From the sequence record MW882907: a stretch of DNA of 64,000 nucleotides; one strand, 5' to 3'. This document shows, one piece after another, positions 1 to 64,000 of this stretch. The position numbers and the translations under genes are program-made. Positions within the stretch are counted from its first letter, which is position 1; the number at the start of each line of letters is the position of its first letter. The notes under the pieces are model-generated. The model was not told the DNA's origin, ran no database searches, and saw only the letters and a program-made list of their open reading frames with translations. This DNA is from Escherichia phage vB_EcoM_SQ17.

Positions 1-1323
1 ATCATGCAATGGAGCTACTTTAAACGTTCCTGCTATTGTTTCTGGGCTAATATTCACTTGGCGAATAATACTTGGATACAGAGATGTAAGGTCGAAACTC
101 ATTACATATTTGTATCGATTTGGAATAGGTTCCTTAACAAAAGCGCCGGGATAAGGTTGAACCGGGTGAGAACGACCTTGTGGAATCACCTTGTTCTGCT
201 CTTTAAGGCTATTAAAAATAATAGCATCCCATGTTTTAATTGGGCTAAACACAGATTGAATCTGTATCTTAGCATAATAACCCATGTCCAAACTCAAGTT
301 GATGAACTGACGCTTAGCATCAATTTGCAATACACGATACACGTCGATAATGTTATAAGAAATATATCGTTGGTGATTGCTTTCACGAAGCTTAGAAATA
401 GGGCCGTCATATTTCAGTTTACCAACGTTCAATTCAAATTCTGAAATGTAATCCAGAGAATATGACGGTTGATTGGTAAAAGAGAATTTTTTGTAAAGGT
501 CAATGTAATCAAGAACAGAGATACCGAACAATGTAATGATTTCACGAGAACCATACATGTTTTCAATAACTTTAACACGAGTTTTACGATGTGGTGATAA
601 ACGTTTCGCAGTAGATTCGCCAAAAATATTCTTGATTCGGTTATACACATATGGAATATCAAATGACTCAACGTTCCATCCAGTCAAAATGACAGGAGTT
701 TTCTGTTGCCAGAAGTTGAGATATTCCATCAACAATTCTTTTTCGTTATAGAACGGCATATAAATGATTTTATCGATAATTTCAGATGGAACTTCATCTC
801 CACCTTGTTCTTGAAGCTTAGCCGCAATTTCGATAGACCATTCTTCTACATTACCATATGGAGAATTCAATAGATCAAATACGTAGAACCTGTCGTCAAT
901 TGAGTCATAATGGGTGATAGCATCAATCGGATGTTTTGCTTGTGATGGCTCAGGGAACCCATCCGGAGATGTTACTTCGATGTCGAAGTTAGCCACACGA
1001 ATTTTTGTATGGTCGTATTTGATTTCATAGTTATAAGTGTCAGACAAATACGCCAATTTGAAATCGTCCATGCCAAGTGCTTCAAGACCGATATCTTCCA
1101 TGCGTTTAATCCATTGTGAGGCATCACGCATATTAGCGAACAACTTACGAGTACACGGCTTACCGTAGATATCGAAATATTTCGTAGCCTGACTTTCCGG
1201 ACAATGAGCAAACAGTGATGGTTTATATTCTACTTCACGAGTACGTTCACGGCCGTTAGAATCGATGTAACGTTCAAAAATTGAATCACCAATCTGTTCA
1301 ACCGTTAAGTAAAATTCTTTCAT
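1..1323 (-). CDS. 43: DNA polymerase gp43, N-terminal portion (gene continues beyond window start)
   Basis: Minus-strand ATG at 1323 opens a frame reading MKEFYLTVEQIGDSIFERYIDSNGRERTRE... ...DIEVTSPDGFPEP...; run to position 1 not fully checked for stops; absent from ORF track because edge-truncated; RB69-type family B polymerase N-terminus (from memory). Confidence 0.9.
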   Translation of the reverse strand, partial: MKEFYLTVEQIGDSIFERYIDSNGRERTREVEYKPSLFAHCPESQATKYFDIYGKPCTRKLFANMRDASQWIKRMEDIGLEALGMDDFKLAYLSDTYNYEIKYDHTKIRVANFDIEVTSPDGFPEPSQAKHPIDAITHYDSIDDRFYVFDLLNSPYGNVEEWSIEIAAKLQEQGGDEVPSEIIDKIIYMPFYNEKELLMEYLNFWQQKTPVILTGWNVESFDIPYVYNRIKNIFGESTAKRLSPHRKTRVKVIENMYGSREIITLFGISVLDYIDLYKKFSFTNQPSYSLDYISEFELNVGKLKYDGPISKLRESNHQRYISYNIIDVYRVLQIDAKRQFINLSLDMGYYAKIQIQSVFSPIKTWDAIIFNSLKEQNKVIPQGRSHPVQPYPGAFVKEPIPNRYKYVMSFDLTSLYPSIIRQVNISPETIAGTFKVAPLHD

Positions 1324-1370
1324 TTAATTTCCTTTAGACGAGTTATTGTCTTTTGTTTGTTGATGAACTT

Positions 1371-1398
1371 ATTATACTCCAAATGGGACCGAAGTCCC
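1371..1398 (-). promoter_or_regulatory. regA-43 intergenic element: -10-like TATAAT plus GGGAC-TTCG-GTCCC stem-loop
   Basis: Plus attata at 1371-1376 (TATAAT on minus); perfect 5-bp stem with TTCG loop at 1385-1398; lies between regA stop and gene 43 start. Confidence 0.3.
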
Positions 1399-1404
1399 AT
1401 TGCT

Positions 1405-1773
1405 TTAATTACCAATTGTATATTTTGCTTTCAAAGTCCAGTCATCTTTCTGTTTAAAAGAGATAACACGGAAGTTATTAGTCAGGCCAAACAGATCTTC
1501 ACGAGCAGAGTCTTCAATAACAATCAATCCCCAGTCTTCAAGCAACTGAGCAATCGAATCACGTCGCTGATAGTCTTCACCGTCAATATCAACCTGACGT
1601 CCGTCCATACGCAACATTTCTTTAAAGTGGACGATGTAATATTTACCCTGCTTTTGGAGGATATGACAAGACTGGTAAAGGACTTTATCCTTGTTATTAG
1701 CGATGCCCATACGGGTCAAAGTCTCTTTGACTTTCAGAAAATCTTCAGGGTTCTTCAATTTAATTTCAATCAT
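1405..1773 (-). CDS. regA: translational repressor RegA
   Basis: 122-aa product MIEIKLKNPEDFLKVKETLTRMGIANNKDKVLYQSCHILQ...; conserved position between 62 and 43; second in-frame ATG chosen to avoid overlap with gene 62. Confidence 0.8.
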   Translation of the reverse strand: MIEIKLKNPEDFLKVKETLTRMGIANNKDKVLYQSCHILQKQGKYYIVHFKEMLRMDGRQVDIDGEDYQRRDSIAQLLEDWGLIVIEDSAREDLFGLTNNFRVISFKQKDDWTLKAKYTIGN

Positions 1774-1775
1774 TT

Positions 1776-2339
1776 TTACCATTCCAATGCTAATTTTTTA
1801 AATTGTTTTTGTTCTTTCACATTTTTTGTAACTTCTTTGAGAAACTCATCAGTGACCATGGCCTTCAGTTCTTTAAGGACTATTGGCAACTTGTTATTTT
1901 TTTCAAGGAGCCGCTTATACTCAGTAGCATCATTCATGTTGATTGTGTAATGTTTCATCAACAGTTTGATAACTAGTAACTCTGAAGTGTCTTCGACTAG
2001 TTTAGCCCATTTAGAGAATCGACGACCACGTGGAATTGCCGCCATCATATAGTTGAAGTGCGCTTCATCACTTAATTCAGAACCGACTAAGTTCATCATG
2101 TAAACAGCTGGCATACATTCTGGGAACTGGGATAATGAGTTCTCAACCATAAATTTTGAGTAGTCGACCTGAGCAATTGACATAGATTTCTTTTCATTAA
2201 TAGCATTAATGATTTTAAAGAATTCATTCTCAGGTTTTTCTTTAAACATATCAGCACATTTTTGAATCGCATCAGCGTCATTAGACTTCCATGCAATTTG
2301 GTGCTCGTTAAGCTGGACGTCATCATCGAATAAGTTCAT
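1776..2339 (-). CDS. 62: clamp loader small subunit gp62
   Basis: 187-aa ORF, ATG start, immediately downstream of gene 44 in the conserved 44-62-regA-43 order. Confidence 0.85.
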
Positions 2340-2340
2340 A

Positions 2341-3303
2341 TTATTTCCAAGTCAGTTCGCAGGTCAGTTGAAGAAGCATATACATAACATGTAATTCAAT
2401 ATTACTTGCTAATCCATGAAACTTATTGTTTTCGCCTGCAATTTCGTAAAGCGAAATAATACTTTTACCAGGTGCAACTTGGTCATAACATTCTGAAACT
2501 AATTTATCGATGAACCATGAATAATCTGCGGCATATTTTGGAGCTAATGCACGAAGTTGTTTGATATCTTTGTTCTTCATTGCTTCGATAACATCAGAGA
2601 CTGTGCCACGGTCATTAGTTACGATAGACAAAATACCCGCATCAAGAACACCTTTAGACGAGTACTGGTCTAATTGACCAATTGTACGACGAAAGTCCGG
2701 GAAGTTCTTTTTAACCAGAGCTGCAACAACTTTCATATCAGCGATTTCGATATTTTCATTCTTACAGATTTCAACCATACGATGAATCATTTTCTTCATC
2801 ATCGAGATTTTATCTTCTTCGGTTGGACGACCGAATTCGATAACTCGGCAACGACTACGTAATGGTTCAATAATTCCATCGATGTTGTTAGCAGTAATAA
2901 CAATAGAGCAGTTACTAGAGAATTCTTCCATAAACGTACGAAGGTGACGTTGTGATTCGGCGAGGCCACTACGGTCAAATTCATCAATAACAATAACTTT
3001 AGGCTTGCCTTCCATTGAGACTGAACGAGCGAATGCAGTTAACGGTCCCCGTACAAAATCAATCTTACAATCAGAACCGTTGACGAACATCATTTCAGCG
3101 TTGATATCATTACATAATGCTTTTGCTACGGTTGTTTTACCTGTACCAGGAGAAGGAGAGTGCAAAATAATATGAGGAAGTTTTCCTTTAGATACTAAAG
3201 ACTTGAATGTTTCATGGTCATACGCAGGCAGAATACATTCGTCAATGGAAGAAGGACGATATTTCTGTTCTAGAATGTGTTCTTTGGAATTGATAGTAAT
3301 CAT
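2341..3303 (-). CDS. 44: clamp loader ATPase subunit gp44
   Basis: 320-aa ORF with Walker [12 protein letters not shown], Walker B VIVIDEFD and sensor motifs typical of RFC-like clamp loaders. Confidence 0.9.
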
Positions 3304-3378
3304 GTAATTTTCCTCATTATCATTAAACTGGAGGATTTCTCCTCCATAATCGTATCACAATAAACGTAAAGCTTTGAC

Positions 3379-4065
3379 TTAGAAGTCGTGAGTAGAATCG
3401 GCTTCCATCGCAATAACATAACTTACTTGAGAGCTTTCAAACTTGGCTGCAACTTTATCACCAGCTCCCCACAACATTACTTTATAGTTACCTGGCTGGA
3501 TTTTCATATTAGCCATATTGATTACGAAGTTAAAATTGTTAGAACCGTCATAATCGGTAAGAGTCAAAGAATACTTAGGACGAGTTAGTCCAGAATCTTC
3601 AACTTTATTGTAACCATTGATAACAATTTTACCATCTTTATTTGTAATAGCAATTGTATCAATCTGAAGACCACGTGAAACTCGAAGCAATTGTTGAAGG
3701 TCTTCAGCTTTAATTTCAGTAATCACAGAAGCCACTGGGAATTGAATTGGCTTATTAGGAAAAACAATGGTGCTCTTGTCAGCGGCAGGCCAATAAACCG
3801 TGGAACGTGTATCTGCAATTTTAATATTGCCATCAGTGTGCATTGAAATTTCAGCATCATCAGACACTAGACTCAAAATGCTTAAGAAGCTATTCAAATC
3901 ATAAAGTGCTACGTCAAAATCAATTTCATCAGAGATATTTGCTTCCGCATAAGTGGTGCCATTAACTGCACGAGTCATAATAAATTTACCTTGACTCAGC
4001 AGAATGCCGGAGTTAATAGAGGCAAAGTTTTTCAGAATAGCGATAGTATCTTTAGACAGTTTCAT
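3379..4065 (-). CDS. 45: sliding clamp gp45
   Basis: ATG at 4065 gives MKLSKDTIAILKNFASINSGILLSQGKFIMTRAVNG... (228 aa); matches phage sliding-clamp sequence of RB69 type from memory; track start upstream is TTG. Confidence 0.9.
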   Translation of the reverse strand: MKLSKDTIAILKNFASINSGILLSQGKFIMTRAVNGTTYAEANISDEIDFDVALYDLNSFLSILSLVSDDAEISMHTDGNIKIADTRSTVYWPAADKSTIVFPNKPIQFPVASVITEIKAEDLQQLLRVSRGLQIDTIAITNKDGKIVINGYNKVEDSGLTRPKYSLTLTDYDGSNNFNFVINMANMKIQPGNYKVMLWGAGDKVAAKFESSQVSYVIAMEADSTHDF

Positions 4066-4107
4066 TTTATTTCCTTTCAAGACAATTCAAAGTTTATAAC
4101 AAATTTA

Positions 4108-4524
4108 TTATGCAGCAACCATCTGCTTTTTAATAGCTTCAGGCAGTGATTCAATATATTCTGGAATTTTAGAAGCAACAATTTCACCAGCTGCAATTAG
4201 TTGTTCGTCGGCATCAACACAGTAGAAATCTTCCAGACGCTCAGAACCATCTTTATCAAGAACGATTTTTCCGCCAGCTTCAATAGAATCTTTATAGTGC
4301 TTACGCATCAGATGAATCCACATATCAGATACATCGTTATCAATAAAACCATAAATCATAAAACGAGTTTCTTGTGGCAAAGATTGGAGTTTTTTGGCAC
4401 TTGCGTCATCACAATGCAGGACCCATGCTTTACGAACACGATTATGGTTATGTGGGTTAGCGTCAGTACGGATAGAAGTAACTTTCAGATCAGCAGCAGT
4501 GAAACCTTTAGCAGTAGTAAACAT
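4108..4524 (-). CDS. rpbA: RNA polymerase binding protein RpbA-like
   Basis: 138-aa ORF in the T4 rpbA position between 45.2 and 45; assignment by synteny and size only. Confidence 0.5.
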   Translation of the reverse strand: MFTTAKGFTAADLKVTSIRTDANPHNHNRVRKAWVLHCDDASAKKLQSLPQETRFMIYGFIDNDVSDMWIHLMRKHYKDSIEAGGKIVLDKDGSERLEDFYCVDADEQLIAAGEIVASKIPEYIESLPEAIKKQMVAA

Positions 4525-4536
4525 ATTATTTCTCTC

Positions 4537-4737
4537 TTATTCGTAGAAGTCGGTAACTGTCCATGCGGAATTGCGATTAGACATTATTTTATTATACTCA
4601 TCTTTAAAAGCAGATTTGAGCATTTGTTCAGTAACAATATGTTCTTCACCTGAAAACGTATTGGTCAAAACATATTTTTTAATTTCAGGGACAACGAGAA
4701 GATGTTGTCCGGTTGAATACTCCATGTTGTTCTCCAT
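4537..4737 (-). CDS. hypothetical protein (45.2-like small ORF)
   Basis: 66-aa ORF, ATG start, between gene 46 and rpbA. Confidence 0.45.
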   Translation of the reverse strand: MENNMEYSTGQHLLVVPEIKKYVLTNTFSGEEHIVTEQMLKSAFKDEYNKIMSNRNSAWTVTDFYE

Positions 4738-4779
4738 TTAATTTGATGTGGTCATTATAACCACATCGTGTTAAAGCGT

Positions 4780-6468
4780 TTATGAAACAGTCATTACAGT
4801 AAATCGTCCAACTTTGCTCATTTGAAGATGTTGTCCATAAGCTTGTGGGTCATGGTCTCTGTGACTAATTATAAACACGTTTGCATCGGTTAGAGAGTTA
4901 AGAATTGTTGAAATAGCTTTAATACCTTCAGAATCAGTCGCGGAATCCATGACTTCGTCCATAATTAATGTATTGATTCTAACACCAGAGACCTTTTCAG
5001 CAATATCTCGCCATGTAAACAACAATGCGATATCGATACGCGCTTTTTCGCCTTGACTAAATGAAGCATAACTGAACTCTTCACGGCCACGTGATTTTAT
5101 AGATTCATTGAATTCTTCATCAATAGAAAACACGTAATCAGCTTCCATGATTTTAAGATAATGGTTAATCTGCTTGTTGAACAGAGGCACATATTTTTTA
5201 ATGATAGCACCTTTAATACCAGAATCTTTTAACATATCTGTGATAATACCACGATGGTATTTTTCAAGAACGATATCAGATTTTGTTTTAATGATTTTAT
5301 CAAGTTCTTTTTGAAGCAAAGCTATCTCATCGGCATGGTCGATAAATTCCGCTGAGGCTTGTTCTATTGCAGCTTTAACTTTCTTAGCTTTATCAATAGT
5401 GGCAATCATTGCTTGTTTCTTGGTACGAATATCAGATGCAAGGTCCTGTTTAGTCTTAACATTAGCTCTATATTCGTCCACTAGGACACTCAGATTATCT
5501 CTGTGACATGTAAGTTGCTCGAATGAGTGATTACATTCGTGAAGCTTATCGGTAATCTTAGAGACAATAGGATCACCCTGGTGCAACTGTGATGCACAAG
5601 TAGGACATGTGCCACCGTCATGATACATCTTAATAACTTTGTTATATGAGTCGATTTTAGATTTAATCAAGAATGCTTCTTGTCCGATCTTGTTGAATGC
5701 CTCAGTAGGGTCTTCATCAAGAACGATATTAAGTAGACGCTCGTTAGCTTCTTCGATTTCTGCTTTTAATGAACGAGCTTCTTTGGCTAGGTCGTCATAC
5801 ATATTCTGTAGACGCGCTACATTATCACCAGATAATTTCTTTTGACGTTCGATATTCTCGTTATAAATCTTAATTTGTTGGATAATACCATCTTTCTTGG
5901 CGTCGAGAACTTGTCCCTGGGAATTAAGTTCTCGAACTTGAGACTTATTGATTTTATCCATTTCAGCGAGTGTGCCGACTTCTAAAAGGTCTTCGACAAG
6001 TTTTCTACGAGCAGGGGTGCTAAGAGCCATGAAAGGGGTATACCCTGCCGTCCCAAGCACAACGATTTGTTTAAAAGACGCGTATGACATTCCGATGCTA
6101 CGTTCAAATTCTTCTTGGAAGTCACGACTGCTGGCAGATTCATCGAGACGAACACCGTCAACGGAGATTTCGAAAATATTGGGCTTTTGGCCACGTTTAA
6201 TGAAGTATTTTTTACCATCGAATTCCATCCAAAGCTCAACTAAGAGCTCTTTCTTGTTCGTGCTATTAATGATTTGCCCTTTCTTAACATCACGAAATGG
6301 TTTACCGAAAAGTCCGAAAGTAATGGCTTCTAACATCGTAGATTTACCACCACCATTTTTACCTGTGATTAAGGTCTTTTGGACTTTATCTAATTGGATA
6401 TCGATAAAATTTTGCCCAACAGACATTATATTTTTATAACGAACACGATTTAATTTAAATGTTTTCAC
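4780..6468 (-). CDS. 46: recombination endonuclease subunit gp46 (Rad50/SbcC-like ATPase)
   Basis: 562-aa ORF; N-terminal Walker A GKNGGGKST, long coiled-coil middle, C-terminal signature and Walker B LIMDEVMDS; start codon appears to be GTG. Confidence 0.9.
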   Translation of the reverse strand: MKTFKLNRVRYKNIMSVGQNFIDIQLDKVQKTLITGKNGGGKSTMLEAITFGLFGKPFRDVKKGQIINSTNKKELLVELWMEFDGKKYFIKRGQKPNIFEISVDGVRLDESASSRDFQEEFERSIGMSYASFKQIVVLGTAGYTPFMALSTPARRKLVEDLLEVGTLAEMDKINKSQVRELNSQGQVLDAKKDGIIQQIKIYNENIERQKKLSGDNVARLQNMYDDLAKEARSLKAEIEEANERLLNIVLDEDPTEAFNKIGQEAFLIKSKIDSYNKVIKMYHDGGTCPTCASQLHQGDPIVSKITDKLHECNHSFEQLTCHRDNLSVLVDEYRANVKTKQDLASDIRTKKQAMIATIDKAKKVKAAIEQASAEFIDHADEIALLQKELDKIIKTKSDIVLEKYHRGIITDMLKDSGIKGAIIKKYVPLFNKQINHYLKIMEADYVFSIDEEFNESIKSRGREEFSYASFSQGEKARIDIALLFTWRDIAEKVSGVRINTLIMDEVMDSATDSEGIKAISTILNSLTDANVFIISHRDHDPQAYGQHLQMSKVGRFTVMTVS

Positions 6469-7315
6469 TTAAATTTTTCCTCATGAATTCAGAAACTAAA
6501 GCCTGTAAAGAACTTTGTATAGGATATCCTAAATTGACTAAATTTTTAGAAAAAGTCACATATTTAGGTTTGTTCATTTTAACCCATTCAACGTAAAGCA
6601 TATCAAAATTTTCCCAATGATATCCTTTTCTTCTAGATTTCAAATGAGTGTCTCTAACTTTAGGATTTTTCCAACTGCGTGAAACTCCAGCCGATAATGA
6701 TTCTCTATATTCGGCTGTTTTAGATATTTTACGACAAGCATCCAAATGTTTTTGTTTATTAATAGGGTCACTAAACCACTTTTGGGTCATAATAGAGACG
6801 GTTTCTTTAAATTCCTTTGAACTTGTCATAATTCTGTGTTTCTTTAAATTTTCCGGATTTTTAAACCATGCTTTTAAAGCTTGACTAATCTTAATTCTAT
6901 TATCCTGATTGGAATAGTATAATGTCATTTTTATAGAATTAACTTTACAAACATTTTCGAATTCTAAAGAATACACCTCGGCTATATTATTTAGTTCATG
7001 CGTTGTACAATTTAAATTAAATCGCCCGGTATACATTCTTTGAAGCGCGTTAATCATCTTGTGGTTGCCAGTTTTTGCCAAAATGCTATGTGCAATAAAA
7101 TGGTTATAATGACTTAAATGACACAAGTTCCATTTACATGTTTTAAAATCTGGAAAAATAGATTTTGGTAGTATATGGTGAACCTGAGTCAGTCCTTTTA
7201 CTTTATTAGTGGAATTAGTTTTTATAAAGTTTAAATACTCATCAAGTCCTTCCCACGAAGGGAAGGAGGTTTTAAGAATTTTATAAATTTGAGTTTCATA
7301 ATCAGTCTTCGTCAT
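6455..7315 (-). CDS. free-standing HNH homing endonuclease-like protein with NUMOD3-type repeats
   Basis: ATG at 7315; motif VHHILPKS...NLCHLSHYNHFIAH (His-His...Asn...His); three C-terminal repeats of W(F/K)(K/S)(N/D)P...(K/T)H; sits between 46 and 47. Confidence 0.6.
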   Translation of the reverse strand: MTKTDYETQIYKILKTSFPSWEGLDEYLNFIKTNSTNKVKGLTQVHHILPKSIFPDFKTCKWNLCHLSHYNHFIAHSILAKTGNHKMINALQRMYTGRFNLNCTTHELNNIAEVYSLEFENVCKVNSIKMTLYYSNQDNRIKISQALKAWFKNPENLKKHRIMTSSKEFKETVSIMTQKWFSDPINKQKHLDACRKISKTAEYRESLSAGVSRSWKNPKVRDTHLKSRRKGYHWENFDMLYVEWVKMNKPKYVTFSKNLVNLGYPIQSSLQALVSEFMRKNLSENI

Positions 7316-7559
7316 TATACGCGTCCTCAATACATGCTTCAGCCATTTTAAGAATAGAGCCAGGAGTATCGTTGTCCATTATATTAAAGCTAAATTCAAT
7401 AGCCCAGTCGGTGCAGACATGAACTGCTTTAACTTCATTGCCTTCAACGCGTAATGGCTCAATCCAATACTTGATAGTGTTCTCGAATCCATCATCGTCT
7501 TTAACGTCCATTTCAACTTCAAGTCGAAGCCCAGCATTATTAAATTCATCTAAAGTCAT
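7302..7559 (-). CDS. hypothetical acidic protein
   Basis: 85-aa ORF, ATG start overlapping gene 47 stop (ATGA); acidic composition. Confidence 0.5.
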   Translation of the reverse strand: MTLDEFNNAGLRLEVEMDVKDDDGFENTIKYWIEPLRVEGNEVKAVHVCTDWAIEFSFNIMDNDTPGSILKMAEACIEDAYNDED

Positions 7560-8575
7560 TGTGTTGCCTCAATATAAAGTTCGTTGGAATATTTGACCAG
7601 CGCTTCTCTGTCTTCGTCTGAGATATCTGGAATCGCGTCAATATATTCTTTAATGATATCTTGAAGTGATTTAATCTCGATTTCCTGGTCGTCATCAGAT
7701 TCAACACTGTTATCAACTTTAGAAACCATACGAAGAGAGTGAACTACTTTTTCAAGTTCGGATTCAAACTTAGTCAACTCTAAATCAATTTCTGATACTA
7801 TAACACGTAAGGCTAGATTAGTATAATCAGAATAATTGATTTTGCCTTTAAACGGATAAGTGATTCGTCGATGCCATGTTGTTTCATTAGGAATAAATTC
7901 CATACGTTCAACATCAGTGTCAAATACCCAGAATCCGCGTGGGTCGTTTTCATCACCTGCAGTAAGGGTCCATGGTGTCCCAATATATTTAACGTTAGCA
8001 GCTTCAGAGATTGTGTGGAAGTGGCCGGACCAGACTTGTTTATAGGTCTTTAAGAAATCAGGTTCAAGCCCATGAGACTTCATTCCTTTATAGAAATAAA
8101 AACCATTCAGTTCCCAGTGCCCAACACAATACGCTGCGGAAGAAGTCTTGATGTGCTCTAAGATTTCACCTGTATTTTCTTCGCACATCCATGGAACGAT
8201 ATCAATCAGACATCCGTCAAAATCTACGGTAGTTGGATGCTCGTAAATAGTAAAGTTTTCAAATTGAGTTAACAATTCAGAAACAGTGTTAGGTGTTATT
8301 GTATTCTTAAACGCCATGTCATGGTTTCCTATCGTGACATGAACGTGAATGCCTGCTTTAGAAATCATATCAACGATTTCACGATTGAATTCCATTGTAC
8401 GATGTGTTATTGCTTTACGGACGTCAAACCAATCACCGTACTGAATCCAAGTTTTAATCCCGTGTTTCTTAGAGTATTCAATTGCTTGACGAATACCATC
8501 ACGTTGAATATCTTGAACCCATGGGTCATCTTGTTTGACTCCGATATGGAAGTCGCCTAAGTGCAAAATTTTCAT
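7556..8575 (-). CDS. 47: recombination endonuclease subunit gp47 (Mre11/SbcD-like phosphoesterase)
   Basis: 339-aa ORF starting MKILHLGDFHIG; calcineurin-like phosphoesterase motifs (GDxH, GNHD, GHxH). Confidence 0.9.
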   Translation of the reverse strand: MKILHLGDFHIGVKQDDPWVQDIQRDGIRQAIEYSKKHGIKTWIQYGDWFDVRKAITHRTMEFNREIVDMISKAGIHVHVTIGNHDMAFKNTITPNTVSELLTQFENFTIYEHPTTVDFDGCLIDIVPWMCEENTGEILEHIKTSSAAYCVGHWELNGFYFYKGMKSHGLEPDFLKTYKQVWSGHFHTISEAANVKYIGTPWTLTAGDENDPRGFWVFDTDVERMEFIPNETTWHRRITYPFKGKINYSDYTNLALRVIVSEIDLELTKFESELEKVVHSLRMVSKVDNSVESDDDQEIEIKSLQDIIKEYIDAIPDISDEDREALVKYSNELYIEATQ

Positions 8576-8620
8576 ATTATTTCCTCATTAGTTAATTCAT
8601 TCTATCATCCGTTTATAAAG

Positions 8621-8646
8621 CAAAAAAAGGAACTCCGAAGAGTTCC
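8621..8646 (-). terminator. rho-independent terminator
   Basis: On minus strand GGAACTC-TTCG-GAGTTCC followed by TTTTTTTG; just upstream (in transcript terms) of gene 47. Confidence 0.5.
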
Positions 8647-8819
8647 TATCCACATAGTACACCGTACAGAGGCTCATTTGAACTTTTAAATCGAATGGGC
8701 TTGTATGTAATAGTTCCTTCGGCTTTAGCTTTATCATAAGACTCTTTAAAACGTCTCATTCTTTCTGCTTTGCCTTTACGGATTTTATCGAAATTTTCAG
8801 AAGTCGGGATGTTCGTCAT
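8646..8819 (-). CDS. hypothetical small protein (below ORF-track cutoff)
   Basis: Hand translation MTNIPTSENFDKIRKGKAERMRRFKESYDKAKAEGTITYKPIRFKSSNEPLYGVLCG, ATG start, stop abuts the terminator hairpin. Confidence 0.3.
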   Translation of the reverse strand: MTNIPTSENFDKIRKGKAERMRRFKESYDKAKAEGTITYKPIRFKSSNEPLYGVLCG

Positions 8820-8858
8820 GCATAAGCACCTCTCAGAAAATACCTAAATCGATTTCTC

Positions 8859-9080
8859 TCATCGTTTCCACCATTTCTTAACTTGAAATGAATCAACCCA
8901 CACGAGTTGTTTTGGGTCTGCCTTTACAATAGGCGGACAAATTTCTGTAATAGAACCGTCGTGATATTCCTTTTCAGAGATTTTAACACAAAGAGGACCT
9001 CCCAATTTAAGGGTGAACCCTGCGTTCAGCTTCAGTCGTTTAAACTTTGTTTGAACTAGCGCCATTAATGATGTCCTCAA
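8859..9080 (-). CDS. hypothetical protein
   Basis: 73-aa ORF from track; overlaps neighbouring ORF by 41 nt, start uncertain. Confidence 0.3.
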   Translation of the reverse strand: MRTSLMALVQTKFKRLKLNAGFTLKLGGPLCVKISEKEYHDGSITEICPPIVKADPKQLVWVDSFQVKKWWKR

Positions 9081-9363
9081 TAGCCTGACGAGTAGTAACC
9101 CACTGGATTTTAATTAACTTGTCATTGTATGGTTGTCGTAGAATATCCCGAGATTTCTTAATAGCATATTCGTAAGCTTCGAAGTTGTTTTGAATTGCTG
9201 CTTCTTGAGCATGAGCATAAAGACGGTTTAGTTCAAAACGATTCTTTTTAAGAATCTTTTCGGATTTTTTACGTGCTTCAGCTTCATTTTTCTTTTGGAT
9301 TTCTTGTAGCATTTTAGCTACTGCATCTTCTGCTTCTTTATTTTCAATAATCTCGGTAGTCAT
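9040..9363 (-). CDS. hypothetical protein
   Basis: 107-aa ORF, ATG start, lysine/glutamate-rich predicted helical protein. Confidence 0.5.
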   Translation of the reverse strand: MTTEIIENKEAEDAVAKMLQEIQKKNEAEARKKSEKILKKNRFELNRLYAHAQEAAIQNNFEAYEYAIKKSRDILRQPYNDKLIKIQWVTTRQAIEDIINGASSNKV

Positions 9364-9364
9364 A

Positions 9365-9580
9365 TTATCTCATTAAATTAAAATAAAAACGTCCATCCTC
9401 TTCAATACAGAACTCATACTCAACCGGAGTCCCATTTATCGAAAATGACACGTCATGTGGGTTCAAAGGGTCGATGTCAAAATTAATTTTAAATTCACGA
9501 CCCAACAGTTTTACCAAATAAGGGATTGCTTCGTCAAAAGGTTCTTCTAAGTAGTTAGAGATGTCAATTGTCATCCTCAT
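9365..9580 (-). CDS. hypothetical protein
   Basis: Track ORF 9365..9658 trimmed to internal ATG ([15 protein letters not shown]...) to limit overlap with gene 55. Confidence 0.4.
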
Positions 9581-10121
9581 ATAAAAAATCCAAACTAGGC
9601 GAATCGCTAACAACTTCCTTCTTTTCAGCCCCAGGAGCTTTATAAGCGGATTCTTCATAATGCGTCATTTTATCGTAGATGTCTTGAATAAACGTTTCAT
9701 CTACCAACGCTACCATATCATCGTCATGACTGTCGTAGACATTATGAACGAAGTAACTATATTTCTTTGCAACTTCCTTACGTTCTTTTTTGATACGTTG
9801 GACAAAAGCATTAAAACAAGCTCGAGTTATGTATGCATGTGGGTTATTGTACTTAGTTTCGTCGAAATTATGAAGTCCCTTAATAGAGGCTTCAATCCCA
9901 TCTGCAATCATCTCCTGCTTCCAAGACTGGGTATATCCTGAAAAGTTGAAACGTTTGGACAGGCCTTCGGCGATAAGCATAATTGCTAAACCGATGGTAT
10001 CATTCTGACGAATAATTTTGTTTGGGTCTTTATTATTTAAGAGCTCCTTTTTCCACTCGATTATAGCGGCGAGAAGCTCTTTATTATTCACATAGTTATT
10101 TTTAGGTTTTTGTTCAGTCAT
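9564..10121 (-). CDS. 55: late transcription sigma factor gp55
   Basis: ATG at 10121 gives [25 protein letters not shown]...; 185 aa, matches the T4-family gp55 architecture; track start upstream is TTG. Confidence 0.85.
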
Positions 10122-10193
10122 AAGTACCTCTTGGCTCAATTCATAGGTCTATTATATCATAATATTTAGAGACCTATCTTAAAGCACGAGATA

Positions 10194-10463
10194 CTATCGG
10201 AGCAAACAATAAGCCTGAAACACTTTTTCCATTAAACGTTTGAACTCATGGATATCGATATAAAGCTCAGTAAGACCGGCATTATAAAGAAAATCTAAAA
10301 AGTTCTCATGTGTTTCGTTATAGTCGCCTTCGTTTAATTGAGATACATGAGTTTCCCAAAAACCAACACCTTTAACGAATGGAAAATACGTGACTTTCAT
10401 GTATTCGTCAACATAAAATTCGCCCAGCTTTTCTTCAGTTATACTGATTCGAGTTAATTTCAT
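10194..10463 (-). CDS. hypothetical protein
   Basis: 89-aa ORF, ATG start, tightly packed in the 55-nrdH early block. Confidence 0.5.
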   Translation of the reverse strand: MKLTRISITEEKLGEFYVDEYMKVTYFPFVKGVGFWETHVSQLNEGDYNETHENFLDFLYNAGLTELYIDIHEFKRLMEKVFQAYCLLR

Positions 10464-10687
10464 TCTAGTTCCTTTGCTGCTTCAAGAGCAGCATCCAACG
10501 AATCAAATTGGTCAACGAAATCAATATTCAACGCATCGTCAACCGTAGCATATAACCACCATTGTTTGAATTCGTATTCTAGAATAAATCCAGGACCTTC
10601 AATCTGAGGAAGACCTAGACTATTTGTACCAACTTCGTAACCAGCTAGACGCAGGTCATTAATCAAAGTTTCTGTTAATACGCTCAT
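10460..10687 (-). CDS. hypothetical protein
   Basis: 75-aa ORF, ATG start, ATGA overlap with downstream ORF. Confidence 0.5.
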   Translation of the reverse strand: MSVLTETLINDLRLAGYEVGTNSLGLPQIEGPGFILEYEFKQWWLYATVDDALNIDFVDQFDSLDAALEAAKELE

Positions 10688-11055
10688 TTTACCGCCTTAA
10701 CAATTTTCAGGTCAACGAATTTTTTCTTACGTTGATTTTTCATACGACGGATAGTTTTTTCAGAGATTTCATGTTTCTGATAAGCTTTAGATTCAACACC
10801 AAATGCAGCAACGTCAAATTCAGAAAGAATATATTGTACTAGAATTTCGCGAATAGAATTACGTCCAATTTTCTGGTCGTGTTTTTGCATGATTTCATAA
10901 AGACGGAATTCCCACGCGTCAAGAACTTGAGGAGTAACAATATTGCCGGATTCAAGAAGAGCAACAACTTTATCGAAAGCGAAAGAATTAACTACATTTT
11001 TGATTTTAGTAGACATATTATTTTCCTCGGTTGTTTTATTATCCAATGAGAGCAT
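10684..11055 (-). CDS. hypothetical protein
   Basis: 123-aa ORF, ATG start, ATGA-type coupling to neighbour. Confidence 0.5.
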   Translation of the reverse strand: MLSLDNKTTEENNMSTKIKNVVNSFAFDKVVALLESGNIVTPQVLDAWEFRLYEIMQKHDQKIGRNSIREILVQYILSEFDVAAFGVESKAYQKHEISEKTIRRMKNQRKKKFVDLKIVKAVK

Positions 11056-11082
11056 TATACTCTGCTCTCAAGAGTTTGTGCA

Positions 11083-11322
11083 TTATTTCGTGATAAGATA
11101 ATGTAAATAGTTTGCTTGACGAACACTGATATCAACACCCATATCAAAGATACCTTTATAGAACGGGTATTTGTTTTCAGTAGAATCTAGACTAAAAGCC
11201 TTTCCACCACAACTAACGGTAATAGCATCAGTTAAAGTGTCATATACAAACTTAATAGTTGAACCATTCACTACGACTTCAAGACGTTTTTTCGATGTAG
11301 TAATGTCTAATTCTTGTTCCAT
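11083..11322 (-). CDS. hypothetical protein
   Basis: 79-aa ORF, ATG start. Confidence 0.5.
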   Translation of the reverse strand: MEQELDITTSKKRLEVVVNGSTIKFVYDTLTDAITVSCGGKAFSLDSTENKYPFYKGIFDMGVDISVRQANYLHYLITK

Positions 11323-11385
11323 GATATTTTCCTCATTTTAAGACGATAGGAAGATAATAACATGTCTTCCTATCGTTGTACATTA

Positions 11386-11586
11386 TTAACCGAACTTTTT
11401 AGCGCCTTTCCAGCCTTCGTACATAACTGCACAAGTCAGTAATACAGCGTGCTGGCATTCTTTGTATTTGTAAATCCAGAACCAGCGTAAGAAGTCTTCG
11501 TCCTCAACGCCGTTGAGTTTCATATTGGCAAAGAATTCGGCACGTTCTTCACGAAGTTGCCATGACACAATATTTTCAGGATTCAT
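11386..11586 (-). CDS. hypothetical protein
   Basis: Track ORF trimmed to ATG (MNPENIVSWQLRE...); ATGA overlap with upstream ORF stop. Confidence 0.45.
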   Translation of the reverse strand: MNPENIVSWQLREERAEFFANMKLNGVEDEDFLRWFWIYKYKECQHAVLLTCAVMYEGWKGAKKFG

Positions 11587-11810
11587 TTTGTGTTCCACGC
11601 CCCATTTTCATCGATGAACTTAATCCAGTCATTTACAGACCATTTAGTTGTATCACCCTTTGGATTAGCATTTAAAGTATATAATCCCTGCTTAAAAAGC
11701 ATTCGTTTGATATTCATAATTTCCTCAACTGTAACGATAACATTCGTTAGCTTTACGTTTGGCTTCAGTATGAGAAGTATTATAATCATAATCTTCTTTA
11801 CTGTAAACAT
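11583..11810 (-). CDS. hypothetical protein (hydrophobic N-terminus)
   Basis: 75-aa ORF with ATG start MFTVKKIMIIILLIL...; overlaps next ORF, true start may be the internal Met. Confidence 0.4.
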   Translation of the reverse strand: MFTVKKIMIIILLILKPNVKLTNVIVTVEEIMNIKRMLFKQGLYTLNANPKGDTTKWSVNDWIKFIDENGAWNTK

Positions 11811-12018
11811 CCTTTTTCAACTTACGAACTTCTTTGCGAAGTTGTCGATTCATTTCATTCTTGACTTCAGAATCAACGCCTTTCATACGTTTCCATTTAT
11901 CTGAGCGGAAAATGTTTTCAACCATGTCTTTGTGGCTAACACCGTCAGGAGCTTTACGTTTACCAAAATAGTCGTAATCACGAACTTTCAAATCTTTACG
12001 ACGATACGTTTTACCCAT
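11725..12018 (-). CDS. hypothetical basic protein
   Basis: Track ORF trimmed to ATG (MGKTYRRKDLKVRDY...); lysine/arginine-rich. Confidence 0.4.
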   Translation of the reverse strand: MGKTYRRKDLKVRDYDYFGKRKAPDGVSHKDMVENIFRSDKWKRMKGVDSEVKNEMNRQLRKEVRKLKKDVYSKEDYDYNTSHTEAKRKANECYRYS

Positions 12019-12025
12019 AAGTACC

Positions 12026-12274
12026 TCAGAGGTTGATTGATACAATGCGTTTGATAAAATTCACTTCACTTACTGAAAGGTCTTTAAGACCGATTGATTC
12101 TAAACGCTGAGTAAGCGTCAACATTGGGATATAGTCCCAATGTGTTTTAGACGTTTGATAAGTACGGACGCCATTAGCAATTTCAACGTTCAAATCAGAA
12201 ATGGTAATGAACACCAGACGTTCGTTGTTTACATTAAGAGTTAGAACAACTTTCTTTGAATCCAAACTAATCAT
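12026..12274 (-). CDS. hypothetical protein
   Basis: Track ORF trimmed to internal ATG (MISLDSKKVVLTLNV...) just downstream of an early-type promoter. Confidence 0.45.
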   Translation of the reverse strand: MISLDSKKVVLTLNVNNERLVFITISDLNVEIANGVRTYQTSKTHWDYIPMLTLTQRLESIGLKDLSVSEVNFIKRIVSINL

Positions 12275-12302
12275 TTTATTTTCCTCTATAGTAGATGGTT
12301 TA

Positions 12303-12331
12303 ATCTTAACACATCTATTGAGGATGTAAAC
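12303..12331 (-). promoter_or_regulatory. T4-type early promoter
   Basis: Minus strand GTTTAC, 17-nt spacer, TAAGAT upstream of the 12274 ORF. Confidence 0.4.
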
Positions 12332-12404
12332 TGTTTTATGAAAATATTTTCGATTTGAGAGGGGCACAAGGAGATAGTGAAGTGAAGATTCCAATGGATT
12401 ATAT

Positions 12405-12439
12405 TAGAAGTGAGATAAAGAAGACCAGGCGGCACCTGG
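12405..12439 (-). terminator. terminator-like stem-loop downstream of nrdH
   Basis: CCAGG-cggca-CCTGG inverted repeat at 12425-12439 followed on the minus strand by a U-rich stretch. Confidence 0.3.
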
Positions 12440-12755
12440 TCAATCTTCTATGATATCAGAGTCATATCCTAATGAAATCAAGGACTTTTTAAACTCTGCA
12501 ATATTCTTTTGTTTCTTATCATTTAAAAATATGACAGGATAACGAATATTAAGTGAAGTGAATCCTGCACGTTTAGCAAGAGATACGATTAAAGGACGGT
12601 CATATTCAATCTTACCATTATTAGTGAGGACTTTATAAAATGTATAAGGAGCATTGAGCTCCTTTAAAAGTTTTGTAACAGTATAACATCCTGGACAACG
12701 TCCTACTTCTTCAGGGATGCCATAAATTTCAATCTTGTTCTTTAAGTTCGAGTTT
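12440..12755 (-). CDS. nrdH: glutaredoxin NrdH-like
   Basis: KIEIYGIPEEVGRCPGCYTVTKLL... with CPGC redox motif; no in-frame ATG near the domain start (track start is GTG far upstream), start approximate. Confidence 0.6.
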
Positions 12756-13046
12756 TGTTCCACGAGAAATAATTCCTTGGTAAGCCCAATAAGGAGGATT
12801 AACAGAATCCTCGCCAGAGTTTTCTTCAGGAAAATAAACCTGGATAACAAATCCGGATTCATCAAAGGTAAAATAAACCGTAGGCAGTTCACCTAACAAT
12901 TCGGCACGAGCATTAATTTCTTCGAGATCTCGTTCACGTCCGGCCCAAAAACTAGGATTTAGACTACATTCATAAAAATAATAGTCATTACCGAACATAT
13001 CAAAACCTTTCCAACTCTCTACCACATACTGCTCAAAACTAATCAT
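12729..13046 (-). CDS. hypothetical protein
   Basis: 105-aa ORF, ATG start; its 3' end overlaps the glutaredoxin frame. Confidence 0.45.
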   Translation of the reverse strand: MISFEQYVVESWKGFDMFGNDYYFYECSLNPSFWAGRERDLEEINARAELLGELPTVYFTFDESGFVIQVYFPEENSGEDSVNPPYWAYQGIISRGTKLELKEQD

Positions 13047-13048
13047 AA

Positions 13049-13264
13049 TTAAGCCTTTTTATCAAGAACAGAATTCAGTTTATTAGTAATTTTGTCCAAA
13101 CGTTCATTGAATTCGCTGGAGGATAAACCCTTTTCAGGAGAAATTAAACTAATCACGAAAAATACAGCAGTAAAAGGAATAAGAAAAATAGCTCCAACTG
13201 CCATAAACAGAAAGAATGTTACAGTTGTAAGAAAATCAGCTAAACCTTTACGAAATTTATACAT
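13049..13264 (-). CDS. small membrane protein
   Basis: 71-aa ORF with hydrophobic segment TTVTFFLFMAVGAIFLIPFTAVFFVISLI. Confidence 0.5.
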   Translation of the reverse strand: MYKFRKGLADFLTTVTFFLFMAVGAIFLIPFTAVFFVISLISPEKGLSSSEFNERLDKITNKLNSVLDKKA

Positions 13265-13374
13265 ATTTACCCTTAATTAACTAAGCATTGATAAGCACTA
13301 AACTATATTGCGAATAAAATTCTGGACCAAAACGAAAAATCATATCATTTATAGTATCCATAATGTAATTCAAT

Positions 13375-13845
13375 TTAATCATGTTTCCACACCCCATCGG
13401 TATTTGACCAAAGTCGCTGATTATCTGATCCTCGCCACAGCTTTTTAGTCGGAAGATTTTTCTCATACTTCCCATCAATAATAACATCAACATATTTAAG
13501 CATTTCTAGTTGTTTAATATCTTCAAACTTATATCCTGTCCACAACCAAATGCTTTTATTAGGATAAAGATTTTTTACTGTTTGAACGATGCAATGAACA
13601 ACATCTCGGTTATCAGGATAGAGAGGGTCACCTCCGGTTATAGTCAATCCTTCTATATAATCATTATTCAAGCATTCAATTAATTGTTCTAGTGTCTCTC
13701 CAGTGAATGGAATGCCATTTCTAGCATTCCATGTTGATTTATTATAACACCCTTCGCATTTATGCAAACAACCTGTAACGAAAAGAACGACCCTGCATCC
13801 AGGGCCATTCACAAAATCGCAAGGATAAAATCTATCATAATTCAT
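13375..13845 (-). CDS. nrdG: anaerobic ribonucleotide reductase activating protein NrdG (radical SAM)
   Basis: 156-aa ORF with CLHKCEGC radical-SAM cysteine cluster; ATGA overlap with nrdD stop. Confidence 0.9.
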   Translation of the reverse strand: MNYDRFYPCDFVNGPGCRVVLFVTGCLHKCEGCYNKSTWNARNGIPFTGETLEQLIECLNNDYIEGLTITGGDPLYPDNRDVVHCIVQTVKNLYPNKSIWLWTGYKFEDIKQLEMLKYVDVIIDGKYEKNLPTKKLWRGSDNQRLWSNTDGVWKHD

Positions 13846-16704
13846 TGGTGTTTAACCCTATGCATGATTTCTTTATTTTTACCGAGATTAAATCCGCGTT
13901 CGTTCGGATTTCCCAAATAACCGCATGTTCTTCTTATAGTATTCATCTTTTTAGGATCACTTTCTCCACAAACTGAACAAACAAATCCGTTTTCAGTAGG
14001 AGTCATTTCATGGGTACTTCCACATGTAAAACATTTATCTACTGGCATATTAACACCAAAATAATCTAAATGTTGTGCAGCATAATCCCACACGGCCTCA
14101 AGACCTTTTAGGTTATTTTTCATATCAGGAAGTTCAACATAAGAAATGTGACCGCCTGTCGCAATGAAATGATATGGGGCTTCGCGAGAAATCTTTTCAA
14201 ACGGAGTAATATTTTCTTCTACTGAAACATGGAAACTATTAGTGTACCAGCCTTTATCAGTAACATCTTTTACACTTCCATATTTTTCGGTATCAAGTTT
14301 ACAGAAGCGATAGCACAGGTTTTCAGCAGGAGTAGAATACAAACTAAAAGCGAATCCGGTTCTTTCAGTCCATTGTTTAAGATGAATATTCATTTTAGTT
14401 AAAATTTCTTGTCCAATATCACGACCGACAAGAATATTCAATTCGTGAATACCAATGTATCCCAAAGACACTGAACTTCTACCGTTTTTAAATAACTCAA
14501 TTATATCGTCATCAGGTTTAAGACGAACACCGAATGCACCTTCTTGGTAAAGAATAGGAGCAACAGTAGCTTTAACACCCTTTAAAGAACTAATTCTGCA
14601 CATCAATGCTTCAAAACACAGATCCATTCGTTCATTGAATAATTCAACAAATTTCTGTTCATTGAATTGTGTTCCAATATAAGAATCTAACGCAATACGA
14701 GGAAGATTCAGTGTTACAACACCAAGATTATTACGTCCATCAAGAATTTCATTACCAGTCGAATCTTTCCATACACTCAAGAAACTACGGCAACCCATTG
14801 GAGAAACAGGAACAGATGAACCAGTGATAGCTTTATTATTCTTAACTGAAATAATATCAGGATACATTCTTTTGCTTGCACACTCTAGAGCAAGCTGCTT
14901 AATATCGTAGTTCGGGTCGTCTTTATAAAGATTGACACCCTCTTCAACGAACATAACAAGTTTAGGGAAAATAGGAGATATCCCATTGCGACCAAGACCT
15001 TTAATACGATTTTTCAGAATTGCTTTTTGAATCATTCGTTCAGTCCAGTCAGTTCCCGTACCAAATGTAATTGTTACAAAAGGCGTTTGTCCATTAGAGC
15101 TGAAAAGTGTATTTACTTCATCATTATATTCAGCATGAGTCGCAAATTCATGCCCGTTTATATGAAACAACAAAATTTGGATAGTCCATAGATATGCAAC
15201 GTTCTTTTATAGTGCTAGGATGAAAATTTAGCGCTTTAGCTGCTTCTATATAAGACGTATACTTAATACCGTCAACAACCACATATTCAGGAACTTTATG
15301 AATAGTAGTCTTAATACTCAAAACAAGAGGATGAGTTTCGACTTCACTTTCAGTGCAATTTAAATATTCCGCTGCTTTTTTAAAACTTCTAAAAGTTTTA
15401 TTTTTAAGCTTTATCGATACTTGTTTTTTACTTTTTCGACTATTGATATTATTTTGCACATGTTCCTTAGATCTTCCGTTTTTAGCATAATATTCAGCTA
15501 CAGAAGATTTTATATTGTTTTTATGAGATTCGGATAACACTTTACCCTTATGAGCATCTCTTAATTTTTGAATATGTTCTTCAGTATCCGGATGCTTATA
15601 AAACTTTTTACCGCCTATGGATTTATTTAAACACTTTTTGCTATAAAAATATTTACGTATGACCTCTTCTTCATGTTTTAATGCATCTTTATAACTATCA
15701 AATGTTTTTAAAATTATCCATTTAGTAGGTGTATCAGTTTTTAAGCGTTCATTTATATACTTAGATGACGTTGTGTAAGTTTTCCAGTTTGTGGGCTTGT
15801 TTTTAATTGTTCTAAATTTTTTATAACCGATATAAATGTCACCATTAGAAAACTTAACTAAGTATGTAAATGCGTCTTTATCTTTTATTTTAGTACAACG
15901 TCTTTTTATCCATTTCATTGTTTCACCTCGTATTCATAAGATAATCTTATTTATACAAGATGACTGCTGCATGTCGCCATGCAGATTAGACTATATCTTC
16001 ATCTTTCGATGCCGGCCGTTTCGAATAGCATTAGCTTCTATTCTACACCGCTACATTCATCACGGTTAGTCGTTAGGCATTTAGTTCAAAAGAACATTTA
16101 GCACGGGATTGTCTACTAGAGAGGTTCCCCGTTTAGACCGGTTTTACATGAGCCTGAATTAAATTAACTCATACGCCTGGAATGCATCGTATACGTCTTT
16201 TTCTGTTTTAGATTGGGCGTAATTCAACGCATCAGCGATTTGCCATTTTTCTGCATCTTCAACATGTTTAGCGTATGTGCGTTTAACATAAGGAGAAAGT
16301 ACTTTATCTACATTAGCAAATGTAGTTCCGCCGTACTGGTGTGAAGCAACTTGTGCAGTAATTTGTGCCATAATTGCAGTAGCAACACCAATCGATTTAG
16401 GCGTTTCAATTTGAGCATTACCTAGCTTAAATCCGTTTTCAAGCATTCCTTTTAAATCTACTAAACAACAATTAGTAAATGGAAGAGCAGGGGAATAATC
16501 AATATCATGGAAATGGATAATTCCACTTTCATGTGCTTTCATAATAAAAGACGGGACCATATTTTTGGCAATGTGCTTAGACACAATACCAGCCATAAGG
16601 TCCCGTTGAGTTGGAAAAACACGAGAATCTTTATTAGCATTCTCGTTCAAAAGATCTTTATTAGTTTTATGAATTAATCCTTCAATTTCTTTTTCAATTT
16701 TCAT
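13842..16704 (-). CDS. nrdD: anaerobic ribonucleoside-triphosphate reductase NrdD, interrupted by a group I intron
   Basis: Exon 1 about 16165..16704 (MKIEKEIEGLIHK...), exon 2 about 13842..15110 ending with glycyl-radical motif RRTCGYLG; the two reading frames are separated by an intron with its own ORF. Confidence 0.8.
15110..16164 (-). mobile_element. group I intron in nrdD carrying a homing endonuclease ORF (boundaries approximate)
   Basis: Non-coding GC-richer 5' core 15919..16164 contains GAAGATATAGTC (S-element-like) and AACGACUAA; ORF occupies the 3' part as in the T4 nrdD (sunY) intron. Confidence 0.6.
15148..15918 (-). CDS. intron-encoded GIY-YIG homing endonuclease (I-TevII-like)
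   Basis: 256-aa ORF, ATG start, N-terminal GIY-YIG-type motif ...FSNGDIYIGYKKF...; basic C-terminal DNA-binding region. Confidence 0.8.
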   Translation of the reverse strand: MKWIKRRCTKIKDKDAFTYLVKFSNGDIYIGYKKFRTIKNKPTNWKTYTTSSKYINERLKTDTPTKWIILKTFDSYKDALKHEEEVIRKYFYSKKCLNKSIGGKKFYKHPDTEEHIQKLRDAHKGKVLSESHKNNIKSSVAEYYAKNGRSKEHVQNNINSRKSKKQVSIKLKNKTFRSFKKAAEYLNCTESEVETHPLVLSIKTTIHKVPEYVVVDGIKYTSYIEAAKALNFHPSTIKERCISMDYPNFVVSYKRA

Positions 16705-17174
16705 TTTAAACTCTTTTTAAGCTGCTTTTTGAATGAAGCTATTAATTGTGTTTTGGTATCAGATTCATTATATTCAAATCCTCTTTGAAGCATCTCAGCC
16801 ATCATTTCCTCTTTACCTAGTCTTGAGAACTCTTTAGTTTTGTCTGGAACAAAATTAGGATGGATATTATTATCAGAATAATCTTGTTTCAAATAAGCAA
16901 GAAGAGCTTCAAGCCATTCGAGGTAGTCGACATCACGTCCTTTAAGACCGGAACGGTTGAACTTATGCTTCATTTGACCTTCTGCTGCATTGCACAGATT
17001 ACAGAGTAACCCACGAACTCTACCTGCTTTTGGCCCGTTTAATTCATGGTCGTGGTCAAGATGGTTACCTTGAACATCAGGGTCTAATTCACGGTGGCAA
17101 ATAGGACACTTACCATTCTGTGCATCATAAAATTTTTGTTTTTCTTCTTTGTATAATTTGCCAGATAATAACAT
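16701..17174 (-). CDS. 49: endonuclease VII (Holliday junction resolvase) gp49
   Basis: 157-aa ORF MLLSGKLYKEEKQKFYDAQNGKCPICHREL...HLDHDHELNGPKAGRVRGLLCNLCN; zinc-binding cysteines and catalytic His/Asp/Glu typical of T4 endo VII. Confidence 0.85.
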   Translation of the reverse strand: MLLSGKLYKEEKQKFYDAQNGKCPICHRELDPDVQGNHLDHDHELNGPKAGRVRGLLCNLCNAAEGQMKHKFNRSGLKGRDVDYLEWLEALLAYLKQDYSDNNIHPNFVPDKTKEFSRLGKEEMMAEMLQRGFEYNESDTKTQLIASFKKQLKKSLK

Positions 17175-17202
17175 AATAAACCCTTACCATATTAGATAAG
17201 GG

Positions 17203-17210
17203 TATTTATA
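17203..17210 (-). promoter_or_regulatory. late promoter (TATAAATA) upstream of gene 49
   Basis: Plus tatttata = TATAAATA on minus, about 30 nt upstream of the gene 49 ATG. Confidence 0.5.
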
Positions 17211-17212
17211 AT

Positions 17213-17392
17213 TTAATAAATGTTATAAAAGTCACGATGGAAACGTTTGTATTGGCGAATCATTCTTTTAGTAGGACGTGTTACCGAAATGATTGAAGTC
17301 CTCATGTTCGGATTGTTTGGAGCACCAATTATAACAAATTTCCAAGATTTTTGTCCGTTTGTTCTTTCGCCAAAAAATAATGCAGTTTTCAT
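17213..17392 (-). CDS. small basic protein, paralog B (below ORF-track cutoff)
   Basis: Hand translation MKTALFFGERTNGQKSWKFVIIGAPNNPNMRTSIISVTRPTKRMIRQYKRFHRDFYNIY; ATG start; paralogous to ORF 17817..17987. Confidence 0.4.
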   Translation of the reverse strand: MKTALFFGERTNGQKSWKFVIIGAPNNPNMRTSIISVTRPTKRMIRQYKRFHRDFYNIY

Positions 17393-17401
17393 AATAAGCC
17401 C

Positions 17402-17815
17402 TTAACTTAAACGTCTTTCTAAATATTCAATGTATTCCGCTGCGGCTTGCATCAGATTACCTTCATAACCGTCATTATTTTCTTGGGCGGCTAATTTAGC
17501 TAAAGCATAAGAAATACGTTCACCTTCGAATTCGCCAAGTCCACCATCACAAACTACTTGGTCAATTTCTTCGAGTTCATCTATTGAATGGGATTCCCAG
17601 AAGCACCAAAGAGAAGTATCACGGTCATAGATGCAAAGTTTCTCACCTGTGTTCAACATCACTTCGATAATGCCATGGTCGCCATAACCATCTTCGGTAG
17701 TAGTACCAATTACCTTGATGATCGTATCTTTCTTTAATTCAGGAAACTTATCTTGGAGTTCTTCGTCTTCTTTAACAATCTTGAACCATTTACCGCGAGT
17801 TTCAGAAATATTCAT
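17402..17815 (-). CDS. hypothetical acidic protein
   Basis: Track ORF trimmed to internal ATG (MNISETRGKWFKIVKEDEEL...), 137 aa; flanked on both sides by the small basic paralogs. Confidence 0.5.
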   Translation of the reverse strand: MNISETRGKWFKIVKEDEELQDKFPELKKDTIIKVIGTTTEDGYGDHGIIEVMLNTGEKLCIYDRDTSLWCFWESHSIDELEEIDQVVCDGGLGEFEGERISYALAKLAAQENNDGYEGNLMQAAAEYIEYLERRLS

Positions 17816-17816
17816 A

Positions 17817-17987
17817 TCAATATTCTCTATAAAAGTTACGATGAGAACGTTTAGCTTTGCGAAGCTGACGTTTAGTAGGACGAACTGTAAATGGTTGTCC
17901 AGAGAAAAAATTCGGATCGGTTTTAATAAGCAAATACCAATCATGCTTGCCATTTTTTAATAAACGGTATAATAATTTAACTTGCAT
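17817..17987 (-). CDS. small basic protein, paralog A
   Basis: Track ORF trimmed to ATG: MQVKLLYRLLKNGKHDWYLLIKTDPNFFSGQPFTVRPTKRQLRKAKRSHRNFYREY; shares NG(Q/K)K..W...I....PN...RPTKR...FY motif with paralog B. Confidence 0.4.
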   Translation of the reverse strand: MQVKLLYRLLKNGKHDWYLLIKTDPNFFSGQPFTVRPTKRQLRKAKRSHRNFYREY

Positions 17988-18115
17988 AATAATCTCTTCC
18001 CATTTCCATATCAATTAATTCATTTATTGAAGGTTCATCATAACACGTTTCTTCGTCATTGTAAACTGTTTCGACGTCTGGCTCGACTGTCTCCCATCGA
18101 GCCGAATACCACGGT

Positions 18116-18472
18116 TTAACCCCGGAGTTTATTGAGCTCTTCATAATCAATCCAGGATTCTAGCCCTGACGGCAGGTCACATTCAATGTTCCACAGAAGC
18201 TCTTCAATGGCTTGCAGGCGATTATATTCTTCAACGGTAATGGTAACCATTGGTGCAACCGGTTCTGCCTTTTTAACCATCATATCGTTCATCAGGACGT
18301 AAAGGTCATCACGAACAACAGTGTCGCTCCAACCCCATGATTTGGCTTCGTAAGCTAATGATGAAGGGAGCACATTTAAAACTTCAATAATAGTTGGAGC
18401 ATCAGGACCAAGTTCATTGGCACAAACTTCGTATACATCTTGGAAATCTTTAAGATTTAATGAATATGTCAT
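18116..18472 (-). CDS. hypothetical protein
   Basis: 118-aa ORF, ATG start, overlaps nrdC start by 4 nt. Confidence 0.5.
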   Translation of the reverse strand: MTYSLNLKDFQDVYEVCANELGPDAPTIIEVLNVLPSSLAYEAKSWGWSDTVVRDDLYVLMNDMMVKKAEPVAPMVTITVEEYNRLQAIEELLWNIECDLPSGLESWIDYEELNKLRG

Positions 18473-18732
18473 TTAAAATATTCTCGTAGTTGGTCAAAGC
18501 CACCGATCGAAGTTCCATCAGGAGCAAACACTTGAGGCATAGTCAATCCGACTTGTGATTCACGTCCAAGCTTAACCAGAAGCTCAGCAATTTTCTCATC
18601 ATCAAAAACACCTTTTTCCGGCATAACATTAATGAATTCGAATGGTTGTTTCTTAACAGTCAGCAATCGTTTCGCATTATCACAATAAATGCATTTATGA
18701 ATAGTAGAGTCATACCCGTACACTTTAAACAT
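18469..18732 (-). CDS. nrdC: thioredoxin/glutaredoxin NrdC
   Basis: MFKVYGYDSTIHKCIYCDNAKRLL... with CxxC active site, 87 aa from the second in-frame ATG. Confidence 0.8.
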   Translation of the reverse strand: MFKVYGYDSTIHKCIYCDNAKRLLTVKKQPFEFINVMPEKGVFDDEKIAELLVKLGRESQVGLTMPQVFAPDGTSIGGFDQLREYFK

Positions 18733-19138
18733 TATTTTTCCTTTCATCGATTAAATATGCAATGCCAAATACAATACATGTAATAAAACCTGTGATACAG
18801 ATAGAAACCAACAACACTGTACCAAAGAACCAAATCAAGTTATCTTTAGTAGTTTGTTTGATATCCATCTCACGAATTTCTATAGCTATCGTATCACCTT
18901 TATTCAGAAGCGTATAAAACGATGGCGATACACGCATGTCAAAAACTCGTCCTTGCTCATCTTTATAGACTGCAATAAATTCTAATTTAGAATATTTTCC
19001 TGTAGATTGGCCTGAGATTAATTCCACTACCTCCACAGGAATTACTTTAGTTTCCATGTAAGTATTCTGGCTGTTCCAAATGAATGGAATGATGGCAAAA
19101 ACTAAAGCTGCAATAAAACAACGAAGGCTATATCTCAT
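18725..19138 (-). CDS. membrane protein
   Basis: 137-aa ORF with N- and C-terminal hydrophobic helices (LRCFIAALVFAIIPFIW; IWFFGTVLLVSICITGFITCIVFGIAYLI). Confidence 0.5.
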   Translation of the reverse strand: MRYSLRCFIAALVFAIIPFIWNSQNTYMETKVIPVEVVELISGQSTGKYSKLEFIAVYKDEQGRVFDMRVSPSFYTLLNKGDTIAIEIREMDIKQTTKDNLIWFFGTVLLVSICITGFITCIVFGIAYLIDERKNNV

Positions 19139-19443
19139 TATAATGTTCTCTCAAATTTGTGGAAGCATTTACGGCATTTCAATTTCAAGTTATCGGTGGT
19201 CCAGTTAACCAGCTGGACTTGGATAGTTCCACATTCCGGGCATGGATGTTTTGCTGCCGATTTGGCAGCATTTTCACGTCGTTCAACCATTTTCATTATT
19301 TCGTTCCATGCCGGAGGAACGAACTCTTCTTCACCGTGGATTTTATCTCGCTGAACAAATTCAATCTTTGAACTATCGTCAATAAACTTAACCAAGCCAT
19401 GATTAGTGCTCATATCAATATCCTCTAAAAGACGTAGTTTCAT
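19138..19443 (-). CDS. zinc-ribbon protein
   Basis: 101-aa ORF with CPECG...CRKC pair of Cys-x-x-Cys motifs. Confidence 0.5.
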   Translation of the reverse strand: MKLRLLEDIDMSTNHGLVKFIDDSSKIEFVQRDKIHGEEEFVPPAWNEIMKMVERRENAAKSAAKHPCPECGTIQVQLVNWTTDNLKLKCRKCFHKFERTL

Positions 19444-20393
19444 TATAACACCTCAATGACATTTCGTAAACCATCAGCTTTTGCATTCAGAGCTTTTAAT
19501 GATTTAGTTTGTTTTGCAATCTGGGCTTCGACTTCTTTCAGACGAGATTTGAGATATTCGCGTTCTTCTCTTAAATTATCAACTTTTTCTACTTTAGGTT
19601 CTTTAATAGGCTTAGGCTTATACTCGTTAGGGTTCTTCAACTTAATTTGAATGCGAGAACTGTATAACATTGAATCGTTATCTTCGGATTCGTCGAACGT
19701 TTCAACAACATCCATAGTCTCTAACAATGTAATAAGTTTATAAGACAACGAACGAATAGTTTTGTTGTGCTTATTAATTTCTTCGGCTTTCATGGTACCG
19801 AGATTACGTGAGTAGTAATAAGGAACCTGGATATCAATTGACAATGATGCGTTACCATTACCAGTTGGTTTGAATACTGCAGTAACCCAATCTTTAACAT
19901 GAACTTTATTTGTACGACCATCACCGCCTGTGAATAATTTACGTGAATGTTTAAAAAGCATATTCACTTGATTATTAAATTCACAAGCAAATTTATCAGC
20001 AAATTTAGTTTCAGGAATGGTAGATAACCAATCAGCCAAATGAGTCTTTTTAACATCATTAACAATAGTGAATTCAACCAAATCGGTTTTAGATGTCACA
20101 GATTTAATAAAGCTCGGCTTCATAAAGTTTTTAATGTTATCGCGAGCTACAGTAGAAGATAATAAACGAGAACGTTTGAACCATTGAAGCAGTGTCCCTA
20201 ATGAATGAGAATATGCATTCTGAGTATCTTTACAGATATGATTTTCTTGGCCTGTGTATGTACCAAAATCGCGAAGAATACCACTTACTACAACTCGGTG
20301 TGGAACATCAAATCCTAATGAACCAGAAGCACGTTGGGCATGAACGTTAGCGATAAGACCTGCAAAATAATCAATGTAATGTGAACGTGTCAT
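19443..20393 (-). CDS. hypothetical protein with C-terminal coiled coil
   Basis: 316-aa ORF, ATG start, own early promoter upstream; C-terminal heptad-like region LREEREYLKSRLKEVEAQIAKQTKSLKALNAKADGL. Confidence 0.55.
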   Translation of the reverse strand: MTRSHYIDYFAGLIANVHAQRASGSLGFDVPHRVVVSGILRDFGTYTGQENHICKDTQNAYSHSLGTLLQWFKRSRLLSSTVARDNIKNFMKPSFIKSVTSKTDLVEFTIVNDVKKTHLADWLSTIPETKFADKFACEFNNQVNMLFKHSRKLFTGGDGRTNKVHVKDWVTAVFKPTGNGNASLSIDIQVPYYYSRNLGTMKAEEINKHNKTIRSLSYKLITLLETMDVVETFDESEDNDSMLYSSRIQIKLKNPNEYKPKPIKEPKVEKVDNLREEREYLKSRLKEVEAQIAKQTKSLKALNAKADGLRNVIEVL

Positions 20394-20420
20394 AATATTT
20401 TCCTCTCGTTAAGATAGAAA

Positions 20421-20450
20421 GATTATACTCCAACCATCCTTGGTTGTAAA
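20421..20450 (-). promoter_or_regulatory. T4-type early promoter with palindromic spacer
   Basis: Minus strand GTTTAC-AACCAAGGATGGTTGGAG-TATAAT; spacer contains CAACCA-AGGA-TGGTTG inverted repeat. Confidence 0.5.
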
Positions 20451-20455
20451 CTGAT

Positions 20456-21391
20456 TTATGATTTTAATGCATTCATTGCGTTAAAAAGTTTAGAGTACTG
20501 CAACTGGAGCTTGGTAACTACTTGTTGAGCATCACGAAGCTTAGCTTGTGCTTTGTCAAGTTCAACAGACAGTTGGTCCACAGTGGCTTTGATTTGATTA
20601 TAATAGTAATCTTCGGCAGGAAGAAGACCGTTAGAGATTTCCAGTTTAGTCGACGGTGAAGTGTATATAGATGGAGCAGTAAAATATGCACCTTGAACTT
20701 CAGCATTGCCAATTGGGGTTGTAGTAATTGACGCTTCGAACGTTGCATTTTCCTTTTTAAGATTTTGATAGTATTCAGAGTCTTTGTGCCACCATGGCGC
20801 AGGAACCTTTTTACCAATAGATACACGAGCCTGGATAGCGATATGGCCCTTATTCTTGATAGGGTTGATAATATTAAGCTCACGAGAATAAATTGCTTTA
20901 ATCTGGTGGATATTATCACCTAACACTTCCAACGCTTGGTGGAATACACGAGCAACGTTATCATTCTTAGGTTTATACGTAAGAGTGAACTCGTTCTCAC
21001 TGATAACCATGATTTCTAACTTATCGTAAGTATATTTCAAATGTTTCATGTTAATTGCTTGAGGACGAATACGAGAAGCAATGGCCATCAGATTGTTAAG
21101 GTTATTCCTGAACTGCTTAGCGAAATATTGTCCTTCACCGCCAATACAAAAATTACGAAGTTTCTGTTTGGCTAATAAACGGCTGAACTCACCATTTTTA
21201 ATGAACTCTTTAACGGGTGTGTTAGTAACGCATTCAAATTGAGTAAACTTACGAGAATTAATCCCATAATATGAACAGATTTCCTCAATCTCTTCAGGAG
21301 TCTTTACAGGCATACGGATAGGATTAGGTCCTGGGGTATATGCGTTCGAGGTAAATTCTTTGATAAGTTCTCTACGTGTAATAGAAGCCAT
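20456..21391 (-). CDS. hypothetical protein with C-terminal coiled coil
   Basis: 311-aa ORF, ATG start; C-terminus VDQLSVELDKAQAKLRDAQQVVTKLQLQYSKLFNAMNALKS. Confidence 0.55.
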   Translation of the reverse strand: MASITRRELIKEFTSNAYTPGPNPIRMPVKTPEEIEEICSYYGINSRKFTQFECVTNTPVKEFIKNGEFSRLLAKQKLRNFCIGGEGQYFAKQFRNNLNNLMAIASRIRPQAINMKHLKYTYDKLEIMVISENEFTLTYKPKNDNVARVFHQALEVLGDNIHQIKAIYSRELNIINPIKNKGHIAIQARVSIGKKVPAPWWHKDSEYYQNLKKENATFEASITTTPIGNAEVQGAYFTAPSIYTSPSTKLEISNGLLPAEDYYYNQIKATVDQLSVELDKAQAKLRDAQQVVTKLQLQYSKLFNAMNALKS

Positions 21392-21417
21392 TTTATATTC
21401 CTCATGTTGAAAAATTT

Positions 21418-21447
21418 ATTATACTCCAACCATCCTTGGTTGTACAT
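21418..21447 (-). promoter_or_regulatory. early-type promoter sharing the same palindromic spacer
   Basis: 27 nt TACAACCAAGGATGGTTGGAGTATAAT identical to the promoter at 20421..20450. Confidence 0.5.
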
Positions 21448-22442
21448 CATTCCTTAAGAAGTTTTACTACTTGAATAAGATTAGCTCGTTCCGTTTTATT
21501 TTTACCATTTAAGCCTGCTAATCGTGAGATTTCATCGTCAGTCTGTTGAATAGTTACATTAAGTTCGTTAATCAAAGCTTCAAAGTATTTGATTTGCTCA
21601 GCATGTTTTGATTCAAATTTCTGAACCGGAATAACGTCTTGGTTTAGTTCATCAATAAGGTCTTTAAGAGCATCTTCTTGGTTGATATCATATTCAACTT
21701 CTTTTATTTCTTCAACGAGCTCGTCTTTATATCTAACGTCTTTTAGTCCTGGTGCTGGTCCTGAAATCTCTTCTTTAAGAGTACAAACATATCCAATACG
21801 GTATCCAATGCCGTCTCGCTTGATAACAACTTCGTCGATAAATCCACAATGTTTAAGACCAGAGCCGATTAGGTCAAAATATCCTTGACGTCGTCCTTCA
21901 AACGTTACACGAACTACTAAGACAGTTTTACCTGCAACCTTTTGAAGCTCACATTTATAAAAGTCTGTTGAACCTGAATAACGTGGATGAGTTTTAAAGT
22001 TCATCTGACGATCTAGGCCCATTTGTAAGCGTGCTGATACGGCCATAAAACGTGTTTGGTTCTCGTTAAGATGAGCAACAATCCATTTCAAAGGCATTTT
22101 ACACTGTTCACGACCGAACAAATCAGTACGTCCTAGATTACGCAGAATGTTGTTAGAGTTAATCATCGACAGAACGTTAAGTTTATTCAGCGCGCTGAAG
22201 ATTCCATCGGCCATTGATTTTCCGTAACCTTTACACGCTTTAATAAGCGCTCGCGGTAGATTAGTATAAATTTCAGACGGCATATGAAAATCAAATTTAC
22301 TAGTCAGTAATTGATGAACTTGGATAGCAATTTGCTCATAATTAAGTGCTCTGCGATCATTATGGTCTTTAAACCATACTTTAATCTGTGAAGCACATAA
22401 ACCGTTAATTTCATGTTTTACCGCATCAGATGTAATGCTCAT
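21447..22442 (-). CDS. hypothetical protein with C-terminal coiled coil
   Basis: 331-aa ORF, ATG start; acidic and coiled-coil C-terminal third. Confidence 0.55.
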   Translation of the reverse strand: MSITSDAVKHEINGLCASQIKVWFKDHNDRRALNYEQIAIQVHQLLTSKFDFHMPSEIYTNLPRALIKACKGYGKSMADGIFSALNKLNVLSMINSNNILRNLGRTDLFGREQCKMPLKWIVAHLNENQTRFMAVSARLQMGLDRQMNFKTHPRYSGSTDFYKCELQKVAGKTVLVVRVTFEGRRQGYFDLIGSGLKHCGFIDEVVIKRDGIGYRIGYVCTLKEEISGPAPGLKDVRYKDELVEEIKEVEYDINQEDALKDLIDELNQDVIPVQKFESKHAEQIKYFEALINELNVTIQQTDDEISRLAGLNGKNKTERANLIQVVKLLKE

Positions 22443-22504
22443 AACTATTTCCTCAGATTGAATTGGAACTCAAAACCATTATAACCCGTCCTTGGGTAAA
22501 GCGT

Positions 22505-23032
22505 TTATGCGTGAACCGTCTTTAAACGTTCTTCAAATTTCCGAAGAGTACTAATACGTTCTGCTTTCTGTTTTGTATAGTTTGCAATACGTTCTGAAGT
22601 GAGAGCGTATCGTTCATTTACTGTTTCTTTCATGAAGTCAGGGATTTCACGAGAAGCTTTAATTTCATCAAACTTATCGAGTACTGCCTGGTCTTCAGCG
22701 ATTAAATTTTCGTACATCTCGATATCTTTCTTGATAAACTCGATATCTTCCTGTGTTACTTTGGATAAACGAGATGCTTTATCCTTTTTGTACTGCTCGT
22801 TAGTTTCACGAGACCAGAATAATGTACGTTTTTTGTTAGTGTTTTTGTAGACTTCCACAATTCCAACTGAATCGATGATAGCAATCCAATTCCAGCGAGA
22901 TTTGAAAATCTGACCTCCGTCCACGGTAATCTCGTTACCATAAGCAACGTCATTAAAGAACTTGCTTTGTGCTTCAGATTTAAATTTACCGTCGTTATAA
23001 TTTACCAGGTTGAAAATATCTTTAGCGTTCAT
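22505..23032 (-). CDS. hypothetical protein
   Basis: 175-aa ORF, ATG start, preceded by early promoter. Confidence 0.5.
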   Translation of the reverse strand: MNAKDIFNLVNYNDGKFKSEAQSKFFNDVAYGNEITVDGGQIFKSRWNWIAIIDSVGIVEVYKNTNKKRTLFWSRETNEQYKKDKASRLSKVTQEDIEFIKKDIEMYENLIAEDQAVLDKFDEIKASREIPDFMKETVNERYALTSERIANYTKQKAERISTLRKFEERLKTVHA

Positions 23033-23059
23033 GTTTTACCTCCAGTAGTTGATAGGTCT

Positions 23060-23088
23060 ATAATAACATAACCATAGACCTTGTAAAC
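23060..23088 (-). promoter_or_regulatory. T4-type early promoter
   Basis: Minus strand GTTTAC, 17-nt spacer, TATTAT; part of the recurring tgataggtctataataacat motif. Confidence 0.5.
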
Positions 23089-23090
23089 AA

Positions 23091-23480
23091 CTAAAAGAAA
23101 CTTTTTTCGGTATTTTTTCCACTGAACCAAACCGATTTAGGAATTTTCTGTAATTTTTCAGATTTAAGTTTCTCTTCCTGTTCTTTCTTGTATGCATCCT
23201 TGTCGTACTGGAACAACTCTAGGGCATTCTTTTGTAGACGGTCTAAGGTAATTAAGGCTTTAGTTTTTCCTTTCAAGGAAGAGTCCTGGCGAACCTCCTC
23301 GCTATATTGCATCGTAGAACTAACCATACGATGAGCATACAGTTCGACTGCGGCTTTAATTTTTTGCATAAAATCCATAACATAGCCCTCTTTGATTTGT
23401 ACAACATTATTTTTAAATATTTCTATGCCCTCAGTAGGTTCCTGGTGTCCTTCTTTGAGGTAAGCCATATGATTATTCAT
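23091..23480 (-). CDS. hypothetical protein
   Basis: 129-aa ORF, ATG start. Confidence 0.5.
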   Translation of the reverse strand: MNNHMAYLKEGHQEPTEGIEIFKNNVVQIKEGYVMDFMQKIKAAVELYAHRMVSSTMQYSEEVRQDSSLKGKTKALITLDRLQKNALELFQYDKDAYKKEQEEKLKSEKLQKIPKSVWFSGKNTEKSFF

Positions 23481-23517
23481 CTTTATGGCTTTTGTTACCT
23501 CAGAACTTCCTATAAGC

Positions 23518-24519
23518 TTATTTCAGTAAAGTAACTTCAGAGATTTCCTCCCAACCATCTTTATCAGTTGAAATAAAATCTGCTACGTAAAGAGCCGTAC
23601 GTAATGATACATTGCGAAGACGAGATACGTTAGCCTTCATCCAGGACAATGCTTTATACGTTTCTGCATCTGTCAGACCACGTTTCTGCATCATGTCAGT
23701 AGATAATATTACATCTTCAACTCGAACCATAATCTCTTCATTAGAGTGTACTCCAAGGTCGAGATACACTGAACGAGATACTAAAGCTTGAAGGTGTGGG
23801 GCAAGTTTCGAACCGCGTTCTAACTCTTTATCGATATCAACGTTTGTAATGAAAACGATAGTACCTTCAAACTCAAATTCTTTATCAATACCCTTATCAT
23901 CGAGATAAGATGACGCAGTGCTCCAACAAACTTTGCGTTTATCTCCAGTATCTAATGCTGCTTTAAGAAGGTTCAAGATGTCCATATCTGAGAATACGTC
24001 AACGTCGTCGATTAAGAGAACGCTGTCTGCATCACGGTTGAGCCAAAGTTGTTCGTAAAGGCCAATACCAGAGATTTTACCATTAATGCTTTTGTATTTG
24101 ATGAAACCGTTATCATTAGCATTATTAAGTGCTTTATCCAGAGAATACGTCTTACCAATACCAGCTGCACCTGAAATAATGAGTGAACGAATTTTGCCAT
24201 CGATAATGCCATTCGTCATCATGTTCATTACTTTAAAGCGTTTGTTGATACGAGTTTTCATATCTTCAGTGCTTTCAACAACTGCAACTGGTGATGTCTC
24301 AGCTCCTTCCATTATGATGTCTGATTTGAAGACCCATACTCCACGTTCAGAACCATCGATCATAACGAAAATTTTACCGTCACCTAAGTGGGAACATTCA
24401 GGATTAAGCTTTGCCGGGAACCATGTCTTTGTGGCAACATAAGAACCAGAGATTTCGTTATTACGATAGATACCTTTTTTGATTTGAACGTTGAACATTT
24501 TATTCTCCAATTTACTCAT
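23518..24519 (-). CDS. P-loop NTPase (AAA-like ATPase) of unknown function
   Basis: 333-aa ORF; Walker A ISGAAGIGKTYSL, Walker B SVLLIDDVDVF, sensor-like FITN. Confidence 0.6.
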   Translation of the reverse strand: MSKLENKMFNVQIKKGIYRNNEISGSYVATKTWFPAKLNPECSHLGDGKIFVMIDGSERGVWVFKSDIIMEGAETSPVAVVESTEDMKTRINKRFKVMNMMTNGIIDGKIRSLIISGAAGIGKTYSLDKALNNANDNGFIKYKSINGKISGIGLYEQLWLNRDADSVLLIDDVDVFSDMDILNLLKAALDTGDKRKVCWSTASSYLDDKGIDKEFEFEGTIVFITNVDIDKELERGSKLAPHLQALVSRSVYLDLGVHSNEEIMVRVEDVILSTDMMQKRGLTDAETYKALSWMKANVSRLRNVSLRTALYVADFISTDKDGWEEISEVTLLK

Positions 24520-24536
24520 TTCGTTTCGATAGGTCT

Positions 24537-24565
24537 ATAATAACATGTTTAAAGCAAAAGTAAAC
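24537..24565 (-). promoter_or_regulatory. T4-type early promoter
   Basis: Minus strand GTTTAC, 17-nt spacer, TATTAT immediately upstream of the ATPase ORF. Confidence 0.5.
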
Positions 24566-24567
24566 AA

Positions 24568-24786
24568 TTATTTGCGACGAGATTTTTTGGTAAGAGGTTG
24601 AAAGAACACTGCTTTACCTGCAGGAGTCAAAGTAACTCGTAATGCATTACCTATTCCCAAGGATGCTTTAACTAAACCTTTAGCTTTCAGTTCACCGAAT
24701 GCTTGACGCTGGTCTGCATCACGAGTGTTAACCATAAGACCTTTATCACCTGCTTCACGAATCATTTCTAACATTTTGGTTTTCAT
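24568..24786 (-). CDS. small basic protein (possible DNA-binding)
   Basis: Track ORF trimmed to ATG downstream of promoter: MKTKMLEMIREAGDKGLMVNTRDADQRQAFGELKAKGLVKA...; AGGAG Shine-Dalgarno. Confidence 0.45.
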   Translation of the reverse strand: MKTKMLEMIREAGDKGLMVNTRDADQRQAFGELKAKGLVKASLGIGNALRVTLTPAGKAVFFQPLTKKSRRK

Positions 24787-24814
24787 TTTGTTCTCCTCTT
24801 GTTTTGATAGGTCT

Positions 24815-24845
24815 ATAATAACATATCCTAAAAGCATGTACACTA
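24815..24845 (-). promoter_or_regulatory. early-type promoter
   Basis: Minus strand TGTACA, 17-nt spacer, TATTAT; same -10 context as promoters at 23060 and 24537. Confidence 0.4.
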
Positions 24846-24873
24846 CTTTTTAAAAATATTTTGACCCCCTAAA

Positions 24874-24887
24874 GGGCCCGAAGGCCC
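24874..24887 (-). terminator. GC hairpin (GGGCC-TTCG-GGCCC) after NTase ORF
   Basis: Perfect 5-bp GC stem with TTCG tetraloop directly 3' of the stop; no clean U-tract, so may be an mRNA-stability hairpin. Confidence 0.35.
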
Positions 24888-24890
24888 TTA

Positions 24891-25880
24891 TCATTTATAG
24901 TATGAATTGTGGTTTTCTAAGTAGACTTGCTCAAGGAAATCATCCCAGAAACTCATATCTACTTTTTGTTGCATACAGTTCTTAGCGGCTTGTTCTGACG
25001 CATGTTCAACTTGGTCAACTATATCTTCTAAGAATTCCTGTACGGTTTTAAACGTATGTTTACCAAGCTTAACATCGAGAATAAATGGAGCATCCTGAAG
25101 TGGGTAAACCAGGTCTCCGGTTTTGTAAATTTCCAATAGTTGAAGTCCACCGCGACATGCATGACTCAGTGCTTTCCAGTCAATACCTTCGTTAGCTTCT
25201 GCCTTACGAGCACGTTCACCATAGTTCTCTTCTAGTTTAACAAGGATGGCATTGAACTCTTTATTGGTTAACGTGTCTTGGAATTTACGGTCCAACAGAT
25301 TATAGAATGTTTGCTTACCTGTTTTCTCGTTTTCGGTTTCAACCCATGAAGCAAATTCACCTACAGGCAGAACATTCTTCATATGTGATAAACGAATTAC
25401 TGCACCATTATCAAAGTATTGTCCCCATTCATTAGAACGTTTAAGGGCTTGACGAAGAACAGCCAGTCGAGAACCCTTGACACCGTATTTAGAAGCTTGC
25501 TTACGGACATACCCTAAATAAGATTTCATGTTAGTGGTATAGAAACGAGACCTGTTATCTTGAATATACTTCCATACATCAGGCAAATCAGATTTAACTA
25601 CTAAACTTGGTGGAGTGTGAAGCATATCTAATGCGACAGTTTCGCCATCCGCAGCTAGTTTAAAGAAATATTTGAGACTATACAACTCATGGTCCACGTC
25701 GTCTTTTGTGTTCTTCGAAGCGGTGTTGTTAGTGTTCTTGCTCATATGTTCTTTAACGTTACCTGTCAAGATATCACGAGCATGAGGGACGTAAATTTCT
25801 TTAAAATCAACGTCAGATTCAGGAGTAGACGTTCCATAAAGGTGGCTACCAAAGTAGCCTTTCATAATTGTTTTCATCAT
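24891..25880 (-). CDS. nucleotidyltransferase-fold protein (Pol-beta-like NTase motif)
   Basis: 329-aa ORF; N-terminal GSHLYGTSTPESDVDF (G-S ... D-x-D) plus downstream acidic residue; rest helical. Confidence 0.55.
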   Translation of the reverse strand: MMKTIMKGYFGSHLYGTSTPESDVDFKEIYVPHARDILTGNVKEHMSKNTNNTASKNTKDDVDHELYSLKYFFKLAADGETVALDMLHTPPSLVVKSDLPDVWKYIQDNRSRFYTTNMKSYLGYVRKQASKYGVKGSRLAVLRQALKRSNEWGQYFDNGAVIRLSHMKNVLPVGEFASWVETENEKTGKQTFYNLLDRKFQDTLTNKEFNAILVKLEENYGERARKAEANEGIDWKALSHACRGGLQLLEIYKTGDLVYPLQDAPFILDVKLGKHTFKTVQEFLEDIVDQVEHASEQAAKNCMQQKVDMSFWDDFLEQVYLENHNSYYK

Positions 25881-26350
25881 TTAGCCTTATATTCAAGAGT
25901 AGGACAGACTTTTTCTTTACGAGCTTTAAGGTATTCACCTATTAATGATTTCTTACGTTCAATAGGCTCTAGTCCATTTTTAATTCGTTCTTGGTTTTGT
26001 GCAATGAACTCAATTTCTTTATAATATTTTCTGTCGTTATATTTGTCTAACAACCAAGACGGACCAATTACCAACCCGGCAGCAATAAAAGCCATGACTG
26101 CTACAATTAAAATGCCTACACCAATTGAGGCTGGAACTAATGTCCATAGACTGCTAAAAACAAAGAATTTAGTTAAAATTTCCTGGCCAATGATTACGAC
26201 TGCTGCTAAAATCGCAAATCCAATAATTGAAACAGCCAATACTGGGATTAACGTTTTCCAAAAATAAGCACACAATGTTTTCGGGCGATTCCATGTACTA
26301 TTGAACGCGGCATAAATTTTAAAGTGCCAAGAGTTTTCATTGATAATCAT
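25877..26350 (-). CDS. membrane protein
   Basis: 157-aa ORF with three hydrophobic helices (LIPVLAVSIIGFAILAAVVII; FVFSSLWTLVPASIGVGILIVAVMAFIAAGLVIG). Confidence 0.5.
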   Translation of the reverse strand: MIINENSWHFKIYAAFNSTWNRPKTLCAYFWKTLIPVLAVSIIGFAILAAVVIIGQEILTKFFVFSSLWTLVPASIGVGILIVAVMAFIAAGLVIGPSWLLDKYNDRKYYKEIEFIAQNQERIKNGLEPIERKKSLIGEYLKARKEKVCPTLEYKAK

Positions 26351-26359
26351 AATAATTCC

Positions 26360-26890
26360 TTATTTCAAAGTCGGGATAATAGAATCAAGATAAGCTTTAA
26401 GAGCAACTGCTTCATCTTTGTCTAATGTAATGATATGTTGACGAAGGTCATCAATTTGACGAATAACTACGACATCACCATCTTCATAAGAAGGATTAAC
26501 GCCTAGGACTGTTGTAGAGTCAGGGTTGGCCAGATTTGTAATAAAAGCATTACGGCATTTAGCCCATTGAAGTTTGGCCTTTTTGGCTGTTTCAGATTCC
26601 ATTAATTCTTTCACCTTAGTGACGAATGTTTTCCAATTATTAATAGAAAAACATTCGTCTTCAGTTTCGATATTAACCCCACTATAAAGTCCATGATAAA
26701 AACGAACTTGAAGGTCTTCGTCAATGTTAATTACAGATGCATGGCCCGGTGGATTGAGTTTCAAAATCTTGTCCAGTTCCATAGGAAGAATAGTAACCGC
26801 ATCATCTTCTTGTGTCAGAACGTAAGCACAACCACGTTTTTCTATACATAAATCACCAAACAACTCAGTCGTTTCAATTACAGTTTTCAT
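26360..26890 (-). CDS. hypothetical protein
   Basis: Track ORF trimmed to first ATG (MKTVIETTELFGD...), 176 aa. Confidence 0.5.
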   Translation of the reverse strand: MKTVIETTELFGDLCIEKRGCAYVLTQEDDAVTILPMELDKILKLNPPGHASVINIDEDLQVRFYHGLYSGVNIETEDECFSINNWKTFVTKVKELMESETAKKAKLQWAKCRNAFITNLANPDSTTVLGVNPSYEDGDVVVIRQIDDLRQHIITLDKDEAVALKAYLDSIIPTLK

Positions 26891-26891
26891 A

Positions 26892-27071
26892 TTATTCACC
26901 AATTAAAGTTTCAACAAAATTCACCAAAGCATTCTGGCAAGCATCAACCTGATTTTCATAAAAGTCTCCGCTATCATTTACCGCATGATAAGCTACATCA
27001 TTCAAATCTGAATCGGCTTCACGTAAGTCACGGATAAGGTCCATCAATTTATTAGCTTGTTCACGGGTCAT
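26892..27071 (-). CDS. hypothetical small acidic protein (below ORF-track cutoff)
   Basis: Hand translation MTREQANKLMDLIRDLREADSDLNDVAYHAVNDSGDFYENQVDACQNALVNFVETLIGE; stop 2 nt before next ATG. Confidence 0.3.
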   Translation of the reverse strand: MTREQANKLMDLIRDLREADSDLNDVAYHAVNDSGDFYENQVDACQNALVNFVETLIGE

Positions 27072-27205
27072 TTTACCATACTCGTTTCAATAAGATTCAC
27101 CATGCCGTTTACCATGTTATAAGTAAACATCGGATAATTGTATTGTACTACAATATAAGCGATAAGCAAAAGTTTCATTTTGTTCTCCATTTGTTTTGGT
27201 AGGAC

Positions 27206-27236
27206 TACTATAACATAGTCCTATCAAGTTGTAAAC
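27206..27236 (-). promoter_or_regulatory. T4-type early promoter
   Basis: Minus strand GTTTAC, 18-nt spacer, TATAGT; member of the ataggactactataaca repeat family. Confidence 0.5.
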
Positions 27237-27469
27237 TACCGATTATGTTTTAAATGTTGATAAAGTTCTTCAACTTGTTTAGGGTCCAAAACAATTAAGT
27301 CATTTTCTTGGCGAAGATAAATCCATCCCTTATCCCCAGGACCATTTTTACAAAACATCACCACCATATCATCATCTTCAGCGCTTTCAGGTAAAAGTTC
27401 AAGTACACCGTCTTCAGATTTTCCAGTATAATCGTAAAGCATAATGTCCTCACATAATCTCGTTAACAT
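27236..27469 (-). CDS. hypothetical protein
   Basis: 77-aa ORF, acidic. Confidence 0.45.
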   Translation of the reverse strand: MLTRLCEDIMLYDYTGKSEDGVLELLPESAEDDDMVVMFCKNGPGDKGWIYLRQENDLIVLDPKQVEELYQHLKHNR

Positions 27470-27629
27470 ACATTTGCAATTCAGTGTGCGTATCAGCCAT
27501 CTTTTTCATAGCTCTGTTAATATCGATGTCTCCATCTTCGCAACCATGAGCATTTTCCCAATCAGACACCGCATTAGCATACTCTTCAATCAAAAACATT
27601 AACTTAGAAATTTTTTCTTTACGTGACAT
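27450..27629 (-). CDS. hypothetical small protein
   Basis: Track ORF trimmed to ATG downstream of promoter and AGGAGA SD: MSRKEKISKLMFLIEEYANAVSDWENAHG... Confidence 0.4.
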   Translation of the reverse strand: MSRKEKISKLMFLIEEYANAVSDWENAHGCEDGDIDINRAMKKMADTHTELQMYVNEIM

Positions 27630-27656
27630 AACGTTCTCCTCTAGTAAGTAAGGTCT

Positions 27657-27685
27657 ACTATAACACAACCTGAGGAGAAGTAAAC
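27657..27685 (-). promoter_or_regulatory. T4-type early promoter
   Basis: Minus strand GTTTAC, 17-nt spacer, TATAGT. Confidence 0.5.
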
Positions 27686-27694
27686 TGCTAAATG

Positions 27695-27722
27695 CAAAAA
27701 AGCCCCAACCTTTCGGAAGGGG
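27695..27722 (-). terminator. rho-independent terminator after rI
   Basis: Minus strand GCCCCTTCC-GAAA-GGTTGGGGC followed by TTTTTTGC, directly 3' of rI stop. Confidence 0.5.
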
Positions 27723-27730
27723 CAGGTAAA

Positions 27731-28033
27731 TTAGATAGATTTAGGCTCTAATTTTATTTTCATGAACTCTGCAAATTGTCTGGCAGTTTTTATGCCTTGT
27801 TCATGACATTCAAATGCATCATCACAGGGGCTATTTTTGTAATGCTTTGCCATATACTTATAAAATTTTTCAGAATTCTCAACATTTTGAATTTCGAACA
27901 AAGTATATACGTTTTTAATCCCTGATTCCATAAAGTTGTCAAAGTACGGGTCTACATATGCAGTGCCAACGATAGGAGTTGTTGCTGCAAAAAACCCCAG
28001 CATCGCCACAATGGCTATCGCTCTTAAGGCCAT
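27731..28033 (-). CDS. rI: lysis inhibition regulator RI (antiholin)
   Basis: 100-aa ORF; N-terminal signal-anchor MALRAIAIVAMLGFFAATTPIVGTA and periplasmic domain ...VDPYFDNFMESGIKNVYTLFE... resembling T4 RI. Confidence 0.8.
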   Translation of the reverse strand: MALRAIAIVAMLGFFAATTPIVGTAYVDPYFDNFMESGIKNVYTLFEIQNVENSEKFYKYMAKHYKNSPCDDAFECHEQGIKTARQFAEFMKIKLEPKSI

Positions 28034-28045
28034 ATAGGCCTCCTG

Positions 28046-28258
28046 TTAATTTTGGCCAGTATTTATTTTTCGCCTTTGGACGGCCTTAACATCTGCGAGG
28101 TATTTTTCCAGCTTGCGCTTGCGTGTATAATCTGCTTTAGAACCGGTTTGACGGATATCCTCATTTAAATGAGAAATAGAATGTCCTAATTCTCTTCGGA
28201 TTTCATCCAATTGGGTTACAGTAAGATTACGAAGTTGTCTTTCGTTTAATTGCTGCAT
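28046..28258 (-). CDS. hypothetical protein (rI.1 position)
   Basis: 70-aa ORF, ATG start, between tk and rI. Confidence 0.5.
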
Positions 28259-28285
28259 ATATACCTCTTGGTTAGATATTAGTAT

Positions 28286-28867
28286 TTATAACAACCCTGT
28301 CAAATCATTCCAATGCTTCCGGCATAATGACACATATCTATCGGTGTCACCAATTTCAATTTGACTGCCATCTGTAATTGGAAGTCCGTCTTCCGTGACT
28401 CTAGCTACCATTGTGGCCTTTTTACCACAATGACAGACACCTTTAAGTTCAACAAGCTTATCAGCAATAGCCATTAATGCTTGAGAACCTTCAAATAGAT
28501 TACCTTTAAAATCTGTTCGTAGTCCATATGCCATTACCGGCACATTGTATACGTCAACAATACGACTAAGTTGATACACCTTTTCAGTAGTTAAGAACTG
28601 AGCTTCGTCAACAAATACACAATGAATATCCTTTTGTGCTGCAGCCCATTTATAGAATTCAAAGATATCCATGTCTTTTGTAATTATATTGGCGTCCTGA
28701 CGAATACCAATACGGGAGACTATTTCACCTTTTGAATCGCGAGTATCAATAGCCGGTTTAAGAACTAATACACCCATGCCACGTTCTTTATAGTTATGTG
28801 CGGCAGTAAGTAATGAAGCAGACTTACCAGCGTTCATAGCGGCATATGTAAAAATTAAACTAGCCAT
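28286..28867 (-). CDS. tk: thymidine kinase
   Basis: 193-aa ORF; P-loop YAAMNAGKSASLL, Walker B VFVDEAQF, C-terminal zinc ribbon CHCGKKA...CRKH. Confidence 0.9.
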   Translation of the reverse strand: MASLIFTYAAMNAGKSASLLTAAHNYKERGMGVLVLKPAIDTRDSKGEIVSRIGIRQDANIITKDMDIFEFYKWAAAQKDIHCVFVDEAQFLTTEKVYQLSRIVDVYNVPVMAYGLRTDFKGNLFEGSQALMAIADKLVELKGVCHCGKKATMVARVTEDGLPITDGSQIEIGDTDRYVSLCRKHWNDLTGLL

Positions 28868-29057
28868 AAGAGTCCTTAGTTAAATTTTCTAAATATGTTT
28901 CTAAATCATTTTCAGCTTTATCGATAGATTTTACTAATTCGTAGTATGTTTCAGCATCTCCATAATCCGAAGCCAATTCAAAAGATAAATCTCGTTCTAA
29001 ACTAATAATTTCGCTGATTAAAAATCGTATTTCATTCTTTTGTTCGCGAGTAATCAT
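28860..29057 (-). CDS. hypothetical protein
   Basis: 65-aa ORF, acidic. Confidence 0.45.
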   Translation of the reverse strand: MITREQKNEIRFLISEIISLERDLSFELASDYGDAETYYELVKSIDKAENDLETYLENLTKDSYG

Positions 29058-29260
29058 AAGGAATTTATATAATCAATAAGTTCTTGTTCTTTATCGTCGA
29101 AATCTTTACACAGTTCTTCGTATTCGTCGGTATTAAAAGGACCGCATTCATCGCAAACTTTTTCCAATTCACTATTTTTATCCATAACTTCGTGAATAAG
29201 AGAAAATAGTCTGTCTTTTTGTTCTTTACTTAAACTCATAACCATGTAACCTTTAAGCAA
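29054..29260 (-). CDS. hypothetical protein
   Basis: 68-aa ORF, ATGA overlap with neighbour. Confidence 0.45.
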   Translation of the reverse strand: MLKGYMVMSLSKEQKDRLFSLIHEVMDKNSELEKVCDECGPFNTDEYEELCKDFDDKEQELIDYINSL

Positions 29261-29463
29261 TATTCTTCTACATGTTGTTTACGACCTTTCTTATCAATAA
29301 AGGTATATTCAACGAATGTTCCGATGTAGTCTTTATCTACATCATGTGGACTATTAATTGGGCATTTAGTACGGCAAATGCGTTCCCATTGACGAATAAT
29401 TACTGCCTTATTCTTTGGGTCATATGGATGTGGATAATGTATATTCATAATAATGGTTCCCAA
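29236..29463 (-). CDS. hypothetical protein
   Basis: 75-aa ORF with several Cys/His. Confidence 0.45.
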   Translation of the reverse strand: MGTIIMNIHYPHPYDPKNKAVIIRQWERICRTKCPINSPHDVDKDYIGTFVEYTFIDKKGRKQHVEEYCLKVTWL

Positions 29464-29912
29464 TCAACAATCACAATTTCTAGTTTAGTGGAATACGTAT
29501 CTAAAATCTCTTCGATGATATCCCAGTTTCCGCCACCGATACCTGCACCAATTCTTGGCATATAAATTACAGGCTTTGTTATCTTATTCTTTCCGAATTC
29601 ATTTAATTCTATTATACAATTCATTAAAGCAGAGTACTCAAAATTAGGTCCTGGCTCAAACTGTGTATAAAGATTAAAGCAATAAGCTTTATGTGTCTTA
29701 AAATATTTTTCATAAACCGAATAAGTCCCGAGTTTAGACTCGTCTCCGAATTCGGTTTGAAGTTTATCGGCTTCCAGAATTTTTGGATAAGCCTTTGCTA
29801 ATTGTCCTGCCACACCAGCGCCCATTGTATGAAAACAATTACACCCATGAGCGATATTATTACCTTTAGAAAACAGGGCGACAATATCGCCCTTGATATA
29901 GTTTTTAATCAC
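29445..29912 (-). CDS. macro-domain-like protein (putative ADP-ribose binding/processing)
   Basis: GDIVALFSKGNNIAHGCNC...MGAGVAGQL ... PRIGAGIGGG resembles macro-domain glycine-rich motifs; no ATG, probable GTG start overlapping upstream stop. Confidence 0.5.
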   Translation of the reverse strand: MIKNYIKGDIVALFSKGNNIAHGCNCFHTMGAGVAGQLAKAYPKILEADKLQTEFGDESKLGTYSVYEKYFKTHKAYCFNLYTQFEPGPNFEYSALMNCIIELNEFGKNKITKPVIYMPRIGAGIGGGNWDIIEEILDTYSTKLEIVIVDWEPLL

Positions 29913-30252
29913 TTGCTGCAAGTCCTCTAGTATAAGAGTCAACTAGGCGGTCCACCATAGAATTGCATGCTGCCTTATCTTTAGGTTCCGCCACCGAGCA
30001 TTCTAATATTTGCCATTTTTTATAGTATCTTTTAATTAAGGTAGACGCCTTGAACCTACTAGACGCCCCATCTTTTTCTCCGTCTTTATACGCATATAAC
30101 AATTTTTGTGAAAAATCTACTTTACACTCTTGACTTTTACCACAATAATCAGACGCTGTTCTGTTTGTATACTCCGTTACATCAGTATATGTAGTATTAG
30201 CAAGAGCGTTAAATGAAACCAAGCCAACTATTAAAGCCAACATTTTGGTCAT
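29905..30252 (-). CDS. secreted/periplasmic protein
   Basis: 115-aa ORF with signal peptide MTKMLALIVGLVSFNALA and four cysteines. Confidence 0.5.
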   Translation of the reverse strand: MTKMLALIVGLVSFNALANTTYTDVTEYTNRTASDYCGKSQECKVDFSQKLLYAYKDGEKDGASSRFKASTLIKRYYKKWQILECSVAEPKDKAACNSMVDRLVDSYTRGLAASD

Positions 30253-30791
30253 TCTTTTATTTCCAGTAGTTTGGTTGATTTAAGGTAATTAGCCTTTTCT
30301 AGGACTTCAGAAGCATATTTACTTCCAGCACTTGTCTTCCATCCCGCATTATATGAGGATATAGCTTTTCTTATATCCCCGTTATGTATATTTAACCAAT
30401 AAGAAAATTCGATATAAGCCCATCTGGCTGAATTAGACCGCTTAGATAGCATTTTCTTAATTTGGGCATCAGTCATATTATAACCAAGCTGGTTAATTCT
30501 TGCCCTCATTGTTGGTAGATAATTTTGGAACATTCCATACGCATGGTGACCTTTCTTATCTTTAAGATTAATACCGGCAGATGATTCCTGCCATAGTATT
30601 GCGGCCATTATGTATCCAAGTCCTTTCTTATGCATATTTTCATGCGTTTTAAATTTTCCATCCTTAGAAAACTGTTCCCCAAACTGATAAGCATAATTCA
30701 AGTTATCGAGTTGGACATTACTAAAAGTATGCTCGGAGCTATGTGCTGATAACGAAAGAGCAAATAGACCAGCGAGTAGTGCTTTTCTCAT
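30249..30791 (-). CDS. periplasmic lytic transglycosylase (SLT domain) protein
   Basis: 180-aa ORF; signal peptide MRKALLAGLFALSLSAHS; SLT motifs QESS...AYGMFQ and SSYNAGW. Confidence 0.6.
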   Translation of the reverse strand: MRKALLAGLFALSLSAHSSEHTFSNVQLDNLNYAYQFGEQFSKDGKFKTHENMHKKGLGYIMAAILWQESSAGINLKDKKGHHAYGMFQNYLPTMRARINQLGYNMTDAQIKKMLSKRSNSARWAYIEFSYWLNIHNGDIRKAISSYNAGWKTSAGSKYASEVLEKANYLKSTKLLEIKE

Positions 30792-30799
30792 GTTTACCT

Positions 30800-31258
30800 C
30801 TAGATTTTAATCACTGCTTTAGAAGCTTTTCCTGGTAGTCGTTTACTGTTAATAATAGCCATTCTGCATTGAAGAGTCTTCATTTTGAATGCTGGATTTT
30901 CGCGACAAACTGTAAGTCCTAACCAAAGATTTCCGTCAGTTATTTCTAAACGGCCTGGACGATATTCGACACCTTCGACAAAATCTTCGTCAACATCTGG
31001 ACGTGCCGGCATTGATAAAAATTCTGCAACTTCTTTAACATGATTTTTTACTTTACGAAATAATTCAAAAACGTAGTTCTCATCTATTTCTCTCTGGATA
31101 GCACGATCTAAGAGATGTTGAGAATACTTGATATGAAAGCCTGGTAGTCCAAGAGACTTTGCAGCATCTTTTATACCGGCATTTATTTTGCGGAACTCCG
31201 TTTCAAAGATTCGACGGAGTTTATTACGGCGGATAAAAACGTCAGAATTGATAGTCAT
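30800..31258 (-). CDS. regB: site-specific endoribonuclease RegB
   Basis: 152-aa ORF MTINSDVFIRRNKLRRIFETEFRKINAG... in the T4 regB position; recalled similarity to T4 RegB. Confidence 0.8.
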   Translation of the reverse strand: MTINSDVFIRRNKLRRIFETEFRKINAGIKDAAKSLGLPGFHIKYSQHLLDRAIQREIDENYVFELFRKVKNHVKEVAEFLSMPARPDVDEDFVEGVEYRPGRLEITDGNLWLGLTVCRENPAFKMKTLQCRMAIINSKRLPGKASKAVIKI

Positions 31259-31320
31259 TTTTGATTTCTCCTCTAGTTGACAGGACTATAGTAACACATC
31301 TAGAGGAGAAGTAAACAACT

Positions 31321-31536
31321 TTATTGATAAAATGGAGTTAAAGCCCAAGATTCTTTAGATACCATATCGGCGAAATGCCTCATCTCTTCGATTTGGCGCC
31401 GACGCTGGTCGGCATAGTCTTCTTCGCCTTCTTCCTTACAATCTTCAAGGTCTTCTTCAAGATACTTTAAGTATTCACTACAAATTTTGTTGACCTTTTC
31501 TTGAAAGTCCAATAACCCAGTAATAGTAGAAGCCAT
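31321..31536 (-). CDS. hypothetical protein
   Basis: 71-aa ORF, acidic. Confidence 0.45.
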   Translation of the reverse strand: MASTITGLLDFQEKVNKICSEYLKYLEEDLEDCKEEGEEDYADQRRRQIEEMRHFADMVSKESWALTPFYQ

Positions 31537-31817
31537 TAGTATTTTTCCTCAGGTCGAAATACTGCACGACATGCCCACATACTGGCTTCTTTTAGATGTT
31601 GCTTAGCATACTTAAGAGCCTGCACTGCATCCATATCTTCTTTGGTTTGTTGCTCTGTTTCATTTTCTTTCAAGATATACGCTTCTTCAATCAGAGCATC
31701 AAACATCAATCCAAGACGGACTTCGGCATCTTTAATAGCGTTCACTTTACCGATTTTATCGTCGGTATGCGGCTTGTAGCCTTTGATGTCTTCAATCGAC
31801 ATAAGGAATTTCCTCAT
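31536..31817 (-). CDS. Acb2-like protein (T4 vs.4 position; putative cyclic-oligonucleotide sponge)
   Basis: Track ORF trimmed to ATG: MRKFLMSIEDIKGYKPHTDDKIGKVNAIKDAEVRLGLMFDALIEEAYIL... 93 aa; size and position match T4 vs.4. Confidence 0.5.
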   Translation of the reverse strand: MRKFLMSIEDIKGYKPHTDDKIGKVNAIKDAEVRLGLMFDALIEEAYILKENETEQQTKEDMDAVQALKYAKQHLKEASMWACRAVFRPEEKY

Positions 31818-32016
31818 CGGTGGCAAGGTCATATTCGACCAATTGGATAGGCTCATTAATACCATATCCACGTACAGTGATATCAGTTGTCGGATAGTTT
31901 CCAGTAATATCACCCATTCTAAATGCTTCAGTGAATGATTGCTCGCCTGAGCAACTAAACCAGGCGGCAAAACATTTTAAAACATCTTCAGACCCTTCTA
32001 TAATCAATTTAGCCAT
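31792..32016 (-). CDS. hypothetical protein
   Basis: 74-aa ORF, acidic. Confidence 0.4.
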   Translation of the reverse strand: MAKLIIEGSEDVLKCFAAWFSCSGEQSFTEAFRMGDITGNYPTTDITVRGYGINEPIQLVEYDLATDEEIPYVD

Positions 32017-32378
32017 TATAGACTCTCAGTAAAGGTACGAGCGATAACATCGCGCTGCTGTTCCGGGGTCAGAGAGTTAAAGCGAACTGCATAACCGGAT
32101 ACACGGATGGTCAGCTGCGGATATTTTTCCGGATGCTTAACTGCATCTTCCAGAGTTTCACGACGCAGAACGTTAACGTTCAGGTGTTGACCACCTTCAA
32201 TTTTAACTTTAGGATGATGTTCAATTTCAATTTCACGGGCATTCAAACCGTAGAAAATTTCCGGGTCTACAATAGCGTCTTCTTTAAAAGTCTTAGAGAC
32301 GATAATCCGGGCTTGAGTACCGTCTTCAAAATAAATAGTGCCTTTATGTGCACCTTCAAGAATTTGATATGCTTTCAT
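32016..32378 (-). CDS. autonomous glycyl radical cofactor (GrcA/YfiD-like)
   Basis: 120-aa ORF ending ...[33 protein letters not shown] with RVSGY glycyl-radical motif; 3' half visibly GC-richer. Confidence 0.7.
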
Positions 32379-32384
32379 ATAACC

Positions 32385-32693
32385 TCAATTAGAAAATAAA
32401 TTTATCCAAGTTTTTTCTTTAATCAAAAATGGGTCGGAATTAAACGCCATTAAACTTTGAGTGATTAATCCCTTAAATGGCCCATCAATAAATTCCATTT
32501 TGAAATGCGGAATACTAGTCATCAACCGTGCATTAGGAGCAGTACAAAGAACCTGCTGCCCTGCGAACGGACCTTTAGTCAAACGATATCGTTTAGGTTT
32601 AAAATGGTAAATCTCGTAATTTTCTACAAGAGCCCTTTTATTGCATACTGGGCTGTTATAACAATACTCAAAAACTTCAATAGTGGTCATCAT
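32385..32693 (-). CDS. hypothetical protein
   Basis: Track ORF trimmed to ATG ATG (MMTTIEVFEYCYNSPV...), overlapping upstream stop. Confidence 0.45.
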   Translation of the reverse strand: MMTTIEVFEYCYNSPVCNKRALVENYEIYHFKPKRYRLTKGPFAGQQVLCTAPNARLMTSIPHFKMEFIDGPFKGLITQSLMAFNSDPFLIKEKTWINLFSN

Positions 32694-33229
32694 TGCATTC
32701 CAATCACAAAAAATTGAGGACGAGCAATACCGCCGATGCAATATTTGCTTTTGCAGCAGTACTGTACTGATTTAATATGGACATTGTAAATCTTATCCAT
32801 ATCAGGAGCTTTAATAGGCTCGTCAATTATATACAGAATACGAGAAAGCGTTAATCCACGGAATTTAGAACCTTCATTACCAATAAAACTACGGACAGAA
32901 TCAGTAAATAAACGGAATCGAATATCATCGCTAGAATAACGAGAAAATTCTTTTTTAATGTTGCCAGCAGAAATTTTAGCATAAGCTGAAGTATTAGAAA
33001 GAACAATAACTGTTCCACCATCGTGCAGCCAATTAGCGGCAAAATTAGTTACTGCAGTCGATTTACCCGATTGTCTGCCGCCGTCTAAACGAAGTGTACA
33101 GTACTGCTTGAGTACTTCTTCAAATGGCGGGATATAACCATTCTTACAAATTTCTTCTACTCTAGCATCAGAATGGTGTGTAAAAGCATTCATCAGGGAT
33201 AGATAAGGTCCAGTTAAAAATGTTCTCAT
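32690..33229 (-). CDS. small P-loop NTPase of unknown function
   Basis: 179-aa ORF; Walker A DGGRQSGKST, Walker B ILYIIDEP. Confidence 0.5.
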   Translation of the reverse strand: MRTFLTGPYLSLMNAFTHHSDARVEEICKNGYIPPFEEVLKQYCTLRLDGGRQSGKSTAVTNFAANWLHDGGTVIVLSNTSAYAKISAGNIKKEFSRYSSDDIRFRLFTDSVRSFIGNEGSKFRGLTLSRILYIIDEPIKAPDMDKIYNVHIKSVQYCCKSKYCIGGIARPQFFVIGMQ

Positions 33230-33402
33230 TTAGTTTCTCTTTTAGGTTGGGCCATTCCGCGGCACATGTTAGGTCCTTCGACTCGCTATGTAAACCCATT
33301 ACCGCACTTGGGCTCGACCTTATTACAGGTTGGAAAAGGTACATCACTCAGAGGACTCGACGTTCATAAGGAGAGGTTGCGTTTCCCTTTATTAGGCAAG
33401 AA

Positions 33403-33732
33403 TTATACTCTAGGCTTTTGAGCTTGTTTGGTATTGGATTCCCATGCGGCTTTGGTAATTTTGTTAGCGGCATAACCAAAGGCACTAGATAGAACACCTT
33501 TAGAGTTGAATACGTCCAATCCAATAAGTACACCGGCTGTGTTAAATTTAGGAGCAAAGTACGCATTAGTTTTAGAAAGAGCTTTTTTCAATTCAGGGTC
33601 TTGAACCAAGCCATCAAAAACGCCTTTACTATTTACTTTATATGTTACTTTGGGATTTTTAGCTTCTTCGATAGCAGCTTTCTGTTCCGCAGATAATGTA
33701 ACTTCAGTGATAAACTCTTGATATGTTTTCAT
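33403..33732 (-). CDS. internal protein (capsid-targeted) family member
   Basis: 109-aa ORF starting MKTYQEFITEV, the T4 internal-protein capsid targeting sequence pattern MK(T/M)(Y/F)xEF(I/L)xE. Confidence 0.6.
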   Translation of the reverse strand: MKTYQEFITEVTLSAEQKAAIEEAKNPKVTYKVNSKGVFDGLVQDPELKKALSKTNAYFAPKFNTAGVLIGLDVFNSKGVLSSAFGYAANKITKAAWESNTKQAQKPRV

Positions 33733-33770
33733 ATGTTTCCTTTAAATGTAAATAGGCCTAAGTATCGGCC

Positions 33771-34349
33771 TTAATTACCACGGGCTGCATTAGCAACGGC
33801 ATAAGCGTACTGAACATTAGCGTCTTTAAACGTACCTTTAGAGGTATCTATTTCTGCCTTAAAGCCGCCTTTAGCCATAACATCGGCAAATTCTTTACGG
33901 AAAGCCATTGCATCAAGACCTTTCCATGATGATTTATGCTTGGCAAATTCAAGACCTGCGAAGTTGACAGCTTTAGCCAATTTATTATCAATGACCCATT
34001 TACCGGCTTTAGGCACAAACTTCGGTCCTTTTTGTTTAGAGAACAGTTTTAAATTCCAGCGACGAAGATCACTGTCGGCTTTAACAAAAGCTGCGTCTAA
34101 GTTACTAGCAACAACATCTTCAATATGAGCAAATTTAAGTCCGTCAACTTCAATATTTAGATCGTTACGCCAGCGAAGTCCTTCCCAAGCGAAGGCTTTA
34201 AAATCAGAAGCTTTTGTGGCTAGATATCGTTCAAGTGGAGCAGTTTTAGGGTCAAAGCCGTTTCCGCCACGATAAGTCCACTCGTCCTTATTAATGCCTT
34301 GAGCTTTTCCTGCAAAGGCCTCGGCGATAAATTCTTTATATGTTTTCAT
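33771..34349 (-). CDS. internal protein (capsid-targeted) family member
   Basis: Track ORF trimmed to ATG: MKTYKEFIAEAFAGKAQGINKDEW... 192 aa; CTS-type N-terminus. Confidence 0.6.
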   Translation of the reverse strand: MKTYKEFIAEAFAGKAQGINKDEWTYRGGNGFDPKTAPLERYLATKASDFKAFAWEGLRWRNDLNIEVDGLKFAHIEDVVASNLDAAFVKADSDLRRWNLKLFSKQKGPKFVPKAGKWVIDNKLAKAVNFAGLEFAKHKSSWKGLDAMAFRKEFADVMAKGGFKAEIDTSKGTFKDANVQYAYAVANAARGN

Positions 34350-34412
34350 TTTTGTTTCCTTGTTTGTTTTGATAGAGTAATTATACCATATTAACACTTA
34401 AGCGTAAACAAT

Positions 34413-34673
34413 TTAAGCTTTACCGCCAGAAATAATTCCGAAGTTGTTAAAATCGTATCCAATATCGTCAACATCTACTTTAGGGCTTGCTACAACATAA
34501 GCAATTTCACTACGTTTTGCATAGGTGTTGATTTCTTTACCATCGCCACCTAAGAAAAAATACCCATTACGTTTTAATGAGCCAAAGTCTTCCGCATCAC
34601 CAATGAAAGCTTTAACTTTAAATTTAGGACCTTTGGCATCTGCTTCAATGATAAATTCTTGATACATTTTCAT
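34413..34673 (-). CDS. internal protein (capsid-targeted) family member
   Basis: 86-aa ORF starting MKMYQEFIIEA. Confidence 0.6.
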   Translation of the reverse strand: MKMYQEFIIEADAKGPKFKVKAFIGDAEDFGSLKRNGYFFLGGDGKEINTYAKRSEIAYVVASPKVDVDDIGYDFNNFGIISGGKA

Positions 34674-34679
34674 TTTTCC

Positions 34680-35093
34680 TTAGTAAATTGATTTACCATA
34701 GTATTTGTACCAAGTAGGACGTTGAGCAATTTTTTCGTCTAAACGTGCTTGACTTATCGCAATGGACGCTTCGGACGGGACATAATTATTACGAAATTCG
34801 GCAGGGATGTCGGAAATATCCTGGACAGTCGTGTCCTTGATTTTGAAACCACGTTTCAAACATTCAGCGATTAGCTCGATTTGTCGTAAACGTAAAAATT
34901 CGAGTTTGTCGTAAAAGAATGTTACGTGACCTGTGCCTAAGATAAATGTTGGAGAGATTTTAAAATCCTTTACACGTTTACCGTTTTGAACATGTTTACG
35001 GACTGCACCAAATACGCGTGGTAATTCACGATACTCAGCCATAAGATGTTGGTCGGTCAGTTCAGAAACAAGTGTTAAATTGATACGAGTCAT
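34680..35093 (-). CDS. denV: endonuclease V (pyrimidine dimer DNA glycosylase) DenV
   Basis: ATG at 35093: [34 protein letters not shown]... 137 aa, T4 DenV-like throughout. Confidence 0.9.
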
Positions 35094-35151
35094 AAGTTCC
35101 TCCAAGTAGTTGATGAATGTATAGTATCAAAACCCTTGGAGGAAGTAAACA

Positions 35152-35433
35152 CTATTTTTCTGAAGCGCCTGAAATATATTTTTCAAGACGTTGTTTCATC
35201 AGCGAGCCGTTCTTAGCGATTTCTTCCGGTTTATCACACATACGCAACAAGGCTTCAAGCTTAACGATATCGCTGGTACGTTCAAATTTGCGAGTATCTA
35301 TCTTACTAGCAAGTTCAGAAATACGTGCTAATAGACTTTCGGCTTCAACCAAAGCTGCACCTAGCTTAGTTGCAAAGGTGTCAGTAGCTTCGTTAAGAAT
35401 AGATTCTGATAAAAATTCACTATATGTTTTCAT
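35152..35433 (-). CDS. internal protein (capsid-targeted) family member
   Basis: Track ORF trimmed to ATG: [18 protein letters not shown]...; ATGA overlap with lysozyme stop. Confidence 0.6.
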
Positions 35434-35918
35434 ATATACGCTTTCCAAGTTCCTGTTTTAAATGTTGAGATTACGCGTTTCGCGCGATTAGGTGTCTGAC
35501 GATACCACTTAGATTGGGCTAGATTTACTGCCGCTTCGTCCCAACGTTTCTGTTGAAGCATACGAAGAGAATTAGTAAAACCAGCGACGCCTGCTACACC
35601 CATTTGGAAGACCATATTGACCAATGCACATCGACGAACTGCATCTAAAGAATCATATACCGGTTTAAGTTTAGCATTACCCAAGATTCCGCGAACAGCT
35701 TTATCAACATCTTCATTAAATAACTTTTCAGCCTCATCAAGGGTAATTGTACCGTTGCATTTACGTCCGATCATTCTGTCAAGTTCAGCTTTAGCTACGG
35801 CTAAAGACGGGTTCTTTGTTACTAAATGGCCTATGCCAATCGTCCAAAAGCCTTCAGTGTCTTTGTATAAAGACAGTCTAAGACCTTCGTCATTACGAAG
35901 CATTTCAAATATATTCAT
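35430..35918 (-). CDS. e: lysozyme (endolysin) e
   Basis: ATG at 35918: [32 protein letters not shown]... T4-lysozyme fold with catalytic E11/D20 context. Confidence 0.9.
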
Positions 35919-35952
35919 AATACCTCCCACGTTTATAGGAGGTATTTATTAC

Positions 35953-36426
35953 TTATAGGATGGTAGTGAGCACCTTATATAATGATTTGCCCATTACATA
36001 TTCCCATTGAGAAGGTTTAATTAAAGCGAATGCATCAAATTCAGGAATCTGTCGTCCGTCTGGGAACGTATGATAGGAATTACAAACACTGTTTCTGAAT
36101 TGCTCGTGCTCTACAGGGATGGTATATAAGAACAGATGAATATTCTTATTGTCTGAGTAATGATGATCACCTAGGTCTTTCAGGAAGGCAGGGTCATATT
36201 GTGTAAACCCGGTTTCTTCTTCGCATTCACGAATAGCGGCTTCGATAGGAGATTCGCCGGGCTCGACACGACCTTTAGGAATATCCCACCGATGAGCTAA
36301 AGAACCTTTAGGACGAGAACCAGTTACACGCCCCATGAATAATTCTTTATCTTCGGTAAGGAAAATAATACCAGCTGATAGTTCTTTCACTTTATTTTTC
36401 TTACTCATCATCTCAAATTCCTGCAT
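35953..36426 (-). CDS. nudE: Nudix hydrolase NudE
   Basis: 157-aa ORF with Nudix box GRVEPGESPIEAAIRECEEETG. Confidence 0.8.
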   Translation of the reverse strand: MQEFEMMSKKNKVKELSAGIIFLTEDKELFMGRVTGSRPKGSLAHRWDIPKGRVEPGESPIEAAIRECEEETGFTQYDPAFLKDLGDHHYSDNKNIHLFLYTIPVEHEQFRNSVCNSYHTFPDGRQIPEFDAFALIKPSQWEYVMGKSLYKVLTTIL

Positions 36427-36806
36427 TCGGTAATAAAACGTTCAACTTCATTATTCTTGGCCTTTATCTTGTCTTTATGTTCTTGTAAACTACTTTTAAT
36501 AAGATTAATAATGATGGCAGCGGTACCGCCGCCAATGATGCCACCAACAACACTTATGATAATAGATGCTAATAAGATAGCAATAATATCAACAAAACCG
36601 AAAGAACTCACCTTAGTACTGAAAAACCATATAGACGGTACAAATATAATCCATCCTGTTATCCATTGACACTTATTGAAAAACTTTTCAAGCTCAGCTT
36701 GAGTTGTTCGTATTACTTCATCGATAGGTTGATATCCATTAATGTATCTGTTCACGATAATACCTGCTGGCTGGTCGATTTTAAATTCTTGGCAAATACG
36801 TTTCAC
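36408..36806 (-). CDS. membrane protein
   Basis: 132-aa ORF, no ATG (GTG start), two hydrophobic helices and glycine zipper VVGGIIGGGTAAIII. Confidence 0.4.
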   Translation of the reverse strand: MKRICQEFKIDQPAGIIVNRYINGYQPIDEVIRTTQAELEKFFNKCQWITGWIIFVPSIWFFSTKVSSFGFVDIIAILLASIIISVVGGIIGGGTAAIIINLIKSSLQEHKDKIKAKNNEVERFITECRNLR

Positions 36807-36887
36807 TAAGTAGGATGGACATCCTGTCCAATCTACTGAATAGTATGAAATACCTTCATTGATTAGACCAATATGTTTTGTTAATCA

Positions 36888-37574
36888 TTACCAGCCTTCC
36901 ATAGGGAATTCCAGATAAACTTGAGCATTGACACGAATTTCATTGGTAATCTTTTTAACTCGGTCTGTATTACGAGATACACGTCCGAACCAACGCCATC
37001 CATTACTAATTGCACGAGAACCAGTGTGCCATGTTTGCCAATCAAACTGAAGAAGAGTACGATCTGGAGCTTCCCATTTCTCTAGTTCACCTTTTTCAAT
37101 TTTTTCGAGGACTTCTTTGTGCCACTGACGATAGATAAGTTCGCCATCAGGAATCTGACTGAACTCTGCAGTTCCTGTTGCAAAATGAGTAGGACACACG
37201 TCAGCGTTAACAAGACCAAGAATATGTTCAGACAAATAGCGAGGATTGTCATAATCAGGTTGTCCTGCAGTAATAAAGTGTTGACCAACTGGAATATCAG
37301 GGCGTGGTACATCATCATGGTGATATCCAGGAATAGCAGGATACCAACCAGGCATCAGCATGTGGACTCGTGAATCAAATACTACATCAGAGTCTTTCCA
37401 ATCGTCAGGAAGATTTTGGATAAAGCTACGAGTAATTGGGCCGCCATTATCAAAAGCAAAATTCAAATCGCAGTTAAAGAACATAGGCTCGTTTTTAATC
37501 TGGTCGTTTTTAATCGCATGAGCAAAACCACCTACTGCACGAGCTTGACTATTAAACACTTTAGAACTATTCAT
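36888..37574 (-). CDS. hypothetical protein (possible 2OG-Fe(II) oxygenase-like; weak)
   Basis: 228-aa ORF, ATG start; His/Asp cluster GYHHDD and later WHTGSRA are the only suggestive motifs. Confidence 0.5.
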   Translation of the reverse strand: MNSSKVFNSQARAVGGFAHAIKNDQIKNEPMFFNCDLNFAFDNGGPITRSFIQNLPDDWKDSDVVFDSRVHMLMPGWYPAIPGYHHDDVPRPDIPVGQHFITAGQPDYDNPRYLSEHILGLVNADVCPTHFATGTAEFSQIPDGELIYRQWHKEVLEKIEKGELEKWEAPDRTLLQFDWQTWHTGSRAISNGWRWFGRVSRNTDRVKKITNEIRVNAQVYLEFPMEGW

Positions 37575-37575
37575 A

Positions 37576-37881
37576 TTATTTTCCTCGACATTCTTTAATG
37601 AAATTTTCTAGATTGGTAGATTCAATAGCTTTTTTACGAGCTTCCGCGTGTTCTTCTTCAGACAATTTACGTTTATAATTGACCCAGACATTATGGTCGA
37701 AACTAGTCGTGGCATATAATAACAATGCTCCAACGAATAGCAAAAACGGCGATAAGAATACAAAACCAGGAACACCATCCATATCGTAAGCCTTTTGTAA
37801 TACTGCAACAGAAAGAGCTGCGTAAAAAGGTGATGCAAATATTGTTAAAAGACCGATTCGATTGGTTTCTGTTAATTTCAT
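37576..37881 (-). CDS. membrane protein
   Basis: 101-aa ORF with two hydrophobic helices, ATG start, early promoter upstream. Confidence 0.5.
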   Translation of the reverse strand: MKLTETNRIGLLTIFASPFYAALSVAVLQKAYDMDGVPGFVFLSPFLLFVGALLLYATTSFDHNVWVNYKRKLSEEEHAEARKKAIESTNLENFIKECRGK

Positions 37882-37909
37882 AATATTCTCCTCATGTTTT
37901 AATAGGACT

Positions 37910-37940
37910 ACTATAACATAGTCCCTATAATTGTGTAAAC
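37910..37940 (-). promoter_or_regulatory. T4-type early promoter
   Basis: Minus strand GTTTAC, spacer, TATAGT; ataggactactataacatag repeat family. Confidence 0.5.
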
Positions 37941-37952
37941 AGTTTTGTGAAG

Positions 37953-38909
37953 TTATTTGAAAGGTTTTACCATATGGAAATTTTGTTTGAAACGTTTGAC
38001 GTAATCGTCATGTCCTAAGCTTTGGTACATACTTACTACTTTGCTGTAGTTTTCCCAGGCATACTCACGGAACCAACCAGAGGTGATGCTTGTGCAGACT
38101 TTTTCCAATGCCATCATGAAACTGGCTTCAGGGTTAATTTTAAAGTCATTAGGAATTTGAGAACGTTCTAATGCTAGTACACATGATTCTTCGTATACAC
38201 CGGCCAATTTGACCATTTCTGGTAATGATTCAAACTTCTCGCGTGAGGTCATGACTTCAGAACCGTCTTTCATATAAAATGTATACGCTGGACAGTCTGT
38301 TAGTGCAATGGCTTCATGAATAGTATCATGGTCATATGTATAGATGTCATCTTTAAAGAACGCACTTTTAGAAGTGTCAAGAACCGGGTGAGCATAGTTC
38401 AAGGTTTCTTTCTGGCGTTTCAGCATAATTTCAGTAAGTTCATCGTTCAGTGTAACACCTTTACCACGAAGATACTGAATATGGTTCATAGTCTTTAAAA
38501 AGAATGGATTATTTTTCTTGAAACGATGAGACATCTTAATGGCAAGACATATCTCAGGAGTTGCCCAGTAAAACCCGTTCAAACGGTCTTTAGTCAAATT
38601 TTTCTTGGCGTATTTTAAAAGGCCATAAGAAGACGTGAAATCTTCAGGAGTGAGTTCACCGACTAATTCACGGACATTAGTGATTGCCGGAACAATATAT
38701 GCTTCAAAATGAGTTTCGCGTCCATTATGGAAGCATTTGAAAACTTGGACATCAGGGTTATCTTGATGAACATATACACCCATCATTTGATTTTTGAATG
38801 CATTCCAAGAACCTTGGTCTGCAATAAAGTCCCAGTCACTATTTTTGATAGCGTTAGAATCAATAAGACCATGATAGTGAAGTGCACGAGAACCAATAAC
38901 TAACATCAT
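37953..38909 (-). CDS. hypothetical protein (possible NTase-fold; weak)
   Basis: 318-aa ORF, ATG ATG start; N-terminal IGSRALHYHGLIDSNAIKNSDWDFIAD loosely resembles G-S...D-x-D nucleotidyltransferase motif. Confidence 0.5.
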   Translation of the reverse strand: MMLVIGSRALHYHGLIDSNAIKNSDWDFIADQGSWNAFKNQMMGVYVHQDNPDVQVFKCFHNGRETHFEAYIVPAITNVRELVGELTPEDFTSSYGLLKYAKKNLTKDRLNGFYWATPEICLAIKMSHRFKKNNPFFLKTMNHIQYLRGKGVTLNDELTEIMLKRQKETLNYAHPVLDTSKSAFFKDDIYTYDHDTIHEAIALTDCPAYTFYMKDGSEVMTSREKFESLPEMVKLAGVYEESCVLALERSQIPNDFKINPEASFMMALEKVCTSITSGWFREYAWENYSKVVSMYQSLGHDDYVKRFKQNFHMVKPFK

Positions 38910-38933
38910 AATATTTTCCTCGGATTAATTAAC

Positions 38934-39185
38934 TTAAATTTCACGACATGCGATATCATATTCATCCCAGAGGTCATCATGTGAAGCCTCTACCAATGGA
39001 ACGATTGTACCATTTATGTCTTCGTTATAAGGGCAAATTGTACAGTGTGCATCTTCAAATCGGATGCCTTTGTGTTCAGATTTTTTATAACGCATATCGA
39101 ATATCTTTGCAAACTTTTCACGAGTAATGGTTTTAGCAACCACTTCGGTTCCGATACTTTCGTAATAAATCATTGTGGACTCCAT
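38934..39185 (-). CDS. hypothetical protein
   Basis: 83-aa ORF, ATG start, Cys/His-containing. Confidence 0.45.
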   Translation of the reverse strand: MESTMIYYESIGTEVVAKTITREKFAKIFDMRYKKSEHKGIRFEDAHCTICPYNEDINGTIVPLVEASHDDLWDEYDIACREI

Positions 39186-39201
39186 TTAATTTGATAGGAC
39201 T

Positions 39202-39231
39202 ACTATAACATAGCCCTATCTTGTTGTAAAC
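39202..39231 (-). promoter_or_regulatory. T4-type early promoter
   Basis: Minus strand GTTTAC, spacer, TATAGT. Confidence 0.5.
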
Positions 39232-39235
39232 TGTT

Positions 39236-39433
39236 TTAGCAAGAATAACTAGATGATACCCAGCCTTGAACAGTAATGCTATTATTGGATAATGAGATCG
39301 CGTCCTGGAGATTCAGACCTGCGTTATCTTCAATCCACAATGTAACTTCTTCGCGTTCTTCTGTTGCAATTTGGAACAGGTTTTCCAGAGCAGCTACTGC
39401 CGTACGTACAGCACAATCTAATTCACGAGACAT
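39236..39433 (-). CDS. small protein, C-terminal GW-x-SS-x-x-C family, copy 1
   Basis: 65-aa ORF ending ...ITVQGWVSSSYSC. Confidence 0.45.
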   Translation of the reverse strand: MSRELDCAVRTAVAALENLFQIATEEREEVTLWIEDNAGLNLQDAISLSNNSITVQGWVSSSYSC

Positions 39434-39442
39434 ATGGTTTCC

Positions 39443-39715
39443 TTAGCAAGTGTGAGAAGATGCAATCCAACCACCAGTTTCGAGGCTCAGGTTGTAGTCG
39501 TATTGGTAAACGTCAGCCCATTCGGCATAGCCGTTTTTTGTACAACGTTCAAGATCGGCTTTAAGTTGTCCGGGTGAATGATAGGTTCCACCCATACCAT
39601 AAGCTGGATACAAGTTGAATGTTGTGTTTTGTTTATCAGCAATTTCTTTGGCAGCCTCAATAGCTGCATAGATTTTTGCTACGGCTTCAGCCAGTTCGGT
39701 TTGTTCTTTAGACAT
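39443..39715 (-). CDS. small protein, C-terminal GW-x-SS-x-x-C family, copy 2
   Basis: 90-aa ORF ending ...ETGGWIASSHTC. Confidence 0.45.
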   Translation of the reverse strand: MSKEQTELAEAVAKIYAAIEAAKEIADKQNTTFNLYPAYGMGGTYHSPGQLKADLERCTKNGYAEWADVYQYDYNLSLETGGWIASSHTC

Positions 39716-39768
39716 AATGATTCCTTAGCACATCGCAGAAGACGAAACCCAAGCACCTTTGGTAATAG
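39716..39768 (-). pseudogene. remnant of a third GW-x-SS-x-x-C family gene (C-terminal fragment only)
   Basis: Frame without start codon encodes ...FIPSITKGAWVSSSAMC then TAA; upstream in-frame stop. Confidence 0.3.
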
Positions 39769-39798
39769 AGGGTATGAATTAATAATAACACATAATTC

Positions 39799-40314
39799 TT
39801 AAAGCAAATCAATCATTTTAACGGTTGGCAAAACGATTTCTTCTTCAATATAAGCAAATTCGACACGTTCAACTACACGCAAGAAATCATAATCATAATA
39901 TTCAGAAGCATGGCCAAGAATATCAGTGAGACCTTCTGATACCAAATATCCATTCTCACGGAACAGGTCAAATACACGTGATTCGTCTTCTTCAGATTTA
40001 TTACCGAGGTCGACTTCAATATCAAAGACCTTTTTAATGAATTCTGGATAAAGCTGGTCCGAGAACAGTCCTTCAACCAAGTATTCATAGATTAAAAGCG
40101 AGCAATCACTGAATAGTGTATTACCACAGTAACGTTCAGCTTTAGTACTAGAATGACGACTCTTAAATTTCTTCAAGAGATATTTAAACTGTTGGATCTC
40201 ATGCTCTTCTACACCAAATAATGTTTTGGTTTTATAATTGTCGCCATCATTTTCCCAAGTAGTGACATCAATTACGTAACCTTTAGGAATTGTACTGCCT
40301 AAACAAATATTCAT
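39799..40314 (-). CDS. hypothetical protein
   Basis: 171-aa ORF, acidic. Confidence 0.5.
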   Translation of the reverse strand: MNICLGSTIPKGYVIDVTTWENDGDNYKTKTLFGVEEHEIQQFKYLLKKFKSRHSSTKAERYCGNTLFSDCSLLIYEYLVEGLFSDQLYPEFIKKVFDIEVDLGNKSEEDESRVFDLFRENGYLVSEGLTDILGHASEYYDYDFLRVVERVEFAYIEEEIVLPTVKMIDLL

Positions 40315-40318
40315 TTAC

Positions 40319-40609
40319 TCACCGTACCATATTAATGTAATTATATTCAATGCAACGCAATTTCAAAGGATTCTTGAAAATATCATATTCAAGAGGGCCT
40401 TTTTCTGTTTCAATAAAGAAATCAAAGTTAACTGTGTTAAATTTACCATCTTCACAGAGTAATTTAACCTGTGAAGACGAACGGTCGATATAAACCTTTT
40501 CAACTTCAAAAATAGTCAAAATACCATAGTCATCGACCAGTGCTTTAGCTGCACGTTGATCGCTTTCATATCCATTCTCGACAGATTTTACTTTAGCATA
40601 AAGAATCAT
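40319..40609 (-). CDS. hypothetical protein
   Basis: 96-aa ORF. Confidence 0.5.
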   Translation of the reverse strand: MILYAKVKSVENGYESDQRAAKALVDDYGILTIFEVEKVYIDRSSSQVKLLCEDGKFNTVNFDFFIETEKGPLEYDIFKNPLKLRCIEYNYINMVR

Positions 40610-40986
40610 GAGTGTTCCACCACTTCAAAAGTATGTGCACTGACAATCTGGTACCAGTCAAAATTTTCTTCAGCATTTTTGTAGATTTCACGAAGAGCTT
40701 CAACAGTTTTTCCTGTAGCAACAAGATCGTCAATACCGCCAAGAGGATAACAGTCGTAACCAGCAAACAGAAGGAAATTAATAGTTTCTGTAGGTTCTGG
40801 ATGCAGAATACCGTTATCATCTACCACTTCAAAGAAAGTGTAAGAAGGAGTACAAGTTTTAATCCAAGCCCAGGCTTGAGCCGCTGAATCAAATGGTCTG
40901 CGTATCAAACGACAATCAGGGTCTTTAGAAGGATTTGCTTCAAAATCCGCATATACTTGATATTTCATTTTACTCACCTTTTGCAA
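40606..40986 (-). CDS. hypothetical protein
   Basis: 126-aa ORF, overlaps neighbours by 4 nt and 17 nt. Confidence 0.5.
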   Translation of the reverse strand: MQKVSKMKYQVYADFEANPSKDPDCRLIRRPFDSAAQAWAWIKTCTPSYTFFEVVDDNGILHPEPTETINFLLFAGYDCYPLGGIDDLVATGKTVEALREIYKNAEENFDWYQIVSAHTFEVVEHS

Positions 40987-41155
40987 TTTTATCCATAACG
41001 ATAGCGATTAAGCCGATTAGAAATGCTACTACCAATGAGATAGAATTTTCTGTTGTTGTCAGTAGTCCACAAATGAATCCTACAAACATCGAAAAACTAA
41101 AAGCCATTGAAGCAATTACTACAGCAACATTACGAATCAGTTCAGCGCGTTTCAT
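40970..41155 (-). CDS. small membrane protein
   Basis: 61-aa ORF with two hydrophobic helices. Confidence 0.45.
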   Translation of the reverse strand: MKRAELIRNVAVVIASMAFSFSMFVGFICGLLTTTENSISLVVAFLIGLIAIVMDKIAKGE

Positions 41156-41183
41156 TTTATTCTCCTCAGTAGTTGATAGGGTA

Positions 41184-41213
41184 ATAGTATCACTACCCTA
41201 TCTAAAAGTAAAC
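41184..41213 (-). promoter_or_regulatory. T4-type early promoter
   Basis: Minus strand GTTTAC, 18-nt spacer, TACTAT. Confidence 0.5.
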
Positions 41214-41224
41214 GGTTTTATAAA

Positions 41225-41533
41225 CTATTTTATTCCGCGTGATGCAATCGTATTCTGCCGTTTAACGCCAGTTTGTTTAAAGTTATGATTGTCGAGTTGA
41301 TCGGTACGAGCAACTCCGAATGATGATTTAATCTTAGCTTTAGATCCTTTAGTTATAGAAATATACATCTCGGGAGCCCCTTTCTTAAAGTCCGAAGCAA
41401 TTACTTCAACACCGTTCTTAGCAAGTGACCTCAGAATTGCTTCCGCATACTCATCATCAAGACCCGCTTGAGTATGAATAACGAATGTCTTTGGCGCAGC
41501 TGCTTCACAGATAAATTCTTTAAATGTTTTCAT
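41225..41533 (-). CDS. internal protein (capsid-targeted) family member
   Basis: 102-aa ORF starting MKTFKEFICEA. Confidence 0.6.
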   Translation of the reverse strand: MKTFKEFICEAAAPKTFVIHTQAGLDDEYAEAILRSLAKNGVEVIASDFKKGAPEMYISITKGSKAKIKSSFGVARTDQLDNHNFKQTGVKRQNTIASRGIK

Positions 41534-41563
41534 TTTATTTTCCTAATTAATTTTGATGAGATA

Positions 41564-41593
41564 ATAGTACCACAACCCTATTTAAAAGTAAAC
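41564..41593 (-). promoter_or_regulatory. T4-type early promoter
   Basis: Minus strand GTTTAC, spacer, TACTAT. Confidence 0.5.
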
Positions 41594-41866
41594 TCATTTT
41601 AAATAAATTGCGTATTTTTTATAACCCGCTGTCTCATGTCGAAGACCCTTATCATTAGCAAAACGCTCAATGTTGTTAATTTGATTCTGGTCAAGTTCAG
41701 AGATGTCAAACACGAAATAGTTACGTTTGTTACCAACTGTTACATAGTCAGTTAAATCAATACCATATAGGTAATTGATGTTATCAATCATAGTCTTGAC
41801 AGCTTTGCTAATTTTTACTTTTTCATTAAAAGCAGCTTCATTGATAAATTCTTTAAATGTTTTCAT
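41594..41866 (-). CDS. internal protein (capsid-targeted) family member in the ipI position
   Basis: Track ORF trimmed to ATG: MKTFKEFINEAAFNEKVKI...; directly upstream of 57B as ipI is in T4. Confidence 0.6.
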   Translation of the reverse strand: MKTFKEFINEAAFNEKVKISKAVKTMIDNINYLYGIDLTDYVTVGNKRNYFVFDISELDQNQINNIERFANDKGLRHETAGYKKYAIYLK

Positions 41867-41902
41867 TTTATTCTCTAATTTCACATTTGTTTTGATAGGA
41901 TG

Positions 41903-41942
41903 ATAGTAACACACCATCATCCTTATGTAAACTGTTTTGTGA
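41903..41942 (-). promoter_or_regulatory. T4-type early promoter
   Basis: Minus strand GTTTAC, spacer, TACTAT. Confidence 0.5.
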
Positions 41943-41944
41943 AA

Positions 41945-42630
<686 letters not shown>

Positions 42631-42634
42631 TTTA

Positions 42635-43369
42635 TTACCTTAAGATTGTTTCAATTTTAGAATAAAGCTCTTCTAAAGAGCCGTCGTTTGTAATAACTAA
42701 ATCGCCTTCTTCAATAGGCAACCCAGCTTCTGTAATATGTTTATCGGTGGATTCCGTACCAGAGCGAACCACATGAATAACTGTAGCACCCATCGCTCTA
42801 GCGGTTTCCATTTCATGGACTTGGCGTGTATCGGTCACAACGTAGTAATCGAAATCACTTCCAATATAATCCATATAGTTTAATGCAAAAAGCTTAACCC
42901 AATACATACGGTCAAATAAATTAACGACAACATCCGTACCGAGGGCTTGCATAAGACGGCGGATTGACCATGTGTCGTTGATATTATTTATAGCTTCACG
43001 CAGGGCTTCATATGGTTTAATATCTAGATATGAATACCCACCTTCTAATGATGATAATACTTTAACATTATTAATTGGTAAATATTGACTTTGTAAATAA
43101 ATTAGCGCTTCTTCCAATAATTCAATAACATCCAACTTATTGATATTTAATGGTGTTTCACGGTCGTATCCAATGCCTTCAAAGTATTCATATTTCAACT
43201 CGGTGAATACATCCGGGTTTTCGGCGTGTTTACGCTCCCAAGCTATTGCTAGAGCGTCTTTAATTGGATATGCTAATTGATATTTTATGGATTTAAAGTT
43301 TGAATTGATGTAATCAGCGGTGGTGTCTTTACCACTACGTTTGATGCCGCTTAAAAAGATTAGCTCCAT
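42635..43369 (-). CDS. 1: deoxynucleoside monophosphate kinase gp1
   Basis: 244-aa ORF with P-loop LSGIKRSGKDT. Confidence 0.85.
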   Translation of the reverse strand: MELIFLSGIKRSGKDTTADYINSNFKSIKYQLAYPIKDALAIAWERKHAENPDVFTELKYEYFEGIGYDRETPLNINKLDVIELLEEALIYLQSQYLPINNVKVLSSLEGGYSYLDIKPYEALREAINNINDTWSIRRLMQALGTDVVVNLFDRMYWVKLFALNYMDYIGSDFDYYVVTDTRQVHEMETARAMGATVIHVVRSGTESTDKHITEAGLPIEEGDLVITNDGSLEELYSKIETILR

Positions 43370-43422
43370 AGGTTTTCCTCATATAATTTATGAGTGATTA
43401 TAACATACGGAGCTAGAAGCGA

Positions 43423-44007
43423 TTAACGCAAGGAAGGGTGTCTAGAAATGGATTTAGATTCGACTGCTTGACGTGGTTGTTGAGATACAATGACTTCGCC
43501 ATCCTTTTCTATCGTCATATACGCGTAGTGAATAGTTGCTACGCACGTAACGGCAGGGTCAGAGTCTTCGGTATAACTAAATTCAATTTCACTCAAATCA
43601 GAAATCCATGGTTTATAGAAATTTGCCGTCAAAACTACTTCGGTCTTATTGTTGTTTAAAATGTGCAAAGTAACAAACTCAGGACCATCAGAGTGGGCCG
43701 TATTATGTCCGGTTATATAGTTATTAGTGCTGAGCATCCATTTATACATGTTCATCCAGGACGTCATGTCTTCATCAACTATAAATCGTACAACAAAAGG
43801 GTCATATTCAAATGTAGTGCCTGCACGCATTGCACGTCCTAACCCCATTGTGCCTGTCACAGTTTCAACAACAGGAATTCTCACACCTGGCAGTGGAGCC
43901 GTTTGGGCATTGAGCACAAAACCTGAAGTTCGTGTACTATCCGGGATATCCACAACAAAGTTTGTTATATTTGTTTGGTTAAAAATCTGTCTCGCTGGAC
44001 GAGTCAT
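43423..44007 (-). CDS. 3: tail completion / sheath stabilizer gp3
   Basis: Track ORF trimmed to first ATG; position between genes 1 and 2. Confidence 0.7.
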   Translation of the reverse strand: MTRPARQIFNQTNITNFVVDIPDSTRTSGFVLNAQTAPLPGVRIPVVETVTGTMGLGRAMRAGTTFEYDPFVVRFIVDEDMTSWMNMYKWMLSTNNYITGHNTAHSDGPEFVTLHILNNNKTEVVLTANFYKPWISDLSEIEFSYTEDSDPAVTCVATIHYAYMTIEKDGEVIVSQQPRQAVESKSISRHPSLR

Positions 44008-44109
44008 AAGCACCTCAAAAACGCTTTAATAAAAATGCAGTATAATGGTTTTAGGTCTCTTCCATTAATCTGGTTCAACAGAATATCAGAAGAACGGAAG
44101 AGAATAGAA

Positions 44110-44931
44110 TTAAGATTTCCAAACAGTATTCGCAGAGAAACGTTTTCCTTTTGACATAAACTGCTGAGTAGGTAACATGATTATGTTAGCCCAGTCTTTA
44201 GGAGCGATTTCTGTTATTGTTCCTCTAATGTGGCCTGGCAGGTATGCTTTAATCATTTTGTCAGCACCTTGAAATCCTTTCACCTTGCTCCAGTCTATTT
44301 TCAACTTTGTGTTATTAGTAATAGTAGTTGTGCTAGCATATTGCTTCAGCAATTCTTCAAGAAACTGTTGTCGTGCTTTAGGTGGGATATAGTGCAAGTT
44401 TAACCCATACATCAAATTATGTTTACCTAATCCTAAATAAATAATCAAAGGATATCGGTCCCAATACGGCAGAGTATCTTTATGTTTAGCATCATACACG
44501 TAAGTATAAATTTTGCCTGGCGTAGGCTTGACTACTTTATGACCTTTTACACTTTTCTTAATTGTTTCAACAAACCACTTAGATGATTTGTTGTTTACTG
44601 CTGCGCCTTCATTTCTAATCTTTTCTCGTATTGAACTGCGAAACGAGTTTATCATCAGAAGTTGACGTTCTTGTTTATTGAGTTTATTTTTAGGTTTAGA
44701 TTCAAGCGTTTCAATTTTCTGTGCAGTCTTAATAGATGATGCATATCTAGACATTGCAGATGTAAACGACGAGTATTTTATTCCTTTTGATTCTGCAAAT
44801 GCTTTTGCAGTGATTCCTTTCTCTTTAGCTTTCTTGTATTCTAATCCTATCTCAATCCATTTTCTTTCATTCATAGACTGAGCAATCTTAGGGGCTTGTA
44901 CGCCTTCAGATATAATTTGGAATATGCTCAT
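44110..44931 (-). CDS. 2: DNA end protector gp2
   Basis: 273-aa ORF; size and position match T4 gp2. Confidence 0.8.
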
Positions 44932-44933
44932 AA

Positions 44934-45383
44934 TTACCCCTTGTATCCGAGTTTTCTAAGACCATCCTCGGTTAGAACTCGGAATTTTATATTTCTCTTT
45001 TCAGCAACAGCTGAGGCAGCTTTCCATTTGTCACAGTTCACAGACCAGGTATATATTTCATTCATATAACGTTTCTTTGCTGCAGTCGTAAGATTTGCAG
45101 GCTTAATAGGTGGTTGAGTTTCTTTCTTTGGTTTTATTTCTACAAAGAACTCTTGACCTGATGCATCTTTCATCCATATGTCCATATAGTATCGACGTTT
45201 CTTACCTTCAGCATTACAAAAATATGGAATTACTGCTGTTTCACTACCCCATGCAATAATTTCTGGATTTTTATCTAACCATTCGAAAAAGAATTTTTCC
45301 CAGTTTGAACGATACGTTATTTTGGTATGGTCTCCACGGTATTTTTTTAAATTTTTTGGGACCCATTTACCAGAGTAGGCCAT
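44934..45383 (-). CDS. 4: head completion protein gp4
   Basis: ATG at 45383 ([19 protein letters not shown]...) giving 149 aa, downstream of a minus-strand late promoter; longer track ORF would overlap gene 53. Confidence 0.75.
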
Positions 45384-45394
45384 GTTGTCCTCCT

Positions 45395-45402
45395 TATAAA
45401 TA
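45395..45402 (+). promoter_or_regulatory. late promoter (TATAAATA) for gene 53
   Basis: Exact TATAAATA about 45 nt upstream of gene 53 start. Confidence 0.55.
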
Positions 45403-45409
45403 GTATTAT

Positions 45410-45417
45410 TATTTATA
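45410..45417 (-). promoter_or_regulatory. late promoter (TATAAATA) for gene 4 operon
   Basis: Plus tatttata = TATAAATA on minus, about 27 nt upstream of gene 4 ATG; divergent with the gene 53 promoter. Confidence 0.5.
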
Positions 45418-45444
45418 CCAATTTCATATTGGAAGGAGACTATC

Positions 45445-46020
45445 TTGTTATTTACATTCTTCGACCCAATAGGATATAGTGCTAAAACAGTTAATAAGAA
45501 TGCACCTACTATTCCTATGACAGACATATTTCGTAACTATAAAGAGTACTTTAAGCGTGTTGCTGCCAATTATAGATTACGTTCTTATTATATTAAAGGC
45601 TCTCCGCGTCCTGAAGAACTAGCAAACATAATTTATGGCAACCCTCAATTATACTGGGTCCTTTTGATGTGTAATGACAACTATGATCCGTATTATGGTT
45701 GGATTACATCTCAGGAAGCGGCGTATCAAGCTTCTATTCAGAAATATGCTAATGCTGGCGGCGACCAAATTCTTTATCATATTAATGAAAATCGTGAGAA
45801 ATTTTACAATTTGGTTTCATATCCGGATGAGCCTTTAGTGTGGTACGATAAAGGTGATGAAGCTCGTAAGTATCCGCAATATAAAGGACCTTTAGCTGCA
45901 GTAGATACTTATGAAGCGGCAGTATTAGATAATGAAAAACTTCGTAAAATAAAAATTGTTGCAAAAGAAGATATAAACTCGTTTATCACAGATTTGATTC
46001 GTGAGATGGAGATTGCATAA
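45445..46020 (+). CDS. 53: baseplate wedge protein gp53
   Basis: 191-aa ORF MLFTFFDPIGYSAKTVNKNAPTIP...; first codon is TTG preceded by GGAAGGAG Shine-Dalgarno. Confidence 0.85.
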   Translation: MLFTFFDPIGYSAKTVNKNAPTIPMTDIFRNYKEYFKRVAANYRLRSYYIKGSPRPEELANIIYGNPQLYWVLLMCNDNYDPYYGWITSQEAAYQASIQKYANAGGDQILYHINENREKFYNLVSYPDEPLVWYDKGDEARKYPQYKGPLAAVDTYEAAVLDNEKLRKIKIVAKEDINSFITDLIREMEIA

Positions 46021-47753
46021 TGGAAATGATTAGCAGTAGCCTTAATTGGTTCGTGGGTGTTGTCGAGGACAGAATGGACCCGTTAAAACAAGGGCGAGTT
46101 CGAGTTCGAGTCGTTGGTCTTCATCCAGCGCAGAGAACACAAGGTGATGTACAAGGTATTCCTACAGAAAAACTTCCATGGATGACTGTTATTCAACCTA
46201 TTACGTCTGCATCAATGTCAGGTATTGGTGGTTCTGTTACAGGTCCTGTTGAAGGAACTCGAGTATATGGTCATTTCTTAGACAAATGGAAAACAAACGG
46301 GATTGTACTTGGTACATACGGCGGAATAGTACGTGAAAAGCCTAATAGACTTGAAGGTTTTTCAGACCCGACAGGCCAGTATCCGCGACGTTTAGGTAAT
46401 GATACGAACGTACTAAACCAAGGTGGTGAAGCTGGTTATTATTCGAACTCTAACGTAATTCAAGATAACAACTTGGATTATGGTATAAACCCAGACGATA
46501 CAGATTTAGCAAATATTCCAGAAGATGATGACCCTAATTTTACAATAACAGAAATGTTACGTCGTGACGAAGGTCTTCGTGATAAAGTGTATTGGGACCA
46601 TCTCGGATATCCTACAGTAGGTATTGGACACCTTATCGTAATGGAAAAGACCCGAGATATGTCTCGAATTAATAAATTGTTATCTGATCAAGTAGGGCGT
46701 GAAGTAACAGGAAATCCCGGGACTATTACATTAGAAGAAGCAACAGCGTTATTTGAGAAGGACCTTGCTAAGATGCAGAAAGACATTCGTTCTAATTCTA
46801 AAGTAGGTCCTGTTTATGCTAAAATGAACAGATCTCGCCAAATGGCATTAGAAAACATGTGCTTCCAGATGGGCGTTGGCGGTGTAGCAAAATTCAATAC
46901 TATGCTTAAAGCAATGGCCACAGGCGATTGGAAAACCGCATACAAATCCGGACGCGATTCGTTATGGTTCCAACAGACTAAAGGGCGTGCTTCACGTGTA
47001 ACAACAATTATTTTAACCGGTAACATGGAATCATACGGTGTTCCTGTTAAAACACCGCCTTCACCAGGAGTTGGTGCCGATTTAGTTACTAGAAATACCG
47101 ATCCAGAAGACCCGGCCGGTCCTCCTATTCCGTTAGATTCACGTATCCTTTTTAAAGAACCAGAATCAAGTTATCGTGGTGAGTATCCATACGTTCATGC
47201 TATGGAAACAGAAAGCGGTCATATCCAAGAATTTGACGATACTCCAGGTAATGAACGTTATCGCTTAGTTCATCCAACAGGGTCATATGAGGAAGTTTCT
47301 CCGTCGGGGCGTCGTACTCGTAAAACTGTAGAAGACCTTTTTGACATCACTAATGGCGATGGGAACTTCTTGATTTCCGGTGATAAACTTGTTAACGTTG
47401 GTGCTAATGAAATATATTATAACATGGCCGACCGCCTCCATCAAATAGACGGCAATGACACAATCTTTATTCGTGGTAACCAATCTAAAACTGTTGAAGG
47501 CGATGGAACTCTTTACGTTAAGGGCAATATCAAAATAGTTGTTGACGGAAATGCGGATATTCTTGTTAAAGGTGATGCTAAAACTCAGGTCGAAGGGAAT
47601 CATGATTACACCGTCAACGGAAACGTTAAATGGACTGTTAATGGTAATGTTGATATGACTGTTGCCGGGGATTGGGCAGAGACAATGTCTACAATGAGCT
47701 CAATAGCTTCAGGACAATACACTGTTGACGGATCTCGTATTGATATTGGGTAA
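46020..47753 (+). CDS. 5: baseplate hub / tail lysozyme gp5
   Basis: 577-aa ORF; central lysozyme domain (DEGLRDKVYWDHLGYPTVGIGHL) and C-terminal V-x-G-x beta-helix repeats. Confidence 0.9.
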   Translation: MEMISSSLNWFVGVVEDRMDPLKQGRVRVRVVGLHPAQRTQGDVQGIPTEKLPWMTVIQPITSASMSGIGGSVTGPVEGTRVYGHFLDKWKTNGIVLGTYGGIVREKPNRLEGFSDPTGQYPRRLGNDTNVLNQGGEAGYYSNSNVIQDNNLDYGINPDDTDLANIPEDDDPNFTITEMLRRDEGLRDKVYWDHLGYPTVGIGHLIVMEKTRDMSRINKLLSDQVGREVTGNPGTITLEEATALFEKDLAKMQKDIRSNSKVGPVYAKMNRSRQMALENMCFQMGVGGVAKFNTMLKAMATGDWKTAYKSGRDSLWFQQTKGRASRVTTIILTGNMESYGVPVKTPPSPGVGADLVTRNTDPEDPAGPPIPLDSRILFKEPESSYRGEYPYVHAMETESGHIQEFDDTPGNERYRLVHPTGSYEEVSPSGRRTRKTVEDLFDITNGDGNFLISGDKLVNVGANEIYYNMADRLHQIDGNDTIFIRGNQSKTVEGDGTLYVKGNIKIVVDGNADILVKGDAKTQVEGNHDYTVNGNVKWTVNGNVDMTVAGDWAETMSTMSSIASGQYTVDGSRIDIG

Positions 47754-47756
47754 TAT

Positions 47757-48272
47757 ATGGCACAAATACTTCCTTTAAATACCGACTTAGGAGAAGACAT
47801 GGAAGGGGCGTCTATTGACGTCCTTTTTACTCCACAGTTAGAAACAACCGAAACTTTAGTGTCAATAAATATAACAGATTATGAACCGACACAAGGCATT
47901 ACGGTAGATGGTAATCGTTTATATGGAACATATGAAAGTGTGTTTAGCTTTTCTTCGGATGCATTGAAATACCGATTAAATGATGATTTTGAAACCGCAT
48001 CTTCATGGGATGATTTACCAAAAGATGAATCCACACAGTTATATTTGTGGAGAGCTCCTCAGAATCTTCGTAAAGTGTTTAGTTATACGGTTGAAATGAT
48101 TTATAACTACCAAGAAGAAAGTTCATCAGGCGGTTCTAGAAGTGACTCTGCTACAGAACCTCCACCGGCTCCAGTACAAAAAACTCTTACTAAGGTTTAT
48201 ACAAAAACTATAGTAGGAAATTGGAGCAAATGGGCTCAACAATTACGAAACTATGTTTATGCGAGGCCATAA
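47757..48272 (+). CDS. 5.1: gp5.1-like protein
   Basis: 171-aa ORF immediately after gene 5. Confidence 0.6.
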
Positions 48273-48274
48273 AA

Positions 48275-48568
48275 ATGTCTGGATTAAGTTACGACCAGTG
48301 CGTTACAACAGGTCATGAAGCATGGCCTCCTACAGTAATTAATGCTTCTCAATCTAAAGTATTCACCGGCGGTATTCCTGTTCTTGTAGCAGGAGACCAA
48401 ATAACACCTCATACAGAAATTAAAAAACCGTACGAGACTCATGGTGGTGTTACTGAACCTCGTACATCTAAAGTATATGTCACCGGTAAAAAGGCCGTTC
48501 AAATGGCTGACCCAATTTCATGCGGGGATACTGTTTCTCAGGCCTCGTCAAAAGTCTTTATAAAATAG
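48275..48568 (+). CDS. 5.4: gp5.4-like PAAR-repeat spike tip protein
   Basis: ATG at 48275: [48 protein letters not shown]... 97 aa, PAAR-like. Confidence 0.7.
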
Positions 48569-48576
48569 GAATTAAA

Positions 48577-50547
48577 ATGGCAAACACTCCTGTAAATTAT
48601 CAGTTAGTCAGAACGGCGAATGCTATTCCCGAAATTTTTATCGGGGGCACATTTGCCGAAATCAAACAGAATATTATCGAATGGCTCAACGGACAGAATG
48701 AATTTCTTGATTATGATTTTGAAGGTTCGCGTTTAAACGTATTGTGTGACCTTTTAGCATATAACACTCTTTACATCCAACAGTTCAGTAATAGTGCAGT
48801 GTATGAAAGCTTTATGCGTACTGCAAACTTGCGTAGTTCCGTTGTACAAGCGGCTCAAGATAACGGATATCTGCCTGCATCTAAATCAGCAGCACAAACA
48901 GAAATTATGCTCACATGTACGGATGCATTAAATAGAAACTATATCACTATTCCACGTGGCACTCGTTTCTTAGCATACGCTAAAGATACTTCTGTTAACC
49001 CGTATAACTTTGTTTCTACTGAAGATGTCATCGTAGTTAAAGACAAAAATAACCAATATTTTCCACGTCTTCGATTAGCTCAAGGACGTATTGTTCGCAC
49101 TGAATTAACATTTGATAGATTAAAACCTATCATTATTCGTGATAAGAATATTGACCGTAATTTGGTTAAGTTGTATGTTGACGGAGCAGAATGGATTAAC
49201 TGGACTCGCAAATCGATGGTTCATGCTGGTTCTACTTCAACCATTTATTATATGCGAGAAACTGTTGACGGGAACACTGAATTTTATTTTGGTGAAGGTG
49301 AAATCTCTATTAACACATCAGAAGGTGCTTTAACATCCAACTACATTGGTGGCCTTAAACCTGTCCAGGGTTCTAAAATCGTAATTGAATATATTTCTAC
49401 TAATGGTGCTGAAGCAAATGGTGCAGTAGGATTCTCTTATGCTGATACATTAGCTAATATCACAGTTATTGGAATTAATGAAAACCCAAGTAATAACCCT
49501 GACTTCGTTGGTGCGGATGGCGGTGGCGACCCTGAAGATATTGAACGTATCCGTGAATTAGGTACAATTAAACGTGAAACTCAACAACGATGTGTGACTG
49601 CGACTGATTACGACACATTCGTCTCTGAACGATTTGGTTCTATTATTCAAGCGGTTCAGACATTTACGGATTCATCTAAGCCTGGGTACGCATTTATTGC
49701 TGCTAAACCTAAGTCTGGGTTATATTTGACTTCCGTCCAACGAGATGATATTAAAAATTATCTTAATGAGTATAACTTAGGGACGATAACTCCTGTTGTT
49801 ATTTCTCCTGATTATTTGTTTATTAAAATGAATATTCGCGTTACGTATGCATTGAACAAATTACAAGAATCTGAACAATGGTTAGAAGGCCAAATTATTA
49901 ATAAAATAGACCGTTATTATATTGAAGATGTAGAAATTTTTAACTCATCATTTGCAAAATCTAAAATGCTAACTTATGTCGATGATGCAGATATTTCTAT
50001 TATTGGTTCTTCAGCTACTATTCAAATGGTTCGCGAGGTACAGAACTTCTACAAAACACCTGAAACAGGTATTAAATACAATAACCAGATTAAAGATAGA
50101 ACATTAGAATCTAACGTGTTTTCATTTGATAGTTTACGCGTTGACCCTGAAACGGAAGCTACTATTAAATATGACGTTCGCATTGTAGGTTCAGATAGAA
50201 ATGACCGTGGCATTGGACAAGTTATTATTGGCCCGTTTGCAGATGGCGACGTTATAGAAAATGCTTATATTCAACCATATACTGGTGACGATTTTAATAA
50301 ACTTCATGTTACGGACGGAAGAAACAAATATTACTCTATAGGTGAAGTAAATTATCCGGCTGATTCAATTTATTGGAATATAGCTAAAATTGATTTAACT
50401 TCTGATAGGTTTGAAGTTCAAACTATTGAACTCTATTCAGACCCAGCTGATGATGTTATCTTTACTAAAGACGGGTCATTAATTGTATTTGAAAATGACT
50501 TACGTCCGCAATATTTAACCATAGATTTGGAGCCTATTTCACAATGA
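48577..50547 (+). CDS. 6: baseplate wedge protein gp6
   Basis: ATG at 48577: MANTPVNYQLVRTANAIPEIFIGG...; about 656 aa. Confidence 0.9.
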   Translation: MANTPVNYQLVRTANAIPEIFIGGTFAEIKQNIIEWLNGQNEFLDYDFEGSRLNVLCDLLAYNTLYIQQFSNSAVYESFMRTANLRSSVVQAAQDNGYLPASKSAAQTEIMLTCTDALNRNYITIPRGTRFLAYAKDTSVNPYNFVSTEDVIVVKDKNNQYFPRLRLAQGRIVRTELTFDRLKPIIIRDKNIDRNLVKLYVDGAEWINWTRKSMVHAGSTSTIYYMRETVDGNTEFYFGEGEISINTSEGALTSNYIGGLKPVQGSKIVIEYISTNGAEANGAVGFSYADTLANITVIGINENPSNNPDFVGADGGGDPEDIERIRELGTIKRETQQRCVTATDYDTFVSERFGSIIQAVQTFTDSSKPGYAFIAAKPKSGLYLTSVQRDDIKNYLNEYNLGTITPVVISPDYLFIKMNIRVTYALNKLQESEQWLEGQIINKIDRYYIEDVEIFNSSFAKSKMLTYVDDADISIIGSSATIQMVREVQNFYKTPETGIKYNNQIKDRTLESNVFSFDSLRVDPETEATIKYDVRIVGSDRNDRGIGQVIIGPFADGDVIENAYIQPYTGDDFNKLHVTDGRNKYYSIGEVNYPADSIYWNIAKIDLTSDRFEVQTIELYSDPADDVIFTKDGSLIVFENDLRPQYLTIDLEPISQ

Positions 50548-53500
50548 CAGTAAAAGCGCCAGCAGTCACGAGTCTCAGATTATCTAAATTGTCCGCAAAC
50601 CAAGTTCAAATTCGCTGGGATGAGGTTGGCGCTAATTTCTACTATTTTGTGGAAATAGCTGAGACCAAAACAGCTAATGGGGAAGCAATTCCCCGTAATA
50701 GCTATAGATGGACTAATTTAGGATATACCGCTGATAACAATTTCTTTGAGTCTGGTTTAAATTCATTAACAACATATATGATGCGTGTGGCTACAGCAGC
50801 GGAGGGATTTGAGCAGTCTGATTGGAGATACACCGAAGAGTTTGAAACATTTGAAATAAACGCTTATACATTCCAACATATGATTGAAATGCAATTAGCT
50901 AACGAGTTTATTTCTGAAAAATTTACAAAAAATAATACAAACTACGTTGATTTTAATAATGACACGATCATGGCAGCACTGATGAGCGAGTCGTTCCAAT
51001 TTAGTCCTGCATACACCGATGTGTCATCGATTAGAAATTTTATAATTGGCGAAAATCAGTATCATGAAATCCAGGGGCATATCCAAGATGTATGTAAAGA
51101 TATAAATCGAGTATATCTAATGGAATCTGAAGGAATTCTTTACCTTTTTGAAAGATTCCAACCTATTGTAAAAGTGTCTAATGATAAAGGCCAAACATGG
51201 AAAGCGGTTAAATTGCTTAATGACCGTGTAGGATATCCACTTTCACGAACTGTATATTACCAATCGGAATATACGACGTATTTGCTCGGCTATGATAAGA
51301 TTTTTTACGGGCGTAAATCATCCGATATTCGTTGGTCTGCTGATGATGTTCGTTTCAGTTCACAAGATGTAACATTTGCTAAAATCGGGGACCGATTAAA
51401 TTTAGGTTTTGATGTAGAGATTTTCGGTACATACGCGTCATTACCAGGAAACGTATCACGTATTGCAGAAGCTATTACTTGTAATGATGACTATGTTTAT
51501 ATTGCGGCCAGAGATAAAGTTCGCTTCGTTAAAACCAGTAACGCTCCTATTGATTCAGATCCATTATCTCCGACCTATTCCGAACGATTGTTTGAACCTG
51601 AGACGTTTACAATAACAGGCAACCCTAAAGCAGTTTGTTATAAAATGGATTCTGTTGGTGGAAGAATATTCGCTCTTATTATTGGTGAAGTCGAAAACGT
51701 TAATGATGACCCAAGAACAAAGCCTATTTTGGATTCCGTTGATAAAGGTGTATACGTTTTAGACCATGACGCTGGAACATTTAAAAGGATATTTGGTAAT
51801 ACCGAAGAAGAACGCCGTCGTATAGAACCGGCTTTCACCAATATGTCTACTGATGGTGCTGAGCTTTATATCTCTTCTAGTAATTTTAAATTTTTAGAAT
51901 CCGATATTGTTGACGACCCAGAAACGCAATCTAAGTATGAACTTTTAGGAGCAGTTAAGTATGAATATCCTAGAGAATGGCTCGCAGATAAACATTACCA
52001 TATGATGATTTTCGCATCAAACGAAGAAAGTAATTGGGAAACTTTTTCACCAACTCCTATGCAGTATTATGCAGAACCTTTCTTTAGTTATTCTAGAAAA
52101 TCAGGCACACGTTCTTGGATTAATAACTCTGATAGAGCGGTAGTGATTTATTCTGATTTGCTTTACACAAAGGTAGTGGAAAGCCACCCTAGCACTTCAC
52201 CTGATCGTAAAGTTCATGAATACTGGAATGATGGCGATTGTAAGATTGTTATGCCGAATATAGAATTCACTGGATTTAAAAAATACGCATCTGGTATGTT
52301 GTTTTATAAATCATCAGGTGAAATAATTTCATATTACGATTTTAGTTATCGTGTTAGAGATAACGTTTCTATAATTTGGAAGCCCACTAACGTATTTTTG
52401 ACCTCCTCATTACAAAACCAAGAAAAAGAAACTTCTTGGGTTCCTGTTGAAGAGACAGGTCTAGCAGACCCGGATTTACGCCCATTACTCACTACAATGA
52501 TGCCAGAGTCTTATCTGTTGGATAATACAAACTTTGAAGCATTTTGTGAAGCGTATATTCAATATCTTTCTGATGGATACGGGACTCATTATAATAACTT
52601 ATTGAATTTGATTAAAAATAAATACCCACGAGAAGAACATGCGTGGGAATATCTTTGGTCTGAAATTTATAATCGGAACATTTATTTGAATGCTGAGAAA
52701 CGTGATTTAGTTTCTAGGTTCTTTGAGTCCAGAAGTTACGATTTTTATTCTACTAAAGGAACTGAAGCGTCGTATAAGTTTTTGTTTAAAGTTCTTTATA
52801 ACGAAGACGTTGAAGTGGAAATTGAGTCATCTGCTGGAACAGAGTACGATATCATAATTCAATCTGATTCTATAAGTGAAGATTTGGTTGGACAAACTAT
52901 ATACACCGCTACAGGTAGATGTAATGTTACATATTTAGAAAGAAGCTATTCTAAAGGTAAATTACAATGGACTGTGACTATTCATAACCTTTTAGGTAGG
53001 CTTTTAGTCGGTCAAGAAGTAAAAGCCGAAAGACTAGCAGATTTTGAAGGTGAAATAGTTCGCGGTATTAAAGGTAAAGAACTTGCCCAAAACACTATTG
53101 ATTATTTTAATCGTGGTAGAGCTTATTACGTCATGAAAATAAAGTCAAATCTTCCATCCTCTCGTTGGAAATCTGACGTACTACGTTTTGTACATCCGGT
53201 AGGATTTGGATTTATTGCAATAACCTTATTAACAATGTTTATTAATACAGGATTAACGCTTAAACATGTTGAAACTATTATTAATAAATATAAAAATTAT
53301 AAGTGGGATTCCGGACTGCCTACGGAATATGCAGACCGCGTCGCTCGTTTAGACCCTCAAGGTAATGTAGAATTCAATCCTGTTACAGGTGAAGTAATTT
53401 ATGATGCCGGTCCTTATGCCGGTATCGAATACCCTTTACCTGCAAATTATAACGAAGAAAATGATAACTCTATTTTCCAAGGACAATTACCGTCCGAACG

Positions 53501-53642
53501 ACGCAAGCCAATGAGCCCATTATTTGATGCATCAGGTACAACGTTCTCTAGATTTAGAGAGCTTGTTAATGAAAGATTGTTAGATAACGTGGGAAATCCT
53601 AGAGACCCGATTAATCCACCACAGGTTAAATTAGATGAATGA
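50544..53642 (+). CDS. 7: baseplate wedge protein gp7
   Basis: 1032-aa ORF, ATGA overlap with gene 6; size identical to T4 gp7. Confidence 0.9.
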   Translation: MTVKAPAVTSLRLSKLSANQVQIRWDEVGANFYYFVEIAETKTANGEAIPRNSYRWTNLGYTADNNFFESGLNSLTTYMMRVATAAEGFEQSDWRYTEEFETFEINAYTFQHMIEMQLANEFISEKFTKNNTNYVDFNNDTIMAALMSESFQFSPAYTDVSSIRNFIIGENQYHEIQGHIQDVCKDINRVYLMESEGILYLFERFQPIVKVSNDKGQTWKAVKLLNDRVGYPLSRTVYYQSEYTTYLLGYDKIFYGRKSSDIRWSADDVRFSSQDVTFAKIGDRLNLGFDVEIFGTYASLPGNVSRIAEAITCNDDYVYIAARDKVRFVKTSNAPIDSDPLSPTYSERLFEPETFTITGNPKAVCYKMDSVGGRIFALIIGEVENVNDDPRTKPILDSVDKGVYVLDHDAGTFKRIFGNTEEERRRIEPAFTNMSTDGAELYISSSNFKFLESDIVDDPETQSKYELLGAVKYEYPREWLADKHYHMMIFASNEESNWETFSPTPMQYYAEPFFSYSRKSGTRSWINNSDRAVVIYSDLLYTKVVESHPSTSPDRKVHEYWNDGDCKIVMPNIEFTGFKKYASGMLFYKSSGEIISYYDFSYRVRDNVSIIWKPTNVFLTSSLQNQEKETSWVPVEETGLADPDLRPLLTTMMPESYLLDNTNFEAFCEAYIQYLSDGYGTHYNNLLNLIKNKYPREEHAWEYLWSEIYNRNIYLNAEKRDLVSRFFESRSYDFYSTKGTEASYKFLFKVLYNEDVEVEIESSAGTEYDIIIQSDSISEDLVGQTIYTATGRCNVTYLERSYSKGKLQWTVTIHNLLGRLLVGQEVKAERLADFEGEIVRGIKGKELAQNTIDYFNRGRAYYVMKIKSNLPSSRWKSDVLRFVHPVGFGFIAITLLTMFINTGLTLKHVETIINKYKNYKWDSGLPTEYADRVARLDPQGNVEFNPVTGEVIYDAGPYAGIEYPLPANYNEENDNSIFQGQLPSERRKPMSPLFDASGTTFSRFRELVNERLLDNVGNPRDPINPPQVKLDE

Positions 53643-54639
53643 TTCAAGTGTTGTCTATCGTGCGATAGTTACTTCAAAATTTAGAACTGAAAAAATGTTG
53701 AATTTCTACAATTCAATAGGTGATGGTGATAATAAAAACACCATCTTTATAACGTTTGGTCGGTCTGAACCATGGGCTGCTAATGAAAATGAGGTGGGCT
53801 TCGCCCCACCTTATCCTACAGATTCTGTTCTTGGTGTTACTGATATGTGGACCCATATGATGGGCACCGTTAAAGTTTTACCTTCAATGTTAGATTCTGT
53901 TATTCCTAGACGTGATTGGGGAGATGTGCGATATCCAGACCCTTACACGTTTAGAATTAACGATATAGTCGCATGTAATACTGCTCCGTACAACGCGACA
54001 GAAGTTGGAGCTGGTTGGTTAATTTACCGTTGTTTAGATGTCCCTGACGTAGGGCTCTGTTCAATAGAATCTTTAGATAATAAAGATGAATGTCTTAAAT
54101 TAGGTGGTAAATGGACTCCGTCTGTTAGGTCTTTAACCCCTCCTGAAGGCCGTGGAGATGCTGAAGGGATTATCGAAGTTGGTGATGGATATATATGGGA
54201 GTATCTTTATGAGATTCCACCTGATGTGTCTATAAACCGATGTACTAATGAATATATAGTCGTTCCATGGCCGGAAGAAGTTAAAGAAGACCCTGCTCGT
54301 TGGGGATATGAAAACAATCTAACCTGGCAACAAGATGATTTTGGCCTTGTGTATAGAGTTAAAGCAAACATAATTCGTTTTAAAGCCTATTTAGACTCAG
54401 TTTATTTCCCTAATGCAGCACTGCCTGGTAATAAAGGATTTAGACAAATTTCTATTATCACAAACCCCTTGGAAGCTAAACTCCGTCCTAATGACCCTAA
54501 TATAAAGGCTGAAAAGGATTATTATGACCCCAGAGATTTACAGCGTCATTCTGGTGAAATGATTTATATGGAAAACCGTCCACCTATTATTATGGCAATG
54601 GATCAAACCGAAGAGATCAATATTTTGTTTATGTTCTAA
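53635..54639 (+). CDS. 8: baseplate wedge protein gp8
   Basis: 334-aa ORF overlapping gene 7 end. Confidence 0.9.
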   Translation: MNDSSVVYRAIVTSKFRTEKMLNFYNSIGDGDNKNTIFITFGRSEPWAANENEVGFAPPYPTDSVLGVTDMWTHMMGTVKVLPSMLDSVIPRRDWGDVRYPDPYTFRINDIVACNTAPYNATEVGAGWLIYRCLDVPDVGLCSIESLDNKDECLKLGGKWTPSVRSLTPPEGRGDAEGIIEVGDGYIWEYLYEIPPDVSINRCTNEYIVVPWPEEVKEDPARWGYENNLTWQQDDFGLVYRVKANIIRFKAYLDSVYFPNAALPGNKGFRQISIITNPLEAKLRPNDPNIKAEKDYYDPRDLQRHSGEMIYMENRPPIIMAMDQTEEINILFMF

Positions 54640-54643
54640 TTTA

Positions 54644-54666
54644 GGGAGACTTCGGTCTCCCTTTCG
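54644..54666 (+). terminator. terminator-like hairpin after gene 8
   Basis: GGGAGAC-TTCG-GTCTCCC followed by TTTCG. Confidence 0.45.
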
Positions 54667-54668
54667 TG

Positions 54669-54676
54669 TATAAATA
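54669..54676 (+). promoter_or_regulatory. late promoter (TATAAATA) for gene 9
   Basis: Exact TATAAATA about 30 nt upstream of gene 9 ATG. Confidence 0.55.
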
Positions 54677-54701
54677 GTATAAACTATTAAGGATTAGCCA
54701 C

Positions 54702-55565
54702 ATGTATATTCAAACTCCAAAACAATTGATTGACGTTGGCGAAATTGGTAACGCTTCTACAGGCGATATCCTTTTTGACGGCGGTGTTAAAATAAACAAT
54801 GATATAAATGCTATTTACAATGCGTTTGGTGACCAACGAAAAATGGCAACTGCTAATGGGACAGGACCAAATGGACAAATAATCCATGCCACTGGATACT
54901 ACCAAAAAGGAGGCCCTACTGATTATTTCACCCCTGTTCCAGTAGGAAGTAGACATGACATAGATGCTTCTACCGGTGGTGTTATTGTTACTGTTGCTAG
55001 AGGTGAACTCGGCGATTCCGTGGAATTTATAAATTCAAACGGGTCAATTTCTGTAAACAACCCATTAAGTATCCAAGCATTAGATTCTATTAAAGGTGTT
55101 GCAGGTAATTTAGTTATAACTACACCTTATACTAAAGTTACTCTTCGTTGTATTTCTTCTGGTGCAGGCGGTTCAATATGGGATTATTCTACAGAAAGTA
55201 TGTTTAGTCATACCGAAATTCCTGTAGACGGGACATGGAATATTATTTCAGACTATGTCAATATTCCTCTATTTTATAAAACTGAATATAATGCTGCTAA
55301 ACTTTTGGTTACATGCCAATCTGCCAACGGCCGAAAAATTAAATCATGCGAAATAAATATTCTAATAGATACAATTAATTCAAGAGTTATTTCAACTGAA
55401 TACGCAGTGATGCGCGTTGGTAATGATAACGAAGAAGATGAAATTGCGAATATTAGTTTTTCGATAATTAACAATTTTGCCACTATGACAGTTTCTTCAC
55501 ATATAAATGGTCTTCGAGTGGCAGCTAAAGTTATTTCAACTCAGAAAATTAGGGTCGCTCAATAA
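54702..55565 (+). CDS. 9: baseplate wedge / long tail fiber attachment protein gp9
   Basis: 287-aa ORF MYIQTPKQLIDVGEIGNASTGDILFDGGVKINNDINAIYNAFGD... Confidence 0.9.
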   Translation: MYIQTPKQLIDVGEIGNASTGDILFDGGVKINNDINAIYNAFGDQRKMATANGTGPNGQIIHATGYYQKGGPTDYFTPVPVGSRHDIDASTGGVIVTVARGELGDSVEFINSNGSISVNNPLSIQALDSIKGVAGNLVITTPYTKVTLRCISSGAGGSIWDYSTESMFSHTEIPVDGTWNIISDYVNIPLFYKTEYNAAKLLVTCQSANGRKIKSCEINILIDTINSRVISTEYAVMRVGNDNEEDEIANISFSIINNFATMTVSSHINGLRVAAKVISTQKIRVAQ

Positions 55566-57379
55566 TGAAACAAAATATTAAAATTGGGAACGTCGTTGAT
55601 GACGGACAAGGCGATTACCTTCGTCGTGGTGGTGCAAAAATTAATGAAAACTTTGATGAGTTGTATTATGAATTAGGCGATGGCGAAGTTCCGTATTCCG
55701 CTGGTGCCTGGAAAACATACCATTCTTCAGATGGACTTAATTTAGCCGCTGAATGGGGTAAATCATACGCAATTGATACTTCAACAGGGCGTGTTTCTAT
55801 AAATTTACCTAAAGGAACAGTGGAAGATTATAATAAAGTAATTAGAGCCCGTGATGTATTCGCCACATGGAATATTAACCCTGTAACATTAATTGCCGCC
55901 AGTGGTGATACTATTAAAGGTTCTTCTAGCCCAGTAGAAATCAATGTGCAGTTTTCAGACTTAGAATTAGTTTACTGTTCTCCTGGGCGCTGGGAATACG
56001 TTAAAAATAAACAAATAGACAAAATTACTAGTTCTGATATTAGTAGTGTAGCTCGTAAAGAATTTTTAGTCGAAGTTCAAGGTCAAACTGATTTTCTTGA
56101 TGTATTTGGGTCTGTTTCTTATAATGTGAATAATATCCGTGTAAAACATCGTGGTAACGAATTATACTATGGTGATGAGTTCAGTGACAATAGTGACTTT
56201 GGTTCTCCAGGAGCTAATCCTGGAGAAATCGTTGCATTAGACGGTAAAAACATCCGTTTAAGACAACCATGTAATATTGGCGACACCGTACAAATTGAAA
56301 CCTTTTTGGATGGGATTACACAATTACGCAGTTCTTATTCTCGCCGCCAAATACGTATTTTAGATTCGAAATTAACAACCCGTCCTTCCTTAGAAGGAAG
56401 TGTATATGTCGCTGATTTGTCAACTTTGAAATCTATTCCTTTTTCGGCATTTGGAGTTAATCCTTCAGAACCGGTCAATACTAATTCTTTAGAAGTTCGT
56501 TTTAATGGTATTCTTCAAGAATTAGCTGGTACTGTTGGTTTACCTATGTTCAGATGTGAAGGTGCTGATGCGGAAACTTCTACCGAGTGTTCAGCTTTAG
56601 GTGGGACTTGGGTTACATCTAACACCGATTATTCTATTGAATATGATGATAACGATGCAACTATTGCACGTGCTTTAGTCTTTGACCGTAAGTTTGAAGA
56701 CCAAGACATTATTGATATTACATGGTTTAATAACGATTTAGGCACTTTATTAAGTATCGATGACATTTTAGATACAACTGATGAAAAGTATGTCGCACAA
56801 GGTGCAACCGTAAATGTGACCGGCGATGTGGCTTTGACCGATTTCAATAATATCGGATGGCCTAATGTAGAATCTGTTCCGGCATATAGCAGGGAATTCT
56901 CATCTATTGCAAATATTTTTAACACTATTTACCCTGTCGGTACTATTTACGAAAATGCAGTGAACCCTAATAACCCAGCCACGTATTTAGGATTTGGTTC
57001 TTGGAAATTATGGGGACAAGGAAAAGTATTAGTTGGATGGAACGACGATATTAGCGATCCTAATTTTGCATTAAATAATAACGACCTTGATTCTAGCGGG
57101 AATCCTACACATACCGCCGGTGGAACAGTCGGAACAACGTCTAACACACTAACTAATTCTGATTTACCTCCTACTCAAACTGACGAGAAAGTTCTTATTT
57201 CCGATGAGAACGGTACAATTATTATTGGTGGCTGTCAATACGACCCTGATGCAGAAGGTCCTATATACACCAAATACCGTGAAGGCCACGCCACAACGAA
57301 TAGTACACACATACCGCCTCAAGCCGTAAATAATATTCAACCGTCAATTACCGTATACCGTTGGGTAAGGATTGCATAA
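55565..57379 (+). CDS. 10: baseplate wedge / tail pin protein gp10
   Basis: 604-aa [44 protein letters not shown]...; N-terminus parallels gp9. Confidence 0.9.
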
Positions 57380-58038
57380 TGACCATACTTAATACTAAAG
57401 CGGGAGTAATATCCCGCGAAGCAGATTTTTTAGGATTTAGAAAAAATCCTACTCAAATTGATATTTTAAACAACCAAGGCGTAGGTTCTGTAACCATTTC
57501 TCAATTGGCAAAAGGATTCTACGATGATAACGTAGAATCTGCAATAAACGATGTTCATAATATTGCTAGAGCAGATGTAGGAACAGTTACAATTAACACC
57601 TCAGGTGTATCTCCTGAAGGAACTTCACAGGTAGATTATTGGTCCTTTAGTGGAAGTGTAGCCGACCCTAGTTTGCCCGATGGAAGCCCTGTTATTGTAA
57701 AAGTTTACGGGCTTCCTGTTAATGCTACTGTAGGTATGACAGCCGACGAATTTGTTGTACAATTACGTACTACTCTCCGGAATGCGATTTCCGACCAATT
57801 GGCTATTGCAGAGTATAAAGATGACCCTACTGTTGGGACTAAATTACAAATAACATATTTAGATAACCAAAGACACGTACTCCCCACGTATTCCGCTTAT
57901 GGTATCACGGTTTCTCAAGAAATAGTGTCCCAGGCTAAGTCCGGGTACGGCACTTGGAATTTACTAGGTGCGCAAACCCTTACTCTTGACAACCATAATT
58001 CACCTACAACCTTTTATTATTTTGTGAGAACCGCATGA
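57379..58038 (+). CDS. 11: baseplate wedge / short tail fiber attachment protein gp11
   Basis: ATG overlapping gene 10 stop: [20 protein letters not shown]...; about 219 aa. Confidence 0.85.
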
Positions 58039-59591
58039 GTAACAATACATATCAACACGTTTCGAACGAATCTGTATATGTTGAATTTGACCCTACCGGG
58101 TCAAATTTTGATAGTTCAATAACCAATGTCCAGGCAGCCTTAGCCTCAATTAGCGCATATGGTGTTAAAGGTGTTCCGGAAGCAAGCGAAGCAGAAAAAG
58201 GTGTAATTCAATTAGCGTCAGAACAAGAAGTTCTTGATGGATTTAATAGTACTAAAGCCGTTACACCAGCAACATTAAATGCAAGACTTCAGTATCCGAA
58301 CGCGTCAGAAACACAGTACGGCGTAACTAAATATGCAACACAAGAGGAGGCCATTGCTGGCACTTTAGACACTGTTTCTATTACTCCGCTTAAATTAAAC
58401 CAAACTATTGATAACACTTTCTCTACTCGGTATTCAACAGAAACAACTAACGGTGTTATTAAAATTGCAACTCAAACCGCGGCACTTGCTGGATCTGATG
58501 ACACCACAGCAATGACTCCGCTTAAAACGCAACAATTAGCAATAAAATTAATTTCTCAAATAGCTCCTAATAACGACCCGGCTTCAGAATCTATTACCGG
58601 TGTTGTGCGTTTAGCTACGGTGGCTCAAACACGTCAAGGAACTCTTCGCGAAGGATATGCAATTTCCCCGTATACCTTTATGAATTCTGTTGCAACACAA
58701 GAATATAAAGGTGTTATACGTCTAGGAACACAAGCGGAAATTAATAGCAATTTGGGAGATGTTGCTGTAACAGGTGAAACGCTAAATGGTAGAGGAGCTA
58801 CCGGTTCTATGCGTGGAGTCGTAAAATTAACGACGCAGGCTGGTATTGCCCCTGAAGGCGATAGCTCTGGAGCATTAGCATGGAACGCAGATGTAATTAA
58901 TACACGCGGTGGGCAAACTATTAATGGTTCTTTAAATTTAGATCACCTCACAGCAAATGGAATTTGGTCGCGTGGCGGAATGTGGAAAAACGGTGACCAG
59001 CCAGTTGCAACAGAGAGATATGCATCTGAACGTGTTCCTGTTGGAACAATTCAAATGTTCGCAGGTGATAGCGCTCCTCCAGGTTGGGTTTTATGTCATG
59101 GTGGGACCATTTCTGGAGACCAATTTCCGGACTATCGAAATGTGGTCGGAACAAGATTTGGCGGTGATTGGAATAATCCTGGTATTCCTGATATGCGAGG
59201 TCTTTTTGTTAGAGGAGCTGGCACAGGCAGTCATATTTTAAATCAACGCGGACAAGATGGTTATGGGAAGGATAGACTTGGTGTAGGATGTGACGGAATG
59301 CATGTTGGCGGTGTTCAGGCACAACAAATGTCATACCATAAACATGCTGGTGCCTGGGGGGAAAATGGAAATAGCAGAGGTTATGCACCGTTTGGAGCAT
59401 CTAATGGCAATGGATATTTAGGCAATGGTAAAAGCGCCGACTGGGACAACCATTTGTTCTTTACTAACGACGGATTTGAAATGGGTGGTGCTCGTGACTC
59501 GTTTGGCACGTTAAACCGTGAAGGATTAATTGGTTATGAAACTAGACCATGGAATATATCATTAAATTATATTATTAAAGTCCATTACTAA
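58035..59591 (+). CDS. 12: short tail fiber protein gp12
   Basis: 518-aa ORF with repetitive central region and C-terminal receptor-binding domain; ATGA overlap with gene 11. Confidence 0.9.
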
Positions 59592-59600
59592 GGGTAAAAA

Positions 59601-61043
59601 ATGATCGAATTAAAAAGTCTACCATATGTTGATGGCCCTCCTGATGAGGGTCAAAAACGTTTAAACTGGATTAAAAATTCAGAAGAAATAACTGGCGCTG
59701 ATACGTTATACGGTTCTGAAGGAGTAATGAACCGTCCAATAACAGAAGTTCAACGAAATGTAGAAACAATTAACGATAACGTTAAGACTATCGCAGAATC
59801 TTTAGATACCGCTAATGCTGATATTGTCACAATTAAAAGTATCTTGGATGTTTCTGGTGACGTAGATGCTTTAGCACAAATTGGACATAACACCGATGAT
59901 ATTGAAGTATTAAAACACACCGTAAATTCACACGGTGTTGATATTTTAAACACTGAAGAAAAACTAGATGATACTATTGCTAATATCGGAGTAGTTAATC
60001 CAGAAACAGATTCGGTGTATCGTACGGTGCGTAACGACCTTCTTTGGATTAAAACCGAATTAGGGCAATATACTGGACAAGATATTAATGGTGTCCCTAC
60101 CGAAGGTAATGAAAGCACCGGGATGAAACGACGTATTATTACTAACAGTTCAGTGTTGGTTGACCAAGGCGTTCGTTTAACCGAGTTAGAAAATAAATTT
60201 GCCGATTCTGATGTTGGGGCTCTGACAACCGAAGTTGAAAACCTCCGTCAAGAAATAGGTCCTAGACCATCGTTAACAGTACCGGTTTACACTCTTTTAT
60301 CTGGTATTGATTCATCCATTTCTATCCAAACCAGAGATATTGCGGCATTAAAAGATTTTGTTGGATATCCTAATTCAACCGCTATTAAAACTCAAGTCGA
60401 GGCCAATCGTCTTTCTATATCAACAATAAATTCAGACATTAACTCGCCTGGTGGTATTAAACCACGTTTGACAACGTTAGAAACTACTATAGGCTCTCCG
60501 GATTTACCGACTACTCTTCAGGGTAAGATCAAATTAAATACCGATTCTATTTCAGGTATTAACACAGTTTTAGGTGTTGATTCTTCTAGCGGTTTACGTT
60601 TTAACGTAGCATGGCTTAATCAGGTGGTTGGCGTCGATTCAAATGGTGGACAACCTGAACCGGCTGGTTCACTTTTATATAGGACTCGTATTCTTGAAAC
60701 TGATGTTACTGACCTAGGCAATAACATTCAAAACGTTCAAACCGAATTGGGAACTAATTCGTCCGGTATTAAAGGACAAGTGACTAGTTTAAATAAACTT
60801 ATAAGCGGAACCAACCCAAACGGTCAAACCGTAGAAGAACGTGGTATATTGCCAACAGTTAAAAACCATGATACGACAATTAATGGTTTAACTTCTATAA
60901 TTGCTACTCTTGAAACTGATTTGGCCGCTGCAGAAGCAGAAATTCAGGCCCTTAAAGAGGCTGGATATATCGAAGATGCTCCTTCAGACGGTAAATTCTA
61001 TGTTCGTAAAGACGGTGCATGGGTTGAACTTCCTACAGCTTAA
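59601..61043 (+). CDS. wac: fibritin (whisker) Wac
   Basis: 480-aa coiled-coil ORF ending with foldon-like GYIEDAPSDGKFYVRKDGAWVELPTA. Confidence 0.9.
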   Translation: MIELKSLPYVDGPPDEGQKRLNWIKNSEEITGADTLYGSEGVMNRPITEVQRNVETINDNVKTIAESLDTANADIVTIKSILDVSGDVDALAQIGHNTDDIEVLKHTVNSHGVDILNTEEKLDDTIANIGVVNPETDSVYRTVRNDLLWIKTELGQYTGQDINGVPTEGNESTGMKRRIITNSSVLVDQGVRLTELENKFADSDVGALTTEVENLRQEIGPRPSLTVPVYTLLSGIDSSISIQTRDIAALKDFVGYPNSTAIKTQVEANRLSISTINSDINSPGGIKPRLTTLETTIGSPDLPTTLQGKIKLNTDSISGINTVLGVDSSSGLRFNVAWLNQVVGVDSNGGQPEPAGSLLYRTRILETDVTDLGNNIQNVQTELGTNSSGIKGQVTSLNKLISGTNPNGQTVEERGILPTVKNHDTTINGLTSIIATLETDLAAAEAEIQALKEAGYIEDAPSDGKFYVRKDGAWVELPTA

Positions 61044-61049
61044 TGAAAA

Positions 61050-61063
61050 GGGCCTTCGGGCCC
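61050..61063 (+). other. GC hairpin (GGGCC-TTCG-GGCCC) after wac
   Basis: Same stem/tetraloop as hairpin at 24874..24887; no U-tract, likely RNA stability element or weak terminator. Confidence 0.35.
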
Positions 61064-61075
61064 TAAAGGATTTAT

Positions 61076-62002
61076 ATGTCAGGTTATAATGCACAAAACC
61101 CTAAAGAATTAAAGGACGTAATATTACGTCGTTTAGGCGCTCCTATTGTAAATGTTGAATTAACTACAGATCAAATTTATGATTGTATTTCACGAGCGTT
61201 AGAACTTTATGGCGAATACCATTTTGACGGGTTGAATAAAGGTTTCCATGTATTTTTTGTTGATGATGAAGAAAAATACCGTCACGGCGTATTTGATATG
61301 CGCGGTTCTAACGTATTTGCCGTAACAAGAATTATAAGAACAAACGTTGGCTCTATTACTTCAATGGACGGTAATGCAACTTATCCTTGGTTCACTGATT
61401 TCCTTTTAGGAATGGCAGGTGTTTCTGGTGGCATGGGTAGTAATTGTGGTAAATTCTACGGACCGAACGCTTTTGGCGCTGACCTTGGGTATTATTCTCA
61501 ATTAGTATCTTATATGGGTATGCTTCAAGATATGATTGCTCCTCTTCCAGATTTTTGGTTTAACTCTGCAAACGAGCAATTAAAAGTAATGGGTAACTTT
61601 AGACAGAAAGACGTCATTATCGTTGAATCGTATGTTCGCTCTTATATCGAGACCCATAAGATGGTAGGAAATACAGTAGGGTACGGCCAGGTCGGTCCTC
61701 GTGATTCATGGTCTATTTCTGAGCGGTATGACAACCCGGACCATAATTTGGTCGGACGTCGAGTTGGTGAAGATCCTGCAACTAAACAAGGCGCATATAA
61801 CAACCGCTGGGTTAAAGATTATGCAACTGCATTAGCTAAAGAGCTTAATGGGCAAATTCTTGCTAAACATCAAGGTATGATGTTACCAGGTGGCGTCACT
61901 GTTGATGGCGTTCGATTAATTGAGGAAGCTCGTTTAGAGAAAGAAGCTTTACGAGAAGAGTTATATTTACTGGACCCTCCTGCTGGTATTTTGGTAGGTT
62001 AA
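61076..62002 (+). CDS. 13: neck protein gp13
   Basis: 308-aa ORF; size and position match T4 gp13. Confidence 0.85.
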
Positions 62003-62003
62003 T

Positions 62004-62639
62004 ATGGCAACATACTACAGATTGTATATTACAACATTTGAAACATCCACCGGTATAAAGATTTATGGTGGTAAACACAAATCAGTTTACGAAGACCCTT
62101 CAAAAGACCCTTATACCGGGTCTGGTACCTTTATACGAAGGGCCAAAAGAAAATACGGTCCGTCTTGTATAAAAGAAATTATATGGTCTAAGCCATTTGA
62201 ATCTAAAGCTCTAATGGATGAAGCTGAAGAGTTACTGGTAGATGAATTATCCATTTTAGAAAATTGCGCAAATCTTGTTAAAGGTGGTGCAGGCGGAAGG
62301 TCGTATATTAACCCAGAAGATAATCCATCTATAGGACAAAAACGTTCAGCCCAATCTAAAAAGAAAATGTCTGACGCCGCAAAATCAAGAAAATGGACTG
62401 AAGAAGGGTTAAGAAAACGTAAAGAATCTACAGCAAGAATGTGGAAAGATTTCAAACATAGACATCCTGATTTTTCTGGTTCAAAAAATCCAGCAGCTCG
62501 AAAAGTTAGTGTAAATGGTAAAATATTTAACACCTGCAAAGAATGTGGTGAAGAATTTAATATCACATCAAGCGCGGTTATAGGCCGATGCAAAAACAAC
62601 AAACCTAAATGGGCAGGATGGAATTATGTCGACGTATAA
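62004..62639 (+). CDS. Seg-like GIY-YIG homing endonuclease (free-standing, between genes 13 and 14)
   Basis: 211-aa ORF; N-terminal [23 protein letters not shown] (degenerate GIY...YIG), basic NUMOD-like C-terminal region and CKECGEE...C zinc motif. Confidence 0.5.
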
Positions 62640-63390
62640 TTCAAATTTATTTGCAAAGTTAGAAAACCGAGAAGGCTATTCTAAAACTAATGAAACCGAG
62701 ATTTTAAACAAATACGTGAACTTCAACAAATACGAAAATAGTCAAACCCTAGCTGATGTGTTAGTAGCAGAAAGCATACAGATGCGCGGTATTGAATGTT
62801 TTTATGTTCCACGTGAATATGTTGCTGTGGACCTTATCTTTGGTGAGGACCTTAAAAATAAATTTACTAAAGCATGGAAATTTGCTGCATATCTGAACTC
62901 ATTTGAAGGTTATGAAGGAGCGAAATCGTTCTTCAGCAACTTCGGAATGCAAGTTCAAGACGAAGTTACATTATCTATTAACCCAGGTCTTTTCAAACAC
63001 CAGGTCAACAATCAGGAGCCCAAGGAAGGTGATTTAATATACTTCCCAATGGACAACAGTTTGTTTGAGATTAACTGGGTTGAACCATATGACCCATTCT
63101 ATCAAGTAGGTAAAAATGCGATTCGTAAAATTACTGCAGGCAAGTTTATTTACTCTGGTGAAGAAATCAATCCGGTGCTTCAGAAAAATGAAGGTATCAA
63201 TATACCTGAATTTAGTGACTTGGAACTTAACCCTGTTAGAAATCTTGACGGTATCCATGACATTAATATCGATGAATATTCTGAAGTTGAGCAAATCAAT
63301 TCAGAGGCAAGTGAATACGTTGAGCCGTATGTAGTAGTTAACAACCGTGGTAGACAAAATTCACCCTTTGATGACGGATTTATGAATTAA
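62626..63390 (+). CDS. 14: neck protein gp14
   Basis: 254-aa ORF; size and position match T4 gp14. Confidence 0.85.
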
Positions 63391-63442
63391 TAAATAGATA
63401 AGATAAAGCAAACACCGGTCGAAAGGCCGGTTAGGAGAAATG

Positions 63443-64000
63443 ATGTTTGGTTATTTTTACAACTCGTCGTTCAGGCGATATATCACAATGATGGGCGATT
63501 TGTTTTCAAATATCCAAGTTAACCGTCAATTGTCTACAGGCAATAAATTAATTAGAGTTCCTATTACGTACGCATCTAAAGAGCACTTTATGATGAAACT
63601 TAATAAATGGACCTCTATAAACTCACAAGAAGATGTGGCTAAAGTCGAAACTATTCTACCACGTATAAATCTCCAAATGGTAGATTTCGTTTATAACCCA
63701 ACGTTTAAAACGAATATATTGAATAACTCTCTTTTGAGTAAATCGACTAAGGATATTGTAGACCAATACAACCCATCACCAATTAAAATGATTTTTGAAC
63801 TGAGCATCTTTACTCGTTATGAAGATGATATGTTCCAAATCGTTGAGCAAATTATTCCATATTTTCAGCCGCATTTTAATACGACTATGATTGAGCAATA
63901 TGGGCAGGATATTCCATTTGAAAGGGATATTAAAGTCGTATGGATGTCAGCAGCAATGGATGAACAAATAGACGGTGATAATTTATCCCGTCGACGTTTA
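63443..64000 (+). CDS. 15: tail sheath stabilizer/completion protein gp15, N-terminal portion (runs off window end)
   Basis: ATG at 63443 after AGGAGA SD: MFGYFYNSSFRRYITMMGDLFSNIQ...; in frame exactly to position 64000; not in track because truncated. Confidence 0.85.
   Translation, partial: MFGYFYNSSFRRYITMMGDLFSNIQVNRQLSTGNKLIRVPITYASKEHFMMKLNKWTSINSQEDVAKVETILPRINLQMVDFVYNPTFKTNILNNSLLSKSTKDIVDQYNPSPIKMIFELSIFTRYEDDMFQIVEQIIPYFQPHFNTTMIEQYGQDIPFERDIKVVWMSAAMDEQIDGDNLSRRRL

Follow-up and report, generated by a model that had tools for sequence, protein, structure and literature searches.

Internal-protein genes around denV in an RB69-like phage, a variable array of probable injected anti-restriction proteins

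Unrelated proteins of the T-even phages that share only an N-terminal capsid targeting sequence (CTS), and are likely to be injected to counter restriction, have been described since 1994, and targets were published in 2007 and 2025; that CTS-tagged defence proteins form a diverse set is by now a textbook idea (PMC3012670). IPI* (Ip1) of T4 inhibits GmrS/GmrD (PMC3012670), as the original prediction for the present locus also stated, its target being GmrSD-CT596. Ip2 and Ip3 inhibit different GmrSD enzymes (PMC12373910): GmrSD-ECOR21 in the case of Ip2 and, in the case of Ip3, GmrS1/GmrSD2, which in E. coli ECOR17 forms a two-gene type IV restriction system. IPIII lacking its CTS acts in the cytoplasm (PMC9391042); expressed in the host, CTS-less T4 IPIII is reported to rescue a host-specific plating defect caused by loss of its gene. 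A polymorphic set, Ip4-Ip13, is attributed to Repoila et al. (1994, as cited in PMC12373910 and PMC9026906), and Silas et al. set ip4-10 of T4-like phages against eight active GmrSD systems with no reproducible new interaction. Of the many CTS-tagged families, no more than three have known targets. Within the CTS, targeting depends on residues 4 and 7, and processing on residues 8 and 10 (Mullaney & Black 1996, as cited in PMC9026906); the 10-residue sequence alone is enough for foreign proteins to be packaged in T4, and gp21 and the gp22 scaffold are core genes in all T4-related phages (PMC9026906). In the present phage the head genes would be expected to fall beyond the ends of the window.

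A more distant parallel is Dar of phage P1, likewise a case of capsid-packaged, injected anti-restriction proteins that shield the incoming DNA (PMC12810830). The proteins described here are not homologous to Dar, which has a type I restriction target and belongs to another phage family, with other packaging signals and sizes. Host immunity encounters injected internal proteins before any other phage product, and the set that a phage carries helps to fix its host range; internal-protein content thus bears on the choice or engineering of therapeutic T-even phages.

Layout and leaders

The window (the whole stretch analysed, 64,000 nucleotides) is from a Mosigvirus, that is, an RB69-like T-even phage, RB69 being the type of that genus, and most of it is common to at least 62 sequenced phages. 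Four small ORFs flank denV, all on the minus strand: ip109 (33403..33732), a 109-aa CTS-tagged precursor corresponding to RB69ORF123c; an IPIII orthologue (33771..34349), with a 192-aa precursor and a 182-aa mature body; ip86 (34413..34673), an 86-aa CTS-tagged precursor corresponding to RB69ORF125c and of the VR20_119 family; and ip93 (35152..35433), a 93-aa precursor of an Ip5-family internal protein, corresponding to RB69ORF127c. All four are present where the original prediction, which gave no strand, had put them; the program-made ORF list gives two of them longer forms that begin at GTG or TTG codons further upstream, and the ATG starts used here are those annotated in relatives. The enclosed denV (34680..35093, minus strand), for endonuclease V, a pyrimidine-dimer glycosylase, is recognised by Pfam PF03013 (Pyr_excise, E 3e-14), by phrog_1183 and by the annotation of relatives; its product is not one of the internal proteins. 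The gene order is nudE-e-ip93-denV-ip86-IPIII-ip109-vs.8, tightly packed in places: the start of ip93 and the stop of the lysozyme gene e overlap by 4 nt, and 6 nt separate the denV stop from the ip86 start.

Two further CTS-tagged ORFs of the window, the fifth and sixth, follow 57B, also on the minus strand: ip102 (41225..41533), of the Ip7 family, and ip90 (41594..41866), which lies directly after 57B and whose body has no relation to any other CTS-tagged body of the window. Their neighbourhood of 57B, 57A and gene 1 is the ipI position of T4. The 1994 work of Repoila et al. is said to have centred on this ipI locus.

The leaders read MKTYQEFITE in ip109, MKTYKEFIAE in the IPIII orthologue and MKMYQEFIIE in ip86. 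The targeting determinants Y4 and F7 are kept in all four ORFs, as is the prohead-protease site (L/I)-x-E at residues 8-10, in the forms ITE (ip109), IAE (IPIII), IIE (ip86) and LSE (ip93); ip93 has a second L-N-E at residues 13-15, which is retained in a VR20 allele without E10. That the N-terminal pattern is the T4 CTS, as had been proposed, is thus borne out at the residues for both targeting and processing. Nor is the shared pattern, predicted as MK(T/M)(Y/F)xEF(I/L)xE and in the four ORFs MK(T/M)YxEF(I/L)xE, a matter of chance, since a search with MK[TM][YF].EF[IL].E through all six translated frames of the 64 kb gave exactly six matches, all at ORF starts (the four array ORFs together with 41225-41533 and 41594-41866), and none in 200 shuffles. 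Behind the leader the bodies are unrelated, again as predicted: pairwise BLASTP aligns only the first 10-20 residues or so, or else gives insignificant matches (E >= 0.008).

The pattern recurs in leaders found through homology of the bodies, with the motif left unused. Among these, every one of the four Thr codons occurs at position 3 and there are synonymous variants at positions 4, 6, 8 and 10, while the residues at positions 3, 5 and 9 are free to vary; this synonymous codon diversity is a sign of selection on the peptide, not of a recent copy of the DNA. Natural alleles with damaged tags also occur: the leader of RB69ORF127c is frame-shifted, RB69ORF123c has E10A and the Ip5 of VR20 has E10V. 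Many database variants of ip86 are truncated, so individual cassettes may be dispensable or decaying.

Bodies and cassettes

The IPIII orthologue is 92.7% identical to T4 IPIII over its full length and belongs to phrog_5341 (E 2e-117); relatives call the gene internal protein III or internal virion protein, and the mature body is basic (pI 9.6). It resembles T4 Ip3 in its CTS, length, basicity and e/denV neighbourhood, and differs in being separated from e by denV and in having a promoter that in sister phages precedes Ip10. In T4 only ipIII and ipII stand between e and denV, in agreement with the comparison originally drawn. The placing of ip109 relative to IPIII is exactly that of ipII relative to ipIII in T4, with ip102 and ip90 in the place of ipI.

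The ip93 protein falls in phrog_3499, 'internal head protein' (E 1e-46), and is 89% identical to a VR20 protein annotated as 'ip5, similar to T6 Ip5'; ip102 is 48% identical to VR20 ip7, and the family names Ip5 and Ip7 are taken from that VR20 annotation. The ip86 protein belongs to phrog_2667, also 'internal head protein' (E 5e-20), and is an 'internal head protein' in the RefSeq entry for phiC120. PHROG families of internal head or virion proteins thus cover three of the four array ORFs. The fourth, ip109, is in phrog_3966, 'unknown function', and is the only array ORF called 'hypothetical protein' in every annotated record examined; none of these records gives an Ip number to ip109 or ip86. 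The bodies other than IPIII are found in 90 (ip109), 217 (ip86) and 496 (ip93) phage records, in the case of ip86 with some phages having two copies or mere remnants, and bodies are 95-100% conserved over dozens of phages. Contrary to the original prediction, the four array bodies are not new: one is IPIII, one is of the Ip5 family and one was already annotated as an internal head protein.

A relative of ip109, 36% identical, occurs in Dhakavirus WG01, and a full HMMER search of 1.84 billion representatives found the ip109 body in two 50%-identity clusters only. The other HMMER matches were rejected as spurious, being repetitive giant proteins with heterogeneous Pfam content. Word-indexed homologue searches returned only 2, 5 and 11 clusters, all of close relatives and several with T-even phage names; scans of the bodies against Pfam and NCBIfam gave no families, and a sequence search of the PDB gave nothing below E 0.1. 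The AlphaFold2 model of ip109 was unusable (pLDDT 43), and that of ip86 (pLDDT 69) gave no informative match in a fold search and no detectable likeness to IPI* or IPII. The profile and structure search that had been proposed for the bodies thus brought out nothing that resembles IPI* or another known inhibitor, and no mechanistic clue. A literature search for Mosigvirus virion proteomics and for the RB69 ORF names likewise found nothing.

With T4 IPI* and IPII the array proteins share the leader, the small size, the loci and, presumably, the way in which they are delivered. By BLASTP, however, ip109, ip86 and ip93 have no similarity to Ip1, Ip2 or Ip3 beyond the leader, and two of them are not basic: the mature bodies of ip86 (pI 6.4) and ip93 (pI 6.3) are near-neutral with zero net charge, even at 11-12% Lys, unlike the basic T4 internal proteins. 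The mature body of ip109, in contrast, is basic (pI 9.7, 14% Lys).

In its build the array follows the Ip4-Ip13 set, with a conserved CTS before unrelated bodies that are exchanged between phages at fixed loci; here the swapping of cassettes is seen at the Mosigvirus e-denV-vs.8 locus. Thirteen unrelated families of CTS-tagged bodies occur, in differing combinations, among 33 loci from seven genera, and cassettes are present or absent even between close relatives; recombination, by adding and removing cassettes, is the reason why the repertoire differs from phage to phage. A promoter-like site of the T4 early type (TTTACG-17-TATAAT, with TG) lies upstream of IPIII at 34380..34408 on the minus strand. 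In phage S143_2 the promoter and leader that serve IPIII in the window stand before an Ip10 cassette, a sister-phage cassette absent from the window, and the crossover between the IPIII and Ip10 cassettes lies inside the shared 30 nt that encode the tag. The ip locus is thus combinatorial across genera, with at least one cassette junction within the tag-coding sequence, which is a new detail. A second site of the early type (GTTTAC ... TACTAT), upstream of denV and ip86 at 35121..35150 on the minus strand, has the form of the sites upstream of T4 denV, ipI, ipII and ipIII. The ribosome-binding region of ip109 is identical to that upstream of T4 ipII, and the upstream leader of ip102 to the T4 ipI leader. 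Neither in the window nor in T4 do the ip genes have the T4 late-promoter consensus TATAAATA upstream of them.

Probable function of the injected proteins

The class to which the array belongs, that of probable injected anti-restriction proteins, is well documented, and the observation, while real, is mostly ordinary: it extends the catalogue and leaves the concept unchanged. As for function, the reading that we favour, and consider probable, is that the four ORFs encode Mosigvirus internal-protein precursors, exchangeable cassettes of the e-denV-vs.8 locus, whose products are injected as specific blockers of host nucleases, likely of the GmrSD type. Packaging, cleavage, injection and every target are here inferred. 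The N-terminal CTS of about 10 residues would bind the prohead scaffolding core, so that the protein is built into the head, and the prohead protease gp21 would then cut after Glu10 of (I/L)-x-E or, in ip93, perhaps after Glu15 instead. The mature body, of 8-20 kDa, would remain with the packaged DNA and be injected alongside it, and in the cytoplasm each body would block one specific host nuclease that attacks sugar-modified hydroxymethylcytosine (hmC) DNA, most likely one of the GmrSD type IV restriction enzymes, a family of great diversity. The IPIII orthologue would most likely act like T4 Ip3, inhibiting a system of the GmrS1/GmrSD2 type; this activity is predicted from sequence, and phages of the RB69 group have arabinosyl-hmC in their DNA, not glucosyl-hmC. 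Arabinosyl-hmC DNA of RB69 is cut by GmrSD (PMC6024577).

The suggestion that each body is a candidate anti-defence effector therefore agrees in kind with the literature on IPI*, Ip2 and Ip3, though the idea is a textbook one. The further suggestion that each has an unknown target does not apply to IPIII, whose T4 orthologue has a published one, and stands for ip109, ip86 and ip93.

It is improbable that the packaged proteins are mainly structural, serving as lysine-rich counter-ions for DNA condensation or ejection with no specific host target. The mature ip109 and IPIII bodies do resemble the T4 internal proteins in being basic (pI 9.7 and 9.6, with 13-14% Lys), and solid-state NMR has shown lysines of internal proteins in contact with DNA phosphates in T4 heads (PMC3012670), but such a role does not account for the zero net charge of ip86 and ip93, for 13 unrelated folds or for the presence and absence of cassettes among close relatives, and all three T4 internal proteins, basic ones included, have specific GmrSD targets. 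Still less credible, and in our estimation very improbable, is that the shared N-terminus is a by-product of recombination, the 5' end and ribosome-binding region having been copied along with promoters, and that some of the proteins are unpackaged or decaying. Cassette junctions within tag-coding DNA would fit this, as would the broken tags in RB69 alleles and the many truncated ip86 alleles; however, the synonymous codon diversity, with the amino acids conserved, falls exactly at the targeting and cleavage residues, the bodies are 95-100% conserved over dozens of phages, and in T4 the 10-residue CTS suffices to package foreign proteins (PMC9026906).

More serious, if still rather unlikely, is that ip109, ip86 and ip93 are injected effectors against something other than GmrSD, whether other first-response defences or, in host takeover, the host itself. 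The packaged Alt ADP-ribosyltransferase offers a parallel for the latter. That ip4-10 gave no reproducible inhibition of eight active GmrSD systems means that GmrSD is not assured as the target class, and ip86 and ip93 are unlike Ip1-3 in charge, just as all three proteins lack homology to Ip1-3. Against this, each of the three internal proteins with a known target inhibits GmrSD; the GmrSD family is so extremely diverse that the published inhibition tests cover a small part of it; and the bodies (76-99 aa) are too small for, and in Pfam and NCBIfam show no signature of, an enzyme. GmrSD-directed blocking thus remains our preferred reading, and it is a tentative suggestion only that at least one of ip109, ip86 and ip93 blocks a defence outside the GmrSD systems that have been characterised to date. 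Of the three, ip86 and ip93, being charge-neutral, would be the best candidates for such a role, and the target could be a nuclease specific for arabinosyl-hmC DNA or a first-response system other than restriction; if so, this would define a new injected anti-defence family. In these three the locus offers compact candidate bodies common to many sequenced phages.

A conserved RNA at the boundary of the array

The less expected item is a conserved RNA adjoining the array. Just downstream of it, at its 3' boundary, a structured-RNA candidate supported by covariation occupies 33248..33393 on the minus strand, in the interval from the ip109 stop to the start of vs.8, as the leader of vs.8. It matches nothing in Rfam and no tRNA, whereas about 1000 phage records have a match to it. 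The T4 annotation has the region as coding sequence, which would make the 173-nt gap after ip109 the N-terminus of vs.8; this reading was rejected, as the reading frame is not conserved, the vs.8 family profile begins at a downstream Met, and the region shows compensatory base-pair changes. A functional tie between the RNA and the ip genes is unproven; if the candidate is genuine, it would be a new RNA class, controlling vs.8 or marking the insertion site of ip cassettes. It is strongly conserved and occurs in each of the seven T4-like phage genera sampled.

Probable internal-protein genes between e and vs.8

All genes of the region lie on the minus strand. They begin, in transcription order, with nudE (35953-36426) and the lysozyme gene e (35430-35918), followed by a 93-aa orf (ip93, 35152-35433) whose start overlaps the stop of e, then denV (34680-35093), an 86-aa orf (ip86, 34413-34673), a 192-aa orf (33771-34349), a 109-aa orf beginning MKTYQEFITE (ip109, 33403-33732), a non-coding stretch of 173 nt and, last, a vs.8-like gene (32690-33229). 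The original prediction was that four of these orfs share the N-terminal capsid targeting sequence (CTS) of the T4-type internal proteins (IP) but have unrelated bodies. Both parts hold: the tag pattern occurs six times across the 64 kb, each time at an orf start, and never in 200 shuffles, and the four bodies are without significant pairwise similarity past the first 10-20 residues. The two further matches directly follow 57B, the position of ipI in T4. They are ip102 (41225-41533, minus strand; 102 aa), a member of the Ip7 family, and ip90 (41594-41866, minus strand; 90 aa), which has a unique body; homology to IPI is absent from these two orfs. No tRNA genes were found by ARAGORN across the window (1-64000). 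In T4, eight lie between e and ipI, and in RB69 two lie past the end of the e gene series (e.1-e.8).

The window is 96.6-98.6% identical to the Mosigviruses, the RB69-like T-even phages, with S143_2, phi25-307, phiC120 and Av-05 as its nearest relatives; 62 of the 824 matching phage records carry 80% or more of the query at a single place. The RefSeq phiC120 entry has the same gene order, with three of the four orfs called "internal head protein" or "internal virion protein" and the 109-aa orf "hypothetical protein". Since such gene sets are already published, with at least 10 such genes described by Repoila et al. (1994) as cited in PMC12373910, the array is a known system, correctly recognised; its value lies in the candidates it opens to testing.

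The leader peptide and cassette exchange

The first 10 residues of IPIII suffice for packaging, with residues 4 and 7 involved in targeting and residues 8 and 10 in processing (PMC9026906, a review of Black's work). Y4, F7, I/L8 and E10 are present in all four orfs, which, going by this leader and by T4 biology, would be packaged, cleaved and injected. When leaders were collected through homology of the bodies alone, the motif not being a criterion, those in register from 33 loci in seven genera were overwhelmingly MKT[YF]xEF[IL]xE, with positions 3, 5 and 9 varying freely. All four codons are used for Thr3, and synonymous variants are seen at positions 4, 6, 8 and 10; this variety of codons beneath conserved residues argues for selection on the leader peptide rather than an artefact of copying.

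At the corresponding RB69 locus (AY303349; locus coordinates 1450-1779, 1848-2120 and 2923-3204) there are three damaged-looking alleles. The leader of ORF127c, the Ip5 homologue, is frame-shifted (MKTYMNFYQN...), ORF123c, which is homologous to ip109, carries E10A in its cleavage site, and there is a truncated Ip10 homologue; the cause could be decay in the laboratory or an error in sequencing. VR20 Ip5 has E10V, yet keeps a second L-N-E at residues 13-15 that is shared by ip93 (residues 1-15, 35389-35433). Its persistence suggests that the Ip5 family may be cut after residue 15, giving a 15-residue leader.

The interval from e through denV to vs.8 is combinatorial across phages. The window and phiC120 carry, in order, Ip5, denV, ip86, IPIII and ip109; S143_2 adds Ip10 between ip86 and IPIII, and phi25-307 adds both Ip10 and IPII. 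IPII replaces IPIII in PNJ-6, and RB69 is without IPIII. The order in VR20 is Ip5, denV, Ip10, ip86 and Ip7, WG01 has a 132-aa IP, IPIII, denV, an ip109 relative and an 85-aa IP, and T4 has IPIII, IPII and denV. Clustered together, the CTS-tagged orfs of the 33 loci fall into 13 unrelated body families, six of them in the window. The promoter and leader of the window's IPIII are those that precede Ip10 in S143_2 (window 34330-34412 against 2640-3060 of the S143_2 locus), and the switch from Ip10-like to IPIII-like sequence falls within the shared 30-nt segment that codes for the tag, a location that fits deletion or insertion of a cassette through recombination between tag-coding repeats. The ribosome-binding region of ip109 is that of T4 ipII, and that of ip102 is that of T4 ipI. 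Sites resembling T4 early promoters (GTTTAC ... TAnnAT) lie upstream of denV, IPIII and both genes next to 57B, as they likewise do upstream of T4 denV, ipI, ipII and ipIII; no late-promoter consensus was found upstream of the ip genes of either the window or T4.

Body families and their likely targets

The proposal that all four bodies are new is overstated: the orfs comprise a known protein, a member of a named family, an annotated internal protein and ip109, which is without annotation in the public records examined. The 192-aa orf (phrog_5341), which matches T4 IPIII along its entire length at 92.7% identity, is by sequence the IPIII orthologue. The 93-aa product (phrog_3499), whose RB69 counterpart is RB69ORF127c, is 89% identical to that of a VR20 gene annotated "ip5, similar to T6 Ip5". 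Its body is found in 496 phage records, 238 at above 90% identity and 258 at below 60% (about 47% in the examples listed); sampled examples of the latter come from Tequatrovirus-type phages, where they occupy other genome positions. The 86-aa orf (phrog_2667) corresponds to RB69ORF125c and VR20_119, and its body occurs in 217 records, as two copies in some and as a C-terminal remnant alone in others. Many ip86 alleles in the databases are truncated, internally deleted or frame-shifted (proteins P0010, P0011 and P0015-P0017; PhAPEC2, JS09), and in some phages the last 23 codons are all that remains; such damaged alleles suggest that the cassette is often lost. The 109-aa orf (phrog_3966, "unknown function") corresponds to RB69ORF123c, with its body in 90 records and a relative of 36% identity in Dhakavirus WG01 that likewise has the leader. 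The ip109, ip86 and ip93 families make up only 2, 5 and 11 clusters in a collection of 5.8 billion protein clusters. When the ip109 body was run with HMMER against the full 1.84 billion representatives, only its own two clusters and spurious matches to repetitive proteins came back. On the searches run, these three families appear confined to T-even-like phages.

The functions of the T4 proteins are now clear from the literature: IPI* inhibits GmrS/GmrD (PMC3012670), infection of ECOR17 requires IPIII, which acts in the cytoplasm even when its CTS is missing (PMC9391042), and Ip2 and Ip3 inhibit different GmrSD enzymes and do not cross-protect (PMC12373910). RB69 DNA, with its arabinosyl-hmC, is still cut by GmrSD (PMC6024577). 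Given these T4 targets and the cutting of RB69 DNA, the probable target of the IPIII orthologue is a GmrS1/GmrSD2-type system. Our best guess by analogy for ip109, ip86 and ip93 is targets of the GmrSD class; no interactions were confirmed for ip4-10 with the active GmrSD variants of Silas et al. (PMC12373910). Mature ip86 and ip93 are charge-neutral, while ip109, IPIII and the T4 IPs are basic.

A candidate structured RNA upstream of vs.8

In 1069 phage records the nucleotide sequence of the 173-nt gap following ip109 is conserved. The gap contains a candidate structured RNA (33248-33393, minus strand), present in loci from seven T4-like genera, with a core of about 35 nt, CCUGUAAUAAGGUCGAGCCCAAGUGCGGUAAUGGG, that is near-invariant in the seven genera sampled. 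An anchor-based table, independent of any structure model, gives compensatory changes in helix P1 (AAAGG/CCUUU, GGGAA/UUCCC, GGGAG/CUCCC, AAAGC/GCUUU) and in helix P2 (CC-A-ACC/GGU-AA-U-GG, CC-U-ACC/GGU-AA-A-GG, GG-U-ACC/GGU-AA-A-G-CC). Pair counts show them too: 96.6-97.6% of cells pair, as opposed to at most 44% once the partners are slid, and double changes occur at every one of the five P1 pairs and at two P2 pairs, with the caveat that the second alignment was fitted to the model. The stability of the single-sequence fold is not unusual (z +1.6), so the case for an RNA rests on covariation. No Rfam match was obtained, none of 185,579 bacterial and archaeal genomes contains the exact core, and the sequence was not found in the literature searched; large screens for phage RNAs, e.g. 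PMC10690425, might include the element among their unnamed candidates.

In T4 (NC_000866) the element is spanned by the annotated vs.8 (219 aa), whose N-terminal part (2819-2942 of the T4 locus) starts 40 codons upstream of a conserved Met. Reading the gap as the vs.8 N-terminus, after the T4 annotation, was rejected: the window does not preserve the frame, and the phrog_1488 profile (177 positions) begins at the downstream Met. On both grounds the T4 extension seems to be an artefact of annotation.

Searched with a covariance model, each of the fetched loci has one full copy, which as a rule lies immediately upstream of vs.8, the gene for a small P-loop protein; some phages have additional or partial copies flanking their inserted ip genes. 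Most simply, the element is a putative cis-acting vs.8 leader that also marks a boundary for insertion of ip cassettes. Two Karamvirus-like contigs have tandem second copies, and in Salmonella phage STP4-a a second copy is found on the other side of IPIII. A partial copy lies between IPII and ip109 in phi25-307. A Jiaodavirus contig in which the full copy is followed by an ip gene has another, about 360 nt downstream of that full copy.

Follow-up and report, generated by a model that had tools for sequence, protein, structure and literature searches.

Proteins of several described systems come close to those of the locus analysed here. Nucleotidyltransferases of the Pol-beta type act on small proteins: GlnD on PII, GlnE on glutamine synthetase, MntA on HepT and DrrA on Rab1; the known targets of nucleotidylylation carry the modification on a loop Tyr and not in a C-terminal Ser/Cys motif. 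In the lanthipeptides, a group of RiPPs, several precursor genes lie beside one modifying enzyme, and Ser is activated, eliminated and attacked by Cys. A further group comprises small proteins, early or accessory, that are encoded in tandem in the hyperplastic regions of T4-type phages, together with anti-defence sponges such as Acb2/Vs.4, Tad1 and Tad2; to our knowledge, phage anti-defence sponges have neither an invariant C-terminal Cys motif nor an obligate enzyme neighbour.

The locus lies in a 64-kb stretch of DNA (64,000 nucleotides, hereafter the window) of an RB69-like T4-type phage, genus Mosigvirus, and its genes are on the minus strand. Small genes that end in a Trp-Ser-Ser-Cys motif are arranged in tandem, followed by a gene for an enzyme-like protein of ~310 aa. 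It is already known that the genes concerned belong to catalogued, uncharacterised families (PHROG 899, PHROG 4882, DUF7277 and DUF7275), and the two intact small genes of the window are clear members of PHROG 899 and PHROG 4882 (RB69 ORF137c, ORF139c, ORF136c). The PHROG catalogues give no function, motif description, link between PHROG 899 and 4882, or link to an enzyme, and in a full-text literature search neither the tail motif nor a relation between the two PHROGs was found described, nor was the linkage to the enzyme-like gene. The connection between PHROG 899 and PHROG 4882, and that of both to the neighbouring enzyme-like gene, come from the present analysis.

Comparison with described systems

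Resemblance to nucleotidylylation systems is seen on both sides of the pair: the enzyme-like protein has an N-terminal GS...DxD...E pattern followed by a helical domain, and the small proteins are genetically paired partners with invariant hydroxyl-bearing residues. Unlike in these systems, several diverged candidate substrates occur per enzyme, the module is restricted to phages, and there is no significant sequence or structure match to such enzymes. Assignment to this class was set aside, as fold similarity to a known nucleotidyltransferase was not found in a test of low power.

The tandem short genes (1-6 copies) beside a single conserved enzyme-like gene are reminiscent of RiPP clusters, as are the conserved recognition part, the S-x-x-C spacing and the repeated W-x-S-S-x-C units of some members. 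However, the body of the small proteins is a confidently folded domain, according to the structure model, and not a disposable leader, and the C-terminal "core" is their most conserved part, not the most variable one. Genes for LanB, LanM or kinase-lyase enzymes, radical-SAM proteins, YcaO, proteases or exporters were not detected at the loci. Assignment as a RiPP cluster was likewise set aside: there is no leader/variable-core organisation and no recognised class of RiPP enzyme.

With the T4-type hyperplastic genes, the small genes share their size, acidic products, non-essential nature and location in the plastic early-gene region between e and the tRNA cluster, as well as frequent deletion and shuffling. 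None of the solved sponges or inhibitors resembles them in sequence or fold.

Three tails in the window

The features of the locus are as follows; RB69 ORF names were assigned via the annotation of PhAPEC2.

37953-38909, minus strand: gene for the 318-aa enzyme-like protein, homolog of RB69 ORF134c (DUF7277 and DUF7275, PHROG 2141)
38934-39185, minus strand: 83-aa ORF, homolog of RB69 ORF135c, between the paralogs and the 318-aa gene
39202-39230, minus strand: early-promoter-like site TTTACA-17-TATAGT with TG extension, 10/12 consensus matches
39236-39433, minus strand: 65-aa paralog, homolog of RB69 ORF136c, PHROG 4882 (phrog_4882, E 1.1e-36)
39239-39262, minus strand: tail of the 65-aa ORF, ...QGWVSSSYSC, then TAA
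39434-39445, minus strand: TGC-TAA-GGA-N6-ATG joining the 90-aa to the 65-aa gene (read from sequence)
39443-39715, minus strand: 90-aa paralog, homolog of RB69 ORF137c, PHROG 899 (phrog_899, E 2.7e-18)
39446-39469, minus strand: tail of the 90-aa ORF, ...GGWIASSHTC
39716-39727, minus strand: TAAGGA, in which the stop of the scar runs into the Shine-Dalgarno sequence of the 90-aa gene (read from sequence)
39725-39751, minus strand: scar of a third paralog, homolog of RB69 ORF139c, last 8 codons W-V-S-S-S-A-M-C and stop
39728-39751, minus strand: tail of a start-less frame, ...KGAWVSSSAMC, stop at 39725-39727
39752-39767, minus strand: junction microhomology TATTACCAAAGGTGCT, overlap of both megablast break points
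39799-40314, minus strand: 171-aa gene, homolog of RB69 ORF151c, upstream flank of the deletion

A six-frame scan of the 64-kb window for W-x-[SA]-S-S-x-x-C followed by a stop returned three matches, all on the minus strand; these W-[VI]-[SA]-S-S-x-x-C-stop tails span less than 520 bp (39236-39751). The scan thereby confirms the three tails that a preliminary description of this DNA had placed, with correct coordinates, at 39236-39768. A chance origin is ruled out: 0.0026 matches would be expected from the six-frame amino-acid composition, and the motif with its stop was absent from all 300 shuffles of the window. Alignment of the three 3' segments bears out the shared tail at the protein level, with tail-coding DNAs that vary at synonymous positions (TCA/GCA/TCG; AGT/TCT/TCT). 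The tails are therefore not a DNA repeat, and gene conversion between the copies is rejected on the same grounds.

The Shine-Dalgarno sequence TAAGGA, which overlaps the stop of the scar and sits 9 nt before the ATG, is preserved at the scar together with the start of the 90-aa gene; GGAA... is the commonest post-stop sequence in tandem arrays across the small-protein family. A consensus scan places the early-promoter-like site directly after the stop of the 65-aa gene. The 318-aa gene follows 326 nt downstream of the 65-aa gene. The 83-aa ORF between them has homologs in only 12 of 80 loci with the enzyme-like gene; its conservation does not extend beyond T4-like relatives, and it probably stands outside the core of the module.

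Loss of the third copy by deletion

The start-less frame had been taken for a decayed third copy. It is instead a scar of 8 codons that a deletion of 5,558 bp, mediated by microhomology, left behind, and not a product of mutational decay. In the phages 308Ecol101PP and PhAPEC2, ORF139c is intact (101 aa, ending EGAWVSSSAMC) and lies directly upstream of ORF137c; the scar is identical to the 3' end of this intact gene. In megablast comparisons, homology to the phages with intact ORF139c stops at position 39767 of the window and homology to the region downstream of ORF151c starts at 39752. The parental sites in PhAPEC2 are TATTACCAAAGGTGCT at L123 7307, beside ORF151c, and TATTACTGAAGGTGCT at L123 1749, inside ORF139c; they are 5,558 bp apart, which is the length of the deletion, and a three-way alignment with them places the join inside a 16-nt imperfect repeat. 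The deletion took all of ORF139c except its last 8 codons, the tRNA cluster and the genes homologous to T4 e.3, e.4, e.5, e.6, e.8 and frd.3. In undeleted relatives, the ORF151c homolog is located 5.6 kb away, past the tRNA cluster; consistent with the deletion of this cluster, no tRNA gene was found in the whole 64-kb window.

Independent deletions occurred at the same locus in two other Mosigviruses. In AV115, the first 98 codons of a 167-aa gene are fused in frame to the SSSALC end of ORF139c, across the microhomology GA(T/A)GGTG(A/C)TTGGGTT. In EP32B, a deletion joins the 5' fragment of a tRNA to a point within ORF136c; no intact tail-bearing gene is left at the locus, and the downstream enzyme-like gene is kept. 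The locus is a deletion-prone accessory region. The state of EP32B and the paralog loss in the window indicate that individual small proteins are dispensable for growth on laboratory hosts, and possibly the pairing with the enzyme-like gene is itself dispensable there. Family membership of the small genes together with this deletion history is, in our judgement, practically certain.

The paralogs and their relatives

The N-terminal bodies of the small proteins had been described as different. The sequences indicate a closer relationship: BLASTP gives an alignment of 73 residues between the 90-aa and the 101-aa protein (29% identity, E 2e-6), and the intact 101-aa copy of the sister phages also belongs to PHROG 899 (E 2e-23). 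BLASTP of the 65-aa against the 90-aa protein aligns the tail alone; a profile of 65-aa orthologs, which occur at 57-66% identity in T4-like phages of Enterobacter, Klebsiella and Edwardsiella, matches the PHROG-899-type alignment over its full length (63 columns; hhalign 93%, E 2.7e-7). The 90-aa protein consists of an N-terminal amphipathic helix (..IAD..g.xF), a beta-hairpin with the motif Y-G-M-G-G-x-Y (YGMGGTY), a variable insert and the G-G-W-I-A-S-S-H-T-C end. The hairpin motif is degenerate in the 101-aa type (YGSGRTY) and not recognisable in the 65-aa type, which is for this reason regarded as a divergent offshoot. The 65-, 90- and 101-aa proteins are thus anciently diverged paralogs of one architecture, in which an N-terminal amphipathic helix is followed by a beta-hairpin, an insert that varies and is mostly acidic, and the tail at the end. 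The trio is found in identical order in Dhakavirus-type Escherichia phages and in T4-like phages of Klebsiella, Enterobacter, Edwardsiella and Yersinia.

Searches with the 90-aa protein yielded 34 relatives by phmmer (1.84 billion representative proteins) and 257 by profile search; they are 63-150 aa long, all unnamed, and no Pfam domain is present in any of them. The family is large, restricted to phages and made up of small acidic alpha/beta proteins of 60-150 aa (median pI 4.5, and pI <5 in 83% of 139 relatives). The view that this is a small gene family under diversification holds well beyond the window, as many unrelated phages carry 2-6 diverged copies in tandem. Sequence searches of Pfam, NCBIfam, PADLOC and the PDB with the small proteins gave nothing significant. 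The AlphaFold2 model of the 90-aa protein is confident (pLDDT 94.8); no solved fold matched it, and the BFVD matches of the small protein are uncharacterised phage homologs only.

Conservation of the tail

F33, Y39, G42, W83, S86 and C90 are the invariant columns of the small-protein alignment (A4). Extending the tail search to other phages, W-x-[SATPG]-S-[STA]-x-x-C was found at the extreme C-terminus of 137 of the 139 database relatives, and in 128 of them the Cys is the last residue. Among 130 distinct tail DNAs, the first conserved Ser position is invariant and the second is Ser in 127; the conserved Ser positions use all six Ser codons, both Cys codons (TGC, TGT) occur, and TAA, TGA and TAG all serve as stops. 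An overlapping RNA element, which had been named as the finding that would overturn the interpretation, did not emerge: no Rfam family matched in the region, and this together with the free choice of codons and stops refutes an explanation at the RNA or DNA level. Judged from codon usage, the tail is constrained at the protein level.

In the AlphaFold2 model, W83 is within the beta-strand 81-85, so that conservation of the tail may be partly structural. Some members contain additional internal W-x-S-S-x-C units in acidic linkers, which is easier to reconcile with a short motif that is recognised than with a strand of purely structural role, and divergent paralogs without the YGMGG hairpin retain the tail.

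Linkage to the enzyme-like gene

With the small-protein profile, 39 viral loci were collected and all neighbouring ORFs were clustered. Two to five tandem family members are present at 30 of these loci, and the sole universal neighbour is a protein of ~300-340 aa, encoded just downstream on the same strand at 38 of them; in the exceptional case, the contig ends before the expected position of the gene. This neighbour is the homolog of the 318-aa gene of the window (37953-38909). In the reverse test, 80 loci were collected with the enzyme profile and the small family was sought within 3 kb upstream: it is present on the same strand at 70 loci by HMM and at 76 by HMM or motif. An additional enzyme locus (L114) has a divergent W-E-S-S-E-S-S-E-C end, and in two to four of the 80 loci a partner is undetectable. 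The number of small-gene copies per enzyme-like gene ranges from 1 to 6, and the gap from the last small gene to the enzyme-like gene has a median of 345 nt, with 28% of the loci at or below 100 nt. Beyond the T4-like subset, the 80 enzyme loci have no other conserved neighbour. The small-protein family is genetically coupled to this one conserved gene, and a functional coupling of the small proteins to its product is probable. This near-obligate linkage also lends indirect support to the suggestion, made in the preliminary description, that the tail may act as a signal for modification or interaction.

The enzyme-like gene occurs in 733 phage genome records, with hosts that include Escherichia, Klebsiella, Acinetobacter, Aeromonas, Pseudomonas and Vibrio, among others. 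Only seven matches were obtained in 185,579 species genomes of bacteria and archaea, all on MAG contigs; the small family adjoins the gene in five of them and was not detected on the other two (L126 and L129). The pair is thus essentially restricted to phages. Divergent homologs of the enzyme in actinophages and in KVP40 are translationally coupled to a different protein of ~98 aa; the enzyme seemingly always travels with a small partner.

The enzyme-like protein

The 318-aa protein matches DUF7277 and DUF7275 in Pfam (E 2.4e-27 and 2.2e-78). An alignment (A6) of 26 homologs, 32-73% identical, contains ~34 invariant, mostly polar residues. The homologs share an N-terminal hhIGSxAL...(R/K)xxxDxDhI...E pattern and the conserved blocks LKMSHRY, YDHDxIHEA, ALERSQIP and KVCTSITSGWFREFAWENY; G6 and D25-x-D27 are invariant, S7 is at least 90% conserved in A6 and in a further alignment (A7), and E69 is at least 90% conserved in A7. 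Clustering of the enzymes at 50% identity was uninformative, the C-terminal domain being too conserved. From this pattern of conservation, the enzymatic character of the ~310-aa protein is well supported.

The Pol-beta signature was sought as hG[GS]-x(9-17)-Dh[DE]h with a third acidic residue on a later strand, which yields a pattern match only, and the N-terminal GS...(R/K)xxxDxD is like motif I of Pol-beta-type nucleotidyltransferases, with an apparent resemblance to those of AbiEii/MenT or MNT-HEPN systems. Homologs in Acinetobacter phages were labelled "putative nucleotidyltransferase" by their depositors. Profile searches of Pfam, NCBIfam and the PDB (the latter with the full length and the N-terminal domain) returned no nucleotidyltransferase, hhalign against AadA and KNTase, a comparison of low power, gave probabilities <1%, and no PADLOC model matched the 318-aa protein. 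The single-sequence AlphaFold model of this protein has a pLDDT of 36. Identity as a nucleotidyltransferase, taken from a short motif and third-party annotation, is only a lead.

A possible enzyme-partner module

Many of the small early genes of large virulent phages are unexplained, and the present set bears a sharp, testable signature: a strictly C-terminal Trp-Ser-Ser-Cys motif, a fold without solved relative, tandem diversification and near-obligate coupling. These features could be accommodated in the following manner: The small proteins would be partners or substrates of the ~310-aa enzyme-like protein, and the invariant C-terminal W-x-[S/A/P]-S-S-x-x-C-COOH would be the element that this protein recognises and probably modifies covalently, e.g. 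on the invariant Ser or the terminal Cys. On balance we lean towards this reading as a whole; that the tail itself is the site of recognition or modification is proposed tentatively. As to chemistry, nucleotidylylation is the leading guess because of the Pol-beta-like GS...DxD...E pattern in the N-terminal domain, and any specific chemistry is at present unlikely to be the right one. The module is presumably expressed early, as suggested by its location among early genes, the strong Shine-Dalgarno sequences, their overlap with stop codons and the promoter-like site, and it may serve an accessory function in host takeover or counter-defence.

A more far-reaching version, for which the prospects seem slim, is a phage protein-maturation system of a new type, in which the enzyme-like protein modifies the tails of an array of small scaffolds. 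Nucleotidylylation of Ser, elimination and addition of Cys might then lead to a C-terminal S-x-x-C thioether ring; alternatively, a nucleotide might become attached to Cys or Ser, or Trp might be cross-linked to Cys. The modified proteins, or products derived from them as peptides, could serve host takeover or counter-defence in large virulent phages. If the enzyme-like protein acts on the tail, a new phage-specific pathway of protein modification or maturation would result; if not, the small proteins still make up a well-defined set of candidates for interaction with the host. For comparison, natural deletion variants are available in the window phage, EP32B and AV115.

Alternative explanations

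The best surviving alternative, to which we give a minor though appreciable chance, is that the tail is purely structural: Trp would anchor the last beta-strand in the hydrophobic core, SS..C would cap the fold, and the small proteins would act alone, as sponges, inhibitors or DNA mimics that bind their targets in early host takeover or anti-defence. They would adjoin the enzyme-like gene through co-inheritance in one accessory module and not through an enzyme-substrate relation. The place of W83 in a strand of a compact, confidently modelled fold agrees with this, as do the acidity of the proteins, which is typical of early phage inhibitors, the diversifying tandem paralogs, as usual for arms-race genes, and the presence of the enzyme-like gene without small proteins in EP32B. 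However, the linkage persists across very different phages without another conserved neighbour, and termination exactly on Cys is hard to ascribe to packing alone; moreover, the extra W-x-S-S-x-C units are situated in predicted linkers, and the tail outlasts the hairpin motif in degenerated paralogs.

Clearly less probable is a toxin-antitoxin-like or regulator pair, in which a toxin of the nucleotidyltransferase type (AbiEii/MenT, MNT-HEPN) would be held in check by small acidic inhibitors that insert their C-terminal tail into the active site. The apparent similarity to motif I and the small upstream genes, often close to the enzyme-like gene, would suit such a pair. Yet models of AbiEii/DUF1814, MNT, HEPN and PADLOC systems remained unmatched in the Pfam and PADLOC searches, up to six diverged partners per enzyme are unlike the architecture of toxin-antitoxin systems, the module is confined to large virulent phages, with practically no occurrence in bacterial genomes, and EP32B is viable with the enzyme-like gene and no intact partner.

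Finally, a nucleic-acid-level element (a repeated cassette for recombination or regulation, a structured RNA or a signal for translational coupling), which the repeated TGC-TAA-GGA overlap of stop and Shine-Dalgarno sequence between tandem copies and the ends of two independent deletions (window and AV115) in the tail-coding DNA of ORF139c might have suggested, is refuted as an explanation of the tail, to the point of being negligible, by the synonymous freedom of the six Ser codons, two Cys codons and three stops and by the lack of an Rfam match in the region, while copy 1 is followed by AACAG instead of GGA, the tail is conserved among phages of unrelated DNA, and chance microhomologies of 8-15 nt account for the deletion end points.

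Deletions at the paralog array

In the window, a 5,558-bp deletion (junction at 39752-39767) truncated the third paralog, the RB69 ORF139c homolog, and took out a tRNA cluster, which comprises Arg, Asx and Met in the undeleted relative PhAPEC2. Homologs of T4 e.3, e.4, e.5, e.6, e.8 and frd.3 were lost through the same event, and no tRNA genes are found in the entire 64-kb window (1-64000). Independent deletions affect the locus in two other Mosigviruses.

Rearranged loci in related phages (coordinates of the retrieved database loci)
L002 3330-3640, deletion junction, Escherichia phage EP32B (OR544955.1)
L003 2827-3138, chimeric 103-aa gene, Escherichia phage AV115 (OR352945.1)

In EP32B, the deletion connects a tRNA gene's 5' fragment with an internal point of the 65-aa gene, leaving the latter start-less; the 53-aa CDS annotated at the junction lies in a different frame from this gene. 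The 318-aa enzyme gene is retained, and the locus carries no intact tail-bearing gene. The AV115 gene is an in-frame fusion at a 15-nt microhomology: codons 1-98 come from a 167-aa gene, an intact copy of which lies at L001 7426-7929, and the ORF139c homolog contributes its SSSALC end. The family tail is now borne by an unrelated protein body in this phage.

Between the array and the enzyme gene

Features of the window
39202-39230, minus strand, strong site resembling an early promoter (TTTACA and TATAGT, separated by a 17-nt spacer that includes TG)
38934-39185, minus strand, 83-aa ORF, RB69 ORF135c homolog, separating the enzyme gene from the paralogs

The position of the early-promoter-like site, directly 3' of the 65-aa gene stop, suggests that in this phage the array may be transcribed separately from the downstream 83-aa and 318-aa genes. 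The 83-aa ORF, which contains a conserved segment (...FEDAHC.I.PYNED...), occurs in only ~12 of 80 enzyme loci, all of them T4-like.

A sub-threshold Rfam match to the eukaryotic snoRNA family snoR130 (40240-40355, minus strand; 28.8 bits, gathering score 40, E 0.048) falls inside coding sequence and almost certainly reflects chance.

Repeated tail-like units

Two or three consecutive W-x-S-S-x-C or W-E-S-S-x-E-G-W units are present in some family members, for example ...NWDSSDCGYDDPPHWDSSDCEY and ...RWESSSEGWESSSEGWVSSSSQC.

Members with repeated units (retrieved loci and proteins)
L025 4458-4688
L127 2087-2299
L131 2847-3134
P0108, P0119 and P0138

A further family protein, P0081, looks like two members fused via loss of a stop codon.

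Divergent enzyme homologs with a possible second type of small partner

Loci of short divergent enzyme homologs
L132 2809-3890
L133 2851-3893
L134 2360-3417

Gordonia phage ClubL, Streptomyces phage Wakanda and Vibrio phage KVP40 encode divergent, shorter enzyme homologs of 248-263 aa, and no W-x-S-S-x-x-C genes were found near them at these three loci. Each of the three genes instead shares a stop-to-start overlap with the gene of a different, acidic/aromatic protein of ~96-99 aa. These small proteins show weak mutual similarity (BLASTP E 0.002), and the same enzyme superfamily may have in them another type of small partner.

Follow-up and report, generated by a model that had tools for sequence, protein, structure and literature searches.

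T-even phages have two internal protein (IP) loci, one between 57B and trna.4 and the other in the e/denV region. IPs are diverse anti-restriction proteins whose encapsidation is driven by a capsid-targeting sequence, which is enough to package foreign proteins into the T4 scaffolding core; in T4, the packaged DNA has about 1000 IP molecules embedded in it, which travel with it, and one of the IPs, IPI*, inhibits the GmrS/GmrD enzyme (PMC3012670). Ip1, Ip2 and Ip3 inhibit type IV restriction enzymes of the GmrSD type, with a distinct enzyme as the target of each protein (PMC12373910), and Bas37_0260, a leader protein encoded in the ipI locus of phage Bas37, blocks McrBC, with both genes of this slot classed as non-essential by HIDEN-SEQ (10.1101/2025.11.20.689424). 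When the Bas37_0260 gene (Bas37, MZ501089) was translated and compared, we found it to belong to the Ip6 family.

Both IP loci are flanked by PeSL-like promoter/stem-loop elements, more than 30 IP variants have been described, and the T-even early promoter consensus is TTTACW-N17-TAYWAT (PMC2839356, PMC4122927). The polymorphism of the IP locus was described by Repoila et al. (1994), as far as it is related in these two papers (PMC2839356, PMC4122927), and the naming of Ip9 and Ip7 as families of internal, capsid-packaged proteins dates from the same year. The neighbouring gene 57B has been identified as Acb1 (PMC9117128; preprint 10.1101/2025.11.20.689424).

Two internal protein genes in the ipI slot

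The window analysed here is a stretch of 64,000 nucleotides from Escherichia phage vB_EcoM_SQ17 (MW882907), which belongs to the Tevenvirinae, genus Mosigvirus. Its structural region (43400..64000) is 97-98% identical to PHB12 and SF, and the locus described below is 97.7% identical to vB_VIPECOMC06. Arabinosyl-hmC, not glucosyl-hmC, has been reported for the DNA of Mosigvirus (PMC8594841).

Transcription of the locus runs leftwards through gene 1, 57A, 57B/Acb1, Ip9, Ip7, trna.4, trna.3, trna.2 and a PHROG 2290 gene (Table 1), and the order in T4 is 57B, ipI, trna.4, trna.3, trna.2, eight tRNAs and segB. Both Ip9 and Ip7 lie inside the single 57B-trna.4 slot, that is, the T4 ipI slot, whose downstream border in the window is a homologue near-identical to T4 Trna.4 when the two translations are read side by side. 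The original prediction had put the second ORF (90 aa) in the ipI position, and it is found exactly there, beside 57B. The first ORF (102 aa), by contrast, had been assigned to the region that is occupied in T4 by tRNA genes and segB, and this assignment does not hold: the trna.4, trna.3 and trna.2 homologues follow Ip7 at once, and the position of the tRNA/segB cluster would fall left of trna.2. No match to a tRNA or to an RNA family was found anywhere in the window with ARAGORN and Rfam. The pair had also been placed directly upstream of 57B; the adjacency is real, in plus-strand coordinates, but relative to transcription both genes are downstream of 57B.

Table 1. Features of the 57B-trna.4 slot and its surroundings, in the order of transcription (positions are those of the window)
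Feature	Coordinates	Strand	Remarks
gene 1	42635..43369	-	
57A	42400..42630	-	
57B homologue (Acb1, anti-CBASS nuclease)	41945..42400	-	conserved upstream border of the ipI slot; nucleotide comparison with T4
Ip9 early-promoter cassette (GTTTAC...TGtTACTAT)	41892..41932	-	11-bp stem-loop between -35 and -10
Early-promoter motif before Ip9	41903..41932	-	
Ip9-family gene (90 aa precursor)	41594..41866	-	ORF and leader; PHROG 7673
Ip9 capsid-targeting leader MKTFKEFINE	41837..41866	-	codons 1-10; ends in an I-x-E prohead-protease-type site
Ip7 early-promoter cassette	41553..41593	-	begins right after the Ip9 stop codon; mosaic; no stable stem-loop
Early-promoter motif before Ip7	41564..41593	-	
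Ip7-family gene (102 aa precursor)	41225..41533	-	ORF and leader; PHROG 2667
Ip7 capsid-targeting leader MKTFKEFICE	41504..41533	-	codons 1-10; pattern match and repeat
Third cassette, drives the trna.4 homologue	41173..41213	-	9-bp stem-loop; downstream boundary of the array
Early-promoter motif before trna.4	41184..41213	-	
trna.4 homologue	40970..41155	-	61 aa, hydrophobic; conserved downstream border; PHROG 1692, nucleotide match to T4
trna.3 homologue	40606..40968	-	
trna.2 homologue	40319..40609	-	

The N-terminus of the 90-aa protein reads MKTFKEFINEAA (MKTFKEFINEAAFNEKV; MKTFKEFINEAAFNEKVKISK) and that of the 102-aa protein MKTFKEFICEAA (MKTFKEFICEAAAPKTF; MKTFKEFICEAAAPKTFVIH), and the ORFs are preceded by the purine-rich ribosome-binding sites AGAGAATAAAATG and AGGAAAATAAAATG, respectively. 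In the mechanical ORF list, the Ip9 ORF extends to 108 aa, from an ATG further upstream; because this ATG lies inside the promoter and nearly all homologues are 90 aa long, we take position 41866 as the start.

The 90-aa protein matches the profile of PHROG 7673, 'internal head protein', with an E-value of 2e-54, and is identical over its full length to RB15 Ip9 (UniProt Q38376) at 87% and to the 'ip9' of VR20/VR26 at 83% of positions. Its nearest database copy, from Salmonella phage F13076, is 98.9% identical, and 173 phage records contain the family. The 102-aa protein matches PHROG 2667, also an 'internal head protein' (E-value 2.5e-40), and shares full-length identities of 90% with 'internal head protein 7' of T2, 91% with RB32 Ip7 and 86% with CC31 ip7; with 283 phage records, its family is nearly as widely recorded as T4 IPI* (291). 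Both are annotated as 'internal head protein' in many records. Given this full-length homology, the two ORFs are members of the Ip9 and Ip7 families, as the original prediction of internal-protein-type genes had it. The novelty that it implied is lost with the same result, as these are named families: the Ip9 and Ip7 genes, their leader, the polymorphism of the locus and the flanking cassettes are already known, having been described from 1994 onward and annotated in databases.

Substitution patterns in both genes are those of functional coding genes. The dN/dS ratio falls between 0.07 and 0.26 in seven of eight comparisons, with values of 0.07-0.10 for Ip9 against distant alleles and of 0.15-0.26 for Ip7 against its relatives; the outlier of 0.81 comes from Ip9 and its closest relative, with very few substitutions behind the figure. 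This shows that both genes are under purifying selection.

Leader sequences and predicted mature proteins

A six-frame translation of the window contains six matches to the leader pattern MK[TSM][FY]xEF[IL]xE, all of them on the minus strand and each starting at residue 1 of its ORF (at 41594, 41225, 35152, 34413, 33771 and 33403). The number expected by chance from composition is 2.6e-5 per window, and 200 shuffles gave none. Ip9 and Ip7 are thus two of six leader-bearing ORFs, in agreement with the claims that they share a targeting leader and that the phage encodes at least six such proteins. Both fit the T-even IP targeting form MKT(Y/F)(Q/K)EF(I/L)xE at residue 1, and both continue into the prohead-protease motif (L/I)-x-E plus a small residue, with I-N-E|A in Ip9 and I-C-E|A in Ip7. 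All Ip9 and Ip7 homologues keep the leader together with the I-x-E|A junction. At the nucleotide level, a 45-nt stretch comprising the ribosome-binding site and the leader codons is 91% identical between the two genes, while the remainder of the genes is unrelated. A common origin of Ip7 and Ip9 as diverged duplicates was rejected, with identity restricted to residues 1-12 and an hhalign probability of 0.1%.

Cut at these motifs, mature Ip9 is predicted to have 80 aa and a pI of 8.9, and mature Ip7 92 aa and a pI of 9.8. We infer packaging, cleavage and injection of Ip7 and Ip9 from the leader and from the family; literature searches returned no virion proteomics, N-terminal data or functional report on either protein for any phage.

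Promoter cassettes

Beyond the ribosome-binding site, both ORFs are preceded by GTTTAC-N15-TGnTACTAT. This T4-type early-promoter motif (GTTTAC-N15-TGNTANNAT) occurs seven times in the window, always on the minus strand, where 0.02 copies are expected, and three of these copies stand before Ip9, Ip7 and trna.4. At the level of the consensus, therefore, each of the two genes has its own early promoter, as had been proposed. General sigma-70 scan criteria pick up the Ip9 promoter only (with TG), TTTACT/TACTAT scoring 8 of 12, and the T4-type motif was used in their place for the promoter counts.

The promoters are part of a 41-nt direct repeat, the promoter cassette, which is present in three copies within 41100..41990, at spacings of 380 and 339 nt. 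The copies can be aligned with the cassettes upstream of ipI and trna.4 in T4, T2 and Bas37, with a mean column identity of 70%, and while the Ip9 cassette aligns with the one upstream of T4 ipI, the Ip7 cassette is a mosaic with respect to these three phages, its 5' half resembling the copies upstream of trna.4 and its 3' half those upstream of ipI. The stem-loop of the Ip9 cassette has a folding energy of -7.9 kcal/mol (z -2.7) and that of the trna.4 cassette a z of -2.6. The cassettes are thus of the PeSL type, with a promoter in 3/3 copies, a significant stem-loop in 2/3, and copies shared across T4, T2, Bas37 and the window. Their mosaic structure suggests that they mediate recombination.

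No late promoter (TATAAATA) was found directly upstream of Ip9 or Ip7, the nearest one lying inside gene 1 (42985..42992). Without an adjacent late promoter, supply of the two proteins during head assembly would need read-through or an early product that persists.

Slot contents among relatives

At least 80% of a queried 1.55-kb stretch with both genes is covered in 63 phage records, and other relatives carry from one to five leader genes in the 57B-trna.4 slot. In the direction of transcription, the slot holds ipI in T4, an 84-aa leader protein followed by Ip7 in T2, an 85-aa leader protein followed by Ip6 in Bas37, Ip9 followed by Ip7 in the SQ17 window, and five leader ORFs, Ip9 and Ip6 among them, in VR20. 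In G2285 and PHB12, it holds a divergent Ip7 (Ip7', 63% identical in PHB12) followed by a divergent Ip9 (Ip9', 69% identical). PHB12 shares 97.7% identity with the window in its structural genes, but carries the two families in reversed order and as divergent alleles. This shows that IP alleles are shuffled between relatives. Tandem arrays of leader genes in the ipI slot are a common, published and ordinary arrangement.

Relation to internal proteins of known target

The original prediction had proposed an alignment against T4 IPI and its relatives, and would have been contradicted by an unambiguous orthologue among IPIs that are characterised and whose target is known. In these comparisons, similarity is confined to the leader, for IPI as well as for IPII, IPIII and Ip6. 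Orthology of Ip9 and Ip7 to T4 IPI was rejected, BLASTP aligning only residues 1-9 or a spurious 32-residue stretch; tblastn found no IPI homologue in the window, and IPI* was also absent among the matches of the fold searches. Homology to IPII or IPIII was likewise rejected on leader-only matches (BLASTP; tblastn against the window). The IPIII orthologue of the window is a separate gene (33771..34349, 93% identical) and its only IP with a characterised orthologue; no homologues of IPII and Ip6 were found in the window. With leaders stripped, profile-profile comparisons of Ip7 and Ip9 gave probabilities of 0.1-0.7%, and homology to Ip6 was rejected for both Ip7 (pairwise E-value 0.15, hhalign probability 0.3%) and Ip9 (hhalign probability 0.7%).

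Predicted structures and the distribution of the Ip9 domain

AlphaFold models Ip9 (pLDDT 75) with a leader that is floppy and, at residues 21-88, a compact core of alpha-beta-beta-alpha-beta-beta topology, and Ip7 (pLDDT 71) with a ferredoxin-like beta-alpha-beta-beta-alpha-beta core spanning residues 15-80, followed by a nearly invariant, basic tail rich in lysine and arginine (residues 83-102) that is modelled as disordered. Pfam returned only sub-threshold matches, which we take as noise (AbiJ_NTD3 with 16.9 bits at a cut-off of 32.5, and Tenui_NS4). A sequence search of the PDB gave no matches for Ip9 and only weak ones for Ip7, the best being a DARPin at an E-value of 0.0077, with no stretch passing alone, and these are also taken as noise. 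The modelled folds yield no functional inference.

We surveyed the Ip9 domain by tblastn and by searching a profile against 1.84 billion representative proteins. The mature domain starts at about residue 19 and carries the signature ...dL..kRn...d..l..N..NIER..N.kG.r.Ep.G.kk.A.... It is found with variant leaders in proteins of 85-87 aa, and without a leader in stand-alone proteins of 66-77 aa, for example in the Guernseyvirinae phage CR01, where it is encoded by the first gene of an operon of small ORFs. It is also found in large Ackermannviridae proteins (PHROG 3867) such as those of ZQ1 (1096 aa, with the Ip9 domain at residues 900-954) and P0037 (861 aa, residues 663-733), close to the C-terminal end. 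The C-terminal module of this large family corresponds to LIMEstone1 ORF081, which is annotated as 'confirmed structural protein' (mass spectrometry).

Possible function of Ip9 and Ip7

The reading that we favour, and to which we give a probability of roughly 0.65, is that the two genes belong, as Ip9 and Ip7 alleles, to the polymorphic T-even IP genes and lie in tandem in the ipI slot, and that their products are packaged, cleaved by gp21 and injected, each blocking one defence protein. Each gene would be transcribed from its own T4-type early promoter and, late in infection, probably also by transcripts that start at the late promoter within gene 1 and read through. The 10-residue MKTFKEFIxE sequence would take the precursor to the prohead and into its scaffolding core, where the prohead protease gp21 would cleave behind the glutamate of I-x-E, and the basic products Ip9* (about 80 aa) and Ip7* (92 aa) would remain inside the head. 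They would then enter the cell with the DNA, ahead of any phage gene expression, and each would bind and block one specific host defence protein, the likeliest candidate being a nuclease that attacks the hypermodified (hmC-derived) phage DNA. We infer this anti-nuclease function, and the kind of target, only by analogy with Ip1, Ip2 and Ip3 (GmrSD) and with Ip6 (McrBC). Recombination in conserved flanks, made up of the promoter/stem-loop cassette, the ribosome-binding site and the leader codons, would move the genes from phage to phage and from one IP locus to the other.

The T-even IPs with known target (Ip1, Ip2, Ip3 and Ip6) all inhibit type IV restriction enzymes, and delivery before expression pays most against enzymes that cut incoming DNA; both points argue against proteins that are packaged and injected but act elsewhere, be it on another defence system or on a protein involved in host takeover (RecBCD, RNA polymerase or a protease, for example). 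We consider such a role unlikely, although neither Ip7 nor Ip9 has homology to any IP of known nuclease target, the adjoining 57B/Acb1 counters CBASS, so that the region is not dedicated to restriction, and leaderless Ip9 domains in unrelated phages (CR01 and the large Ackermannviridae protein) indicate that this domain is useful outside the T-even group. A related and tentative proposal, about which we are doubtful, is that the mature Ip9 domain could be a portable effector module, shared by three or more phage lineages that are not related to each other and that deliver it by three routes: among the Straboviridae as a capsid-targeted, injected protein, in Guernseyvirinae siphoviruses as a stand-alone product made without a leader from what seems to be an early accessory operon, and in Ackermannviridae as a module of a large mosaic protein. 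If so, Ip9 would act on some defence or host factor that is widespread in enterobacteria and not hmC-specific, and T-even phages would have gained the domain by adding a 10-residue leader and a short linker. The presence of the domain in other delivery settings weakens the case for an hmC-specific target of Ip9, and if the phages with leaderless Ip9 do not use hmC, this target need not be an hmC-dependent enzyme.

Two further explanations dispense with a specific injected inhibitor altogether. Ip9 and Ip7 might be mainly structural, basic proteins that neutralise the charge of the DNA and aid its packaging or ejection, with no specific host target. Their basic mature forms (pI 8.9 and 9.8) and the conserved lysine/arginine-rich tail of Ip7, modelled as disordered, would suit this role, as would the lysines of T4 IPs, which touch DNA phosphates, in the about 1000 IP molecules in the DNA (PMC3012670). 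It leaves unexplained, however, why unrelated folds are swapped in one slot, why close relatives differ precisely there and why leaderless Ip9 domains occur in phages without this packaging system, and both slot genes of Bas37 are non-essential by HIDEN-SEQ; we judge it very unlikely. Still less credible, to the point of being highly improbable, is that the two are ordinary early cytoplasmic proteins that are never packaged, with a leader left over from recombination in the conserved 5' flank. The leader and I-x-E|A are conserved at the protein level across alleles that are synonymously saturated (dS about 2), the leaderless relatives show that a leader can be absent where it is not needed, and a capsid-targeting sequence suffices to package foreign proteins in T4 (PMC3012670); set against this are the early-type promoters, the only ones directly upstream of the genes, and the position of the leader codons within the 45-nt repeat, where they might be kept by recombination rather than by function.

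As a discovery, the two genes carry little weight, and their practical value is as a pointer to host targets. Ip1, Ip2 and Ip3 (2007-2025) and Ip6 (2025 preprint) have proved to be specific inhibitors of type IV restriction enzymes, a different one in each case; of the IP families outside this list, Ip7 (283 records) and Ip9 (173 records) are among the most often recorded. Finding their partners would extend the map of which defence is countered by each injected protein, and such a map is relevant to the prediction of host range for therapeutic T4-like phages.

Comparison with described internal proteins and cassettes

The closest counterparts of the two genes are members of their own families. 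Ip7 of T2, RB32 and CC31 shares family and leader with Ip7 of the window, and in T2 it likewise sits in the slot adjoining 57B; its partner there is the unrelated 84-aa leader protein, where the window has Ip9, and the differences are otherwise allelic. Ip9 of RB15 and VR20/VR26 shares leader and locus with Ip9 of the window, and differs in allele only.

T4 IPI, the inhibitor of GmrS/GmrD, is the functional paradigm of a packaged, injected and target-specific inhibitor, and shares with the genes of the window the slot and the seven N-terminal residues MKTFKEF; the promoter cassette before it is homologous, and its size is comparable. Its mature domain, however, is unrelated to those of Ip9 and Ip7, and its leader is 19 residues long and ends in ITE|A, compared with the 10-residue leaders of Ip9 and Ip7. 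Ip6 (Bas37_0260) is an anti-type-IV-restriction factor encoded by a leader gene that is second in a two-gene ipI slot, as Ip7 is in the window, but its mature part has no homology to Ip7 or Ip9.

As to their flanks, the genes of the window resemble those bounded by PeSL cassettes (Arbiol 2010; Comeau 2014) or by the repeats of the IP locus (Repoila 1994), in that a conserved element of ~40-70 nt bounds each IP gene here as well. [quoted passage not shown]

Internal-protein families shared between the two loci

Two leader ORFs of the e/denV region have relatives in the ipI slot, the interval between 57B and the trna.4 homologue, of other phages. The mature part of the 86-aa product, the sixth leader ORF, is 41% identical to VR20_153; as VR20_153 lies in the ipI slot of VR20, the internal-protein family of this ORF is found in either internal-protein locus. 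The 93-aa product shares 48% identity with the first-position ipI-slot protein of T2 and Bas37, which in Bas37 is annotated 'ipI'; its gene lacks a promoter cassette of its own, and the beginning of that gene overlaps the final part of the lysozyme gene.

Features discussed in this section (window coordinates, or locus coordinates for other phages)
Feature	Coordinates	Strand	Remark
Sixth leader ORF, 86 aa	34413..34673	-	Variant leader MKMYQEFIIEA
Leader protein, 93 aa	35152..35433	-	Between gene e and denV
Ip7 residues 83-102	41225..41284	-	Tail HNFKQTGVKRQNTIASRGIK
Ip7 promoter cassette	41553..41593	-	
57B (Acb1)	41945..42400	-	
Terminator-like hairpin	42666..42682		Weak
Late-promoter box	42985..42992	-	TATAAATA, inside gene 1
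Ip9-domain locus, phage CR01	L003:3007-3225		
Ip9-domain locus, phage ZQ1	L004:355-3645		
LIMEstone1 locus	L011:2730-3857		Matches PHROG 3867 C-terminal module

Transcription of the Ip9/Ip7 locus

The early-promoter cassette before Ip7 is a mosaic: its 5' half is similar to the trna.4-upstream cassettes, its 3' half matches the ipI-upstream cassette of T4 and T2 exactly, and the stem-loop kept in the other two copies has been lost. A crossover between the -35 and -10 elements would fit this pattern. The sole exact late-promoter box near the locus lies within gene 1 and could give rise to late transcripts that read through 57A and 57B into Ip9 and Ip7. There is also a weak hairpin resembling a terminator at 42666..42682.

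The Ip7 tail and the Ip9 domain

The C-terminal tail of Ip7 is nearly invariant, even among alleles of 63% identity, and is disordered in the AlphaFold model (pLDDT ~40), a candidate motif for binding a target or DNA. The 77-aa 'ip7 protein' of Escherichia phage OLB35 (P0017) has no leader and is chimeric, combining the middle region of Ip7 with the C-terminus of Ip9'; a deletion joining Ip7 to a neighbouring Ip9' gene, in the G2285/PHB12 order, would yield such a protein.

The mature Ip9 domain is found in unrelated phages as stand-alone proteins of 66-77 aa that lack the capsid-targeting leader; in Ackermannviridae it also forms part of large mosaic PHROG 3867 proteins, close to their C-terminus (proteins in this observation: P0033, P0034, P0037, P0040-P0043). 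In LIMEstone1, the C-terminal module of the PHROG 3867 family is matched by a protein that bears the annotation 'confirmed structural protein'.

Annotation errors in public records

Many database records label 57B, the anti-CBASS nuclease Acb1, as 'RNA ligase', the T2 record names the trna.4 homologue 'putative Cro/CI-type repressor', and P0001, a 107-aa metagenomic cluster, is an over-extended Ip9 starting at an ATG inside the Ip9 promoter. These are annotation errors that might propagate.

Comparison with T4 and the closest relative

No tRNA genes or Rfam matches were found in the window (1..64000), with 36000..40300 of special interest, whereas T4 carries eight tRNAs and segB after trna.2. 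At the T4 tRNA/segB position, the closest relative, vB_VIPECOMC06, instead has a tRNA-Met and a homing endonuclease; the two phages are colinear (97.6%) until about window position 39752, and the break falls just before the tRNA-Met of the relative.

Follow-up and report, generated by a model that had tools for sequence, protein, structure and literature searches.

Introduction

The endonucleases SegF, SegG, SegE, SegB and MobE spread by intronless homing: their genes occur sporadically, lie between conserved genes, are flanked by diverged target DNA and carry embedded signals of the downstream gene (PMC2988022). For T4 SegC, a free-standing GIY-YIG endonuclease, Table 1 of the same review, by Edgell, Gibb and Belfort, records activity, and its gene is a promoterless cassette in a late structural-gene cluster; segF and segG have also been described as promoterless cassettes (PMC2988022). 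The td intron encodes a further relative, I-TevI, with structures of its catalytic (PDB 1ln0/1mk0) and DNA-binding (1i3j/1t2t) domains and a reference catalytic set of Y6 (GIY), Y17 (YIG), R27, E75 and N90.

In this work we analysed a window of 64,000 nucleotides from Escherichia phage vB_EcoM_SQ17 (record MW882907). In T4 the neck genes 13 and 14 are adjacent, as an earlier note on this DNA had stated, and are separated by one nucleotide; in the window a gene, here called seg, stands between them. In all likelihood it is a promoterless 622-bp cassette set between genes 13 and 14 of a Mosigvirus, an RB69-like relative of T4.

The locus shares with SegF, SegG, SegE, SegB and MobE the sporadic presence, intergenic location, flank divergence and embedded downstream signal. 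Unlike in those systems, the embedded signal is the gene-14 start codon and ribosome site, not a promoter, and seg begins on the resident gene's own start codon. Like segC, seg appears to be promoterless and belongs to a late structural-gene cluster; segC is inserted between genes 5.1 and 5.3, and a different target is therefore presumed for seg. In contrast to I-TevI, the seg protein is free-standing and not intron-encoded, has no Cys4 zinc finger and no helix carrying R27 and H31, and has a shorter linker.

A gene between the neck genes

The presence of a 211-aa ORF between genes 13 and 14, claimed in the earlier note, is borne out at 62004..62639 on the plus strand, with 1 nt between the gene 13 stop and the seg ATG and an overlap of 14 nt between seg and gene 14. 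The features of the locus are as follows.

61076..62002, plus strand: gene 13, neck protein (head-tail adaptor), left flank; PHROG 211 at 2.2e-43
62004..62639, plus strand: seg ORF, ATG start, 211 aa; Seg-type free-standing homing endonuclease (PHROG 314, SegC homology, annotated copies)
62004..62015, plus strand: first four seg codons, ATGGCAACATAC, encoding MATY; same as the gene-14 start of seg-less phages in junction alignments
62004..62297, plus strand: N-terminal GIY-YIG-type catalytic domain, about residues 1-98; invariant RLY (6-8), Y21-G-G, E75 and N90
62316..62372, plus strand: NUMOD3-like DNA-binding helix motif, residues 105-123; PF07460, E 0.0063, 16.9 bits against a cut-off of 20.4
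62478..62615, plus strand: C-terminal helix-turn-helix, residues 159-204, of the type seen in the I-TevI DNA-binding domain; PF20987 at 1e-4, below the Pfam threshold; includes the CKECGEE stretch
62615..62628, plus strand: new gene-14 translation start within the seg 3' end; AGGA 7 nt upstream of the ATG
62626..63390, plus strand: gene 14, neck protein (head closure), right flank; Pfam PF11649 T4_neck-protein at 2e-127
62626..62673, plus strand: recoded gene-14 5' end; 16 substitutions in 48 nt relative to seg-less Mosigviruses

Judged by its PHROG 314 match, its intact and near-identical copies and relatives of 53-63% identity elsewhere, the seg ORF is not a chance frame. Very probably it is a free-standing homing endonuclease gene of the Seg type that is, or until recently was, active.

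A GIY-YIG protein of the SegC/SegE type

The seg protein consists of a divergent SegC/SegE-type GIY-YIG catalytic domain and an I-TevI-like DNA-binding region, and contains no zinc finger. Residues 1-210 match PHROG 314 ('homing endonuclease') at 2.6e-37, and the alignment of the protein with T4 SegC is collinear and covers its full length at 33% identity. The N-terminal 100 aa taken alone are 40% identical to SegC (BLASTP, E 1e-12). Both proteins have the motif variant YxGxHK...D-x-Y-x-GSG...KYG...E...N...GGxGG and, after it, NUMOD3 followed by a C-terminal helix-turn-helix. They differ in the beta-hairpin between the Tyr motifs, two residues longer in the seg protein, and in that SegC passes the Pfam SegE_GIY-YIG model PF19835 (26.4 bits, threshold 25) whereas the seg protein falls below all Pfam GIY-YIG thresholds.

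Indeed, neither PF01541 (GIY-YIG) nor PF19835 was matched by the whole protein at E<=1 or by its N-terminal 100 aa at E<=10, and an NCBIfam scan gave no GIY-YIG match, the 'group I intron endonuclease' model being hit weakly at 27 bits against a cut-off of 56. As the direct family models failed for GIY-YIG, the case was built on SegC homology, profiles and structure. A full-length relative exceeds the PF19835 threshold with 30.4 bits, and in a 44-sequence alignment assembled from two database searches PF01541 is matched by 19 of the 44 profile-found relatives and NUMOD3 by 25.

A broad profile reached both I-TevI domains in the PDB, the catalytic one at 1.3e-9 (1ln0) and the DNA-binding one at 2.5e-14 (1i3j), the former match depending on the inclusion of canonical GIY-YIG proteins in the underlying alignment. 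A close-family profile reached the DNA-binding domain alone (1i3j, 2.7e-5), with no match to the catalytic domain, so the sequence link to the I-TevI catalytic domain is transitive; the profile link was cross-checked by the N-terminal BLASTP comparison with SegC. Single-sequence phmmer against the PDB returned a weak match to the I-TevI DNA-binding domain and spurious ones to interferon-gamma, and nothing more. The AlphaFold model of the protein is confident (pLDDT 89), and Foldseek placed 1i3j first among its matches with a probability of 0.99; no GIY-YIG domain was found by Foldseek against the PDB with this model. Structure matches further down were to a GIY-YIG restriction enzyme, the UvrC GIY-YIG domain, T4 EndoII, SLX1 and Eco29kI. 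The predicted structure has the GIY-YIG alpha/beta fold, with a Tyr-bearing beta-hairpin, a third strand and flanking helices.

The superfamily is very large: an exhaustive profile search collected 7100 cluster representatives at E<=1e-3, of which only three reached E<=1e-30. Most of the nearest N-terminal relatives of the seg protein are missed by the Pfam GIY-YIG models. One relative of the same divergent catalytic subfamily, likewise with no Pfam match, is a 256-aa 'putative GIY-YIG homing endonuclease' of Aeromonas phage 25 (locus 1168-1938), 49% identical over residues 4-98 (E 6e-27). Its C-terminus is unrelated and its gene is inserted beside nrdA; the comparison of the two sequences indicates domain shuffling within the GIY-YIG subfamily.

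Catalytic residues and DNA-binding region

Residues Y21, E75 and N90 of the seg protein align with Y17, E75 and N90 of I-TevI, the last two bearing the same numbers in both proteins, and are kept across the family; N90 is the sole invariant column of the 44-sequence alignment. The position of the first tyrosine is less regular, since the invariant Y8 of RLY lies 13 residues from Y21, where the usual spacing is 10-11, and the profile alignment puts T10 in the canonical column. No residue aligns with R27 or H31 of I-TevI, because the helix that carries both is absent, as it is in T4 SegC. The earlier note had called the N-terminus, quoting residues 5-27, a degenerate GIY-YIG motif; with no Pfam GIY-YIG match, a non-canonical first-Tyr spacing and no aligned equivalent of I-TevI R27, this is a fair description.

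Such features raise the question of whether seg is an inactive, decaying remnant of a homing endonuclease gene, kept for the gene-14 start codon and ribosome site embedded in it. RLY in place of GIY, YGG in place of YIG, the lack of an alignable arginine and the failure of the Pfam models all fit a remnant. However, RLY, Y21, E73-A-E75 and N90 are invariant among relatives at 53-63% identity in three genera, and T4 SegC has the same variant (YxGxHK...DxYxGSG...KYG) and is nevertheless listed as active. We regard a remnant as improbable.

The C-terminal part is a modular DNA-binding region made of a NUMOD3-like helix and a helix-turn-helix. The search for NUMOD domains proposed in the earlier note gave a match to NUMOD3 at an E-value of 6e-3, which stays under the Pfam threshold. 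The zinc motif that the note had seen in CKECGEE (residues 178-184) does not stand. The protein contains five cysteines only, at positions 55, 88, 178, 181 and 196; C178 is unconserved, being G or L in relatives, and is unique to this protein. Moreover, CKECGEE aligns with the helix-turn-helix of the I-TevI DNA-binding domain and not with its Cys4 finger. A zinc finger at this stretch was therefore rejected.

Junction architecture and takeover of the gene-14 start

Gene 14 of seg-less phages begins with ATGGCAACTTAT..., and seg begins with ATGGCAACATAC (MATY). The seg start is identical to the seg-less gene-14 start, and seg therefore uses the resident ribosome site and start codon of gene 14. 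Gene 14 in turn restarts from an ATG located in the Asn-Tyr codons of the conserved C-terminal W-N-Y of seg, with AGGA 7 nt upstream, and this ...GGAAT TATG overlap is kept in the seg+ phages of the three genera that have this Seg lineage. A deletion of seg would thus remove the gene-14 start, so retention would be favoured whether the enzyme is active or not, a point on the side of a decaying remnant; the same argument has been made for embedded promoters, and T4 SegD is listed with activity not determined (PMC2988022).

With 636 nt of ORF for 622 bp of insert, the ORF fills the whole insert. It stands alone between two genes, outside any intron or intein. An intron-encoded or zinc-finger enzyme of the I-TevI type might be suspected from the I-TevI-like C-terminus, the weak NCBIfam match (27 against 56 bits) and the CxxC of this copy. 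However, an Rfam scan of 60900-64000 at E<=1 matched no family, group I introns included, the ORF occupies the entire insert between two genes, and the residue at 178 is G or L in relatives, in a stretch that aligns to the helix-turn-helix. An intron-encoded origin was thus rejected, and we give this whole reading a probability close to nil.

No T4 late promoter (TATAAATA) occurs on the plus strand within about 7 kb, and sites with one mismatch occur at chance frequency. RNA hairpins that would mask the ribosome site of seg or gene 14 did not beat shuffled sequences (z-scores 0.3-0.8).

Upstream, between wac and gene 13, a GC-rich perfect palindromic hairpin, AGGGCCTTCGGGCCCT, is located at 61049-61064; in NRG-P0074 and SA79RD the corresponding position carries a terminator annotation.

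Distribution among Mosigviruses

A megablast search with the 13-14 region found 12 phage records with the ORF, at a region identity of 98.0-98.6%; all 12 copies are intact and 99-100% identical. In about 141 other Mosigvirus records the match is broken into two pieces and the region is exactly 622 bp shorter, with genes 13 and 14 one nucleotide apart, so that seg is carried by 12 of about 153 Mosigvirus records at >=90% identity. The junction comparison across T4-like phages suggested in the earlier note thus gave a clean empty site in most phages and seg in a minority. The same note had held that lack of a GIY-YIG fold together with universal presence at this site would speak against its proposal; the fold is present in the model and seg is far from universal. 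The proposal of a Seg-like free-standing GIY-YIG homing endonuclease is supported by the full-length SegC alignment, the I-TevI-type C-terminus and the sporadic distribution; its nuclease activity and homing are presumed.

The seg+ phages could be thought of as a single clonal clade. This was not supported: their gp12/wac regions differ in background, and at a control locus, where identity is about 98% to seg+ and seg-less phages alike, the two kinds are mixed. The gp12/wac allele of the window is closest (96%) to those of PHB12, SF and RB69, none of which is among the 12 full-length seg+ matches, and the best 30 matches listed for this allele include no other seg+ record. Since the allele is not shared by other seg+ phages among these best 30 matches, this region of the genome is mosaic. 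The intact ORF in all 12 copies and the occurrence of the gene in different neighbouring backgrounds both speak against a decaying remnant.

In the region of gp12 (58035-59591) and wac (59601-61043), the window shows 14-58 mismatches per 100 nt (mostly 20-58) against NRG-P0074 and SA79RD over 58000-60900; near 60900 the figure falls sharply to 0-8 per 100 nt.

The element is an ordinary one and already known: records of sister phages annotate it as such, and copies in GenBank are labelled 'GIY-YIG endonuclease', 'homing endonuclease' or 'putative endonuclease'. A literature search for a described 13/14 Seg found no paper on the enzyme or its target. At NCBI the same amino-acid sequence also appears as 'hypothetical protein ABH225_001158 [Shigella flexneri]' on a contig of 90 kb, which is probably phage sequence deposited as part of a bacterial assembly.

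A recoded patch at the start of gene 14

On the left of the insert, gene 13 is essentially unchanged with respect to seg-less Mosigviruses (0-8 mismatches per 100 nt), and gp13 is 100% identical in amino acids to that of NRG-P0074 and SA79RD. On the right, gp14 is 97-98% identical to its seg-less Mosigvirus counterparts, and the differences are concentrated: 16 of the 30 right-flank mismatches fall within the first 48 nt of gene 14 (binomial P 4e-16), followed by 0-1 differences per 50 nt. This patch (62626-62673) alters 12 codons, 8 synonymously and 4 non-synonymously, and is exclusive to the 12 seg+ records. The 13-aa peptide that it encodes is the gp14 N-terminus of Klebsiella Marfavirus pzk-kv8, which suggests that the patch arrived with the cassette from a different lineage.

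The patch is probably an altered target or immunity patch as well as a donor-derived flank, and on balance we favour, with some reserve, a seg target within the recoded region. The patch could instead be a donor flank that was passively co-transferred, and not a recognition site. CNNNG motifs occur in both seg+ and seg-less alleles, and calling a cleavage site from them would be speculation.

Further into the gene, at 62676-62766, two gene-14 alleles exist among seg-less Mosigviruses, one equal to the window (NRG-P0074) and one T4-like with about 26 differences (SA79RD). The pattern resembles another recombination boundary, some 140 nt from the gene-14 start, and may reflect an old co-conversion tract or a past loss of seg.

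The same junction in other genera

Relatives of seg with 55-60% identity occupy the same 13/14 junction in the Gaprivervirus phages RZ and SP18 and the Slopekvirus phages phT4A and Kiwi_ER50; the homologue of SP18, a Shigella phage, has been named 'segC' since the genome was deposited. As in the Mosigviruses, presence is partial, with seg in 16 of 149 matching Slopekvirus records and 9 of 37 for Gaprivervirus. In both genera the opening 2-4 codons of seg are those of the resident gene 14, namely MATY in Gaprivervirus and ATGCA(A), encoding MQ or MH, in Slopekvirus. Gene 14 is also recoded: in Slopekvirus there are 33 changes in the first 90 nt and about none thereafter, and in Gaprivervirus 22 in the first 90 gene-14 columns, with another 11 in the closing 30 nt of gene 13.

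At this junction the Krischvirus Phi1 has another Seg, with 27% identity, and the site was therefore invaded more than once. In this phage too the gene-14 ATG overlaps the seg 3' end, as TTTATTATG. At 1435-1500 of the Phi1 locus, gene 13 is followed by a 66-nt spacer with an inverted repeat (GTTCTCGTTAG...CTGACGAGAAC) and a separate Shine-Dalgarno in it, and the start-codon takeover of the other genera is absent.

Relative to the window, Seg identity is 60% in Gaprivervirus and 55-56% in Slopekvirus, for gp13/gp14 identities of 64/61% and 49-52%, respectively. Long residence with frequent loss is possible, given that the divergence of Seg approximates that of gp13 and gp14. This similarity is also what vertical descent would give if the protein were domesticated, that is, a DNA-binding protein or nuclease with a non-homing role such as neck-gene regulation or exclusion of competitors; I-TevI, which doubles as a transcriptional autorepressor, lends a precedent (PMC2988022). 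However, in each genus most members lack seg and have nothing that looks like a substitute, the recoded patch and seg are strictly linked, the backgrounds are mosaic, and the 27%-identical Seg of Phi1 points to repeated invasion. Domestication appears to us very improbable.

Tentatively, and with rather less than even confidence, we consider the 13/14 junction a recurrent landing site for Seg genes in at least four Straboviridae genera, with one lineage travelling as a self-contained, immune-recoded cassette that crosses genera. Such a cassette would supply a replacement gene-14 start and a gene-14 5' end already recoded and immune to cleavage, which in this phage looks imported from a Marfavirus-like gene 14, and would cross genera through recombination within a few tens of nucleotides of the conserved junction.

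In distant T4-like phages, too, Seg genes of this type recur beside genes for head completion and the neck. In the Acinetobacter phage phi1_092060 a Seg relative of 33-35% identity (locus 1501-2151) lies between the genes for head closure and the DNA end protector, which we take to be T4 genes 4 and 2.

Discussion

The proposed course of events is homing of seg into the empty 13/14 junction. The gene would be transcribed with the late 13-14 message; as there is no consensus late promoter in the vicinity, the timing of its expression is taken from the operon context. When both kinds of phage infect one cell, the enzyme would bind seg-less DNA and cut it in or close to the stretch formed by the 13/14 junction and the first 50-90 nt of gene 14. 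In the seg+ genome this site would be interrupted by the insert as well as recoded, and would thus escape cleavage. T4-type recombination would then mend the break with the seg+ genome as template, and in doing so would copy seg together with the adjacent patch. Overall this would amount to intronless homing with co-conversion, a view that draws on the established behaviour of T4 Seg enzymes (PMC2988022). SegF and SegG cut at distant sites; the cleavage site of the seg enzyme, in contrast, may adjoin the point of insertion.

Pfam models miss the divergent SegC/SegE-type subfamily, and automated annotation therefore often yields 'hypothetical protein'; this is an annotation gap and not a new kind of element. 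The 48-nt patch provides a concrete guess for the target of the enzyme. Moreover, the 13/14 cassette is a tidy natural example of a gene entering an essential late operon without breaking it, and it also shows short pieces of structural genes being moved between phages.
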